Shown here: one piece after another, positions 1-35,982 of the stretch
Position numbering within the stretch: position 1 is the first letter of the stretch
Layout of the letters: the number at the start of each line of letters is the position of its first letter
Assembly: GCA_963854565.1 (NCBI GenBank)
Contig: CAWKZT010000001.1
Span: 1 to 35,982 of the forward strand
DNA: 35,982 nucleotides
From: Acidimicrobiia bacterium
GTDB lineage: Bacteria; Actinomycetota; Acidimicrobiia; Acidimicrobiales; JAHEJN01
Direction of reading: 5' to 3'
Notes under the pieces: generated by a model
Database searches by the model: none
What the model was told of the DNA's origin: nothing
The model's input: the letters and a program-made list of their open reading frames with translations, nothing else
Translations under genes and position numbers: made by a program

Positions 1-1
1 G

Positions 2-1060
2 GCCAACACCAATTACACGCCACGGGCTACCGGACTTTCCCTTGATGCCATGGCTGATCTCGAGCCCTACTGGGAGAGCGTCCGTCGCCTATATGCGCCG
101 TTCGAAGCTGGTCTTCGTTCGCCGACTGGCTCGGTCTATCGCCACGAAATCCCCGGCGGACAGTTGTCCAACTTGCGCCAGCAAGCTATTGCGCTGGGCT
201 TAGGCGATCGCTTCGAAGAAGTCGAACATCTTTATGCCGCTTGCAATGCCCTTCTGGGCCACCTCATCAAAGTGACCCCCAGCTCCAAGGTCGTAGGCGA
301 CCTGGCCCTTTCACTTCTGGGTAGTGGCGTCACCGTCGAACAACTTGAATCCGATCCGGCTTCCATTGATCTTCCGGACAGTGTCATTGGTTTCCTGCAC
401 GGAGAACTCGGTACACCTGCGGGCGGGTGGCCCGAGCCGTTCCGCACCCGGGCACTGGAAGGTCGCCGCCCCAAGCAGACGCCACCGCCACTCGACGAAA
501 CCGAACTTGCACAACTCGACACGCAACGTCGCCGCACGCTCAATCGTCTGCTCTTTCCCACGCCAGCCGCCGACTTCGAACAACATCAAGTCGACCACGG
601 CGACGTCTCGGTACTTCCCACCGGCGTGTTCTGGTACGGCATCGAACCCGGTGAAAATGACGCCAGTATCCACCTCGAAAAAGGGGTGCGCATCCTGGTT
701 GGCATCGAAGCCATCGGCGAACCCGACGTCAAGGGAATGCGCACGGTGCTGTTCCGCCTCAACGGTCAAATCCGTCCCGTGTTGGTTCGTGATAATGCGG
801 TCGATAGCGGCCACGTCGAAGCCGAGCGGGCCGATGCTGCGAACCCGGGCCATATTGCCGCACCCTTCAATGGGGTTGTCAGCCTCAAGGTCGGCGAGGG
901 CGATGTCGTCGAAGCAGGCGATCCCGTAGCGTCGATCGAAGCCATGAAAATGGAAAGCATAATCTCGGCCCCCATTAGCGGCAAGATCCAACGCCTAGCA
1001 GTAGCGCAAGTAGACAAAGTCGCCGGAGGCGACCTGCTCTTGGTGATCGTCGCCGACTAA
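2..1060 (+). CDS. pyc: pyruvate carboxylase, C-terminal fragment (5' end lies outside the window)
   Basis: The frame is open from nt 2 with no stop before the first Met at 50. Carries the carboxylase conserved-domain motif YRHEIPGGQLSNL, the PC-type segment LFRLNGQIRPVLVRD, and a C-terminal biotinyl domain with the EAMKME biotin-attachment motif. Confidence 0.85.
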   Translation, partial: ANTNYTPRATGLSLDAMADLEPYWESVRRLYAPFEAGLRSPTGSVYRHEIPGGQLSNLRQQAIALGLGDRFEEVEHLYAACNALLGHLIKVTPSSKVVGDLALSLLGSGVTVEQLESDPASIDLPDSVIGFLHGELGTPAGGWPEPFRTRALEGRRPKQTPPPLDETELAQLDTQRRRTLNRLLFPTPAADFEQHQVDHGDVSVLPTGVFWYGIEPGENDASIHLEKGVRILVGIEAIGEPDVKGMRTVLFRLNGQIRPVLVRDNAVDSGHVEAERADAANPGHIAAPFNGVVSLKVGEGDVVEAGDPVASIEAMKMESIISAPISGKIQRLAVAQVDKVAGGDLLLVIVAD

Positions 1061-1260
1061 CACCGGCGGATCGGTTTAATTGCCCATTACGCAGATCACC
1101 CCCTCGTCTGTCCCATCGTTGGATTGCGAGGCAACATCGGGCACCGTTGGCGACACGCCTAATGCGCCCATTGCTGGTCATCTTTAGGGGAGTGACCAGC
1201 GTCGATAGGCATGAGCTGCGACAATGGCTGTCGCAGAAGTGTTGGATTGAGGTGATTGCC

Positions 1261-2268
1261 ATGCGTCGAATTTTGCTAATTGTCGTGCTCATGGCCTTTG
1301 CCGCGGTTGCCTGCGGAGGTGGTGAGGGGCCATCGTTTGAAGACAGCACCCCAGGTTTGTCCGTCAACACGCAAACTCCTGAGCCCACTGCGACGGCGGA
1401 CGATACAGGCTCTGTGGAGCCAGATAATCAGGAACCCACCGTCCCCATAATCCAGGGTGACGGAACCTACGGCAGCAACGAGTTGCTCGACGGTTTCTAC
1501 GACGACTGTTTGGCCCGTGACATGCAGGCGTGCGACAAGCTCTACCTGGCATCGCCGGCGGGATCCGAGTACGAAGCGTTGGCACAAACTTGTGGTGAGA
1601 CGGGCCGGTCCGGGATAGTAGGAACGTGCGAGGCACTCAGCGAAGATGACCCAATAGCAGGCGAACTTAACCCACAGTTCGAGGTAATCGAGACCTTGGG
1701 CGACGATCCAATTTTGGACGGTTTGTGGGGGACTTGTGAGGTAGGCGATCGAGAGACGTGCGACAAGTTGTACTTCGCCGCCCCGGTCAACTCCGACTAT
1801 GAAAATTTCGGGAGTACTTGCGGCCGCACCGAAGCTGAGACTTTCGGTGGGTGCGACGGACCATCTGGGCCCGGGGCAGTCGCGGTGAATCAGACCTACG
1901 GTGACAATGGCGGACTCGATTCGCTCCATGACGCATGCGGTCAGGGCATATTTGACGCCTGCGATGATCTTTACTCCTTCGCAGCGCCAGATACGGACTA
2001 TGCGGATTTCGGTCGTACCTGCGGTGGGGTGCCGCCCGAAGGCTTTGGCAACTGCGCTGGTCTCCAGGACACCGACGAGGGGCTTGACTTTGCCGCCAAC
2101 AACATCGGCGACGACCCGGGCTACGACACGCTCTACGTTGCGTGCCGCGAAGGTGTCTTTGACGCTTGCGACGAGTTGTTTTCCGTCGCCCCGCTGGATT
2201 CGGCCTACGAAGCGTTTGCAATGACCTGCGGCGAACGTCGAGCATCCTCAGTGGCTCGCTGCATCTAG
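1261..2268 (+). CDS. secreted lipoprotein made of four tandem Cys4 repeats, function unknown
   Basis: I prefer the ATG at 1261, preceded by GAGGTGA, over the track start at 1147. Signal peptide MRRILLIVVLMAFAAVAC has a lipobox-like AVAC. Four repeats follow with the pattern C-x7-C-D-x-L-[YF]-x3-4-P-x3-Y-x2-F-x2-TCG-x8-10-C. Confidence 0.75.
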   Translation: MRRILLIVVLMAFAAVACGGGEGPSFEDSTPGLSVNTQTPEPTATADDTGSVEPDNQEPTVPIIQGDGTYGSNELLDGFYDDCLARDMQACDKLYLASPAGSEYEALAQTCGETGRSGIVGTCEALSEDDPIAGELNPQFEVIETLGDDPILDGLWGTCEVGDRETCDKLYFAAPVNSDYENFGSTCGRTEAETFGGCDGPSGPGAVAVNQTYGDNGGLDSLHDACGQGIFDACDDLYSFAAPDTDYADFGRTCGGVPPEGFGNCAGLQDTDEGLDFAANNIGDDPGYDTLYVACREGVFDACDELFSVAPLDSAYEAFAMTCGERRASSVARCI

Positions 2269-2344
2269 CTGGACATCGATTGAGGACTGATACGCAACCA
2301 GTTCACGCGCTTAACTAGGGTGCAGAATCGACCAAGGAGCTCTG

Positions 2345-3502
2345 ATGACTGAAATTCACGGAACTGTTGTCCCCGGATGGGAAAGTGCCAGCGAAGCGTT
2401 CGCAGCTAATTTCGAGAAGGATCTTGAACTCGGGGCATCGTTCTACATGACCCACCAGGGCAAGCCCGTGGTCGATATTTGGGCCGGCGACGCTGATCCA
2501 CACGGAACGCCGTGGGCCGAGGACACCATGGTCAACGTCTATTCGACGACGAAGACTATGACGTTCATTGCGATCATGATGTTGGTCGATCGTGGTCAGC
2601 TTGATGTGCACGAAAAGGTGGCGACGTACTGGCCCGAGTTTGCCCAGAACGGCAAAGAGAACGTCACCATTGCTCAAGTGATGAGTCACCGGGCCGGTAT
2701 TCCTGGCTTTGACCCGAGTATCAGGACCGAAGACCTCTACGACTGGGATGCCGTAGTCGCCCAACTGGCGGGTCAGACGCCCTGGCTCGAGCCTGGGGGC
2801 GATTCGGCGTATCACGCCGTTACCCAGGGCTTCTTGCTGGGCGAGATTGTTCGCCGCATTGATGGACGCTCGTTTGGCACGTTCTTTCGCGAAGAGATTG
2901 CCGGTCCGCTGGGGGCCGATTTCCATGTCGGCTTTGGCCCAGAACACGACGCGAAATGTGGTGAGTTAATCCCGCCCGAGATTGATATGTCCGAGGCAGC
3001 GTTTGCTGCTGCTGGCATGCCGGCAGATTCGCTTGCGGCCCGAACCATGACGAGCGTCCCAATCACGGCACGCGAACCACAGACACGGGCGTGGCGTGCG
3101 GCGGAAATCCCCGCGGCCGGTGGATTTGGCAATGCTCGTTCGGTTGGTCGAATTCACAGCGCCTTGGCCTGTGGTGGTTCGGTCGATGGGGTCACGTTGA
3201 TGTCGCCGGAAACACTCGAGATGATCACCGAAACCCAGTCCCATGGAACCGATGGGGTCCTTCTCTTGGATATGCACTTTGGTTTAGGGTTCGGCCTCAC
3301 ATCGGAGACGGTGCCGTTGCCCAACAACCGCACCATTTATTGGGGTGGCTACGGCGGATCGTTGGCCGTCATTGACCTGGAGAACCAACTGACGTTCACC
3401 TATGTCATGAACCGGATGGACGCTGGCCTTGCGGCCGACGAACGAGGTATGTCGTTGGTCCTTGCTGGCTACCTGGCAGCCATGACCGCCGCGGTGGGTT
3501 GA
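2345..3502 (+). CDS. serine hydrolase, beta-lactamase/esterase (class C-like) family
   Basis: S-x-x-K motif (YSTTKTM) near the N-terminus, with overall length and pattern typical of the EstB/AmpC-like family. AAGGAG RBS at 2334..2339. Confidence 0.85.
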   Translation: MTEIHGTVVPGWESASEAFAANFEKDLELGASFYMTHQGKPVVDIWAGDADPHGTPWAEDTMVNVYSTTKTMTFIAIMMLVDRGQLDVHEKVATYWPEFAQNGKENVTIAQVMSHRAGIPGFDPSIRTEDLYDWDAVVAQLAGQTPWLEPGGDSAYHAVTQGFLLGEIVRRIDGRSFGTFFREEIAGPLGADFHVGFGPEHDAKCGELIPPEIDMSEAAFAAAGMPADSLAARTMTSVPITAREPQTRAWRAAEIPAAGGFGNARSVGRIHSALACGGSVDGVTLMSPETLEMITETQSHGTDGVLLLDMHFGLGFGLTSETVPLPNNRTIYWGGYGGSLAVIDLENQLTFTYVMNRMDAGLAADERGMSLVLAGYLAAMTAAVG

Positions 3503-3515
3503 AGCCGAGCCAGAG

Positions 3516-5078
3516 CTAATTGATGCCCTTCTCGAACTGTTCCCAGTAGGGCTCACGAAGTTTGAATTTCTGCAGCTTCCCAGTTGCCGTGCGGGCTAGT
3601 TCGTCGCGGAACTCAACCGAAGTTGGGCATTTGTAATGCGCCATTTCGTCCCGGCAATATTTTATGAGATCAGCCTCGGTTACATCCGCTGATGGATCGA
3701 CAACGACGAGTGCTTTAACGGTTTCCCCCCACTTCTCATCCGGTACGCCAATGACGGCGACCTCATTGATCGCGGGGTGAGAAAAGAGTCGGTCCTCAAC
3801 CTCAATCGACGACACGTTTTCGCCTCCTGAGATGATGACATCCTTTTTACGGTCCTCAATGTGGACGTAGCTGTCCTCGTCGATGGTGCCGCCATCACCC
3901 GTATGGAACCAGCCATCGCGTAACGCTTTGGCCGATTCTTCAGGCTGGGCCCAGTAGCTCTTAAGGACCACATTGCTTTGCGCACAAATCTCGCCATCGG
4001 GATTTACCCGCATTTTCACACCTATGGCTGGGGCCCCAGCACGACCTAATTTCTTGGCCCGGTCACCAGGAGTGAGGTCGTCCCACTCGGCCCGGCCACG
4101 GCTCATGGTGAGTAGCGGGGCGGTTTCGGTAAGGCCATAAATCTGGATGAATTCCCAACCCAGTTCGGTTTCTACTCGTTCGATGATGATGGTCGGTGGC
4201 GGTGCTCCAGCCACGATGATCCGGACTTTGTCGCGGCCAGGCACCGGACCATCCCATTCGACAGCGGCATCGAGAATTGCGGTGACGATTGCGGGCGCGG
4301 CGCACATGAACGTCACGCCATGTTCTTCGACCCGACGTAAAATTTCAGGGCCATCGACTTTGCGGAGCACAATCTGGGGGACACCAAGACCCGTTGTTGC
4401 ATAGGGCATGCCCCAACCGTTGCAGTGAAACATTGGCAACGTATGCAGGTACACGTCGCGGTCGCTGATCCCGGCGTGCAAGCTGAATACGGTCGCATTT
4501 ATCCACAGATTACGATGCGTCAGCTCGACACCCTTAGGCCGAGCCGTGGTGCCGCTGGTGTAGTTGATCGTGGCGGTGGCGTTCTCGTCGGCATCCCACT
4601 CGGTGGGTTCGACACCATGACGCAGCAGCGCATCAAACTCGGGTCCCATCATGAAGCTGTGGCTCACCGGCAGGCCCTCGGCAAGTTCAGCCATTTCGGG
4701 GTCGTACAAAACCACGTCGGCACCAGAATGTTCGATGATGTATTCGACCTCGGAGCGTGACAAGCGGAAGTTGATAGGCACGGCGACGCGCCCCCAGGCA
4801 CTAGCGCCCATCAGCACGAGCAATAGTCGAGAAGCATTCTGGGAAAGGACCGCGACCCGCCCCCCGAACGGAACACCTAATTCTTCCAGCCCGGCGGCCA
4901 AAGCCTTGGACTGTGTGTAGAACTCGCCATAGGTGAGCGTTGGCACGGGGTCGGCCGGCTGATCGGGCTCGTCAAAGATGGCCGGCCGATCGCCGTAGAC
5001 AATTGCCGCCCGTTCAAGCTGGTCGCGAATTGTCAGTGGTACTTCCATGGGTCCCCCGGATCGGTTAGTGCCTGTCAT
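3516..5078 (-). CDS. acyl-CoA synthetase (AMP-dependent synthetase/ligase)
   Basis: AMP-binding motif YTSGTTARPKG and the GYGLTE-like motif IYGLTET, with a C-terminal TGKLQKFKLR. An alternative start is the ATG at 5048 (MEVPLTIRD), which has GGGGGA upstream. Confidence 0.9.
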   Translation of the reverse strand: MTGTNRSGGPMEVPLTIRDQLERAAIVYGDRPAIFDEPDQPADPVPTLTYGEFYTQSKALAAGLEELGVPFGGRVAVLSQNASRLLLVLMGASAWGRVAVPINFRLSRSEVEYIIEHSGADVVLYDPEMAELAEGLPVSHSFMMGPEFDALLRHGVEPTEWDADENATATINYTSGTTARPKGVELTHRNLWINATVFSLHAGISDRDVYLHTLPMFHCNGWGMPYATTGLGVPQIVLRKVDGPEILRRVEEHGVTFMCAAPAIVTAILDAAVEWDGPVPGRDKVRIIVAGAPPPTIIIERVETELGWEFIQIYGLTETAPLLTMSRGRAEWDDLTPGDRAKKLGRAGAPAIGVKMRVNPDGEICAQSNVVLKSYWAQPEESAKALRDGWFHTGDGGTIDEDSYVHIEDRKKDVIISGGENVSSIEVEDRLFSHPAINEVAVIGVPDEKWGETVKALVVVDPSADVTEADLIKYCRDEMAHYKCPTSVEFRDELARTATGKLQKFKLREPYWEQFEKGIN

Positions 5079-5119
5079 TGTTGCTCACATATTCGTTGTA
5101 TGCGAGTTCGGGACCGCCG

Positions 5120-6016
5120 TTAAGAAAGACTGCGACCGGTACGAGCTTGTTTTTCTCGACGGGCAACGCCAGCCGCGGCAAGTTCGGCCTGGTTTTCGTC
5201 GGTGACAGGCAGGAATCGGTCACGCCAGCCGTCGTCATCGGCATCCCATACCTGGGGCGACATCACCGTGGTGCGTGGCTCCCAGGCCTGGCCCATAAGG
5301 GTGAGTGCTTGGTCGACGATTTCGGTTTGACCTTTGGTATCGCCGGGTTTGCCCGTGGGATTGCCAAGGGGAAAGTCGACAAACAGGAAACGAGCTACAC
5401 CGCATTCTTCAACGATGTCGCGGGCTGACCCAATGATCACCGTTGGGATTCCCTCGGTTTCAAGGTGACGGGAAACCAGGCTCACGGCCTGGTGACATAC
5501 CGGTCAGAACGGCACCAAGATTGCAATGTCGACATGGTCTTGTGCCATCCATTTAGCGATGGCGGGAGCATCGATCTGTGCCGTATGACGCTGGCTGTAC
5601 ACGGTCGGGGTGCCGTAGAAGCGCGGGGAAATCGAACCTAAGCGCCGGTCGTCGATGGCATCTTGGAGCGCCCGCCAAGGAAGGAACGATTCCGTGTCGT
5701 TGGTATGTGTCTCGTCCTTGGCCCAGGACAGCTTGTCGGCCGCCAGCAGTTCCACTGCTGAAAGTGGTGCTGCGTATGCCTGATCATGATCGGTAACGTA
5801 GGGAACGGTGTCTGGGTCGGGAAAATACCCGGTCGTGACCACGCCAACCCGGCACTCGCTCAAGGGCTTAGTAAGCGATGCGAAAGGCGCGTCAGCAAAG
5901 GCAGCCCATTCGTAAGAGCGGTCGTAGCCTTGTGCCGCGTAGTACTCGCGCGACTTGTCGATGTAGCTTACGAATCCGCGATGGCTGCGTCGGGTGGGGG
6001 TGGGCCCCTGCGTCAT
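5120..6016 (-). CDS. GrdB-family (glycine/sarcosine/betaine reductase component B-like) protein with in-frame TGA at 5504..5506; candidate selenoprotein
   Basis: Track ORFs 5504..6016 and 5120..5485 are in the same frame, with only one TGA between them. The read-through gives ...DIAILVPF-U-PVCHQAVSLVSRHLETEGIPTVIIG...FPLGNPTGKP, matching the U/C-x-x-C redox motif and the following GIPTV segment of the GrdB/PrdB family as I recall it. The N-terminus YIDKSREYYAAQGYDRSYEW is typical of the short non-clostridial GrdB-like family. The start overlaps the upstream ABM stop (ATGA). Confidence 0.65.
5475..5493 (-). promoter_or_regulatory. candidate bacterial SECIS hairpin
   Basis: mRNA reads UGA-CCGGUAUGUC-ACCAGGC-CGUGA-GCCUGGU, a perfect 7-bp stem that starts 10 nt after the UGA. 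The 5-nt apical loop contains GU at +22/+23 counted from the U of UGA. Confidence 0.5.
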
Positions 6017-6318
6017 GAAAGTGGCGTTTCGCCCGTGACTTCGTACATGGTTATGGTCTGGTAGATGGCGCCTAATGTGGCGATTACCGTGAAAAATTCG
6101 TTGATGTGCGGCATTTTCATATGGGGGCCGAGGTTGTCGGCGCTATCCCACATCTCGAATAAGCGGACGAGCCCGTCGTCATGAGTATCACGAGTAAAGA
6201 CGTACTCGAGGCAACCATCCTCGGCCCGGGTGGCATCCATTAATGGGGTGGTTGCCGCCATAAACGCGTCACGCTTTGAGGGATCGAGTTTTATTTTTCC
6301 AGAGATAATGACAGCCAT
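6013..6318 (-). CDS. antibiotic-biosynthesis-monooxygenase (ABM) domain protein / putative quinol monooxygenase
   Basis: About 100 aa, with a ferredoxin-like ABM pattern (CLEYVFTRD...LFEMWDSADNLGPHMKMPH). Its stop overlaps the next gene's start by 4 nt. Confidence 0.8.
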   Translation of the reverse strand: MAVIISGKIKLDPSKRDAFMAATTPLMDATRAEDGCLEYVFTRDTHDDGLVRLFEMWDSADNLGPHMKMPHINEFFTVIATLGAIYQTITMYEVTGETPLS

Positions 6319-6326
6319 AGTGACTC

Positions 6327-7907
6327 CTAATTGACCGCGCGATCGCGGCCTTCCCAGTACGGGGCTCGTAGGTCTTTCTTAAGTACCTTACCGGTGGGGT
6401 TGCGGGGGATCGAATCAACGAAGTCGACCGAGCTGGGGCACTTGAATCGGGCCAACAATGACCGGCAGTGTTCGATGATTTCGGTTGCCTCGGGCGAGGT
6501 GCCGGGCGCACGAACGACTATGGCCTTGGGTGTCTCGCCCCATCTGTCGGACGGCACACCGATGACGGCGCAGTCGGCCACGCCCTCGTGTTTCATGAGG
6601 GCATTCTCGATCTCGGCGGGGTACACATTTTCGCCACCGGAGATAATCATGTCTTTTATGCGGTCGTGCAAGTAGAGGTAACCGTCGTCGAGGTAGCCAG
6701 CGTCACCACTTCGGAACCAGTTTCCCCCCGGGAGAGCTTCTTGTGATGCGTCAGGAAGTTTCCAGTAGCCGACCATATTGGCTGGAGACTTGACCCAAAT
6801 CTCGCCCACTTCGCCGTCGGGTAGGGCCGGTGGATTGGACATATCGATGCCGTCGATGCTGTCGGGGTCGACGATGCGAAGTTCAATACCAGGCATGGCC
6901 TTTCCGGCGGCGCGGAGCAACTTGGCCCGCTTTTCTGGTTCGGCCCGGTGGTCATCGGGCGGCAACATCGTGACTACTCCCGTGGTCTCTGTTAGGCCAT
7001 ACACCTGTATGAAATCGCAATCAAACATTTCCATTGATCCGATGAGTACTTCTTCGGTGATCGGGGAAGCGCCATATGCCATAAGTTTCATGGACGAGAG
7101 ATCAATGCCTTCGAGCGGCATGAGTTGCAAGAACTGCAGTACGGCAGGCACCAGGAAAGCGTGGGTGATCTTGTGGTCATTTATGAACTGCAACAAGGCC
7201 CCAGGGTCCGCTTCACGGAGCAGTACGGTTTCGGCGCCCATCGCCATCCCGAACAATGCCCAACCGCTACCACCGATATGAAAGAGTGGCATCGCGGCCA
7301 TGTTGACACTGTCATATTCGATACCCCATGAGCCAGCAACACGATGCAAAGCGGTCATGGCGTTATGGCTAAGCAGGGCCCCTTTGGGGTTACCTGTCGT
7401 GCCGGAGGTATAGAGCTGGAACGCCACCTCGTCGGGATCGGGCCGCACCACGGGAACATCGCCGGGGGTGGCCTCAAGCCAGGCTTCGTAGGACGGATCA
7501 TCGCCAGACCCGCCAATCACTACGATGCGATTTGTGTGGGCCAGGTCGCCTCGAAAGTCAGCGAGGTGAGGGCCGAATTCGTGGTGGATTGCCACAACTT
7601 TGGCCTGGGCGTCGTTGAGGATATAGGCCATCTCAGGAGCAGCAAGACGCCAGTTGACGGCTACCAAAACCGCACCGAGACGGGCGCACCCAAAAAGTAA
7701 CTCAAAGTACTCAAACCCGTTCTTATCGATGAGGCCGACCCGGTCTCCGGGACCTACACCCGAGGCGGCGAGTGAGGAGGCAACGCTGGCCGCGCGAGCA
7801 TCCAACTCGGTCCAGGTGAGCGAAACGTCATCCAACCGAAGGGCTACCGCGTCGGGTTGGTGTGTTTCGTTTTCTGTGACGATGTCGCCTACTACTTTGA
7901 TTGCCAT
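6327..7907 (-). CDS. acyl-CoA synthetase (long-chain-fatty-acid-CoA ligase-like)
   Basis: Motifs YTSGTTGNPKG, VYGLTETTG, SGDAGYLDDGYLYLHDRIKDMIISGGENVYPAEIE and PRNPTGKVLKKDLR. Confidence 0.9.
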   Translation of the reverse strand: MAIKVVGDIVTENETHQPDAVALRLDDVSLTWTELDARAASVASSLAASGVGPGDRVGLIDKNGFEYFELLFGCARLGAVLVAVNWRLAAPEMAYILNDAQAKVVAIHHEFGPHLADFRGDLAHTNRIVVIGGSGDDPSYEAWLEATPGDVPVVRPDPDEVAFQLYTSGTTGNPKGALLSHNAMTALHRVAGSWGIEYDSVNMAAMPLFHIGGSGWALFGMAMGAETVLLREADPGALLQFINDHKITHAFLVPAVLQFLQLMPLEGIDLSSMKLMAYGASPITEEVLIGSMEMFDCDFIQVYGLTETTGVVTMLPPDDHRAEPEKRAKLLRAAGKAMPGIELRIVDPDSIDGIDMSNPPALPDGEVGEIWVKSPANMVGYWKLPDASQEALPGGNWFRSGDAGYLDDGYLYLHDRIKDMIISGGENVYPAEIENALMKHEGVADCAVIGVPSDRWGETPKAIVVRAPGTSPEATEIIEHCRSLLARFKCPSSVDFVDSIPRNPTGKVLKKDLRAPYWEGRDRAVN

Positions 7908-8059
7908 GACTGCCCCCTGGTTTGTTTAAGAGTTAGCGCGTTTTGCCGCACCGAATAAACAGAGTGATGGTAGATGATGGGCGCGGTGAGCGTAGTAGTT
8001 GGCTATTTCGTCGTCGTGTAGTTCGCGGTCCTTGGGTTGGCTCTGGCACACTGGGAGGT

Positions 8060-8500
8060 ATGGGACAAACCGCTGCTGCACCTTTGATTAAGGCTGCCCG
8101 TGTGGTTAAGGCGGCCGGTGGTGTCGTTCTTAAGGGCAAGAAGACTCCCAAGGTACTGGTTGTGCATCGGCCGAAGTATGACGACTGGTCGCTACCAAAG
8201 GGCAAACTCAACCGGGGGGAGTCATGGGAGGCGGCGGCGGTACGCGAAGTGCTCGAAGAAACCAATGTTCAGGCCCAGATTGTCGACACCCTTAATCCGA
8301 CCAGCTACTGGATCAAAAATCGCCCCAAAGTGGTGGTTTGGTACCTGATGGAGGTTGTGAAAGAACCCCGCTTTAAACCCAATAGCGAGGTAGATCAAGT
8401 GGTCTGGGTGCCACTAGACGAGGCGCGCAAGTTGCTTACTTACCGGGACGAGCGGACGGTCGTGAAGCAGGTTCTCAAACCCAAAAAGTCGAAACGGTAG
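8060..8500 (+). CDS. NUDIX hydrolase
   Basis: Nudix box GKLNRGESWEAAAVREVLEETNV. I prefer the ATG at 8060, preceded by GGGAGG at 8053..8058, over the track start at 7943. Confidence 0.85.
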   Translation: MGQTAAAPLIKAARVVKAAGGVVLKGKKTPKVLVVHRPKYDDWSLPKGKLNRGESWEAAAVREVLEETNVQAQIVDTLNPTSYWIKNRPKVVVWYLMEVVKEPRFKPNSEVDQVVWVPLDEARKLLTYRDERTVVKQVLKPKKSKR

Positions 8501-8541
8501 ATACCCGTAGCGGCCCGCGCCTGAAAGAACGACGCTGAATT

Positions 8542-9834
8542 TTAGGTGATCTCGCTGAGGTCGGGGCGGAAGGTGCGCCATGCACCGTCGGGATCGCGTT
8601 GTGTGACGAAGCCCTGATTCTTGTGTCGATTGTGCTTGCCACAAAGTGGCGCCCCGTTGTCGGGGTTCGTTCTACCGCCTTCGCCATAAGGGTGGAGATG
8701 GTCACCCTGGCAGCGACTGCTGACTAAGTAGCACCCAGGCCAGATGCACAATGGGGACTGCAGGTTGATGGCATGGCGAGCCAGACCCGTAAACAGTCGG
8801 GCGTGGGAAAGATCGATCACGGCGCCTTTGGCATCGACAACGACGCGTCGAAAACTGGCGGTAAGTGAATTGATGAATGCCTCGGATGGGTCGAGCAGAA
8901 CGCCGTCGATGGTTTCGCAGCGAAATGTTTTGGGATCAAAGATCGGGCGTTGGTTTGCACCTGCGGCAACAAGCATGGCCTCGTAGGTGTCTGACGACCA
9001 GACGATGTTGTGGACGAAGCCGACGGTAGAGGTGCCGGTGAGATTGTTCGCGGCAAGGGCGAAAATGTGGTCGACCGCATCGGCACGACGTTGGGAATTG
9101 GTGCGGGCAAGGTGTTCTTTGCGAGTGTCAATCCCATGAATCATCTGCGCGGAATCCCAGTCGGCCTTGAACTCGATGTCGATGAACCGGTCGAATATCT
9201 CGTTGATGGCCGCACCTTGCAAGGCACTAAAAGAACCGTCGAGATCCCAGGACAGGTCGAATGCGTTCTGGGTCAGATTGGCCCGGCGGTTGTTGTGATT
9301 GCGTTCGGCGTCTTGGTCGGCGCCGTCTTGGTCGACTAGGCGCTCCCACGTGGTGATGGCATTCTCAAAGTCGAGAAACGAAGCACCTTTGGCAATCTGG
9401 GCAAATGCAGCGTCGCGTTCGGTGAGCAGGTAGCGGATACGTCTATTGGCGTGAACCTTGCCGAGAAGAGCGACTTGATCCATGCCGATTTGGCCAGCCT
9501 CAAAGGCAGCAGCGATTTGAGGCATCGCGTCGAGCACTTGGCGGCACCGATCACGACGCAAAGAAGTGGCCGCCGACAGCTTGGCATTGTGGCGCATCAT
9601 CACTTTGGCCGAATGGTGCCCATCGGAGAAGTGGAGCCGTTGGTTGTCAATTGAACGCAATAATTCGATGCCAGCGGCACTTAGGCGACGCTGCTGTTTC
9701 TCGAGAGTGCGGATCCAGGCCACCGCGTCGCGGGCGCTAGCGGGAGCGATGCCGCGGGCAAAAAGCTGGTCGATGCCTGTTGAGATGAGGTCAAGTGCCT
9801 CATTGGCCTGGGAATTTTGTACCGCCATTTCCAT
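8542..9834 (-). CDS. DUF222 / HNH endonuclease domain protein (REP13E12-like family)
   Basis: The N-terminal region is DUF222-like. The C-terminal HNH motif is CIWPGCYLVSSRCQGDHLHPYGEGGRTNPDNGAPLCGKHNRHKN. Confidence 0.85.
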   Translation of the reverse strand: MEMAVQNSQANEALDLISTGIDQLFARGIAPASARDAVAWIRTLEKQQRRLSAAGIELLRSIDNQRLHFSDGHHSAKVMMRHNAKLSAATSLRRDRCRQVLDAMPQIAAAFEAGQIGMDQVALLGKVHANRRIRYLLTERDAAFAQIAKGASFLDFENAITTWERLVDQDGADQDAERNHNNRRANLTQNAFDLSWDLDGSFSALQGAAINEIFDRFIDIEFKADWDSAQMIHGIDTRKEHLARTNSQRRADAVDHIFALAANNLTGTSTVGFVHNIVWSSDTYEAMLVAAGANQRPIFDPKTFRCETIDGVLLDPSEAFINSLTASFRRVVVDAKGAVIDLSHARLFTGLARHAINLQSPLCIWPGCYLVSSRCQGDHLHPYGEGGRTNPDNGAPLCGKHNRHKNQGFVTQRDPDGAWRTFRPDLSEIT

Positions 9835-10060
9835 AATCGAACACTAGTACCAAAAAGGGCAGAAATCAATGTATTTATGCAGGTCAGACATGTTTTTTTG
9901 AATGGCTGGGGTGACCTGTTAGACCTTCGAACCACTAGCACGGTCACCCCTACGGGGATAGCGAATTTGGCTGCAGAGGCCTTGCCGGTAGCGTTGAGAG
10001 GCGCCCGCACGACCACTTGGTTATGTGGGCATCAAATCCGCACAATTTTGAGGAGTCAGT

Positions 10061-10990
10061 GTGAGCAAGTTGAATGAAGGACGCGTAGCAATTGTTACCG
10101 GTGCCGGTCGGGGGATTGGTCGCGAACACGCCCTCGCCCTCGCAGCATCAGGAGCCAAAGTCGTTGTAAATGACCTCGGAGCCGACATGGACGGCGGTGG
10201 CGGCGACGCTACCCCAGCCCAGGAAACCGTCAATGACATCATCGCCATGGGGGGCGAAGCCGTCGTGAACGGTGGCAACGTCGCCAGCTTCGACGACGCC
10301 GGGGCCATGGTTGCTCAGGCAATAGACACCTTCGGTGGTCTCGACATTGTTATCAACAACGCAGGAATCCTGCGTGACCGCATGCTCTTCTCGATGACCG
10401 AATCGGACTGGGATGCCGTTATAGCGGTACACCTCAAGGGCACCTTTGGCCCCAGCCACCATGCTTCCAAGTACTGGCGCGAACGGGCCAAGGCCGGCGA
10501 GACCAACGATGCTCGCATCATTAACACCTCGTCACCATCGGGCATTTACGGCAACATCGGCCAGACCAACTACGGCGCCGCCAAGGCGGGCATAGCTGCT
10601 TTCTCGATGATCGCTGCCATGGAACTCGTGCGTTACGGCGTAACCGTTAACTGCATTGCCCCCGCTGCCCTTACCCGCATGACCGAGAACCTTCCCGGCC
10701 TGCTCGGATCAGAGGACGCAGAGAACTCTATGGGCCCACGTTGGATCGCCAATGTTGCCACCTGGCTTGCTAGCCCCGCCGCTGCGGGCGTGACCGGTCG
10801 CGTATTTGACGTCGTCGGCGATCGCATCGGAATCGCCGAAAGCTGGAGCCTCGGTCCTACCGCTACCCAGGGCGACACCCCCGAGTCGATCGGCGACCTA
10901 ATGCCAGAGCTTATGGCTAACGCTTCCTTGAACTCCGACATGTCTGGTCGGCCAACCGAAGGCCCCGGCCGTCCCAGCAAGACCATTTAG
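10061..10990 (+). CDS. short-chain dehydrogenase/reductase (SDR) family oxidoreductase
   Basis: GTG start preceded by GAGGAG. Cofactor motif TGAGRGIGR, NNAG, and catalytic Y-x3-K (YGAAKAG). Confidence 0.9.
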   Translation: MSKLNEGRVAIVTGAGRGIGREHALALAASGAKVVVNDLGADMDGGGGDATPAQETVNDIIAMGGEAVVNGGNVASFDDAGAMVAQAIDTFGGLDIVINNAGILRDRMLFSMTESDWDAVIAVHLKGTFGPSHHASKYWRERAKAGETNDARIINTSSPSGIYGNIGQTNYGAAKAGIAAFSMIAAMELVRYGVTVNCIAPAALTRMTENLPGLLGSEDAENSMGPRWIANVATWLASPAAAGVTGRVFDVVGDRIGIAESWSLGPTATQGDTPESIGDLMPELMANASLNSDMSGRPTEGPGRPSKTI

Positions 10991-11001
10991 TAGTAACCGT
11001 T

Positions 11002-11070
11002 TGAGGCCTTAGGCCTCATCAAAGTCAGATGGCGCATGGTGAGCAATTACCATGCGCCATCTGCTGTTTT
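11002..11070. terminator. double hairpin between convergent genes; rho-independent terminator for the SDR gene, probably bidirectional
   Basis: First hairpin TGAGGCC-TTA-GGCCTCA (11002..11018). Second is a perfect 14-bp stem AGATGGCGCATGGT / ACCATGCGCCATCT with an 8-nt loop (11027..11062), followed by GCTGTTTT. Confidence 0.7.
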
Positions 11071-11106
11071 GGGAGATGCTGTAGTCCTGGGGAAGGATTC
11101 AGCCAC

Positions 11107-12483
11107 CTAGCTCTCCCAAAGTTTGCCTTCGGGGAAGAACCCGGCAAAGGCAAACCAGAACTCATTGCGATGCGGGGCGATCGTGAGAGTTTCGCCCTCG
11201 TTCTCGCCGGCGATCCCGGCGCCAAGCAGGTTCCAGGTAGTACCTGTCTCGGCATCGGTGAATGTGTCGTCGCCGTTGGCAGTGAAGGTAAGTGATTGGT
11301 CCTCGAATTCGGCGAGGTAGGCAATAGCACTACCGATCTGCTCACTGTTGGCGATGGATTGTTCATCAAGAGCGTCGTTCGTGGCACCACCCCAGAAGAT
11401 CGCGATCGAAAGATCCCCAACCTGGTCGGCGATCAGACCGGTCTCACTTACTGCCGAAAATGGGTACGCCGTGACAGCGTCGCCGTCGATGACCGAAACA
11501 ACCCGGGCCATTGGTGGCAGGCGATCGTCGAGTTCTTCGGGGAAGAATGCTGGGATTGGCCCTGCGCCGGAGCTGTAACCCGTGTAAGGGTTCGTGCCGT
11601 AGTTGGTGCCGAACCCGGTCTCGCGGGAAAGCGACAAGCCGTCGGGATGGGTGGCCGAGAAGTCGCCAAAGGAGACAATCGAGGTGGGGACAAGGGTAAG
11701 TTCGGTGCCGGCGTACTCACCGATTACTCCGGTACCGCTGATTTGCTGCCACAGAGTCTCCGATTGTCGGTCCCACATGACCAGGTCGCTCTTTCGGAGC
11801 AACCCCGATACCCCAAATCGAAGACGTTGACCGTCGACCCGGGCGTCGAAGGCAAGTGCCGTGTTGCAGAGCGGGCAGAAAGTGATCGCTACGGGAACAT
11901 TGCCGAATCGATCGTTGACGATTTCGTGCCGGGTCATGATTGACAGCGGGTAGAAACGCACATCGCCGTCCAGTGAGACAAGCGCCCCGGGTTCGGTGGG
12001 CTGTAGCCATTCGCTGGCCGCGGTCACCGATTCAAACAATGGTCGATCGATGGGAGGAATCCCGTCGCGGGGGTCTTCGCCCCGCAGCCCGGCGCGCAAT
12101 TCGCCGATGTCGATCGTTGTGCGACTCCAATCCGTCGTCCAGAGACCGCTTATGCTGGCGGCGGTGGGGTGGAGCAGGTCGCGGGGGTTGCCGGTAAGGA
12201 TCTGCACGTCCTCGTCGTTTGGTTCGGCGCTGGCCGATACGTCGTAAGGCAGATCGACGGCGGTGGGATCAAAGAGTGGGGCTTCCTGGGACTCTCCGGC
12301 CGTTTTTGATATTACGTCATCGTCAGTCTGTTCGGGATCGGCGTCCTCGGTTGCTCCCTCACTAGCTACTACATCGCGGTCAGTAGTTGTGGCTTGTGGG
12401 GTGCTACTGCCTCCACACGCCGCAGCGATGAGTGCAAATAGCAGAATCGCTGCCAGATTTTGTGTTATTCGTCGAGGCGTCAT
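11107..12483 (-). CDS. DUF3179 domain lipoprotein
   Basis: Signal peptide with LIAAAC lipobox. Carries DUF3179-type motifs RFYPLSIMTRHEIVND, FCPLCNT and GVSGLLRKSDLVMWDRQSETLWQQ. Confidence 0.8.
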   Translation of the reverse strand: MTPRRITQNLAAILLFALIAAACGGSSTPQATTTDRDVVASEGATEDADPEQTDDDVISKTAGESQEAPLFDPTAVDLPYDVSASAEPNDEDVQILTGNPRDLLHPTAASISGLWTTDWSRTTIDIGELRAGLRGEDPRDGIPPIDRPLFESVTAASEWLQPTEPGALVSLDGDVRFYPLSIMTRHEIVNDRFGNVPVAITFCPLCNTALAFDARVDGQRLRFGVSGLLRKSDLVMWDRQSETLWQQISGTGVIGEYAGTELTLVPTSIVSFGDFSATHPDGLSLSRETGFGTNYGTNPYTGYSSGAGPIPAFFPEELDDRLPPMARVVSVIDGDAVTAYPFSAVSETGLIADQVGDLSIAIFWGGATNDALDEQSIANSEQIGSAIAYLAEFEDQSLTFTANGDDTFTDAETGTTWNLLGAGIAGENEGETLTIAPHRNEFWFAFAGFFPEGKLWES

Positions 12484-12592
12484 GACAAAGCAAACCCTCT
12501 ATCAGGCGAATCTATTCGCGAATCTCGAACCGGGAGGCGAAAAGCGCACTAGATCGAAGAAACCAGCCCGAGTCTTCGCGGGGAGTGTTGTG

Positions 12593-15124
12593 TTAGCGGT
12601 CGCCTTGGCGGGTGATGCTTGTCAGTTCGACTACTGCCTCGCCGGCGTCGATGGAGGCATCGATGTCGATAGCCACGACGAGACGCCATTCGTTCCACTC
12701 TTCGGGATCGACGAGGGCTTGATGCAATGTTGTTTCGTTCACAAAGTCGACGTGACTAGCGCTTCGGGCATCGGCGTCGATGGTGAGGGCATCGTGGGTG
12801 TCCCAGTACGGCGTCATGGCCTCGGCGATGTCATCGGAACGCCAGTCGCCACCCGCGAGTTCGGCCGCTCGCACATTGTTTCGGCGACTTAAGGCCTCGA
12901 CGATGGCCCATGTGGCGTTGCGCACCATGATGGCGAACGCTCGTTTATTGGTAGTTACATTGGAGCGGGTCACTTCGATTGGGGTGGCTAGCTCGGAGGG
13001 ATCATCCTCGGGGTTCTGGAGCCTGGACCACTCGTCGATCAGCGACGAGTCGGTCTGGCGAACCACTTCACCCAACCATTCGGTGAGGTCGATTACCTCT
13101 TCGGTCTGACACTCCTCGGGTACGGTCTGACGCAGCGCCCGGTAGGCATCGGTGAGGTAGCGCAACAAGACGCCCTCGGAGCGCTTGAGCCCGTAGTGGT
13201 TGATGTACTCCTTGAAGGTCATCGACTGCTCGTACATGTCGCGCACGATGGCCTTGGGGGCCACGTTGTCGCTGTGGGTCCACGGATGATGAACACGGAA
13301 TAGGTCGAAGGAGTGATACAGAAACTCCGACAACGGTTTCGGGTACGTGAGATCGGCGATTTTGTCCATGCGTTCGTCGTATTCGATGCCCTCGCGCTTC
13401 ATCTCGGCCAGGGCATCTTGGATGACCTTGTTACGTTGCTCGGCCAGAATGACTCGGGGGTTTTCCAGGATTGCTTCTATTACCGAAACCACATCGAGGG
13501 CGTAGGTGGGGTATTCCTGGTCAAGCGCCTCGATGGCCTCAAGGGCATAGAGCGACAGTGGCTGGTTAAGCGCAAACGAGTCCTGCAGGTCGAGGGTGAC
13601 CCGTACGTGTCGGTCCAACTCGTCGGGTTCATCGAGAAACTCCAGGACCTCAGCCTCAACCAGTGAGCGGAAGATCGAAATGGCACGCTTCTGGTGGCCA
13701 CGGCGACGCTTGTGAGTCTCGTGGGTTTCACGCAACAGTTCCTTCATGGACCTACAACCATCGCCGGGACGGTCGAGCATGTTAAGCATCATCTGGTGGG
13801 TGACCTGGAAACTCGAGGTGAGAGATTCGGGTTCGCCATTGATGAGTTTATTGAACATGTTCTCGTCCCAATGCGAATAGCCGCGCTCGGGTGCTTTTTT
13901 CTTAACCTGCTTCTTCTTTCCCCCCGACGCTGACTTCTCATCTTGGATGCGATTCTCGACCCAATGGGCCGGGGCCTGGGCCCACACGGTGCCACGATCG
14001 TCGTACCCACGGCGTCCGGCGCGTCCGGCGATTTGTTGAAATTCGCGTATCTGCAGCGGCCTAACCGAGGTGCCGTCGTACTTGCATAGTTGCGTGAACA
14101 ACACCGATCGGATCGGGACATTTACGCCGACACCCAAGGTGTCGGTGCCACAGATGAGCTTGAGGAGTCCGGCTTGGGCCAACTTCTCGACCAGGAGGCG
14201 GTACTTGGGTAACAGACCAGCGTGGTGGAGGCCGATGCCGTGAGTGAGGAATCGGCGCATCTCTTTCCCGATGGGCGTATCGAACCGGAATCCGCCAATG
14301 AGTTCGTTGATTTGCTGTTTTTCTTCCTTGGTCAACACATTGACCGACAACAACGACTGGGCCTGCTCGGTGGCCTCGCGTTGGGTAAAATGCACGATGT
14401 AGATGGGCGCCTTGCCGCTATCGAGCAACTTTTCGATCGAGTGCACCAGGCGCAACGTGGAGTAGTCAAAATCGAGGGGCACGGGCCGTTCGGTTGATTT
14501 GACCAATACCGTTTCGCGTCCGGTGCGTTCCTTGAGTTCGGTTTCGAATCGTTCGGTATCGCCGAGGGTGGCTGACATCAACAAGAACTGCGACTGAGGG
14601 AGCGTGAGTAATGGTGTTTGCCAAGCCCAACCTCGTTGCGGGTCGCCGTAGTAATGAAACTCGTCGGCAATGACCACATCAACCGGGGTTTGGTCGCCCT
14701 CGCGTAGGGCCCAGTTCGCCAGGATTTCGGCGGTGCAACAGATGATGGGGGCGTCTTTGTTTACCGAGGCATCACCGGTGACCATTCCTACGCGCTCTGT
14801 GCCGAAGTCGCGACATAACGCAAAGAATTTCTCGCTGACTAAGGCTTTGATCGGAGCGGTGTACACGCTTCTCTTGCCATTTGCTAAAGCATAGAAATGC
14901 GCGGCCGTCGCAACCAGCGATTTGCCCGATCCCGTTGGTGTATTGAGGATCACGTTACTGTCGGCGAAGACCTCCAGGATGGCCTCTTCCTGAGCTGGAT
15001 AGAGATCGAGACCTAGTTCTGTGGCGTAGGCGAAGAAAGCGTCGAGTAAGTCGTCAGGGTTGTCCGACGCGGGCATATGTCGAATAAGTAGTGGTTCGGA
15101 TTGCACAACGCCAGACACGCTCAC
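12593..15124 (-). CDS. superfamily-2 DEAD/DEAH-box helicase with C-terminal DUF3516-like region
   Basis: Walker A NTPTGSGKS, motif II DEFH, motif III SAT, motif VI QIAGRAGRRG, and a long C-terminal extension. The track start is a GTG at 15124; an alternative ATG lies at 15076. Confidence 0.9.
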   Translation of the reverse strand: MSVSGVVQSEPLLIRHMPASDNPDDLLDAFFAYATELGLDLYPAQEEAILEVFADSNVILNTPTGSGKSLVATAAHFYALANGKRSVYTAPIKALVSEKFFALCRDFGTERVGMVTGDASVNKDAPIICCTAEILANWALREGDQTPVDVVIADEFHYYGDPQRGWAWQTPLLTLPQSQFLLMSATLGDTERFETELKERTGRETVLVKSTERPVPLDFDYSTLRLVHSIEKLLDSGKAPIYIVHFTQREATEQAQSLLSVNVLTKEEKQQINELIGGFRFDTPIGKEMRRFLTHGIGLHHAGLLPKYRLLVEKLAQAGLLKLICGTDTLGVGVNVPIRSVLFTQLCKYDGTSVRPLQIREFQQIAGRAGRRGYDDRGTVWAQAPAHWVENRIQDEKSASGGKKKQVKKKAPERGYSHWDENMFNKLINGEPESLTSSFQVTHQMMLNMLDRPGDGCRSMKELLRETHETHKRRRGHQKRAISIFRSLVEAEVLEFLDEPDELDRHVRVTLDLQDSFALNQPLSLYALEAIEALDQEYPTYALDVVSVIEAILENPRVILAEQRNKVIQDALAEMKREGIEYDERMDKIADLTYPKPLSEFLYHSFDLFRVHHPWTHSDNVAPKAIVRDMYEQSMTFKEYINHYGLKRSEGVLLRYLTDAYRALRQTVPEECQTEEVIDLTEWLGEVVRQTDSSLIDEWSRLQNPEDDPSELATPIEVTRSNVTTNKRAFAIMVRNATWAIVEALSRRNNVRAAELAGGDWRSDDIAEAMTPYWDTHDALTIDADARSASHVDFVNETTLHQALVDPEEWNEWRLVVAIDIDASIDAGEAVVELTSITRQGDR

Positions 15125-15204
15125 ACCCTAGGACCAATGGGTGTCAGCAGTTGCGAAATCTCCGGGATTGGAATGCCGATCACAAGCGGTGGGTTCCCGA
15201 TGCA

Positions 15205-15396
15205 ATGTCCATCGAGTCGGTAAACGCCGCTTCGGACTTCATGAAAAGTCACTTTCAGGCGATCGTCATGTTGTCGGCCGGCACGCTTGCCATTTTTGGC
15301 GTCTTGCTAATGGCGAACCGTCTTACCTGGGTCACCACCCAACTGCAATCGATCATGAGATCGGTGGGCCTGGAATGGCTCGTCGGTCTGGGTTAA
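15205..15396 (+). pseudogene. possible remnant of the last transmembrane segment of CcdA (cytochrome c biogenesis thiol transporter) or a small membrane protein
   Basis: MKSHFQAIVMLSAGTLAIFGVLLMANRLTWVTTQLQS resembles the CcdA C-terminus as I recall it. No room exists for the rest of the gene because the helicase start lies at 15124. Confidence 0.35.
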
Positions 15397-15411
15397 TCAA
15401 GGAGAATTTAG

Positions 15412-15954
15412 ATGTCGAACAAGAACAACAGGCGTAAGCGCCCACCAGCACCAGGCCCAAAGGCAACTGGTGCGACGGAGGCCGTGGCCAAGACGGGCAA
15501 GGGTTTCACGCCCAAGAAAGGCAGCAGCACGCCACGCACCAAAGTGCCGGCCCGGCCGGTTAAACAACGCAGCACTGGTGCTATCGAATGGGTGGTGCTC
15601 GTTGGTGTGATCGTGGTCATTATTGGCGCGGTGTTCTATTTCACCGCCTTTTCTGACGAGTCCGAAGAGGGCATCACCGCGGCTAACAACTGGGACCTCC
15701 CTGCGCTCGAAGGCACTGATGACGACGGGCGCCTCACGTTGTCGGAGTTCGAAGGCAAGCCGACCATTGTGAAAGATATCGGAGGCCCACAAGGCAACGG
15801 TCTTTACCGTGCTGTGGGCGGCCCGGGCGGCATGCCGATCACCGCGTTTTATGACGCCAATGGTGAGTTGGTGTTCATGAATCCCGGTGGGATGACCTTC
15901 GCTACCGTTGAGGACCGACTCACCCAACTTGGCCTTTTAGATACGGCGCAGTAG
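15412..15954 (+). CDS. membrane-anchored TlpA/ResA-like (thioredoxin-fold) protein lacking the CxxC region
   Basis: AAGGAGA RBS, basic N-terminus and one TM segment. SEFEGKPTIV and AVGGPGGMPITAFYDANGELV match the redoxin flanks, but the segment between them is missing and the protein has no cysteine. Confidence 0.6.
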   Translation: MSNKNNRRKRPPAPGPKATGATEAVAKTGKGFTPKKGSSTPRTKVPARPVKQRSTGAIEWVVLVGVIVVIIGAVFYFTAFSDESEEGITAANNWDLPALEGTDDDGRLTLSEFEGKPTIVKDIGGPQGNGLYRAVGGPGGMPITAFYDANGELVFMNPGGMTFATVEDRLTQLGLLDTAQ

Positions 15955-15964
15955 CCGCTGCAAC

Positions 15965-17071
15965 TCAGTACGTTCGGGTGTCGCGCTGTGTTGGTTGGTT
16001 CTCGTAGGGTGATTGGTAGGTCCCCGGAGCGGAGACAATCCCTGTGGTGGGCCCGGACCCCTGGCTGCGGTCCGCTTGCCAATCGAGGATCAAGCCAAGT
16101 ACACCGCCGAAAGCAGCCAAAATTCCACCGAGTAGAGCTACCCGAAGTTCGGTCGACACGAGTGGGTCCGCCAGCGTCTTATACACGGCGTCGAAAGCGC
16201 CCTGCGGTTCGTCCTCGCGGATGAACACGTTGGTCGCTATGGCCCGCGCCGCCCAGACCGCACCAATGGTCAATAGCGCGATGCAGGCAATGGCCACACC
16301 CGAGCCAAGCATGATCCGGTCTCGTTCTGGAGACAATGCCACCGCGGCGATCAGCAACAGGATCGAGCCAGCCACCGCTTTTCCGGTCCAGTCAGGCAAG
16401 CCTCGAAGGAGGCTCCATAGCAGTCCGCTGCCTTGGCCATCGTGGGCAATGACGAAATCGCCCGATCCCACCGGAACCTGAGCGTTGGATAAGAATCCCA
16501 GCACGGGATCGTCAGCTAGCTCGGCTAATGCGGCATTCAAAACTGGTTCGAGGTCGATGTTGATCTGGGCAGCTTCGTCTTCGGGAAGGCGATCTAATCC
16601 CTCCTCATTGAGAACATTGACAAATGCTTCGTGGGTGGTACGTACTGACGTTAGGAGGGCGGGGGTGAGTCGACCGGTGGCCAAAATGTCGACCACCATC
16701 TGTGTGGAATCGGTTTGCAGCGCTTCGGCAATAGGAAGATCGGCGACAAGATCAAAGATTTCGGGATCGAGGCCGGGAATCGAAAGCTCGTAGGACTCGT
16801 CGCCTTCTTCGGCAGCCTTTTCTATGAGATCGGCGACTTCTTTGAGGACCGATTCGGCTTCAGCACGGTCGATTTCGGCGAGAGTAAACAACTGGTCGGT
16901 GACCTTGTTGGCAATTACGGTCTGTACCCGTTGGTCGTCCAGGGTGGTTGCGACGTGTTCGACCACCTGGTCGGTGTCATACAGCGTGTTTTCGACATAA
17001 CGCCCGGGTACAGCGACGACCGAAAGCAAAACCGCGATGGTGGCCATCAACGATGCAAGTCCGTACCGCAT
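15965..17071 (-). CDS. integral membrane protein, function unknown
   Basis: N-terminal TM (LMATIAVLLSVVAV), an acidic extracytoplasmic domain of about 200 aa, and three C-terminal hydrophobic segments. I recognise no family motif. Confidence 0.65.
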   Translation of the reverse strand: MRYGLASLMATIAVLLSVVAVPGRYVENTLYDTDQVVEHVATTLDDQRVQTVIANKVTDQLFTLAEIDRAEAESVLKEVADLIEKAAEEGDESYELSIPGLDPEIFDLVADLPIAEALQTDSTQMVVDILATGRLTPALLTSVRTTHEAFVNVLNEEGLDRLPEDEAAQINIDLEPVLNAALAELADDPVLGFLSNAQVPVGSGDFVIAHDGQGSGLLWSLLRGLPDWTGKAVAGSILLLIAAVALSPERDRIMLGSGVAIACIALLTIGAVWAARAIATNVFIREDEPQGAFDAVYKTLADPLVSTELRVALLGGILAAFGGVLGLILDWQADRSQGSGPTTGIVSAPGTYQSPYENQPTQRDTRTY

Positions 17072-17321
17072 TGAGTCCCCTCGATTTTAGAACGAATAGC
17101 GTAAGCGGACACCAGTGTGCCCGTTGGCGAACGCCCGCGTGCGCAACAGGGTAGTTCGGTTCGGGCCAACTTTCATACCAACACTTCACACCGGCAATTT
17201 GGGAAACATTCGGTGATTCTGGGGCTCTTGACCCCAATTTGGCGACGCAATAGTTGGTATGTCGCGGCGCTATGGCCAAGCGATGCCGATTGGTGCTCGA
17301 TGGTGCATTAGCTTTTTGGGC

Positions 17322-18458
17322 ATGAAGAGTCCTGTTTGTGAGATGTTTGGTATCGAATTTCCAATCCTGGCGTTCAGTCACTGCCGTGACGTGGTCGCCG
17401 CGGTTTCGAAGGCCGGTGGGTTGGGGGTTCTGGGCGTTGTGGCACATTCTCCGGCCCAACTCGAAATTGATCTCACCTGGATCGAAGAAGAAATTGGCGA
17501 TCTTCCTTACGGCGTCGACATCATCATTCCGGCCAAGTTGGCGACGGGGTCGGCCTCGGGTGCGCCAACGGTCGCCGAAATCGACGAGTTGATCCCGCAA
17601 GAGCACCGCGATTTTGTCAACGACATTATTGACCGGTACGACGTTCCGGGACTTGCCGACGAAGGGAAAGGCTGGGTGTCGGGGTCAGATTCGGCGCCAT
17701 TTTCCGCGGACCGGGCGGCGGGGCATCTTGATGTGGCCATGTCGCACAACATTGCGTTGATCGCTAATGCGCTGGGACCACCACCGGGGTATCTCATTGA
17801 GCAAGCGCATGCCAAGGGCATCAAGGTGGTTGCGTTAGCTGGCACGATCACGCATGCCGAGCGCCACGTTGCCGCCGGGGTTGACCTGATCGTGGCGCAA
17901 GGCGCAGAAGCAGGCGGACATACCGGGGAGATCGGCACGATGGTGTTGGTTCCTGAGATCGTCGACGCTGTTGCACCAGTGCCCGTTCTTGGCGCGGGTG
18001 GAATCGGGCGAGGCCGCCAGATGGCAGCCGCTATGGCGTTGGGTGCGGCCGGTGTTTGGTGTGGGTCGGTATGGCTGACCACTGAAGAAGCCGAGACTCA
18101 TCCCACGGTGAAACAGAAGATGTTGGCGGCTCGTTCTACCGACACACTGCGGTCCCGTTCGCTAACCGGCAAGCCAGCCCGCCAACTTCGGTCGGCCTGG
18201 ACTGACGAATGGGAGCGGGACGATACGCCTGCCCCGTTGGGGATGCCCTTGCAGCCGTTATTGATTGCTGACGCGCAGCGGCGGATTAATAGGGCGGCGC
18301 ATACCGAAGGCTCGGGTGCTGCTGATCTTTCGAACTACTTCGTCGGCCAGATAGTGGGCACGATGAACAAGACTTTGCCCGCCCGGCAAGTTGTTTATGA
18401 CATCGTTGAAGAGTTCATCGAGGCCACGCAGCATCTGAACGCATTGCTGGAGGACTAG
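17322..18458 (+). CDS. nitronate monooxygenase / NAD(P)H-dependent flavin oxidoreductase family
   Basis: N-terminus FGIEFPILAFSHCRDVVAAVSKAGGLGVLG, plus QGAEAGGHTGEIGT and a GAGGIGRG FMN-binding-like pattern. The start is chosen at the Met of MKSPVCEMFG; 17343 is also possible. Confidence 0.85.
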   Translation: MKSPVCEMFGIEFPILAFSHCRDVVAAVSKAGGLGVLGVVAHSPAQLEIDLTWIEEEIGDLPYGVDIIIPAKLATGSASGAPTVAEIDELIPQEHRDFVNDIIDRYDVPGLADEGKGWVSGSDSAPFSADRAAGHLDVAMSHNIALIANALGPPPGYLIEQAHAKGIKVVALAGTITHAERHVAAGVDLIVAQGAEAGGHTGEIGTMVLVPEIVDAVAPVPVLGAGGIGRGRQMAAAMALGAAGVWCGSVWLTTEEAETHPTVKQKMLAARSTDTLRSRSLTGKPARQLRSAWTDEWERDDTPAPLGMPLQPLLIADAQRRINRAAHTEGSGAADLSNYFVGQIVGTMNKTLPARQVVYDIVEEFIEATQHLNALLED

Positions 18459-18893
18459 CTAGTGGGTGCCGGAAATGAAACCCTTTAGGGCTTCGGATTC
18501 GGTCTCGAGGGTCTTCATGCGTTGTTTGACGATGTCGCCGAGACTCACGATGCCCACGAGGATGTTTTCGTTGGTTACAGGAACGTGGCGAATGCGGTTC
18601 TCCGTCATTAAGGTCATCAGATCATCGACGCTGTCGGCCGGAGAACAGGTGATGACGTTGGCGGTCATGATGTCGGCCACCCGCAAACGAAAGGTCCATT
18701 CCTGATCCTTCGCGAAACTACGGACGACGTCTCGTTCGGAGATGATGCCCTCGATGGTCTTCTTGTCGGACGAAACGACAAGCGCGCCGATACCCCATTC
18801 GGCCAACATGTCAATGGCTTCGGCCACACGATCGTCGGGATTGATCGTGGCGACGCGATCACCTTTTGCGGACAAGACGGCGGAAATGGTCAT
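18459..18893 (-). CDS. CBS-domain pair protein
   Basis: Two CBS-like repeats (GIGALVVSS...GIISERDV and IRHVPVTNENILVGIVSLGDIV). I prefer the ATG at 18893, preceded by GGAAGGA, over the track start at 18956. Confidence 0.85.
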   Translation of the reverse strand: MTISAVLSAKGDRVATINPDDRVAEAIDMLAEWGIGALVVSSDKKTIEGIISERDVVRSFAKDQEWTFRLRVADIMTANVITCSPADSVDDLMTLMTENRIRHVPVTNENILVGIVSLGDIVKQRMKTLETESEALKGFISGTH

Positions 18894-19058
18894 CGTAAAA
18901 TCCTTCCGTAGGTTGACTCGGAAAGCACTCGTTGCTGGGTGACTTGCTGTTTTCACCTTAGATCAAGAAAGTAGATTGTGGAACCGAAAGTGGTTGGCGC
19001 CCGGGGATTCCCAAAGTTGGTGCACCGCCGCGGCGAAAGATCGTCGTAGTCTCAGGCC

Positions 19059-19733
19059 ATGCAAGTTGTGGCCATTGGGGCAATAAAGGGCGGGGTAGGG
19101 AAGAGCACCGCGGCGGCAAATCTGGCCCTGGTGGCCGCTGAGTCGGGACTGCGCACCATCCTGTGGGATCTCGATAGGCAAGGGGCCTCGTGTCACCTTT
19201 TGGACATTGAGTGCGTTTCCCCAACAGCCCCGCAAAGTCGGTGGTTTCGTAAGCGTCCGGTATTCTCCGACCCGGTTGTTTCCGGTCACCATCCATTGCT
19301 GCGGGTAATCCCTGGCGGCATTACTACCGACGTGGAGCAGCGAGTCAATGCGCTCCGTGCCGATGCTGATCTCGTGCTGCTTGATCTGCCAGCAGGGTTA
19401 GACGGACCCGTTCTAGGAGCGTTGGCGGTTGCTGATCAGATCTTGGTACCGGTGGTGGCCTCGGATCTTTCTCTTCGCGCTTTTGATCAGCTGGTCCGAG
19501 TTACCGATGGAACCCGGACCCGGGCGTTCGCCAGCATGTTCGATTCTACAAAACGGCGACATCAGGAGTTTCACGAACAACTCCAAACGGGCCCACGCGA
19601 GGTTTGCTCGGCGGTCATACCTGCAGCCGTCGAGGTCGAGCGAGCATGTGAACAACGCGTTCCCGTAACGCGTGCATTTCCCAAAGGCCGTGCTGCTCGG
19701 GCGTACCGGGACCTGTGGGCCGAGATTAGCTAG
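19059..19733 (+). CDS. ParA/MinD-like P-loop ATPase (orphan, no ParB nearby)
   Basis: Deviant Walker A IKGGVGKST at the N-terminus and Walker B-like LVLLDLPAG. Confidence 0.8.
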   Translation: MQVVAIGAIKGGVGKSTAAANLALVAAESGLRTILWDLDRQGASCHLLDIECVSPTAPQSRWFRKRPVFSDPVVSGHHPLLRVIPGGITTDVEQRVNALRADADLVLLDLPAGLDGPVLGALAVADQILVPVVASDLSLRAFDQLVRVTDGTRTRAFASMFDSTKRRHQEFHEQLQTGPREVCSAVIPAAVEVERACEQRVPVTRAFPKGRAARAYRDLWAEIS

Positions 19734-21001
19734 AGGTAAAGCAAGGGGTCGACGGGCGAGCCCTTGACCCGGATTTCGAAATGCAAGTGCGCTCCGGTGG
19801 ACCAACCGGTAGATCCGACGTAACCAATTATTGTCCCGGAGTTGACGGATTGCCCGACGCTAGAACCTAACTGGGACTGGTGCGCATAGAGGGAGGTGAA
19901 ACTGCCACCGTGGTCGATGATGACCGTGTTTCCGTAGCCGTCTCTCCAGCCTGCGAAGATCACAACTCCGGGCGCGGCGGCGGCGATGGGGGTTCCCATG
20001 CTGGCGTTGAGGTCGACGCCGGAATGAAAGCGTTGGACCCCAAAGATCGGGTGAATGCGGTAGCCGAAGGATGAGGCGATCCCCCCGCTTACTGGCCAGA
20101 TAAATGCGGTAGGTGCAGTGGCGGGCGGAAGGGCTGGAGGCGTTGTGTTATTGCGGTTGTTCTGGGCATTGATTTCGGCCTGTCGTTCGGCTTCGGCCTG
20201 TCGGGATATCTCGGCTTGGCGCTGACGTTCGGCCTCGCGCTCGCGGGCGAGTTGGGCTTGCCTCTCGGCTTCGATGCGAGCTTCTTCACCGATGATCCAC
20301 TGGGTGAGCTCGTCATTCTGGCTTTCGAGAGCGGCTGCTTCAGATTCCCAGTCACCGATGCGACGCTCGATGTCGTCCTGGATAGCTTGCTGGGTCTGGC
20401 GGGCCTCATCAAGATCGACTAGGTCTGATTGGAGATCGGCTTTGAGTTGTTGGGCAATATCTCGGGCTTGATTGGCTTGATTGCGGGCCACACGCTGGTC
20501 GTCTTGCAGATTTCGCAATACGGCGATGGCCTCGGCAGAGTTGCCGTTGGCGACTTCGAGAAAGAAGCGACGAAGTTGGCCGTCGCGTGGGTCAGCCGAG
20601 TCGAGCAACACATTGATCTGGTCGTGGTCGGGGGTGATATAGGCACTGACCGCCATAAGTCGCACCTGGGAGCGAGCGAAGTCGATGTCGGCTTCCAGAC
20701 GGTCGGCTTGGGTATCGGCGGCGACGGCGTCAGCCTCGGCCCGGGTTATGCCAGCCTCGGCTTCGACGATGTTGGCCTCCGTTTGGGCAACGAATAGGTC
20801 GATGTCGGCTAGCGCATCAACGACGGCTTGATCGTCTACTGCGAGAAGATCGATTTCGCCAGCCACTGATGCGGCTTCGCGTCGGACATCCTCGCGTTGG
20901 GTTCGAGCGTCGTCGAGAGAGTCCTGCGCGGCAGACGGCACGGTGGCACCGAAGATGGCAAAAACCAAACTGATGCTAAGGAAGGTGAGGATTTTTCGCA
21001 T
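19730..21001 (-). CDS. secreted M23 (LytM-type) peptidoglycan metalloendopeptidase with a long coiled-coil N-terminal region
   Basis: Signal peptide MRKILTFLSISLVFAIFGATVPSAAQD, followed by about 250 aa rich in A/E/Q/R heptads. Intact catalytic motifs HSGVDL and GSTGWSTGAHLHFE. Confidence 0.9.
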   Translation of the reverse strand: MRKILTFLSISLVFAIFGATVPSAAQDSLDDARTQREDVRREAASVAGEIDLLAVDDQAVVDALADIDLFVAQTEANIVEAEAGITRAEADAVAADTQADRLEADIDFARSQVRLMAVSAYITPDHDQINVLLDSADPRDGQLRRFFLEVANGNSAEAIAVLRNLQDDQRVARNQANQARDIAQQLKADLQSDLVDLDEARQTQQAIQDDIERRIGDWESEAAALESQNDELTQWIIGEEARIEAERQAQLAREREAERQRQAEISRQAEAERQAEINAQNNRNNTTPPALPPATAPTAFIWPVSGGIASSFGYRIHPIFGVQRFHSGVDLNASMGTPIAAAAPGVVIFAGWRDGYGNTVIIDHGGSFTSLYAHQSQLGSSVGQSVNSGTIIGYVGSTGWSTGAHLHFEIRVKGSPVDPLLYL

Positions 21002-21123
21002 GAATAAACGGGAGCGAGCGCGTTACAGGGAAGTGAGTAGTGTAACAGAACCGTAATGATTAGGGGTAGCGAGCGGAACGGTTAGGAAATGCCCCGTTTG
21101 TCTCCGCCGCACTGAGTGATCAT

Positions 21124-22299
21124 CTATCCGACGCGCAATAACAAGGCATCGCCTTGTCCGCCGCCGCCACAAAGAGCGGCAGCACCTACGCCGCCGCCGC
21201 GACGGCGAAGTTCGTAGGCAAGCGTCAATGCCAAGCGGTTGCCGGAAGCTCCAATGGGGTGGCCCAGAGCGACAGCCCCGCCATGCACGTTGACGTTGGT
21301 GTCACTGATTCCCAGGTCGGCCATAGAAGCCAGCGCTACTGCGGCAAAAGCTTCGTTGATTTCAAATAGATCAATATCGGCAACGGAAAGTTCAGAACGG
21401 CCGACTGCGGCAGTAATGGCCTGCGACGGCTGATTAAGCAGCGACGGATCGGGGCCGGCAATCTGGCCGTATGAGATAATTGTGGCTAGGGGGGTGAGCC
21501 CTCGGGCGGCGGCGGCGGTTTCGCTCATCACAATCACGGCGGATGCGCCATCGCTAATTTGGCTGGCATTGCCGGCGGTGATGTTGCCGCCTTCACCGAA
21601 GGCAGGTCGCAACTTTGCTAGGCCCTCGGCTGTGGTAGCGCCACGGATTCCTTCGTCGGTCGATACGACAACAGGCTCGCCGCGCCGCTGCGGGACCGAA
21701 ACGGGCACAATTTCCTCGGCCAGGATTCCGGCATCGGTGGCGGCGGCCGCTCGTCGGTGTGACTCAGCCGATAGTGCATCTTGGGAGTCGCGACTGATAG
21801 TGGCGGTGGCGGCGTATTTTTCGGTGGCCTCGCCCATCATGCAGTGTTCAATCGTGCAGTACAGGCCATCATGAAACAACGAGTCGACCATGGTTGCATC
21901 GCCTGCCCGCAGGCCAGCGCGGGCCCCGGGTACCAGATACGGGGCATTGGTCATGGACTCCATACCTCCAGCGACGACTATGTCCGCTTCGCCCGCCGAG
22001 ATCATTTGGTGGGCGAGGTAGATGGTGTTTAGCCCGGAAAGGCAAACCTTGTTGATGGTGGTGGCGGGCGTGGTGAGTGCGATGCCGGCGTTTGTGGCGG
22101 CACGGCGGGCCGTGATCTGACCGGTACCGGCTTGGAGTACGTGTCCCATGTAGACATAGTCAACATCGGCAGGTTTGACGTTGGAGCGGCGCAGCGCCTC
22201 GGTGATGGCAAAGCCACCCAGGTCTGTGGCCGACAGCGAAGCGAATGCTCCGGACAACTTGGCAATAGGCGTGCGGGCGCCTTCGGCGATAACCGTCAT
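21124..22299 (-). CDS. acetyl-CoA C-acetyltransferase (thiolase II)
   Basis: Active-site NKVCLSGL, NVHGGAVALGHPIGASG and a C-terminal CGGGGQG. I prefer the ATG at 22299, preceded by GAAGGA, over the track start at 22371. Confidence 0.9.
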   Translation of the reverse strand: MTVIAEGARTPIAKLSGAFASLSATDLGGFAITEALRRSNVKPADVDYVYMGHVLQAGTGQITARRAATNAGIALTTPATTINKVCLSGLNTIYLAHQMISAGEADIVVAGGMESMTNAPYLVPGARAGLRAGDATMVDSLFHDGLYCTIEHCMMGEATEKYAATATISRDSQDALSAESHRRAAAATDAGILAEEIVPVSVPQRRGEPVVVSTDEGIRGATTAEGLAKLRPAFGEGGNITAGNASQISDGASAVIVMSETAAAARGLTPLATIISYGQIAGPDPSLLNQPSQAITAAVGRSELSVADIDLFEINEAFAAVALASMADLGISDTNVNVHGGAVALGHPIGASGNRLALTLAYELRRRGGGVGAAALCGGGGQGDALLLRVG

Positions 22300-22525
22300 A
22301 GCTGATCCTTCGGAGTTCGGGACGAGTCGTTGAATGTTTCTAAATTGTAGGGGCTTGTGCAGCGTCGGCAATATCGAGTTGGGCGGTGGCGGTCTGAAGC
22401 ACCTGGGCTATTGGGGTGCGACTCCTCCCGTGGATACGGACCCGCATCTTGTTACAAACACTCTTCGTGTCAATTGACCGGGTACTTGGCAAAACCGTAG
22501 CCCGTGAATGTGGCACGCTGGGCGC

Positions 22526-24589
22526 ATGGACGTGCATTTGGTCGATGGGACCTACGAGCTATTTCGGTATCACTACAACCCTGCAAACAAAGATGATCGT
22601 CATGGTGCGACCAAAGGGGTGCTTTCGAGCATGCTCGACTTGGTGCGCGGAGGGGCGACACATGTTGGTATTGCGACCGATCATGTCATTACGTCTTTCC
22701 GCAACGACATGTACGACGATTACAAAGATGGCTCGGACATCGATCCGCAACTGCATGCGCAGTTCCCCGAGATTGAAGATGCACTGCGGGCGGCTGGCTT
22801 CACCGTCTTCCCAATGGTGGAGTATGAAGCCGACGACGGGATGGCTGCTGCTGCGGTGGCAGCCGAGAAAGATCCCGCGGTCGACAAAGTCATCATCTGC
22901 ACCCCGGACAAAGATTTGGGCCAGTGTGTTCGAGCCGACGGGCGCATTGTGCAGTACGACCGACGCAAGCAACTGATGATCGATCAAGCGGGCATTATTG
23001 AGAAATTCGGGGTACCTCCCGAGTCAATCCCGGACTACCTCGGGCTCGTTGGCGATACCGCCGATGGTTTTCCCGGATTACCGGGCTGGGGGGCCAAATC
23101 AACGGCAACGCTGTTAGCCAAGTATGGGCACATTCAGAACATCCCGCCGTCGTCCGATGACTGGCAGGTAAAGGTCCGCGGCGCCGTGAAGTTGGCCGTG
23201 ACTTTGCGCGAGAACTACGACGACGCATTGCTGTTCCGTAAGATCGCCACGGTCATCACCGACATCGACCTCTTCGGGTCCGTCGATGAGATGCGCTGGG
23301 ATGGTCCGACCCCAGCATTTGAACAGATTGCACGCGACCTCGGGCAGGTGGGGCTGTGGAAGCGAGCCGTCGAGTTGCATAAGAATCGTCGAGTCACAAA
23401 AGAGCCGATGACTGTTTCGCTTCGGCCCGTATCGCCCGCCGATCTCGGAGCGCTTTTGCCCATGAATAACGCGGCAGTTCCGGCCGTGAGCCATCTGGAA
23501 ATGCCCGCACTTGAGGCGTTGGTTGACCAGGCCGAATGGTTTACAGTCGTTGAGTCTGAAGGCGAGATAGCGGGTTTCTTGATTGGTATGCATGGTCCGG
23601 GTTTGCCCTACGCCAGTGTCAATTACCGTGAGTTCTGTCGGCGATTTCCTGACGGATTTTGGTACGTCGACCGCATTGTGGTTTCGCCGGACCACCGCAA
23701 CAAGCAGATCGGCGCCACGCTGTACGACGCGTTTGCGAAGTTTGGTCGAGCCAGTTTGGATGGGTCCGCGATAGGTGGTCCGCGTGTCTGCGCCGAGGTA
23801 AATGTTCGTCCGCGCAACGATGGTTCGCTGCGGTTCCACCGCCGTTTCGGGTTCCGCCCCATTGGTGAGTTGGACTATTCCGACGACGGCCAGCGGGTGA
23901 GTCTGTTGGCCTATGACCTCACCGATGGTGCCGCTCCGCTTGATCGGCATCACGTTGTTGACGTGACCGCCAAGCACGATCCCGACCTGGCGCAACGGTT
24001 AGAGTTTGTCTTCGATCTGGATCGTTTGAAGACGGTGCAACGCATGTCGCTCATTACCGATGGCAGTCGCCGCGAAAACACCGCCGAGCATTCGTGGCAT
24101 ATTGCCATGGTGGCTATTGCGTGTGCGCCCACTGCCGCTGAACCAATCAGTATTGATCGGGTGATCGAGATGCTGCTGGTACACGACATTGTTGAGGCTG
24201 ACGCGGGTGATGTCTATATCTACGATGAGCTCACCAGCGATGTCGCGGCAGCAAGTAAGTCTCGGCTCGAAACCGAAGCGGCGAGGCGGATCTTTGGTCT
24301 GTTACCCAATGGCGAGGGTGACCGACTCCGTGAACTTTGGGAAGAGTACGAAGGTCAGACCAGCGCCGATGCACGGTTTGCCAAGGCTTGTGACCGAATT
24401 CAGCCGTTCTTGTTGAATGCTGCCAACGGTGGAAAATCGTGGACAGAGAACAACATCACCGCTTCGCAGGTGCGTCACGCGATGAGCGAGGTCAAGGTCG
24501 GTGCACCAAGATTGGTCGAGATGGTCGAAAGACTCATAGCCGAGCAAGTAGCCATCGGCCACTTACCCGAAGGATCGCCCCCGACGTAA
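22526..24589 (+). CDS. three-domain fusion protein: 5'-3' exonuclease/FEN (PIN-like) + GNAT acetyltransferase + HD-domain phosphohydrolase
   Basis: N-terminal domain has VEYEADDGMAAAA, TPDKDLGQC and GLVGDTADGFPGLPGWGAKSTATLL (H3TH). The middle domain is GNAT, with motif A VDRIVVSPDHRNKQIGATLYDAF and LRFHRRFGF. The C-terminal domain has RRENTAEHSWHIAMVA and LVHDIVEADAGD, an HD of the YfbR-like type. It is one uninterrupted ORF. Confidence 0.8.
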   Translation: MDVHLVDGTYELFRYHYNPANKDDRHGATKGVLSSMLDLVRGGATHVGIATDHVITSFRNDMYDDYKDGSDIDPQLHAQFPEIEDALRAAGFTVFPMVEYEADDGMAAAAVAAEKDPAVDKVIICTPDKDLGQCVRADGRIVQYDRRKQLMIDQAGIIEKFGVPPESIPDYLGLVGDTADGFPGLPGWGAKSTATLLAKYGHIQNIPPSSDDWQVKVRGAVKLAVTLRENYDDALLFRKIATVITDIDLFGSVDEMRWDGPTPAFEQIARDLGQVGLWKRAVELHKNRRVTKEPMTVSLRPVSPADLGALLPMNNAAVPAVSHLEMPALEALVDQAEWFTVVESEGEIAGFLIGMHGPGLPYASVNYREFCRRFPDGFWYVDRIVVSPDHRNKQIGATLYDAFAKFGRASLDGSAIGGPRVCAEVNVRPRNDGSLRFHRRFGFRPIGELDYSDDGQRVSLLAYDLTDGAAPLDRHHVVDVTAKHDPDLAQRLEFVFDLDRLKTVQRMSLITDGSRRENTAEHSWHIAMVAIACAPTAAEPISIDRVIEMLLVHDIVEADAGDVYIYDELTSDVAAASKSRLETEAARRIFGLLPNGEGDRLRELWEEYEGQTSADARFAKACDRIQPFLLNAANGGKSWTENNITASQVRHAMSEVKVGAPRLVEMVERLIAEQVAIGHLPEGSPPT

Positions 24590-24658
24590 TTTTCCGTCCG
24601 GACACAGGAGGTCGTGCCGGCTAGCTCCGCGACGGGCGCGCCATCTACGCTCTTCGCC

Positions 24659-25798
24659 ATGACCTCGATTCGTCCGTATTCCATCCAAATAGATGACGAT
24701 GCTCTCGCCGATCTTGCGCAACGTCTGGCCAATACTCGCTTCCCCGAAGCCGAGCCGGTAGATGACTGGTCGCAGGGCATCCCGTTAGCGGAGGTGCAGA
24801 AACTGGCCGAGTACTGGCGAGACGAGTACGACTGGCGCGCTCGTGAATCTGGCATTAACAAGATTCCGGGGTTTGTCACCGAAATCGATGGTCTTGATAT
24901 TCACTTCCTGCACGCCCGGTCATCGAACCCCGATGCGCTCCCGATTGTGATGACCCACGGCTGGCCTGGCTCAGTTCTTGAGTTTCGCAAGATCATGCCA
25001 TTGCTTACCGAGCCCCAGGAGCACGGGGGCGAAGCGGCCGATGCGTTCCATGTAATTTGTCCGGCAATGCCCGGTTATGGATTTTCTGACAAGCCAGCCG
25101 AAACCGGCTGGACAGTTCAGCGTATTGGCGCGGCATGGGCTGAGTTGATGGGTCGTTTGGGATATGACAGGTACGTGGCGCAGGGCGGTGACTGGGGGTC
25201 AGCGGTAACCGCAGCTCTTGGGGCCCTTGCTCCGGACGGCCTCATAGCGGTTCACTCAAATATGCCGATCGCGCCGCCGACCGAAGAATCTATGGCGGAT
25301 CTCACTCCAGCCGAGATGGCCGCACTGGAAGCGTTTGGCTACTACGACGAGCACGATTCGGGTTACTCCAAACAACAAAGTACCCGACCCCAAACGCTGG
25401 GCTACGCGCTGGCTGACTCACCGGTGGGACAAATGGCTTGGATCGTCGAGAAGATTTCGCAGTGGACCGACAAGACGAGACCAGTCACCGACTTCTTTAG
25501 CTACGACGAGATTCTCGACAATGTCATGTTCTATTGGTTTACCAATGCAGGGACTTCGTCAGGCCGTCTCTACGCCGAGAGTTTCGGTAACTTTGCCGAA
25601 GATCCCGTGCAGGTGCCAGCCGGCGTTAGCGCCTTCCCCAACGAGATTCTTAAGACCAGTAAGCGGTGGTGCGAAGCAGGGAACTATCCAAATATCGTGT
25701 TCTGGTCTGACCATGAGCGTGGCGGTCATTTCCCTGCATGGGAAGTGCCGGAGTTATTAGCCGCCGACCTCCGAGCCATGTTCCGAACCTACCGATAG
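24659..25798 (+). CDS. epoxide hydrolase (N-terminal EHN domain + alpha/beta hydrolase fold)
   Basis: IRPYSIQIDDDALADLAQRLANTRFPE (EHN N-terminus), HGWPGS oxyanion motif and GGDWGS nucleophile motif. The track's GTG at 24614, only 2 nt after AGGAGG, is an alternative start. Confidence 0.85.
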   Translation: MTSIRPYSIQIDDDALADLAQRLANTRFPEAEPVDDWSQGIPLAEVQKLAEYWRDEYDWRARESGINKIPGFVTEIDGLDIHFLHARSSNPDALPIVMTHGWPGSVLEFRKIMPLLTEPQEHGGEAADAFHVICPAMPGYGFSDKPAETGWTVQRIGAAWAELMGRLGYDRYVAQGGDWGSAVTAALGALAPDGLIAVHSNMPIAPPTEESMADLTPAEMAALEAFGYYDEHDSGYSKQQSTRPQTLGYALADSPVGQMAWIVEKISQWTDKTRPVTDFFSYDEILDNVMFYWFTNAGTSSGRLYAESFGNFAEDPVQVPAGVSAFPNEILKTSKRWCEAGNYPNIVFWSDHERGGHFPAWEVPELLAADLRAMFRTYR

Positions 25799-25815
25799 AG
25801 AATCGAACAAGAGAT

Positions 25816-25837
25816 GACGGCCGTGTCCTCGGCCGTC
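25816..25837. terminator. hairpin between convergent genes (possible U-tract-less terminator)
   Basis: GACGGCCG-TGTCCT-CGGCCGTC, a perfect 8-bp GC-rich stem in the 77-nt gap between the epoxide hydrolase and LOG gene ends. There is no clear T-run. Confidence 0.4.
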
Positions 25838-25875
25838 CAGCGATGAGCCTCGTGGGCGAAGAGCAAGAAATAGAG

Positions 25876-26451
25876 CTAGTTCAGGCTGGTGATTCCTTCG
25901 ACTTTGTTTACTTCGGTGAGCAACTGAAGCGCATCGCTGGGCGTGTTGGCGTGATGGATTATGTCGCGGTTGCCCGAACGAATGAACCCCGCGTCGACTA
26001 CGGAGTCCAGGAAGTTGGTCATCTGATCCCAGAAGCCATCGCGATCTAGCAGAACCACCCGTTTGGGACGATCGTGCAGTTTGATCTGGGTCCAGGTGGC
26101 AGCCTCGAACACTTCTTCAAGTGTCCCGAGCCCTCCTGGTAGCGCAATAAATCCATCACTCAGGGCGTACATGAGTGATTTGCGAGCGTGCATGTCCGGC
26201 ACTTTGTGCAATTCGGTGATGGCTTCGTTGGGGATTTCGGTGGAGAATAGGCCCTGGGGGATGACGCCGATGACCTTGCCTCCCGCCGCCATAGTGGTTG
26301 CCGCAATGGTGCCCATGAGCCCAACCTCGCCGCCACCATAAACCAACTCGATATCTCGTTGAGCCAGCAGTTGGCCGAGTTCAATTGCCAGGTCAGTGTG
26401 CCCGGGCACGTTGCCATCATTGGATCCACAAAAAACACAAACACGCTTCAT
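25876..26451 (-). CDS. LOG family protein (cytokinin riboside 5'-monophosphate phosphoribohydrolase / lysine-decarboxylase-like)
   Basis: MKRVCVFCGS, VYGGGEVGLMG and PGGLGTLEE(V)FE motifs. I prefer the ATG at 26451 over the track start at 26688. Confidence 0.85.
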   Translation of the reverse strand: MKRVCVFCGSNDGNVPGHTDLAIELGQLLAQRDIELVYGGGEVGLMGTIAATTMAAGGKVIGVIPQGLFSTEIPNEAITELHKVPDMHARKSLMYALSDGFIALPGGLGTLEEVFEAATWTQIKLHDRPKRVVLLDRDGFWDQMTNFLDSVVDAGFIRSGNRDIIHHANTPSDALQLLTEVNKVEGITSLN

Positions 26452-26589
26452 AGCGAACGAACGTAACCCATCACCGCCGTTGGGGTCGAAACATTCGTGT
26501 CGGTGATGGTGCACTACGGTCAGGGTGGCCGAACTACTATGCCGCCGACTCTCTTGTTGATTTTGACTACCACGGAATAGCTTTACAAC

Positions 26590-28146
26590 ATGTCTGAAAA
26601 TCCTCTGACGGCACAGCTTGCCGATCTTCGTGCTCGCAAGGAAGAAGCAATTCACGCGGGCTCGGAGCGGTCGGTGCAACGTCAACACGACAAGGGCAAG
26701 ATGCTCGCTCGCGAACGCATCGACTATTTGCTTGATCCGGGGTCATTTCACGAGATCGATCAACTTACCCGCCACCGTGCTACCGAAGCTGGACTTCCGG
26801 GCCGTCCCTACACCGACGGCGTAGTCACTGGGTGGGGGACCGTTGACGGGCGAAAAGTGTTCTTGTTCTCGCAGGACTTCACCGTCTTCGGTGGTGCTCT
26901 CGGCGAAATGTTTGCGAGCAAGATTCAGAAGGTCATGGACCTCGCCTTGTCTGTCGGAGCGCCGATGATTGGTCTCAACGATGGTGCCGGTGCCCGCATC
27001 CAGGAGGGTGTGGCCAGTCTCGATAGCTACGGCGGTATTTTTTATCGAAATGTGCAGTCCTCAGGGGTCATTCCGCAGATCAGTGTGGTGCTCGGCCCCT
27101 GTGCGGGTGGCGCGGTTTACAGCCCGGCTATGACCGACTTCATTTTCATGGTGCGCGAACACTCCCATATGTTCATTACTGGCCCCGATGTGGTTAAGGC
27201 GGTCACGGGCGAAGAGGTCACGCTCGAAGAGTTAGGTGGCGCAGGAAGCCACGCTAGTAAGTCGGGCGTCGCCACATTCACCGGCGCCACCGAAGAAGAG
27301 GTCCTCGACGACGTCAAGGTGCTGCTTTCCTTCCTGCCGTCCAACAATGTTGAGGCGCCGCCGGCCATCGAAACAACCGACGATCCCGAACGTCTTTGCC
27401 CCGAACTCAACGATGTTCTTCCCGCAACCTCCAATCAGCCTTACGACATGCGCGACGTCATAAAGTCTGTCGTCGACAACGGCGATTTCTTCGAGTACTT
27501 CCCCAGTTGGGCTCCCAGCATTGTGTGCGGATTTGCTCGTCTTGATGGCCACGTCGTTGGCGTGGTCGGCAACCAACCCCTCGTGCTTGCTGGTGTGCTC
27601 GATATTGAGTCCGCCGAGAAGGCCGCTCGTTTCGTCCGCACCTGCGATGCATTTAATATTCCGCTGTTCACCCTGGTTGATGTGCCCGGTTTCTTGCCGG
27701 GTGTAGATCAAGAACACGGCGGCATTATTCGCCACGGTGCCAAGTTGCTGTACGCCTACTGTGAAGCCACAGTGCCTCGTGTTCAGGTCACGACGCGCAA
27801 GGCCTATGGCGGTGCCTACGTGGTCATGGATTCCAAAGGCGTCGGCTGCGATATCGCCTACGCCTGGCCATCAGCCGAGCTCGCCGTAATGGGCCCACAG
27901 GGTGCGGTCGAGATTCTCAATCGTCGCGAACTCCAGTCAGCCGCCGACCCCGTCGCCAAGAAGGCCGAACTAATCGCCGAGTACACCGCCAAGTTTTCCA
28001 ACCCGTACGTTGCCGCGGAACAGGGCTTCATTGATGACGTAATCGAACCGGCCGATACTCGCCGTAAAGTCATCGCGGCGTTCCGAGTTCTCCGCACCAA
28101 ACACTCCGAGACGCCGCAGCGCAAGCACGGCAACGTCCCGCTGTAG
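26590..28146 (+). CDS. pccB: propionyl-/acyl-CoA carboxylase beta chain (carboxyltransferase)
   Basis: The pattern is typical of PccB/AccD5 throughout: KGKMLARERIDYLLDPGSF, FSQDFTVFGGALGE, and GGIIRHGAKLLYAYCEATVPRV. Confidence 0.9.
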   Translation: MSENPLTAQLADLRARKEEAIHAGSERSVQRQHDKGKMLARERIDYLLDPGSFHEIDQLTRHRATEAGLPGRPYTDGVVTGWGTVDGRKVFLFSQDFTVFGGALGEMFASKIQKVMDLALSVGAPMIGLNDGAGARIQEGVASLDSYGGIFYRNVQSSGVIPQISVVLGPCAGGAVYSPAMTDFIFMVREHSHMFITGPDVVKAVTGEEVTLEELGGAGSHASKSGVATFTGATEEEVLDDVKVLLSFLPSNNVEAPPAIETTDDPERLCPELNDVLPATSNQPYDMRDVIKSVVDNGDFFEYFPSWAPSIVCGFARLDGHVVGVVGNQPLVLAGVLDIESAEKAARFVRTCDAFNIPLFTLVDVPGFLPGVDQEHGGIIRHGAKLLYAYCEATVPRVQVTTRKAYGGAYVVMDSKGVGCDIAYAWPSAELAVMGPQGAVEILNRRELQSAADPVAKKAELIAEYTAKFSNPYVAAEQGFIDDVIEPADTRRKVIAAFRVLRTKHSETPQRKHGNVPL

Positions 28147-28158
28147 CAGACTGTCGAT

Positions 28159-28338
28159 ATGGCAACCGCTGCGGTAGATCCCGCTGATGTAACAATCACC
28201 CCTACGCCGACCGCCGACGAACTAACGGCGATTCTCAAGGCGTACACCGAACTCTGGCCATCTGAGGCCGCAACACTTGATCCCAACGAAGGAATCCAAT
28301 GGCGTTTCTCCGGCCGCTGGTGGAACCGCCCGCGCTAA
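28159..28338 (+). CDS. acyl-CoA carboxylase epsilon subunit (AccE/PccE-like), 59 aa
   Basis: Absent from the ORF track, apparently for being under 60 aa. My translation is MATAAVDPADVTITPTPTADELTAILKAYTELWPSEAATLDPNEGIQWRFSGRWWNRPR. The position directly after the beta-chain gene and the W-x-FSGRWW C-terminus match epsilon subunits. Confidence 0.7.
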   Translation: MATAAVDPADVTITPTPTADELTAILKAYTELWPSEAATLDPNEGIQWRFSGRWWNRPR

Positions 28339-28362
28339 CCATGGTGTACCAGGTAAACGTTT

Positions 28363-30132
28363 GTGATTAAACAAGTGATTAAAAGACTTTTGCGACGGCG
28401 CATGGGGCAAATGGCAATTGCCATCGTGCTTTGCGTTGTGTTAGGCGTAGTGGCTGGCATGGCCGCCATAGTGATTGACCAAGAGCGCGTCGCCGAAAAC
28501 TGGGTTGGCGTGACCGTTAGCGGTAACTCCGCCCAGATTCACGAAGTCATCGACTATGACTTCGGCTCGCCCTCCAAGCACGGCATCTTCCGTGATGTGC
28601 CCGGCCTCGACCCAAGTGCACCGATAGCGGTCTTCTCGTTGACCGCGCCGAGCCAGTTCGAGGTGATTGAGTTACCCAGCGAGACCCGGATCAAGATCGG
28701 CGATCCTGATCGCACGATCAATGGCCGCCATCGCTACACCATTGACTACCCGCTCAAACAGATAGTCGTTGGCGACACCTTTGACTTCAACGTTGTCGGC
28801 ACCGATTGGACCGTGCCGATCCAACACACCGAAACGCACATCGTGGCCGACCGCGAATTTACCGAATTCGTCTGCCAACAAGGAACCACCGGTTCGACGG
28901 ACGCCTGCGAGATCAGCCAAGTTGGTGCCGGTCACTTGATGGTGACCGTCGGCAAACTTGCAGCCGGCGAAGCGGTAACAATCCGCACCACGCTCGGTGC
29001 GACGCTACCGGCGACGCCAGTACTGCCCGCCGGCCCATCGGGCCCAGTAAATGATCCGGGGCATGGGTTCCTGCTGCCCGGTATCGCCGCTCTGGTTGCC
29101 TCACTGAGCACCATCATCTTGGGTGCTAGTTGGGTTCGTCGAGCCGGGCGCGAAGAAGTAGTGGCGGGAGCCGCCGCTGCGGCCGCCTACCCGTTGCCGG
29201 GCATGGCCATGCAACGACTCACCGAGCATGAGATGTACGACCTCACGACCATCGAGTTCTCCCCTCCATCGGAGATCAGTGCGGTCACTGGCGCCATCAT
29301 CATTGAAGAAGACGTGCCTCAGCGAGTCACCTCGGCCTGGTTGCTAGAGGCAGCGCTTCGCAAGGAGGTCGTGCTTGATACCGGAACGACAAAGAACGGC
29401 GACCCCATCTTGCGACGTGGTCCAACGGCGGCAAGTGAGCCCGTCGAGCGGGTACTCAGTCGCATGTTCGGTGGCCGCGAAGAAGTCAATCTCGGAAGCT
29501 ACGACAGCACCTTCAAGTATGGCGCTGACGGTCTTATCAGTGATCTCCAGGACTGGTACCGATCCAGCTCGCTTTGGAATGCTGATGGCGACAAGACGAA
29601 GCTGCGCATGCAAGCGATTGCCATTGTGATCATGATTGGCGGCATCGGCGGGGTGGTCGTGGCCTCGGCTGTCGGCAACTGGACTGGTGGGCCGTGGGTC
29701 GTCCTGGTAGCGGTGGGAGCACTGGCGGCTGGATTTGGTTTCGGAGCGCTCGCATCGGCACGCGAGTTGCGGGTGCGCACCGTCGAAGGCAGTGCGTTGT
29801 GGTTACGGATCGAATCGTTCCGCAAATTTCTGCACGACAGTGACTCCCACCACATTGAAGCGGCGGCCGAAATGGGGCTACTTCGTCAGTACACCGCTTG
29901 GGCTATTGCGCTCGATGAGACCTCGGCATGGACCAAGGCAATCGAGCAAACGGCCAAGGGCAATGCCGAGTTCGGCAATCGCTACGCCGCCGATATTTTT
30001 TTCATCGGTGGTGCCGGTCGCTTTGCCAGCTCGGTTTCGAGCAGTGCGACTGCCCCCTCGCCAAGTGGGAGTGGTTCCAGCGGCGGTGGCGCCGGTGGTG
30101 GCGGTGGTGGCGGCGGCGGAGGCAGCTGGTAG
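28363..30132 (+). CDS. DUF2207 domain membrane protein with poly-Gly C-terminal tail
   Basis: N-terminal TM, an extracytoplasmic domain, central and C-terminal TM segments, and the tail SGSGSSGGGAGGGGGGGGGGSW typical of DUF2207. The start is ambiguous among GTG 28363, ATG 28402 and ATG 28411. Confidence 0.8.
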   Translation: MIKQVIKRLLRRRMGQMAIAIVLCVVLGVVAGMAAIVIDQERVAENWVGVTVSGNSAQIHEVIDYDFGSPSKHGIFRDVPGLDPSAPIAVFSLTAPSQFEVIELPSETRIKIGDPDRTINGRHRYTIDYPLKQIVVGDTFDFNVVGTDWTVPIQHTETHIVADREFTEFVCQQGTTGSTDACEISQVGAGHLMVTVGKLAAGEAVTIRTTLGATLPATPVLPAGPSGPVNDPGHGFLLPGIAALVASLSTIILGASWVRRAGREEVVAGAAAAAAYPLPGMAMQRLTEHEMYDLTTIEFSPPSEISAVTGAIIIEEDVPQRVTSAWLLEAALRKEVVLDTGTTKNGDPILRRGPTAASEPVERVLSRMFGGREEVNLGSYDSTFKYGADGLISDLQDWYRSSSLWNADGDKTKLRMQAIAIVIMIGGIGGVVVASAVGNWTGGPWVVLVAVGALAAGFGFGALASARELRVRTVEGSALWLRIESFRKFLHDSDSHHIEAAAEMGLLRQYTAWAIALDETSAWTKAIEQTAKGNAEFGNRYAADIFFIGGAGRFASSVSSSATAPSPSGSGSSGGGAGGGGGGGGGGSW

Positions 30133-30232
30133 CTAGTTGCCCGCGTGCCGCGGCGTAGGTGCCGCCGAGCGGCGGCCACTCATTTCGGATTTGAAGCGAA
30201 GCAGGTCACATGGCCTATGCGTTGCGAATAGA

Positions 30233-30898
30233 TCATGTATCCCACTGGCTTGGCAATGGCGTCTGAAGCACGGCTTGGAGTCGGTTGAGGTAGGCCGGAC
30301 GGGTAATTTCAGTAGCGCCGAGCGTGCCAAGGTGTTCGGTGAACCATTGGGTGTCGATCAGACGGTCTCGGCCGTCGTTGATCACATCGGCCAGATGCAT
30401 GAGGGCTACTTTGCTGGCGTCAGTAACGGTGTGAAACATTGACTCGCCCGCGAAAAGGCCACCAATGGCAATCCCGTACAACCCACCAACGAGTTTGCCG
30501 TTTTGCCAGGTCTCGATGCTGTGTGCCCAGCCCATACGGTGCAGTCGGATATAGCTGGCCACGATGTCATCAGAAATCCAGCCGCCCGGACGGGCCTGGC
30601 TACGGCATTGCTCGATAACTGTGTCGAATGAGGTATCGATTCGAACGTCAAATCGTTTCGCCGCTTGGCGCATCGAACGAGTGATTCGCAGGTCAGCCAA
30701 CTCGATCACGCCTCGTGGGTCGGGTGACCACCATGCAGTAACGCTCTCTTGACCCACTGGCATTGGGAATAACCCATGGCAGTATGCGCCCAGCACCGTT
30801 CCTGGATCTAGGTCAGCTCCAACCCCAACCATGCCCTCCTCATCGGCCGTGGAGACAGATGGGAACATCCATGTCGACGGGGGAGGAATGACCGGCAT
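30233..30898 (-). CDS. aat: leucyl/phenylalanyl-tRNA--protein transferase
   Basis: LGAYCHGLFPMP, WWSPDPRGV, ITRSMRQ, AHSIETW and GGLYGIAIGGLFAGESMFH align well with E. coli Aat as I recall it. Confidence 0.9.
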   Translation of the reverse strand: MPVIPPPSTWMFPSVSTADEEGMVGVGADLDPGTVLGAYCHGLFPMPVGQESVTAWWSPDPRGVIELADLRITRSMRQAAKRFDVRIDTSFDTVIEQCRSQARPGGWISDDIVASYIRLHRMGWAHSIETWQNGKLVGGLYGIAIGGLFAGESMFHTVTDASKVALMHLADVINDGRDRLIDTQWFTEHLGTLGATEITRPAYLNRLQAVLQTPLPSQWDT

Positions 30899-30946
30899 GG
30901 GAAAATCCTACGGGCATGTCGACGGATAGCTGTTGAAGGAAGAGGT

Positions 30947-31513
30947 ATGGTCACAGCGATGGCTTCGCCAATTCCTGGATTTCCAGATCTGACCCGCGCA
31001 GCACGTTCAGCTTTTCGTTTTGAGGCTGCGGAGCTTTTCGTTCAAGCCCATGGCCGAGTGCTCGATGTATCTCCGGTGAGTGTGGAGTCGGCACTATCTT
31101 CCGTGGATTCCTATCAACATCATCCCGATTCCCTCGACGGGGCCGACGGTACCTACGACACCGTAATTTCTGTGCTGCGGTCGACTGTTGAAGGGTCCTT
31201 ATCGGACCTCGCTAGCGAACTGGCTCGACTCGTTGCCCCTGATGGCCGGTTGCTGTTCATTGAACCAACGCGAACCAATGGGATCACCGGTCGGGTGCAG
31301 CGATTTGGCCGGGTAGCCACACGAATCTCTGCTCAGTTGCGACTCCATACCGGATTTCGCATAGCGCTGTGGCGCGCCGGACTAAGCGTCATCGAAGTTG
31401 AACGCAAAGAGTTGCCCCGCGCTTGGCCACTGACCTCGGTAGCAGTAGGTGTGGCAATTCCTAGCCCAAAAATGCCCGACGGCGACATGCCGACAAGCTT
31501 TGGGGTTGGCTAG
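30947..31513 (+). CDS. hypothetical protein, class I methyltransferase-like fold with degenerate SAM motif
   Basis: RVLDVSPVS stands where VLDxGxGxG is expected, and LVAPDGRLLFIEP is post-motif-II-like. The assignment is weak. Confidence 0.45.
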   Translation: MVTAMASPIPGFPDLTRAARSAFRFEAAELFVQAHGRVLDVSPVSVESALSSVDSYQHHPDSLDGADGTYDTVISVLRSTVEGSLSDLASELARLVAPDGRLLFIEPTRTNGITGRVQRFGRVATRISAQLRLHTGFRIALWRAGLSVIEVERKELPRAWPLTSVAVGVAIPSPKMPDGDMPTSFGVG

Positions 31514-32331
31514 TTGCCGGCGATGGTGACGGAGTCGACGGTCACGGTACGGATGGGTTGCCCGCCGGTGAGCGAACCCTGAACAGCTTCGTGCAGGTCG
31601 AGGATCGATTCCAATACATCTAGGCCAGACGTTACGGTGCCGAACACCACGAAATCGCCCTGGGTGTCGAGCGCGTCGGCCTTGTCGGTCACAGTAAAGA
31701 AGTAACGGCTACCCGCACTGTCGTCTTCGGCGCCACGGGACATCACAAGTTGTCCGGCCCGGTAGCTAAAGCCGCTGGCCTCATCAGGAATGGTGTATCC
31801 CGGGCCAGGATCGTCGGCGTCATTCGTCCGAGCGCCTGACTCGATAAGCCCGGCAAGAGGGTCGGTCCGGAAGACCTCGAGTCCGTCGTAGTAACCGCTG
31901 CGGGCGAGATTGACGAAGTTGTTGGTGGTGCCAGCGGTGCCGTCCGTGTTGAGATCGACGGTGATGACACCTTCGCTTGTTTCGAAGGTGGCCTGCAGGG
32001 TTTCGCCGGATGTGATGCAACGCTGCGGAGCGCTGTCGAATGACGTAGCCCCGGTATTGGCAGTGGAACATTCGCTGTCGCCGAAGTCGGAATTAATAAA
32101 CGTGACGTAGTTGACGTTGACTTGGGTGCTATCTACTACATCGTCGGTGCCCAATAGCAGGTAAACGAGCACGAAGGAACCAACAACAGCTCCGAGGATC
32201 CATCCGAATCGGCTGAAAGCCTGGTTACGCTTTTTGCGAACACGGACCTCTTGCGCGGCTTGACGCCGAGCTTCAGTGGTTGACTTGGTTTCTTTGGCTG
32301 CCTTTTGGCGAGCGCGTTTCTCATTGGCCAT
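31510..32331 (-). CDS. membrane-anchored cyclophilin-type peptidyl-prolyl cis-trans isomerase
   Basis: Basic N-terminus plus one TM (WILGAVVGSFVLVYLLL). The cyclophilin domain has FETSEGVITVDL, TTNNFVNLARSGYYDGLEVFR, GPGYTIPDE, and FVVFGTVTSGLDVLESI. Confidence 0.85.
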   Translation of the reverse strand: MANEKRARQKAAKETKSTTEARRQAAQEVRVRKKRNQAFSRFGWILGAVVGSFVLVYLLLGTDDVVDSTQVNVNYVTFINSDFGDSECSTANTGATSFDSAPQRCITSGETLQATFETSEGVITVDLNTDGTAGTTNNFVNLARSGYYDGLEVFRTDPLAGLIESGARTNDADDPGPGYTIPDEASGFSYRAGQLVMSRGAEDDSAGSRYFFTVTDKADALDTQGDFVVFGTVTSGLDVLESILDLHEAVQGSLTGGQPIRTVTVDSVTIAGN

Positions 32332-32392
32332 CGCAGCAACGGTAACGAATTACTGTGCCGATAGCACGGGGGACAGTTACTGTGAATGGTCT

Positions 32393-33616
32393 ATGCGGCT
32401 CGTTGTCCAAAAATTTGGTGGTTCATCCGTTGCCAACGTCGACCGCATCCGCGAGGTTGCCCAGTCGGTCAAGCGTGCACTACGTCGCGGCGATCGCGTT
32501 GTTGTCGTTGTTTCGGCTATGGGTAAAGAGACCGACGAGCTGTTGCGGCTCGCCAACGAAGTCTCCAGCACCCACCCTGGTCGTGAGATGGACATGCTCA
32601 TCACAGCTGGCGAACGCAAGTCGATAGCGTTGGTGTGCATGGCATTGCACGACATTGGTATACCCGCTGACAGTTTCACGGGGTCGCAAGCGGGGTTCAT
32701 CACCGATACCAATCATCGCAACGCCAAGATTCTCGAAATTAACCCCATCCGTGTCCAAGCATCACTCGATGCTGGACGAGTTGTTGTATTGGCTGGCGCC
32801 CAGGGTGTATCCACAGATAGGGATGTCACTTTTCTCGGACGTGGGGGAAGCGATACCACAGCCGTTGCCATCGCTAAGGCACTAGATGCCGACCTTTGTG
32901 AGCTCTATACCGATGTAACCGGCGTCTACACCACCGATCCGCGTATGGTCGGGAACGCTCGCAAGATGGATCGCATCTCTTTTTCGGAAATGTTGGAAAT
33001 GACCGCGGTGGGCTGCCCGAAGCCCGTTATGCGAGCCGTCGAAGTTGCCAGTCGATTCGGCGTGCGCTTGCACGTTCGTTCGGCCTTTACCTGGGGCGAT
33101 GGCACGCTCGTAGTCCCGGAGGACGAAATTATGGAACAAGCAATCGTCAAGGCCGTGGTGCCCGACTTGTCGGAGGCCAAGATCACCGTCTCGGGGGTGG
33201 CAGACAAACCTGGGATAGCGGCGCGTTTGTTCCGTGCGTTGGCCGATGCCGATGCCAACGTCGACATGATCGTGCAGAACACGTCCGACGCTGGCATCAC
33301 CGATATCTCCTTTACGGTGCCACACGAAGATTTACGTATTGCCACGAGCACGTGCGAACAGTTCCAGGCCGATGTCGGTGCCACCAGTGTTAAGGCCGAC
33401 TCATCGATTGCCCGTGTATCGGTGGTAGGTGCGGGTATGAAATCGAACCCTGGTGTTGCCGCCACGATGTTCGAGACGCTGGCTGCCAACGGCATCAACA
33501 TCGAGATGATCTCCACCTCACCAATTAGGGTTAGCTGCGTGGTTGCGGAATCCGATATCGACAAGGCCGTTAACGTCTTGCATGATGTTTATGGCCTAGC
33601 CGAAAGCGACGGCTAG
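32393..33616 (+). CDS. lysC: aspartate kinase
   Basis: MRLVVQKFGGSSVAN, VVVVSAMGKETDELL, LGRGGSDTTAVA, and two C-terminal ACT domains. I prefer the ATG at 32393 over the track start at 32276, which would overlap the divergent PPIase gene. Confidence 0.92.
   Translation: MRLVVQKFGGSSVANVDRIREVAQSVKRALRRGDRVVVVVSAMGKETDELLRLANEVSSTHPGREMDMLITAGERKSIALVCMALHDIGIPADSFTGSQAGFITDTNHRNAKILEINPIRVQASLDAGRVVVLAGAQGVSTDRDVTFLGRGGSDTTAVAIAKALDADLCELYTDVTGVYTTDPRMVGNARKMDRISFSEMLEMTAVGCPKPVMRAVEVASRFGVRLHVRSAFTWGDGTLVVPEDEIMEQAIVKAVVPDLSEAKITVSGVADKPGIAARLFRALADADANVDMIVQNTSDAGITDISFTVPHEDLRIATSTCEQFQADVGATSVKADSSIARVSVVGAGMKSNPGVAATMFETLAANGINIEMISTSPIRVSCVVAESDIDKAVNVLHDVYGLAESDG
33118..33133 (+). promoter_or_regulatory. 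internal in-frame RBS (GGAGGA) plus ATG for a putative aspartate kinase beta subunit
   Basis: GGAGGA at 33118..33123, a 7-nt spacer, then ATG at 33131 in frame with lysC. This gives MEQAIVKAVVPDLSEAKITV, the position where Corynebacterium and Mycobacterium lysC-beta starts. Confidence 0.5.
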
Positions 33617-33717
33617 GCGGGACTGGTCGCGAACCACCTCGGGCACGAGGTGGCGGTCGTTTCTCAGCAGCGGTCCGTTCGCGCCGCGATTTGATGGGTC
33701 AATAAACCGCGGGCTAA

Positions 33718-35982
<2,265 letters not shown>

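Follow-up and report, generated by a model that had tools for sequence, protein, structure and literature searches.

Layout of the four-gene cluster

The window analysed here is a stretch of 35,982 nucleotides from an Acidimicrobiia bacterium (contig CAWKZT010000001.1). According to the open reading frame listing and translations, four tightly packed genes lie on its minus strand at 3516-7907, with a gene on the plus strand at either side. The features that concern us are the following.

2345-3502, plus strand: beta-lactamase-fold serine esterase (family VIII, LipL-like), 385 aa, convergent with the cluster (Pfam, NCBIfam)
3516-5078, minus strand: ligase 2, another AMP-forming acyl-CoA ligase, of 520 aa (start at ATG 5078) or more probably 510 aa (start at ATG 5048) (Pfam)
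5120-6016, minus strand: PrdB-like selenoprotein of 298 residues with U171-P-V-C174 as its active-site motif (frame and profile match)
5475-5493, minus strand: SECIS-type hairpin predicted by folding, 7-bp stem and 5-nt loop CGUGA, 11 nt past the UGA
5504-5506, minus strand: UGA selenocysteine codon (82/82 loci, aligned Cys)
6013-6318, minus strand: ABM-domain protein, 101 aa, its stop overlapping the selenoprotein start (Pfam ABM)
6327-7907, minus strand: ligase 1, AMP-forming acyl-CoA ligase of the ANL superfamily, 526 aa, first in the cluster (Pfam, NCBIfam)
7943-8500, plus strand: NUDIX hydrolase, divergent, its promoter region common with ligase 1 (Pfam NUDIX, 77.3 bits)

Ligase 1 and the ABM gene are separated by 8 nt (6319-6326), the ABM and selenoprotein genes share a 4-nt ATGA overlap (6013-6016), and the gap between the selenoprotein gene and ligase 2 is 41 nt (5079-5119) with ATG 5078 as the ligase start or 71 nt with ATG 5048. 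An earlier note on this DNA had given the 8-nt, 4-nt and 41-nt spacings and proposed a single transcript; the open reading frame coordinates agree with these spacings, and the operon-like layout is further supported by internal promoter- and terminator-like matches that do not exceed shuffled expectation. Gene order and the ATGA/GTGA overlap are kept in a relative with 79% protein identity, and the 4-nt overlap is conserved in the related locus L001. Metatranscriptome contigs, which are low-depth assembled and may contain DNA, extend across the ABM/selenoprotein junction (5992-6172) and over the ABM start and the 8-nt gap (6061-6332), and cover the part of the selenoprotein gene after the TGA (5210-5385) and the start of ligase 2 (4932-5095).

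The two ligases are distinct, as the earlier note had it, being paralogues with 33% identity. Ligase 1 matches Pfam AMP-binding (275.9 bits) and AMP-binding_C, scores 544 bits with NCBIfam PRK06187 (long-chain-fatty-acid--CoA ligase; cut-off 476), and its translation contains the core motifs YTSGTTGNPKG, YGLTET and PTGK; among solved proteins, FadD5, FadD13 and feruloyl-CoA synthetase are nearest to it. Ligase 2 matches AMP-binding (222 bits) and AMP-binding_C and reaches 450.7 bits with PRK06187, below the cut-off of 476. ATG 5048 is more probably its start than ATG 5078, because a GGGGG ribosome-binding site at 5053-5057 precedes it, the 510-aa form is among the public gene calls, and the ligase 2 of the 79% relative begins at the equivalent GTG. 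Both enzymes resemble the ANL acyl-CoA synthetases FadD5, FadD13, feruloyl-CoA synthetase and T. thermophilus LC-FACS in their complete two-domain architecture and core motifs (best solved relatives, E = 1e-85 to 1e-66), and their substrate specificity is not readable from these matches. ANL ligases are very common in these genomes, where adjacency alone is weak evidence for coupling. The ABM protein, small and oxygenase-like, scores 51 bits with Pfam ABM, has no match in NCBIfam, and has only two homologue clusters in an index of 5.8 billion proteins.

At the downstream end, the esterase converges on the cluster across the 13-nt gap that had been noted before. It lies on the opposite strand and therefore outside the cluster transcript; it matches Pfam Beta-lactamase (216.8 bits) and the NCBIfam LipL-type esterase (197.7 bits, under the cut-off), and is found in the same position in population contigs. 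The position of the NUDIX hydrolase is conserved in L001 and L089-L092.

The in-frame UGA and the selenoprotein

The 299-codon frame at 5120-6016 is broken solely by the TGA at 5504-5506. All public records split the gene, into 170 and 121 or 126 aa, and no Sec-insertion genes or tRNA-Sec were found in the window, as would be expected of a true stop within a pseudogene or between two distinct short genes, one for 170 and one for 121 aa. This explanation is effectively refuted by several lines of evidence. A TGA stands at the homologous codon in all 82 related loci, from several phyla, and identically in four further population contigs. It takes the place of the first Cys in the invariant motif CPVCHQ, and full-length homologues have Cys at that position; the same motif is present in published selenoprotein sets. 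The hairpin 3' of the TGA has a predicted folding energy of -16.4 kcal/mol (z = -2.25), and across 74 distinct sequences 92.7% of its cells are paired, against 16-35% in slid controls, with compensatory changes in 3 of the 7 pairs. Comparison of the frame after the TGA with that of the 79% relative gave pN 0.072, pS 0.69 and omega of about 0.04, pointing to strong purifying selection. A conserved UGA, a covarying hairpin and a constrained downstream frame together are the usual mark of a codon read as selenocysteine, and the gene encodes a true selenocysteine protein.

Relationship to PrdB and GrdB

The protein is a member of the marine "proline reductase PrdB" family of UxxC selenoproteins, which is abundant and functionally orphan. 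This family has been catalogued since 2005, from the Sargasso Sea (Zhang, Fomenko & Gladyshev 2005, PMC1088965) and later from GOS (Zhang & Gladyshev 2008, PMC2398784), with 42 Sec and 1 Cys forms in the first survey and 235 and 110 in the second. Published members and the window protein have in common the UxxC and the marine origin, and the supplementary sequences (...LLVPLuPVCHQTVGLVARHLESNGIPTV...FTDFPLGNPTG...) match the window protein in the motif and downstream of it. Both papers do no more than list the family under the name PrdB, and we found nothing in them on its genomic neighbourhood, partner proteins or function. The earlier note had overlooked this prior cataloguing in the ocean selenoproteome papers.

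That note's description of a GrdB-like (seleno)protein is right in that this is a Sec-containing relative of GrdB and PrdB, and it is closer to PrdB. Against TIGR04483 (PrdB) the protein scores 77.8 bits (cut-off 300), with residues 44-244 on model positions 19-221 of 238; against Pfam GRDB (PF07355) it scores 16.5 bits (cut-off 22) on positions 201-345 of 347, and with TIGR01917 it covers positions 275-421 of 431. These alignments make it a homologue of PrdB and, in the case of GrdB, of the C-terminal half. It shares near-full-length homology, size and Sec in UxxC with PrdB of Clostridium sticklandii and C. difficile, but unlike in those organisms its locus is without the PrdA pyruvoyl proprotein, PrdC and other prd genes. 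The hosts of the family are mostly aerobic marine bacteria, whereas the canonical enzymes are found in Stickland-fermenting anaerobes. GrdB, GrdF and GrdH (PF07355) are likewise Sec enzymes, and the window protein matches their C-terminal part; it lacks, however, the N-terminal ~200 residues of GrdB and the third Cys of UxxCxxC, and its locus is without GrdA, GrdC, GrdD and GrdE. The GrdB family includes FarB of Cloacibacillus, a proposed fluoroacetate reductase, and its members are believed to attack the alpha carbon beside a carboxyl group, tolerating amines and fluoride as leaving groups (PMC10838667).

Could the protein nevertheless be the B subunit of a canonical D-proline or glycine/sarcosine/betaine reductase, with its partners elsewhere in the genome? 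Homologues are named 'D-proline reductase PrdB' or 'glycine reductase' in the sources, and the homology to TIGR04483 and PF07355 is real. Yet both scores are far under their cut-offs, the UxxCxxC motif is absent, the hosts are marine Acidimicrobiia, Pseudomonadota and Bradyrhizobium, and homologues of PrdA, GrdA, GrdC and GrdE are found neither in the window nor beside the gene in 80 other genomes with Sec forms of the family. Censuses of the genes at positions +1 and -1 likewise gave no neighbour resembling PrdA, GrdE or GrdA. We regard this possibility as extremely improbable. The absence of GrdA, GrdC, GrdE and PrdA had been pointed out before, and because of it the system matches none of the known glycine, sarcosine, betaine or proline reductases, as had also been concluded.

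We found no solved structure resembling the selenoprotein. The predicted fold of a Cys-form relative with 55% identity (P0005), confident at pLDDT 89.8, is Rossmann-like alpha/beta; its CxxC follows strand 170-174 and opens helix 178-193. A UxxC so placed at a helix start in this modelled fold would suit a general thiol/selenol-disulfide oxidoreductase for antioxidant defence or redox buffering, comparable to many marine UxxC selenoproteins, with no carbon-substrate chemistry and only a shared fold behind the similarity to PrdB; ocean selenoproteome lists do group the family with thiol-dependent redox proteins. Homology across nearly the whole catalytic PrdB subunit argues against such a role, as do some 37 invariant residues far from the CxxC (e.g. 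R183, D200, E203, R209, D214-P-L-G218), whose conservation suggests a specific ligand pocket.

Genomic context and possible function

The earlier note asked whether the GrdB-like family co-occurs with ABM and AMP-ligase genes, and the answer is largely negative. In none of the 80 other genomes does an ABM gene adjoin the selenoprotein gene, and about 7 of them have an AMP ligase no more than 8 kb away from it, never in the same arrangement and not above the expectation from ligase abundance. Outside this genome, the four-gene arrangement is seen only in close relatives, at 99% and 79% protein identity. The ligase/ABM context is also missing from 80 soil loci of the subfamily that includes the PrdB-like domain of the fusions described below. 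The arrangement is thus not a family trait, nor is the coupling a property of the family.

The family is most often accompanied by an alpha/beta hydrolase gene, which directly follows it on the same strand in 33 of 76 loci, all of them in Acidimicrobiia. Its gap to the selenoprotein gene is between -4 and +86 nt in 31 of 32 clustered pairs (-56 in the other), while the flanks vary; the window contains no homologue of it. Elsewhere an amidase lies upstream (5-7 loci), Cys-form genes adjoin MFS or ABC transporters, a dienelactone hydrolase or an FAD oxidase, and in soil relatives the gene is solitary amid housekeeping genes. In one marine Acidimicrobiia clade it is found among genes for MaoC dehydratase, acyl-CoA dehydrogenase, CoA transferase and enoyl-CoA hydratase.

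Natural fusions of AMP-binding, AMP-binding_C and PrdB-like domains (793-817 aa) occur in at least 10 protein clusters of Pseudomonadota. Their PrdB-like domain is 34-41% identical to the window selenoprotein and their ligase domain only 25-32% to the window ligases, and the nearest relatives of the fusion ligase that are not fused are in operons without a PrdB-like gene. The fusions link the two enzyme types independently, which hints that the link may be functional. In the literature searched we found no ANL ligase paired or fused with a PrdB-like selenoprotein, no ligase-ABM operon and no alpha/beta hydrolase pairing.

These contexts bear again on a general oxidoreductase. They are highly variable, and one fusion locus adjoins a glutathione peroxidase gene, both of which would fit it; the fusion to an adenylating enzyme and the operon pairing with a hydrolase point instead to small-molecule metabolism, and we consider a general redox role unlikely.

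A stronger contender is that the juxtaposition in the window is incidental. The selenoprotein would then be a self-contained enzyme that reduces a small solute taken up by the cell, usually helped by a hydrolase that frees its substrate (alpha/beta hydrolase, amidase or esterase), with the ligases and the ABM protein serving unrelated fatty- or aromatic-acid metabolism on a shared transcript. The frequent downstream hydrolase with its varying flanks, the upstream amidase, the transporters, dienelactone hydrolase or oxidase beside Cys forms, the solitary genes of soil relatives, and the lack of ABM neighbours or ligase enrichment all favour this. However, the translational coupling of ABM and selenoprotein through the 4-nt overlap is kept at 79% identity, the recurrent fusions imply that both activities cooperate somewhere in the family, and the usual hydrolase partner has no homologue here. 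We judge an incidental juxtaposition quite possible, if on balance doubtful.

Our best reading, tentative as a whole and held with slightly less than even confidence, is that ligase 1, ABM, selenoprotein and ligase 2 form a lineage-specific operon of an uncultured marine actinobacterium, in which a stand-alone Sec/Cys reductase has been recruited for a ligase-activated carboxylate. The earlier suggestion of a CoA-activated or carboxylate substrate draws support from the fusions and from the acyl-CoA context of the marine Acidimicrobiia clade, which make a link to carboxylate/CoA activation plausible, but the arrangement that inspired it is not general across the family. In the reading we favour, the ligases would activate the carboxylate by adenylation or CoA thioesterification, replacing the canonical pyruvoyl Schiff base. 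With PrdB-type chemistry, the selenolate would attack an electrophilic carbon beside the activated carboxyl group, Cys174 would resolve the Se-C adduct to give an Se-S bond, and a thioredoxin-type dithiol would recycle that bond. Small alpha-substituted acids or osmolytes taken from seawater are candidate substrates.

Layout of the gene cluster

The four minus-strand genes described in the earlier note are present in the ORF list and the translations, and the spacings claimed there (8 nt, a 4-nt ATGA overlap and 41 nt) were all reproduced, as was the 13-nt gap to a convergent esterase gene.

Features of the cluster and its convergent neighbour
6327-7907, minus strand: ligase 1, 526 aa, AMP-binding and AMP-binding_C (ORF list, translation, Pfam)
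6013-6318, minus strand: ABM protein, 101 aa, ABM (ORF list, translation, Pfam)
5120-6016, minus strand: selenoprotein frame, 299 codons, interrupted only by a TGA at 5504-5506
3516-5078, minus strand: ligase 2, 520 aa, AMP-binding and AMP-binding_C (ORF list, translation, Pfam)
2345-3502, plus strand: beta-lactamase-fold esterase, convergent with the cluster

The length of ligase 2 is disputed in public annotations (510 versus 520 aa), and two candidate ATG starts lie 30 nt apart, at 5078 and 5048. A strong ribosome-binding site (GGGGG) is found only at 5048, and the counterpart in L001, a relative with the same arrangement and a 79% identical selenoprotein, begins at a GTG equivalent to this ATG. 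The start at 5048 is more likely than the one at 5078, and from it the gap between the selenoprotein and ligase 2 genes would be 71 nt.

Promoter-like and terminator-like sites within the cluster did not rise above shuffled expectation, and the four genes are probably co-transcribed. Nearly identical copies of the region occur in many seawater metagenomes of separate studies, and assembled metatranscriptome contigs lie over 4932-5095, 5210-5385, 5814-6010, 5992-6172, 6061-6332 and 6178-6309, taking in the junction between the ABM and selenoprotein genes, the start of the ABM gene together with the 8-nt gap, the stretch following the TGA and the start of ligase 2. These contigs are strandless and of low depth, with DNA carry-over possible, and their coverage of the cluster is supportive only.

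Both ligases pass the Pfam cut-offs for AMP-binding and AMP-binding_C and retain the core motifs of the ANL superfamily of AMP-forming ligases (SGTTGxPKG, YGxTE and the C-terminal catalytic Lys). They are 33% identical to each other, and ligase 1 is also above the NCBIfam PRK06187 cut-off. The 101-aa protein is a member of the ABM-domain family (PF03992, 51 bits versus a gathering threshold of 23.1), and its oxygenase activity is putative. The remainder of the window is an ordinary actinobacterial chromosome, with ask-asd, a DUF3516 helicase, a thiolase and a carboxyltransferase. In a 693-aa protein of unusual three-part architecture, encoded at 22508-24589 on the plus strand, a 5'-3' exonuclease with its N- and C-terminal domains is joined to a GNAT acetyltransferase and to an HD/YfbR-like 5'-deoxynucleotidase domain.

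The in-frame UGA codon

The TGA at 5504-5506 is aligned with the first Cys of a CPVCHQ motif that is invariant in full-length homologues of about 295 aa, and the residues around it read ...ILVPF-U-PVCHQAVSLVSR. The same codon is TGA in 82 of 82 loci, made up of the 80 best genomic loci, drawn from bacterial genomes at one genome per species, and two close metagenomic relatives; the hosts of the 80 loci are marine Acidimicrobiia, Alpha- and Gammaproteobacteria, SAR324 and Dehalococcoidia. Ca. Poriferisodalis chromosomes are examples of complete Acidimicrobiia genomes with the gene. Four further contigs of the window's own population, identical or nearly so to the window, carry it as well. Comparison with L001 gave a pN of 0.072 and a pS of 0.69 for the part following the TGA (omega about 0.04), a constraint at least as strong as that before the TGA.

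A SECIS-type hairpin begins 11 nt past the UGA (5475-5493), with a 7-bp stem and the loop CGUGA. Across 74 distinct sequences its positions pair in 92.7% of cells, against 16-35% in a control in which the 3' partner was slid by 1-3 columns, and compensatory changes are found in three of the seven pairs, one of them being G-C in the window and A-U in most other sequences. All seven pairs are present in 53 of the 82 Sec forms, and five distinct Cys-form loci, a small sample, keep three to six of them. The conservation of the hairpin is therefore partly due to coding, although the Sec forms still pair better. Among the Cys forms, three loci from Bradyrhizobium and others (L093:5472, L095:5508 and L097:5496) have five or six of the seven pairs after the Cys codon, and distant forms fused to a ligase have only three or four. 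The pairs kept in Cys forms are either a relic of a recent switch from Sec to Cys or a product of coding constraint.

All public gene calls cut this gene in two (170 plus 121-126 aa) and so break it up systematically, and an exhaustive profile search, whose matches comprise 2,419 representatives, returned many fragments that end at the Sec position or start just past it. A pseudogene or two separate genes, as such calls would have it, were rejected given the TGA in all 82 loci, its alignment with an invariant Cys, the covarying hairpin and the constrained frame after the TGA. Rfam gave no match over 3300-8600, the 36-kb window holds no selA, selB, selC or selD, and a tRNA scan of the window found no tRNA, tRNA-Sec included. 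Other candidate genes with in-frame TGA in the window look like shadows of opposite-strand genes (two were compared with the ORF list). Taken on this evidence, the protein is almost certainly a selenoprotein of the family published from the ocean as "PrdB".

Relation to PrdB and to known reductases

The label GrdB-like, used in the earlier note, holds insofar as the protein is homologous to GrdB and PrdB, but PrdB is the closer of the two. In NCBIfam it matches D-proline reductase PrdB best (TIGR04483): residues 44-244 align with model positions 19-221 of 238 and score 77.8 bits, far short of the equivalog cut-off of 300. PF07355 (16.5 bits versus 22), TIGR01918 (28.3 versus 65.45) and TIGR01917 (27.6 versus 602) are likewise below cut-off. 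Matches to GrdB, GrdF and GrdH, proteins of 430 aa, are confined to their C-terminal portion, so that the window protein is PrdB-sized and PrdB-like and not a short GrdB. The UxxC motif is shared with PrdB (U-P-V-C in the window; PrdB motif per PMC13188914), whereas GrdB has UxxCxxC and the window protein, reading UPVCHQAVS, is without the third Cys; its 298 residues also differ from the approximately 430 aa of full-length GrdB.

D-proline reductase needs the pyruvoyl proprotein PrdA and the prd operon, and the glycine, sarcosine and betaine reductases have grdA, grdE, grdC and grdD as companions. The absence of PrdA, GrdA, GrdC and GrdE partners had been pointed out before, and it extends beyond the window: no PrdA or Grd companion was found in the window or near the 80 genomic loci, and PrdA-, GrdE- or GrdA-like neighbours were seen neither at the +1 and -1 positions nor in the recurrent gene clusters of these loci. 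With scores below cut-off and no such partners in the window or the 80 neighbourhoods, a canonical proline or glycine reductase was rejected. The source databases name the Cys-form homologues 'D-proline reductase PrdB' or 'glycine reductase', despite sub-cut-off scores and missing partner subunits.

'Proline reductase PrdB, UxxC' is among the most abundant ocean selenoproteins, with 42 sequences and third rank in the Sargasso Sea (PMC1088965) and 235 Sec versus 110 Cys forms in the GOS data (PMC2398784). The motif 'uPVCHQ' occurs 14 times in the supplement of the former, in sequences that match the C-terminal half of the window protein (for example ...LLVPLuPVCHQTVGLVARHLESNGIPTV...FTDFPLGNPTG...). 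Judged by these sequence matches, the window protein and the published marine 'PrdB' plainly belong to one family. This family is already known as a selenoprotein family, and the ligase and ABM context is a lineage-specific variant. Our literature search found no paper on the partners or function of the marine PrdB-like family, and no description of the ligase fusions or the hydrolase pairing presented below.

Solved relatives were found neither by sequence (single protein and profile) nor by fold, where a Foldseek search of the PDB with an AlphaFold model gave a best E of 0.011. The modelled protein was P0005, a Cys-form homologue 55% identical to the window protein; the model is confident (pLDDT 89.8) and predicts an alpha/beta fold, with the CxxC following a beta-strand and opening a helix, a position typical of redox-active pairs. 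Across 42 diverse members about 37 residues do not vary, and many of them are distant from the CxxC, which argues for a specific ligand site.

Gene partners, ligase fusions and possible function

Neighbourhoods of the 80 genomic loci were surveyed over up to 8 kb on each side where the contig allowed. The co-occurrence with ABM and AMP-ligase genes that the earlier note had proposed as a check was not borne out across genomes: no ABM homologue was found near any of the 80 loci by tblastn, nor by Pfam at -1 or +1, and about seven of them have an AMP ligase within 8 kb, in two Ilumatobacter loci as the convergent +1 gene. Given the many ANL ligases per genome, this ligase frequency is close to chance by a rough estimate, which is not a computed statistic. 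None of the 80 loci has the window's arrangement, which recurs only in contigs of the same population (L002, L089-L092) and in L001, whose NUDIX and DUF222/HNH flank is shared with the window. At 8542-9834 (minus strand) in the window, the DUF222/HNH endonuclease gene, of the 13E12-repeat type common in Actinobacteria, lies just upstream of a divergent NUDIX gene; in L001 this position is taken by a gene of 440 aa for which no Pfam hit is recorded, and in L089-L092 DUF222 is recorded at it. A homologue search from the ABM side, testing its adjacency to the selenoprotein, returned two clusters only, both of the same lineage. The ABM protein is translationally coupled to the selenoprotein in the window and absent from all other contexts looked at.

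The recurrent partner of the family is an alpha/beta hydrolase (Abhydrolase_1), encoded directly downstream in the same orientation; 33 of 76 loci have it, all from Acidimicrobiia (for example L027:8896-9771, L044:8994-9974 and about 30 others). The gap between the two genes is -4 to +86 nt in 31 of 32 clustered pairs, and the other flanks differ. Selenoprotein and hydrolase form a conserved two-gene module, and the window is without that hydrolase. One marine clade adds a MaoC dehydratase, an acyl-CoA dehydrogenase, an acetyl-CoA hydrolase/transferase, a Zn-dehydrogenase and an enoyl-CoA hydratase, and an amidase is found upstream of the selenoprotein gene in five to seven loci. Among the Cys forms, that of Bradyrhizobium adjoins an MFS transporter, another adjoins two peptide-type binding proteins and an FAD oxidase, and a third directly follows ABC permeases with a dienelactone hydrolase on the opposite strand.

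The exhaustive profile search also returned natural fusions to a complete ANL ligase, in the order AMP-binding, AMP-binding_C and a C-terminal PrdB-like domain with NCPVCHQ (Cys form). In a follow-up search they made up at least 10 distinct clusters at 90% identity (793-817 aa, 54-61% mutual identity), from Pseudomonadota and Paracoccaceae MAGs; one was confirmed as a single ORF on its contig.

Fusions of a ligase with a PrdB-like domain
L083:363-2780: fusion protein
L088:2760-5213: fusion protein
P0124, P0270-P0278: fusion protein sequences

The PrdB-like part of the fusions shares 34-41% identity with the window selenoprotein, and their ligase part shares only 25-32% with the two ligases of the window. 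Genes for the nearest unfused relatives of this ligase part, in Roseovarius and Hyphomicrobiaceae, belong to TRAP-transporter/IclR/CoA-transferase operons that have no PrdB-like gene, and 80 soil loci from the subfamily of the fused PrdB-like domain showed no ligase, ABM or hydrolase association, their neighbours being housekeeping genes only. Gene fusion is a well-known pointer to coupled function, and these examples show that PrdB-like domains and adenylating enzymes cooperate somewhere in the family; they do not prove the same coupling in the window's operon. The surroundings of the L088 fusion (5289-13213) include genes for glutathione peroxidase, a TPP enzyme, aldehyde dehydrogenase and a DAO/FAO_M/GCV_T protein. 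The last has the domain make-up of dimethylglycine or sarcosine dehydrogenases, and this single locus may hint at betaine or amine catabolism.

A GrdB-like protein acting on a CoA-activated or carboxylate substrate in an undescribed pathway had been proposed for this cluster. The operon-like layout, the Sec-containing relative of GrdB and PrdB and the lack of Grd and Prd partners agree with that interpretation, but a link to the ligase and ABM genes as a family-wide trait does not stand, with ABM in 0 of 80 loci. A shared pathway for the ligases and the selenoprotein falls just short of an even chance. By analogy with the proline and glycine reductases (mechanism summarised in PMC13188914 and PMC10838667), the selenolate would attack at the alpha carbon of a substrate whose carboxyl group is activated, the Se-C adduct would be resolved by the neighbouring Cys to a Se-S bond, and this bond would be re-reduced by a dithiol system. 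Because the pyruvoyl subunit is missing, we propose activation of the carboxylate, through adenylation or CoA thioesterification, by a ligase, which would be the flanking enzyme here and the fused one elsewhere; the enolate from Se-C cleavage could be stabilised by the thioester carbonyl. This specific chemistry for the selenoprotein is unlikely to be the correct one.

A wider and still less probable idea is that the orphan marine PrdB-like selenoproteins are a new class of reductase, in which an acyl-adenylate or CoA thioester, made in an ATP-dependent step by a flanking or fused ANL ligase, would replace the clostridial pyruvoyl Schiff base, perhaps enabling aerobic ocean bacteria to cleave reductively an alpha C-N, C-S or C-halogen bond in an abundant dissolved compound, such as a betaine-type osmolyte. 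If true, a selenoprotein family that ranks with the most abundant in the surface ocean would at last have a function. The family has been labelled "proline reductase" for twenty years, after a function of anaerobic fermenters, though it is without the required partner subunit. Three concrete leads make the function of this very abundant ocean selenoprotein directly testable with recombinant proteins: the conserved operon, in which an ABM gene accompanies two acyl-CoA ligase genes; the natural fusions to a ligase; and the conserved alpha/beta hydrolase partner.

Follow-up and report, generated by a model that had tools for sequence, protein, structure and literature searches.

A PrdB-like gene with a probable in-frame selenocysteine codon and a SECIS-type hairpin in an Acidimicrobiia bacterium

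We analysed a stretch of 35,982 nt from an Acidimicrobiia bacterium (assembly GCA_963854565.1, contig CAWKZT010000001.1, positions 1 to 35,982 of the forward strand), which is called the window below. On its minus strand an apparent operon opens with a gene of the AMP-binding, acyl-CoA-synthetase type coding for 526 aa (6327..7907; Pfam PF00501 and PF13193). It is followed by a 101-aa gene with an ABM domain (6013..6318; Pfam PF03992, E = 1.7e-13), by the PrdB-like gene that is the subject of this work (5120..6016) and, 41 nt downstream of the latter, by a second AMP-binding gene coding for 520 aa (3516..5078; Pfam PF00501 and PF13193). The TGA stop codon of the ABM gene overlaps the ATG of the PrdB-like gene (ATGA), and the two genes are therefore probably co-translated in one operon.

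For comparison we used 82 non-redundant genome-derived loci, namely the window, its syntenic orthologue L001 and the best 80 relatives (L008-L087). The ABM arrangement and both AMP-binding genes are syntenic between L001 and the window, and an AMP-binding gene follows the PrdB-like gene in L008 and L013 too. When the neighbours were clustered over the 82 loci, using non-overlapping ORFs, no universal partner gene was found. At other loci, genes for an alpha/beta-hydrolase, an acyl-CoA dehydrogenase and an enoyl-CoA hydratase were seen as neighbours.

The PrdB-like gene is not called as a single unit. The ATG at 6016 opens an ORF of 170 codons (6016..5507) that ends with ...ILVPF and a TGA at 5506..5504. 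Past this TGA six codons are open in the same frame, CCG GTA TGT CAC CAG GCC (P-V-C-H-Q-A), and these lead into the 121-aa ORF of the gene caller, which shares the frame and runs from a GTG at 5485 to a TAA at 5122..5120. Translation through the TGA gives a product of 298 residues with the junction ...ILVPF-U-PVCHQAVSLVSR. In this product the candidate selenocysteine, the first position of U-P-V-C-H-Q, is residue 171 (codon 5504..5506), and residue 174 is the presumed resolving cysteine of a UxxC motif, encoded by TGT at 5495..5497. A sequence-only reading of this DNA had claimed an in-frame TGA between two ORFs of the same frame, and the translation confirms it. The further claim that the caller had split one gene in two is supported by the family model TIGR04483 (PrdB). 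The N-terminal half matches positions 19-144 of this model and the C-terminal half the next segment, 150-223. Both half-matches place U at about position 148; thus the TGA splits one domain. A genuine domain or gene boundary at the TGA is refuted by the same matches, as the PrdB model spans the junction.

Public gene callers made the same split, into 170 aa and 121 or 126 aa, on every carrying contig examined, and the split call is also present in the NCBI MAG GCA_054189725.1. The 36-kb window was additionally scanned for other TGA read-through candidates, and no second convincing case was found.

We then asked what occupies the position of the TGA in related proteins. In a full-length alignment with 117 Cys homologues, U aligned with the leading Cys of the motif C-P-V-C-H-Q, which is invariant, and the Cys174 column was invariant across the 118 sequences. 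This agrees with the proposal of the sequence-only reading that the TGA encodes Sec at the U/C position of UxxC in a protein of the GrdB/PrdB superfamily. At the DNA level, TGA was found at the homologous codon in 82/82 genome loci, each of which has an open frame to either side of it, and in 64 of the 66 scorable metagenome loci, a recurrence far beyond chance. Residue 174 is Cys throughout the 82 genome loci, and also in 128 unique Sec-form sequences. The best 80 genome loci, for which the tblastn matches cover both halves, belong to MAGs of Acidimicrobiia, Reyranella, SAR324, Gammaproteobacteria and Dehalococcoidia, and every one of the 80 carries the TGA. It had been expected that non-clostridial homologues would usually carry Cys; in the genome loci (80/80) and metagenome loci (64/66), however, it is the Sec form that dominates.

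The orthologue L001, which is 79% identical across the N-terminal ORF, has also kept the TGA. In comparison with L001 the pN/pS ratio was 0.155 for the N-terminal half and 0.104 for the C-terminal half, values which point to purifying selection on both halves, and the six codons after the TGA showed three synonymous and no non-synonymous changes.

These data bear on the possibility that the TGA is a genuine stop, in a pseudogene or as the result of an assembly or sequencing error, so that only a 170-residue fragment or nothing would be made. Gene callers do read the TGA as a stop, and the Sec machinery was not found in the window or in related loci. On the other hand, the same TGA is present in independent assemblies from ENA, JGI, NCBI and Logan, it recurs through the genome and metagenome loci counted above, and the downstream half is constrained (pN/pS 0.104) with no further in-frame stop. 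A pseudogene or a sequencing error was rejected as very unlikely from conservation alone, and we assign a genuine stop a practically negligible probability. A genome-wide reassignment of UGA was also rejected, since 60 of these 82 genes terminate at an ordinary TGA stop, as does the ABM gene upstream in the window.

A true split gene would account for the two ORFs in another way: chains of 170 aa and about 121 aa would be made separately and would form a two-chain enzyme devoid of the first redox residue. Two-chain enzymes arise in this superfamily by proprotein cleavage of PrdA and GrdE, which offers a precedent, and the GTG that lies 7 codons past the TGA in the window is found at that place in 58 of the 82 loci. 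However, in none of the 82 loci is this codon preceded by a Shine-Dalgarno-like motif, in line with the earlier claim that the downstream ORF begins at a GTG without a ribosome-binding site. Seven loci have ATC or another non-start codon instead, and there the next in-frame start lies at least 22 codons past the TGA. The six codons between the ORFs, among them those for the invariant Cys-His-Gln, are conserved and have changed only synonymously, although they would go untranslated in a split gene, and the GTG itself forms part of the loop of the hairpin described below. With the start codon not conserved and the Shine-Dalgarno motif absent in 82 loci, a genuine split was rejected, and we regard it as highly improbable.

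SECIS prediction near the TGA revealed a conserved hairpin inside the coding sequence, at 5493..5475 of the minus strand. Its 5' arm ACCAGGC (5493..5487) and 3' arm GCCUGGU (5481..5475) form a 7-bp stem that carries the 5-nt loop CGUGA (5486..5482), with G-U at loop positions 2-3. The hairpin begins 10 nt past the UGA, its 17-nt C-G-closed core begins 11 nt past it, and the distance from the UGA to the loop is 17 nt. The calculated folding energy was -11.8 kcal/mol (z = -2.3). The published bSECISearch criteria, as summarised in PMC13188914, are a loop of 3-9 nt, a stem of 4-16 bp, a G in the first two loop positions, a distance of 16-37 nt from the UGA and an energy of -7.5 kcal/mol or lower; scored as four criteria, these limits all accommodate the hairpin (4/4).

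The conservation of this element was examined in the family alignment. It was found that 85% of the alignment cells of the hairpin are paired, in comparison with 24-41% when the partner is slid, and that three pairs have undergone compensatory changes; of these, the change CAG/CTG to CAA/TTG leaves the amino acids of both arms unaltered. The majority codon has a share of 0.80-0.97 over codons +4 to +9, whereas in most flanking codons it has 0.35-0.65, which indicates that synonymous codon choice is frozen across this segment. The inner 6 bp are fully paired in 80% of the 128 Sec forms and in none of the Cys forms (0/6); similarly, among the Sec forms with Ser at +8, 88% use the codon AGT for it, compared with 1/6 Cys forms, this control comprising six sequences only. 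The CCAG/CUGG pairs persist in the Cys forms, dictated by the conserved His-Gln...Leu-Val codons. As the protein sequence forces part of the hairpin, the evidence at the RNA level rests on the codon freezing and on a modest number of compensatory changes. One clade of about 19 sequences has a mismatch in the stem (U.C or U.U). Rfam gave no match at the gathering threshold in the whole window, and a permissive scan of 5380..5580 returned only a chance miRNA match (E = 4); a miss was to be expected, since Rfam models bacterial SECIS elements of the in-ORF type poorly.

The machinery for selenocysteine insertion was looked for in the same DNA. ARAGORN detected no tRNA at all in the whole window and no tRNA-Sec in 60 related loci. 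Searches with the E. coli SelA, SelB and SelD proteins (tblastn) gave no match in the window or the related loci, 1.49 Mb in all, and the selA, selB and selD families are absent among the Pfam-annotated genes of the 36-kb window. The genes selA, selB, selC and selD normally lie elsewhere in a genome, so that their absence from the window and from these 1.49 Mb is uninformative. All four are reported in a 2026 preprint for each of 84 complete genomes of Actinomarinales (Acidimicrobiia), which makes Sec decoding plausible for the lineage.

The full-length product could also arise if the UGA were read through without Sec, by a near-cognate Trp or Cys tRNA or by a lineage-specific suppressor, with the hairpin merely stimulating the event. 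Structure-stimulated read-through of stop codons exists in other systems, and the Sec machinery of the source genome is presumed. Yet the codon replaces a redox Cys of UxxC, and the characterised PrdB and GrdB proteins carry Sec at the aligned position. Moreover, the hairpin fits the bSECIS criteria of the SelB type, the family was scored as a selenoprotein family with bSECISearch in earlier surveys (PMC1088965, PMC2398784), and its spread over several phyla is easier to reconcile with the universal Sec system than with a special suppressor. We consider read-through without Sec very unlikely.

The family has in fact been recorded before. The Sargasso Sea selenoproteome of Zhang, Fomenko and Gladyshev (2005) lists it as "proline reductase PrdB", and 14 sequences in its supplement carry PVCHQ (PMC1088965). 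The entry AACY01093821 reads ...LLVPLuPVCHQTVGLVARHLESNGIPTVIAGSARDIIEQCGVPRFLFTDFPLGNPTG... (PMC1088965); in our comparison it was 55% identical to the window protein over 177 residues (E = 9e-70). In the GOS survey (Zhang and Gladyshev 2008) the Sec and Cys forms numbered 235 and 110, respectively (PMC2398784). The PrdB-like family ranked third in abundance in the Sargasso Sea survey (PMC1088965), and by its count it took seventh place in the table of the GOS survey (PMC2398784). Judged by its sequence, the gene is a member of this marine UxxC selenoprotein family catalogued since 2005; the assignment as a selenoprotein appears correct, but it is not new. The sequence-only reading had described such selenoproteins as poorly known, which does not hold in view of the 2005 and 2008 surveys.

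We conclude, with a probability of roughly 90%, that 6016..5120 on the minus strand is one gene for a 298-residue selenoprotein. In the proposed mechanism, the hairpin would recruit SelB carrying Sec-tRNA(Sec) as the ribosome reaches the UGA, Sec would be inserted there, and translation would run on as far as the TAA (5122..5120). Sec171 would, on the analogy of PrdB and GrdB, serve as the nucleophile or redox centre, and Cys174 would resolve it with formation of a selenenyl-sulfide; a thiol system, thioredoxin for instance, would then reduce this again. A redox reaction of the Sec171/Cys174 pair is, on this analogy, most likely the chemistry of the protein.

We predicted with AF2 the structure of the Cys homologue P0006, which is 50% identical to the window protein. 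In this confident model (pLDDT 91.5) the motif is followed by a helix at 168-183 and a strand at 188-192, so both the helix and the G-I-P-T-V strand that had been claimed to lie past the motif are present. A sequence search of the PDB, with the protein and with a profile of 117 sequences, gave nothing at E values up to 10. Foldseek found no match to the P0006 model at E <= 0.001, only generic resemblances to Rossmann-like or periplasmic-binding-protein-like folds.

Homologues go by the name "D-proline reductase (dithiol) PrdB" in some sources and by "glycine reductase" in others, and the earlier surveys likewise used the name PrdB. The window protein could be a genuine D-proline reductase PrdB, or the B component of a glycine, sarcosine or betaine reductase, with its pyruvoyl partner encoded elsewhere. 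TIGR04483 (PrdB) is indeed the best family match (E = 8e-22, model positions 19-221), but at 77.8 bits the match stays far below the cut-off of 300. The other models score lower still: Pfam GRDB (PF07355) 16.5 bits against a cut-off of 22 (E = 0.0055), TIGR01917 27.6 bits against 602, and NF040794 and NF040795 about 32 bits against 775-800. The GrdB, GrdF and GrdH models (TIGR01917/01918, NF040794/5) thus give 28-32 bits against cut-offs of 602-800. In addition, no PrdA, GrdE, GrdA or PrdC family was found among the window genes (Pfam) or the recurrent neighbours annotated from the 82 loci, and in the same set neither grdC nor grdD was seen; in Clostridioides difficile, by contrast, prdA and prdB share one gene cluster (PMC11229817). 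The hosts, judging from the titles of the database records, would be mostly aerobic marine and soil lineages and not Stickland fermenters. We therefore consider a genuine PrdB or reductase B component unlikely.

On the evidence of these scores and of the lack of a PrdA, GrdE or GrdA partner nearby, the protein does not appear to be a true PrdB or GrdB; it would instead belong to an orphan PrdB-like branch of the GrdB/PrdB superfamily. Since neither a pyruvoyl partner (PrdA/GrdE) nor GrdA is encoded nearby, a role as D-proline or glycine reductase is improbable. The chances are slightly better than even that the PrdB-like family forms a distinct class of selenoenzymes, which has its own substrate, works without a pyruvoyl partner and does not reduce proline or glycine. 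A link of the family to acyl-CoA or lipid-type metabolism is possible, given that the gene lies beside the ABM gene and acyl-CoA ligases in the window and, at other loci, near genes for an alpha/beta-hydrolase, an acyl-CoA dehydrogenase and an enoyl-CoA hydratase. A literature search for the function of PrdB-like proteins in Acidimicrobiia or in aerobes found nothing.

If this reading is true, working out the function would bring to light a major way in which aerobic marine Acidimicrobiia use selenium, as the family is among the most abundant selenoproteins of the ocean and its Sec form dominates. On every public contig examined the gene has been mis-called as two hypothetical ORFs. As a consequence, the Sec form is under-represented in protein databases, where Cys homologues prevail, while the TGA is present in 80 of 80 genomic relatives. 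The designation "PrdB" is a borrowed name for this abundant marine selenoprotein family. The window leaves unchanged what is already known in principle; it supplies a clean genomic context and a well-defined SECIS-type element, which ease both the annotation and the testing of the family.

In comparison with the marine "PrdB" family of the surveys, the window protein has the identical U-P-V-C-H-Q motif, the same flanking sequence and the UxxC redox motif. Together with L001, however, it forms a divergent sub-branch that is 52-61% identical to the other genomic members. The two proteins have Phe before U, where other members of the marine family have Leu, and at +6 they carry Ala in place of Thr or Ser, accompanied by a corresponding G-C pair in the hairpin. 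They also have their own gene context, ABM and two AMP-binding genes, whereas the Sargasso and GOS surveys gave the family no genome context, host assignment or function. The hairpin resembles the consensus bSECIS typified by Escherichia coli fdhF in being an in-ORF stem-loop just past the UGA with dimensions within the published limits, although it has no primary-sequence similarity to the fdhF element.

The likeness to GrdB, GrdF and GrdH is a weak homology to their Sec-bearing C-terminal part (about residues 280-420 of 430-435 aa; E = 1e-6 to 7e-8). The window protein is about 140 residues shorter (298 vs about 430 aa), and its scores lie far under the cut-offs of these models. With clostridial PrdB it shares homology over about 200 residues, the UxxC motif and Sec from a UGA with an in-ORF SECIS. 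The position of U at about 148 of the model is consistent with Sec151 of C. difficile PrdB (PMC11229817), an offset of 3 residues that we infer from the model and not from a residue-by-residue alignment. Unlike clostridial PrdB, the window protein has extra extensions at the N-terminus (about 43 aa) and the C-terminus (about 54 aa), and prdA, prdC and prdH are not among its neighbours, either in the window genes or in the recurrent neighbours of the 82 loci.

The selenoprotein reading frame lies on the minus strand from an ATG at 6016 to a TAA at 5122..5120 and, read through the in-frame TGA at 5506..5504, specifies 298 residues, with selenocysteine (U) at 171 and Cys174. The sequence-only reading had described two same-frame ORFs interrupted by this TGA, and the minus strand across 5000..6200 reads exactly so: 170 codons from the ATG end in D-I-A-I-L-V-P-F, the TGA is followed by CCG GTA TGT CAC CAG GCC (P-V-C-H-Q-A), and the ORF caller's second frame (121 aa) runs from a GTG at 5485 to the same TAA. 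The identical split was present in public gene calls on all contigs carrying the gene (ENA, JGI, Logan and NCBI MAG GCA_054189725.1).

A database search with the read-through product, with C in place of U, returned 1389 relatives. The top family match was NCBIfam TIGR04483, D-proline reductase PrdB (E = 8e-22; 77.8 bits, curated cut-off 300), and the GrdB, GrdF and GrdH models and Pfam GRDB matched far more weakly. The TGA had been placed at the redox Cys position; it does align to the first Cys of C-P-V-C-H-Q, a motif invariant in full-length Cys homologues of about 295 aa. When the two parts were scanned separately, the N-terminal ORF matched positions 19-144 of the PrdB model and the downstream part positions 150-223; since these segments are consecutive, the TGA falls within one domain, near model position 148. 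In the AlphaFold model of P0006, a Cys homologue 50% identical to the window protein and modelled in its place (pLDDT 91.5, confident), the CxxC opens a predicted helix (168-183) followed by a strand (188-192, G-I-P-T-V), the arrangement expected beforehand. Neither sequence search nor Foldseek found solved structures resembling this fold.

The same TGA, with the frame open, occurs in the syntenic orthologue locus L001, whose N-terminal ORF is 79% identical. When one genome per species was scanned, the best 80 loci (52-61% identity) all had TGA at this codon; they belong mainly to Acidimicrobiia, and the rest include Reyranella, SAR324, Gammaproteobacteria and Dehalococcoidia MAGs as well as several closed Ca. 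Poriferisodalis chromosomes. Even when seeded with Cys forms, a metagenome scan gave TGA at 64 of 66 scorable loci, with Cys and CGA at one each. The Sec form prevails at the DNA level; in the protein database, full-length Cys forms make up most of the relatives, since each Sec form is cut by gene callers into a pair of short ORFs. Reassignment of UGA in the host organisms was rejected, because an ordinary TGA stop terminates 60 of the 82 genes of the family (window, L001 and the 80 genome loci). We regard this conservation as decisive for reading the TGA as a Sec codon, and estimate the probability that the window gene encodes selenocysteine at about 0.9. No tRNA or sel genes were present in the window, and no tRNA-Sec or sel genes were found in 1.49 Mb of related loci; a 2026 preprint reports selA, selB, selC and selD in 84 of 84 complete Actinomarinales genomes (class Acidimicrobiia), which is indirect support.

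The locus with CGA (Arg) where other members have TGA or TGC/TGT is L167:2529-3380 (metagenome contig Ga0209598_10001773); the hairpin downstream of its CGA is fully intact (CACCAGACCGTGAGTCTGG), and the CGA may come from a sequencing error or a very recent mutation, or the allele may be inactive. The gene is also carried by MAGs labelled "Rhizobium sp. Q54" and "Asaia bogorensis" (L032 and L045); their copies are closest to those of Reyranella, so these bin labels may be unreliable.

Comparison of the loci indicates that translation crosses the TGA junction. Upstream of the TGA, pN/pS between the window and L001 was 0.155, and downstream it was 0.104; the six codons from TGA to GTG held three synonymous and no non-synonymous changes. 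The second ORF had been said to lack a ribosome-binding site, and a Shine-Dalgarno-like motif was indeed found in 0 of 82 loci; in seven of them the first start codon of the putative second ORF lies at least 22 codons past the TGA.

Ten nucleotides past the UGA, at 5493..5475 on the minus strand, is a SECIS-type hairpin, ACCAGGC-CGUGA-GCCUGGU (-11.8 kcal/mol, z = -2.3). The published bacterial SECIS model (PMC13188914) sets four limits: loop length 3-9 nt, stem length 4-16 bp, a G within the first two positions of the loop, and a UGA-to-loop distance of 16-37 nt with an energy <= -7.5 kcal/mol; the window hairpin lies inside all four, with loop G-U at positions 2-3 and a UGA-to-loop distance of 17 nt. 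Pairing was assessed in 77 distinct sequences for a 13-pair structure that we specified (the 7-bp hairpin and a 6-bp lower stem). It was formed in 85% of cells, compared with 24-41% when the 3' partner was slid by 1-3 columns. Compensatory changes occurred at three pairs: G-C to A-U via CAG/CTG to CAA/TTG, synonymous on both sides; C-G to U-A; and a pair that is A-U in the majority, U-A in a few sequences and G-C in the window and L001. Codon freezing coincides exactly with the hairpin (majority-codon share 0.80-0.97 at +4 to +9; 0.35-0.65 at most flanking codons), and the Ser codon AGT, rare otherwise, is favoured at the position opposite the A of ACC. A U.C or U.U mismatch interrupts the stem in one clade (about 19 sequences).

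The outer CCAG/CUGG pairs are imposed by conserved His-Gln...Leu-Val codons and are kept in Cys forms. The complete set of six inner pairs was present in 80% of 128 Sec forms and in none of the 6 Cys forms; for Ser +8, AGT was used by 88% of Sec forms and by 1 of 6 Cys forms, a small control in both cases. Among the Cys-form genes, L090:6001-6894 and L091-L094 partly retain the hairpin (CCAG/CUGG); L090 also retains the ACC...AGT pair, apparently a fossil SECIS left by a recent Sec-to-Cys switch. An Rfam scan matched no family, as expected for bacterial SECIS elements within ORFs.

The operon, on the minus strand, begins with an AMP-binding ligase gene (7907..6327) and an ABM-fold gene (6318..6013); the stop of the latter and the start of the selenoprotein gene share the sequence ATGA. 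A second AMP-binding ligase gene (5078..3516) follows the selenoprotein gene (6016..5120). This order is repeated in L001; neighbours vary in other lineages. The commonest is an alpha/beta-hydrolase gene (PF00561, PF12697), immediately downstream in the same orientation at 35 of 82 loci (for example L053:10896-11771) and absent from the window's own clade. Genes for acyl-CoA dehydrogenase, MaoC dehydratase, enoyl-CoA hydratase, CoA-transferase, amidase-like proteins and globins recur in sub-clades.

Elsewhere in the window, a DUF222 gene (8542..9834, minus, 430 aa) lies just upstream of the operon, past a divergent NUDIX gene, and both are kept in L001; DUF222 genes in Actinomycetota are usually HNH endonuclease fusions. 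A 693-aa ORF (22508..24589, plus) unusually fuses three parts: 5'-3' exonuclease N and C domains, a GNAT acetyltransferase domain and an HD-domain region (YfbR-like 5'-deoxynucleotidase). At 15141..15954 (plus), two unannotated ORFs of 98 and 180 aa are replaced by thioredoxin/AhpC-like and DsbD-type membrane genes in an otherwise collinear JGI contig (sample 3300072015), which indicates gene replacement at the strain level.

In Clostridioides difficile, PrdA and PrdB are encoded in one cluster, and the PrdB mechanism requires the pyruvoyl group of PrdA (PMC11229817). No PrdA-/GrdE-type pyruvoyl proprotein, GrdA or PrdC was found among the window genes or the annotated recurrent neighbours of the 82 loci; given this dependence, the protein is unlikely to be a true reductase of proline or glycine. 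Purely by analogy with PrdB and GrdB, Sec171 and Cys174 may instead undergo a selenenyl-sulfide redox cycle on a small-molecule substrate, in which the selenenyl-sulfide would be re-reduced by a thiol system. We found no paper on the function, or the absent PrdA partner, of this PrdB-like branch.

The selenoprotein family itself is already known; the window protein adds a member to it, new and somewhat divergent. In the Sargasso Sea selenoproteome (PMC1088965), 42 UxxC selenoproteins were listed as "proline reductase PrdB", ranking third among the families in abundance, and the GOS study (PMC2398784) counted 235 Sec and 110 Cys members. In recent reviews the sole entry is still "D-proline reductase, TIGR04483, UxxC". 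The value of the window finding is practical: it sets right a systematic mis-annotation, defines the SECIS of the family and draws attention to a long-standing gap, an abundant selenoprotein that still has only a homology-based name. The Sec position, at about model position 148, agrees with Sec151 of C. difficile PrdB (PMC11229817), the small numbering offset being inferred rather than traced residue by residue. In the Sargasso supplement (PMC1088965), u-PVCHQ occurs in 14 sequences, among them AACY01093821 (...LLVPLuPVCHQTVGLVARHLESNGIPTVIAGSARDIIEQCGVPRFLFTDFPLGNPTG...), which shares 55% identity with the window protein across 177 residues (E = 9e-70).

Follow-up and report, generated by a model that had tools for sequence, protein, structure and literature searches.

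In mycobacteria, LigC and Prim-PolC fill short excision-repair gaps with ribonucleotides and then seal them, and FPG, EndoIV and ExoIII/XthA are the partners given for this pathway (PMC5663958). The pathway requires end-processing nucleases; in the mycobacterial descriptions, this stationary-phase excision repair includes neither a 5'-flap nuclease nor a step that disposes of nucleotides, a flap nuclease being unmentioned in the LigC papers PMC5663958 and PMC7442782 ('flap' occurs 0 times) and an HD or GNAT partner being unmentioned in PMC5663958. Characterised enzymes of the HD_3/YfbR group are nucleoside 5'-monophosphatases (PMC5098729). HD_3 proteins are ubiquitous, from bacteria to humans (HDDC2), with a poorly defined physiological role, for which a link to a DNA nuclease supplies one concrete context.

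Here, we describe a gene that encodes a flap nuclease, a GNAT domain and an HD_3 domain in a single frame, found in a 35,982-nucleotide stretch of DNA from an uncultured Acidimicrobiia bacterium (hereafter the window). The domains are individually ordinary; the fusion and its neighbourhood in relatives give a specific, testable hypothesis, namely that in Acidimicrobiia the LigC/Prim-PolC pathway appears to have dedicated FEN and HD_3 partners, often accompanied by a GNAT.

Domain composition of the fused protein

The frame is open without a break from 22508 or 22526 to 24589 on the forward strand (Table 1). An ATG at 22508 provides an alternative upstream start, giving 693 aa as against 687 aa from 22526; because aligned homologues begin at M-x-V-H-L-[VI]-[DN]-G-T-Y-E, 22526 is the likely start. 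Four Pfam domains were detected in the 687-aa protein, each over its gathering cut-off, so that the single 687-codon frame with three modules reported in an earlier note on this DNA is confirmed, with domain boundaries that were right to within a few codons. At the domain junctions, no internal promoter or terminator signal exceeded shuffled expectation, and a full-length structure model (pTM 0.55) gave no sign of fixed packing between the domains.

Table 1. Features of the fused gene and their positions in the window.
Feature	Position	Strand	Basis and remarks
Whole fused gene	22526..24589	+	687 codons plus stop; ORF list
Pol I-type 5' flap endonuclease / 5'-3' exonuclease module	22526..23377	+	Residues 1-284; Pfam PF02739 and PF01367
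Resolvase-like N-domain of nuclease	22532-23011	+	5_3_exonuc_N (PF02739), residues 3-162
H3TH domain of nuclease	23012-23311	+	5_3_exonuc (PF01367), residues 163-262
Fusion linker H-K-N-R-R-V-T-K-E-P	23378..23407	+	Residues 285-294; length and frame altered relative to relatives
ATGA relic of ancestral start/stop overlap	23408..23411	+	Same position as GTGA/ATGA in unfused relatives
GNAT-fold acyltransferase domain	23408..23923	+	Residues 295-466; Pfam Acetyltransf_1 and Acetyltransf_7
Atypical GNAT motif A, R391-N-K-Q394-I-G396	23696-23713	+	Family alignments
GNAT-HD linker	23924..23983	+	Residues 467-486; alignment with unfused GNAT-HD proteins
HD_3 metal-dependent phosphohydrolase domain	23984..24586	+	Residues 487-687; Pfam HD_3
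HD_3 predicted metal/catalytic H522	24089-24091	+	Alignment to 3KH1, HDDC2
HD_3 predicted metal/catalytic H553-D554	24182-24187	+	Alignment to 3KH1, HDDC2
HD_3 predicted metal/catalytic D623	24392-24394	+	Alignment to 3KH1, HDDC2

The nuclease module scores 92.1 bits for 5_3_exonuc_N (cut-off 34.3) and 68.9 bits for 5_3_exonuc, the H3TH domain (cut-off 40), in the correct order, and its C-terminal helical tail ends in a conserved R-A-V-E-L. Among solved structures, 6VDE, which shows the FEN/EXO domain of M. smegmatis Pol I, is closest by sequence (E 1e-25). Alignment to M. smegmatis Pol I shows that the acidic residues D7, D51, E101, D103, D104, D128, D130, D177 and D180 are kept, and an alignment to Taq takes in all of these except D7. 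As the reference metal-ligand set we take Taq D18, D67, E117, D119, D120, D142 and D144 together with the H3TH aspartates; by this comparison the flap-nuclease domain retains every metal-binding acidic residue. Several nuclease homologues of 380-1046 aa, considered as proteins with extra domains, were rejected: P0012, P0019 and P0061 are spurious upstream ORF extensions with an internal true start, and in P0007 and P0008 the nuclease domains lie C-terminally, behind 260-760 residues without a Pfam match, which is consistent with spurious extension as well.

The HD_3 profile (PF13023) covers residues 498-655 with 166.9 bits against a cut-off of 22.5 (E 5e-49). Among PDB entries, the domain matches 3KH1 (E 1e-48; about 50% identity across the entire domain) and HDDC2 (4DMB, E 2e-16) with the H...HD...D residues aligned, and E557, the HDxxE glutamate and a further predicted metal/catalytic residue, is also conserved. 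The earlier description as a YfbR-like HD domain holds for the HD assignment, now specified as HD_3, and fails for YfbR itself, since the E. coli YfbR equivalog model (NCBIfam NF003009) gives 36.9 bits, below its cut-off of 122; likewise, the HD...D residues are present as described, the first motif being H-x-x-H (HSWH) and not H-x-H. The domain falls within the broad YfbR-HDDC2 group without being a YfbR orthologue. YfbR, the T. brucei HD nucleotidase, human HDDC2 and 3KH1 share with it the HD_3 profile, the H...HD...D residues and HDxxE, and ubiquitous stand-alone HD_3 proteins are 48-52% identical to it. Elsewhere, HD_3 occurs in fusions with two NMP-releasing domains, NUDIX and HIT, and also with patatin, Mur ligase, EamA, radical SAM and alpha/beta-hydrolase domains.

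The GNAT assignment is upheld by both profile and fold, with Acetyltransf_1 matching residues 334-443 at 38.9 bits (cut-off 20.7), an AlphaFold model with beta-alpha topology (pLDDT 93) and 633 PDB GNAT matches at E <= 1e-3 in Foldseek; a PDB sequence search with the domain returned no match at E <= 1e-3. The nearest structures are phosphinothricin acetyltransferases and Ard1/RimI-type enzymes (TM 0.65-0.72), with identity of at most 23%, and the acceptor is therefore not assignable from them. These structures have amino acid or protein N-terminus acceptors and no tie to nucleic acids. Stand-alone GNAT relatives were discarded as a functional guide, their gene context being unrelated (glycerophosphotransferase, beta-lactamase).

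Two sequence features set the GNAT domain apart: a 6-residue insertion after helix alpha-3, and an altered motif A. The family motif is Q/R-x-x-G-x-G/A, and here it reads R-N-K-Q-I-G, with Gln in place of the central Gly, so the earlier description of this motif as intact is incorrect. The G-x-G core is present in all unfused relatives and aligned stand-alone family members, Gln being found in the fused lineage only, and other family-invariant residues are kept despite the change. The substitution may weaken acetyl-CoA binding; however, deviations from motif A are common among active GNATs, and loss of activity is for this reason not proven by the Gln. Candidate roles for the domain would include acetyl transfer to a partner protein or to a small amine, and service as an acyl-CoA-binding regulatory module, and the lineage-specific change is a natural variant for probing its contribution.

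Origin, maintenance and rarity of the fusion

Adjacent separate genes for the same domains were found in relatives. At three loci (L001, L005, L092), a 288-aa nuclease gene, 72-76% identical to the fused nuclease module, shares a start/stop overlap of four nucleotides with a GNAT-HD gene of 384-403 aa; at the junction between the nuclease and its downstream gene the overlap is GTGA in L001 and ATGA in L005, L092, L121 and L129. In the window, the ATG at 23408, noted earlier as an internal Met at the nuclease/GNAT boundary, is the former start of the GNAT(-HD) gene, now Met295, and the TGA of the same tetranucleotide is the former nuclease stop, now out of frame. L012, which is fused too, retains this ATGA relic. 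From a conserved Leu codon to the downstream start there are 30 nt in the window and L012, and 11 nt in L001 and L005, a net linker difference of +19 nt, or +1 modulo 3, which shifts the nuclease frame into the GNAT frame; constraint on this linker is relaxed, with a dN/dS of about 0.4 (few sites).

Relatives carry the components as FEN / GNAT-HD, as FEN / HD, or as FEN / GNAT with the HD gene elsewhere in the cluster, and the two-domain GNAT-HD_3 protein is present in several lineages. Stand-alone HD proteins linked to the nuclease align from about query residue 171-178, and the GNAT-HD linker derives from the N-terminal extension of the HD protein. These comparisons show a fusion that proceeded stepwise among neighbouring, translationally coupled genes, GNAT and HD_3 joining first and the nuclease afterwards, when a net +1 frame change in its last codons led to read-through across the ATGA into GNAT-HD.

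Five independent metagenome assemblies encode a 687-aa protein identical to this one. Variants at 94-99% identity also hold the frame open. The fused frame is present in no fewer than six independent assemblies, which differ in sample and assembler. Relative to L012 (dS 0.30), dN/dS is 0.10 for the whole gene, 0.04 for the nuclease, 0.11 for GNAT and 0.11 for HD, so all three domains are under purifying selection. The fused frame is confirmed as a genuine, selectively maintained single gene, which refutes the earlier concern that three genes had been merged at the domain junctions during assembly.

The three-way architecture had been described as unfamiliar, and it is indeed rare, forming one 90%-identity cluster among about 5.8 billion clusters (about 15 billion proteins), with no other triple fusion when 1.84 billion representatives were scanned exhaustively; the fusion is limited to one species-level clade. 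The unfamiliarity does not extend to GNAT plus HD_3, a widespread two-domain combination, and the attachment of the nuclease alone is the unique part. Direct relatives are the Acidimicrobiia GNAT-HD_3 proteins P0002-P0005 and P0255 (57-63% identity), and the GNAT-then-HD_3 order is also shared by WP_284099577.1 (Parachitinimonas caeni) and MDH3753472.1 (an Acidimicrobiia MAG). Outside Acidimicrobiia, GNAT plus HD_3 proteins have unrelated GNAT subtypes and contexts, none with a nuclease, and for that reason represent independent fusions. Among the metagenome matches listed, obtained with patterns within the HD domain, there were no further GNAT-HD proteins of the Acidimicrobiia type.

Three other candidate fusions were rejected. 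Apparent reverse-order HD-then-GNAT proteins, seen as two-stretch matches, turned out to be tandem HD_3-HD_3 duplications. P0006 (L011), a candidate independent nuclease-HD fusion, lies on a contig covered about 1x, where the N-terminus of the nuclease and the C-terminus of HD are read in other frames; the merge is artefactual, yet the adjacency of nuclease and HD in L011 is real. P0120, a nuclease plus Prim-Pol protein, is an artefactual merge on the frameshift-prone L101.

Gene neighbourhoods with Prim-PolC and LigC

The DNA-repair neighbourhood of the relatives, which the earlier note had missed, is the best functional clue. Both Prim-PolC and LigC are linked to the nuclease in L001, L005, L012, L101, L121 and L129, while L092 shows Prim-PolC only, its contig ending there, and L104-L106 show LigC only. 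The neighbouring Prim-Pol best matches the Msm Prim-PolC structures 5OP0/6SA0 (PMC7442782) with E of about 1e-105, and the neighbouring ligase exceeds the NF006078 cut-off (492 against 296 bits) and is of the 350-aa LigC type. A LigD/NHEJ reading of these neighbours was rejected on direct comparison, the ligase being LigC-type and the polymerase matching Prim-PolC best; consistent with this, no Ku, PE domain or LigD-length ligase was found among the called genes at the relatives' loci.

There are at least six arrangements of the same components, with overlapping stop/start codons, across lineages whose nucleases are only 55-64% identical. In L012, the fused gene is followed by Prim-PolC and LigC, and the HD gene lies within the operon in L001, L005 and L012. 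In L121 and L129, a separate GNAT gene follows the nuclease; Prim-PolC, HD and LigC are no more than about 7 kb away, the HD gene directly adjoining Prim-PolC and LigC. L101 has the order nuclease / Prim-PolC / LigC-like ligase. Eleven loci have nuclease / HD without GNAT, and in three of them (L104-L106) LigC is about 1.5 kb away. Neither Prim-PolC nor LigC is present in the window or in the L006-L010 loci; the window's lineage has lost this context, keeping the fused gene outside the repair cluster.

All nuclease-linked HD_3 proteins fall inside one 30-member subclade of the 165 HD_3 proteins sampled, with a mean identity of 62% within the set against 48% to unlinked proteins. None of 80 HD_3 loci from other phyla has a nuclease or GNAT neighbour, and none of three distant nuclease orthologue loci has HD or GNAT downstream; the nuclease-HD link is clade-specific. 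The stricter notion that it is confined to a very narrow clade, based on a GTDB scan whose patterns selected HD_3 proteins from other phyla and on the three distant nuclease loci, was overturned by metagenome loci.

Proposed function and comparison with described systems

The explanation we favour, and consider probable, is that this genuine, stepwise-fused gene encodes a nuclease that trims 5' flaps or ends in LigC/Prim-PolC-type repair and an HD_3 domain that hydrolyses the released 5'-(d)NMPs, this being the function that the gene neighbourhood makes most likely. The nuclease would trim 5' flaps or ends, RNA-DNA flaps included, at Prim-PolC/LigC gaps to yield a ligatable nick, and the tethered HD_3 domain would hydrolyse released nucleoside 5'-monophosphates to nucleoside plus phosphate, thereby disposing of or recycling excision products. 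Flap nucleases release mainly oligonucleotides, not mononucleotides, and HD_3 may therefore not act on the direct products of the nuclease; the single-polypeptide version would be a handy reagent for asking whether nuclease products pass to the phosphatase. An earlier hint at coupled nucleic-acid processing gains indirect support from the conserved nuclease-HD_3 pair, repeatedly near Prim-PolC/LigC, the coupling through dNMPs being a step that we infer.

Possible, although we doubt it, is that a neutral frameshift joined independent operon neighbours whose chemistries are not coupled and none of which is dedicated to LigC/Prim-PolC repair; on that view, and with similar doubt, the flap nuclease would be a housekeeping back-up, the HD_3 domain a generic 5'-nucleotidase of the nucleotide pool and the GNAT a small-molecule acetyltransferase unrelated to them. 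Such an incidental origin would fit the restriction of the fusion to one species-level clade, the persistence of the gene in a lineage that dropped Prim-PolC and LigC from the locus, the promiscuity of HD_3 in its fusion partners, the independent GNAT-HD_3 fusions in unrelated contexts and the pTM of the full-length model, which suggests beads on a string. It fits poorly with the recurrence of the components in at least six arrangements between diverged lineages, with the same partners entering two successive fusion events, and with the linked HD_3 proteins forming their own subgroup.

We judge it unlikely that the nuclease, HD_3 and GNAT are dedicated subunits of LigC/Prim-PolC ribonucleotide-patch repair of which at least one has a chemistry new to its family, for example HD_3 repairing blocked ends of DNA or breaking down damaged products of excision, or GNAT transferring acetyl groups to a repair partner or to an amine derived from nucleic acid. 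If this were true, the triple fusion would serve as a natural Rosetta stone for a repair complex of several enzymes.

Quite improbable, in our view, is that the HD domain itself heals DNA ends, clearing a 3'-phosphate or other blocks from gaps ahead of extension by Prim-PolC. Deinococcus HD-Pnk has an HD module with the same kind of role, as do, comparably, the LigD phosphoesterase domain and EndoIV/XthA in the mycobacterial LigC pathway. The position of the HD gene beside Prim-PolC/LigC (L121, L129) or within the operon (L001, L005, L012), the lack of a PE-domain gene in these loci and the need for a 3'-phosphatase step in the reconstituted LigC pathway (PMC5663958) would agree with end healing, but the domain shares 48-52% identity with ubiquitous stand-alone HD_3 proteins, whose characterised relatives act on mononucleotides (PMC5098729). 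Also, no DNA-binding surface is marked in the HD sequence.

Conflict systems are commonly built from nuclease, HD and GNAT domains; an anti-phage defence or nucleotide-depletion effector is nevertheless very improbable here, given that neither the protein nor its neighbours matched PADLOC (0 families at E <= 0.01), that no plasmid record has the triple architecture and that the surrounding chromosomal genes (ParA, M23 peptidase, thiolase, LOG) have housekeeping roles and keep their synteny between lineages. An assembly or sequencing artefact, in which a junction indel merged three genes, has a negligible chance of being correct: look-alike merges do exist in the data set (P0006 and P0120, from frameshift-ridden contigs), but the independent assemblies and the frame kept under purifying selection on each domain argue against it.

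Returning to flap trimming coupled to nucleotide hydrolysis as the preferred reading, the nuclease resembles M. smegmatis FenA, E. coli ExoIX/Xni, B. subtilis FenA and the Pol I 5' nuclease domain in having both Pfam domains and the acidic set, and, like stand-alone bacterial FENs, it has no polymerase domain, its unfused orthologues being about 288 aa. Unlike FenA and ExoIX, it is covalently attached to GNAT and HD_3, and its orthologues share operons with HD_3, GNAT and Prim-PolC, an arrangement unreported for FenA/ExoIX in the literature searched. Similarly, the HD_3 domain differs from the YfbR-HDDC2 group at large in belonging to a subgroup whose genes come after a flap-nuclease gene. Clear orthologues of the mycobacterial LigC/Prim-PolC complex adjoin the relatives of the window gene, the window locus itself being without both. 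In contrast to LigD and nuclease-ligase fusions, the window protein has no ligase, polymerase, PE domain or Ku; LigD and the LigB-MBL nuclease fusion in Opitutus (PMC10140301) nonetheless provide a precedent for partners of a repair operon being joined in one polypeptide.

The fused frame and its domains

The frame holding the fused gene is uninterrupted in the ORF listing of the window, and the ATG at 22526 is the likely start codon, giving 687 aa rather than the 693 aa from the first ATG, because the N-termini of homologues read M-x-V-H-L-[VI]-[DN]-G-T-Y-E. A Pfam search of the fused protein gave four matches, each well over its curated cut-off, confirming the coordinates and the nuclease, GNAT and HD domain calls of the earlier note. 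NCBIfam recognises the N-terminus as the 5'-nuclease portion of Pol I or of ExoIX; the C-terminus, previously described as YfbR-like, does match HD_3 and has its H...HD...D residues in place, yet it is no YfbR orthologue, scoring 36.9 bits where the cut-off is 122. The antisense ORF wholly within the fused gene most likely reflects high G+C content rather than a real gene.

Features of the fused gene, its surroundings and comparison loci (window coordinates unless a locus is named)
Feature	Position	Strand	Remark
Open frame	22508-24589	+
Fused gene	22526-24589	+	687 aa
5_3_exonuc_N	residues 3-162		Pfam
5_3_exonuc/H3TH	residues 163-262		Pfam
Acetyltransf_1	residues 334-443		Pfam
HD_3	residues 498-655		Pfam
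ATGA at nuclease/GNAT boundary	23408-23411		boundary Met at 23408
GNAT motif-A change	23696-23713		residues 391-396
S-L-D-G-S-A insertion	~23750-23790
Antisense ORF	23114-23995	-	293 aa
Thiolase to fused gene	22372-22525		~150 bp, no DivIVA-domain gene
Epoxide hydrolase (EHN + alpha/beta hydrolase)	24614-25798	+	3' of fused gene
LOG-family gene	25876-26688	-	after epoxide hydrolase
DivIVA-domain protein, ~266 aa	L001 4247-5047; L012 4257-5006	-	between thiolase and nuclease gene; also L005, L092
Helicase with C-terminal Glyoxalase_3, ~845 aa	L102/L103 1751-4285; L104 1268-3814	-	divergent beside nuclease gene
Fragments of this helicase	L011 2271-4443
YibE/F-family membrane protein	L129 1888-3231	-	equivalent in L121
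Small GTPase (MMR_HSR1)	L129 5683-6264	-	equivalent in L121

The solved structures nearest to the nuclease in sequence are those of Pol I FEN/EXO domains, ExoIX and FenA. Its residues D7, D51, E101, D103, D104, D128, D130, D177 and D180 match the metal-ligand positions of M. smegmatis Pol I in alignment, and every one except D7 aligns with Taq as well. The HD domain is ~50% identical over its full length to the stand-alone protein 3KH1, with H522, H553-D554, E557 and D623 in place in the alignment, and characterised members of its group are metal-dependent nucleoside 5'-monophosphatases (PMC5098729). Judged from these alignments, both catalytic sites are intact.

The GNAT domain, from a family of stand-alone GNATs of ~165 aa, has a confidently predicted GNAT fold (pLDDT 93). 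Its nearest structures are phosphinothricin/amino-acid-analogue acetyltransferases and Ard1/RimI-type N-alpha-acetyltransferases, and because these are at most 23% identical (TM 0.65-0.72), the acceptor cannot be named. Family alignments contradict the previous claim of an intact acetyl-CoA motif A: the family R-x-x-G-x-G reads R-N-K-Q-I-G, failing the canonical test, in the triple-fusion lineage alone (window and its relative L012), with Gln for the central Gly, while the G-x-G core is kept in all aligned unfused GNAT-HD proteins, separate GNAT genes and stand-alone relatives. Only this lineage, too, has the six-residue insertion after helix alpha-3, and both changes coincide with attachment of the nuclease. 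The full-length model (pLDDT 77, pTM 0.55) gave no sign of rigid inter-domain packing.

Selection on the fusion and its rarity

Contigs L006-L010, which come from five different samples and assemblers, all encode an identical protein with the same neighbours as in the window, and its 90%-identity cluster holds more 687-aa variants, 94-99% identical, from JGI, NCBI, ENA, Logan and GEM, whose organism names (Acidimicrobiia or Acidimicrobiales MAGs) are the submitters' labels. Between the window and the most divergent cluster member, L012 (uncultured Acidimicrobiia MAG), at a synonymous divergence of 0.30, dN/dS was 0.04 for the nuclease, 0.11 for the HD domain and 0.11 for the GNAT domain, which is still constrained despite its altered motif A; constraint was relaxed in the short linkers only. 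The fused frame is therefore maintained by selection on all three modules, and the gene is real. That an assembly artefact merged separate genes is next to inconceivable, given the recurrence of the fused frame across samples and assemblers and the fact that it stays open at this divergence with purifying dN/dS in every module.

Only the query's own cluster, of ~5.8 billion 90%-identity clusters searched, holds all three domains. When 1.84 billion representatives were scanned exhaustively by HMMER for the GNAT-HD part, no other triple fusion emerged and just one GNAT-HD representative of the same type (P0255, Acidimicrobiia), bearing out the unfamiliarity of the three-way architecture. One cluster member had already been labelled with all three domain names by the JGI pipeline; no published description of the architecture was found in the literature. 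The order GNAT then HD_3 also recurs in other proteins whose GNAT subtypes are unrelated, one of them from Parachitinimonas caeni; these fusions arose independently and lie in unrelated contexts.

Two further candidate fusions, P0006 (nuclease and HD; contig L011, ~1x coverage) and P0120 (nuclease and Prim-Pol; contig L101, GCA_036704275.1), were rejected as misleading, because both contigs are riddled with frameshifts that split genes into two or three ORFs. In P0012, P0019 and P0061, length beyond ~290 aa is a spurious N-terminal ORF extension in high-GC genomes rather than an extra domain, as is possibly the case for other 380-1046-aa nuclease matches. In P0074 (1023 aa, 966-kb contig), one ORF holds a nuclease orthologue and, ~300 residues upstream, 5_nucleotid_C, a domain of UshA-type nucleotidases that has no relation to HD; a nuclease may here have joined a nucleotidase independently, or the ORF may have been artefactually extended.

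Gene arrangements and origin of the fusion

Metagenome contigs (at least 80 HD_3 loci) were scanned, and the loci were screened using the three domains and the neighbouring proteins as queries; the arrangements tabulated are a sample of the matches listed, not a census.

Recurring arrangements of nuclease, GNAT, HD, Prim-PolC and LigC genes
Type	Arrangement	Loci
A	fused gene, Prim-PolC/LigC not nearby	window, L006-L010
B	fused gene, Prim-PolC; LigC convergent	L012
C	nuclease, GNAT-HD, Prim-PolC; LigC convergent	L001, L005; L092 (partial)
D	nuclease, HD, without GNAT; overlap often ATGGATAA	L102, L103, L110, L115-L118, L142, L011
D + LigC	as D, LigC ~1.5 kb downstream	L104-L106
E	nuclease, separate GNAT (ATGA overlap), then Prim-PolC, separate HD, LigC within ~7 kb	L121, L129
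F	nuclease, Prim-PolC, LigC-like ligase; without GNAT, HD	L101

Relatives of the fused gene are linked to Prim-PolC and LigC: the cluster polymerase matches the M. smegmatis Prim-PolC structures 5OP0 and 6SA0 (PMC7442782) at E ~1e-105, the ligase scores above the cut-off of NF006078, the equivalog for LigC-type ligases of 350 aa, and the linked loci contain no Ku or PE domain. The separate type-E GNAT belongs to the same family as the fused one. No nuclease or GNAT lay within 6 kb at the 80 listed HD_3 loci from other phyla, nor any HD or GNAT downstream of three distant nuclease orthologues, and the context of one stand-alone GNAT relative, a control, was unrelated. All nuclease-linked HD_3 proteins fall within a 30-member subclade of the 165 sampled, with 62% identity among themselves versus 48% to unlinked ones. 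The Glyoxalase_3 helicase, with DEAD + Helicase_C domains and, in L011, HA2 pieces, may be a further member of the nuclease neighbourhood at several type-D loci. In type E, the YibE/F-family protein lies between GNAT and Prim-PolC and the small GTPase between HD and LigC.

In L001, L005 and L092, relatives 57-63% identical and syntenic with the window (ParA, M23 peptidase, thiolase), a 288-aa nuclease gene and a 384-403-aa GNAT-HD gene overlap, stop on start, at GTGA or ATGA; the parts are thus adjacent genes in relatives, a possibility that the earlier note had raised. Because the ATGA kept at the homologous position in the window and L012 matches this overlap, the internal Met that the same note had placed at the nuclease/GNAT boundary is a fossil start codon, and it may be an internal start even now. 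From the conserved R-A-x-E-L codons to the ATG there are 30 nt in the window and L012 versus 11 nt in the unfused relatives, a net change of +19 nt, or +1 modulo 3, and therefore the nuclease frame enters the GNAT frame and the TGA falls out of frame. No convincing promoter or terminator was found at the junctions. The fused gene is the product of a two-step fusion of operon partners, and we hold the history reconstructed here to be almost certainly correct.

Since the fused gene of L012 lies within the Prim-PolC/LigC cluster, the triple fusion took place inside it; the window lineage afterwards lost the DivIVA-like gene, Prim-PolC, LigC and an MFS gene from the locus. The order HD, epoxide hydrolase, LOG also occurs in type-D L102 and L103 (separate HD gene, no GNAT), so the locus has a more complex history than the mere loss of Prim-PolC and LigC by deletion.

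Proposed role in LigC/Prim-PolC-type repair

Nucleoside monophosphates are products of NUDIX and HIT enzymes, as they are of a 5' exonuclease. HD_3 shares single called ORFs with NUDIX, HIT, LMW phosphatase, radical SAM, patatin, Mur ligase, EamA and alpha/beta-hydrolase (P0263, P0373, P0283, P0293, P0385, P0386, P0273, P0325), and by analogy it may work downstream of NMP-releasing enzymes, a role that the NUDIX and HIT cases fit. Tandem HD_3-HD_3 proteins of ~400 aa are common (P0256-P0261, P0265, P0267, P0276, P0287; loci L023, L040, L043, L062, L074), and Cognatishimia genomes have two adjacent HD_3 copies.

In mycobacteria, 1-3-nt excision gaps are filled with ribonucleotides by Prim-PolC and sealed by LigC (PMC5663958); no published link between a flap nuclease and Prim-PolC/LigC was found in the literature. 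The fused gene and its relatives probably act in repair of this type. The flap/5' nuclease would take off 5' ends that are displaced or blocked, or flaps with ribonucleotides in them, to give a ligatable nick. Hydrolysis of the 5'-(d)NMPs set free would fall to the tethered HD_3 domain, this specific NMP clean-up being a more tentative proposal. An incidental fusion of enzymes that act independently seems to us unlikely, and an HD domain that acts as a DNA-end phosphoesterase distinctly improbable. A defence system, for which PADLOC and plasmid searches give no support, is scarcely credible.

All the domains belong to known families, with the caveats that motif A of the GNAT is not canonical and that the HD domain is no orthologue of YfbR. 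The locus is chiefly of value for the evidence that it offers, from comparative genomics, for new accessory factors in LigC/Prim-PolC repair.
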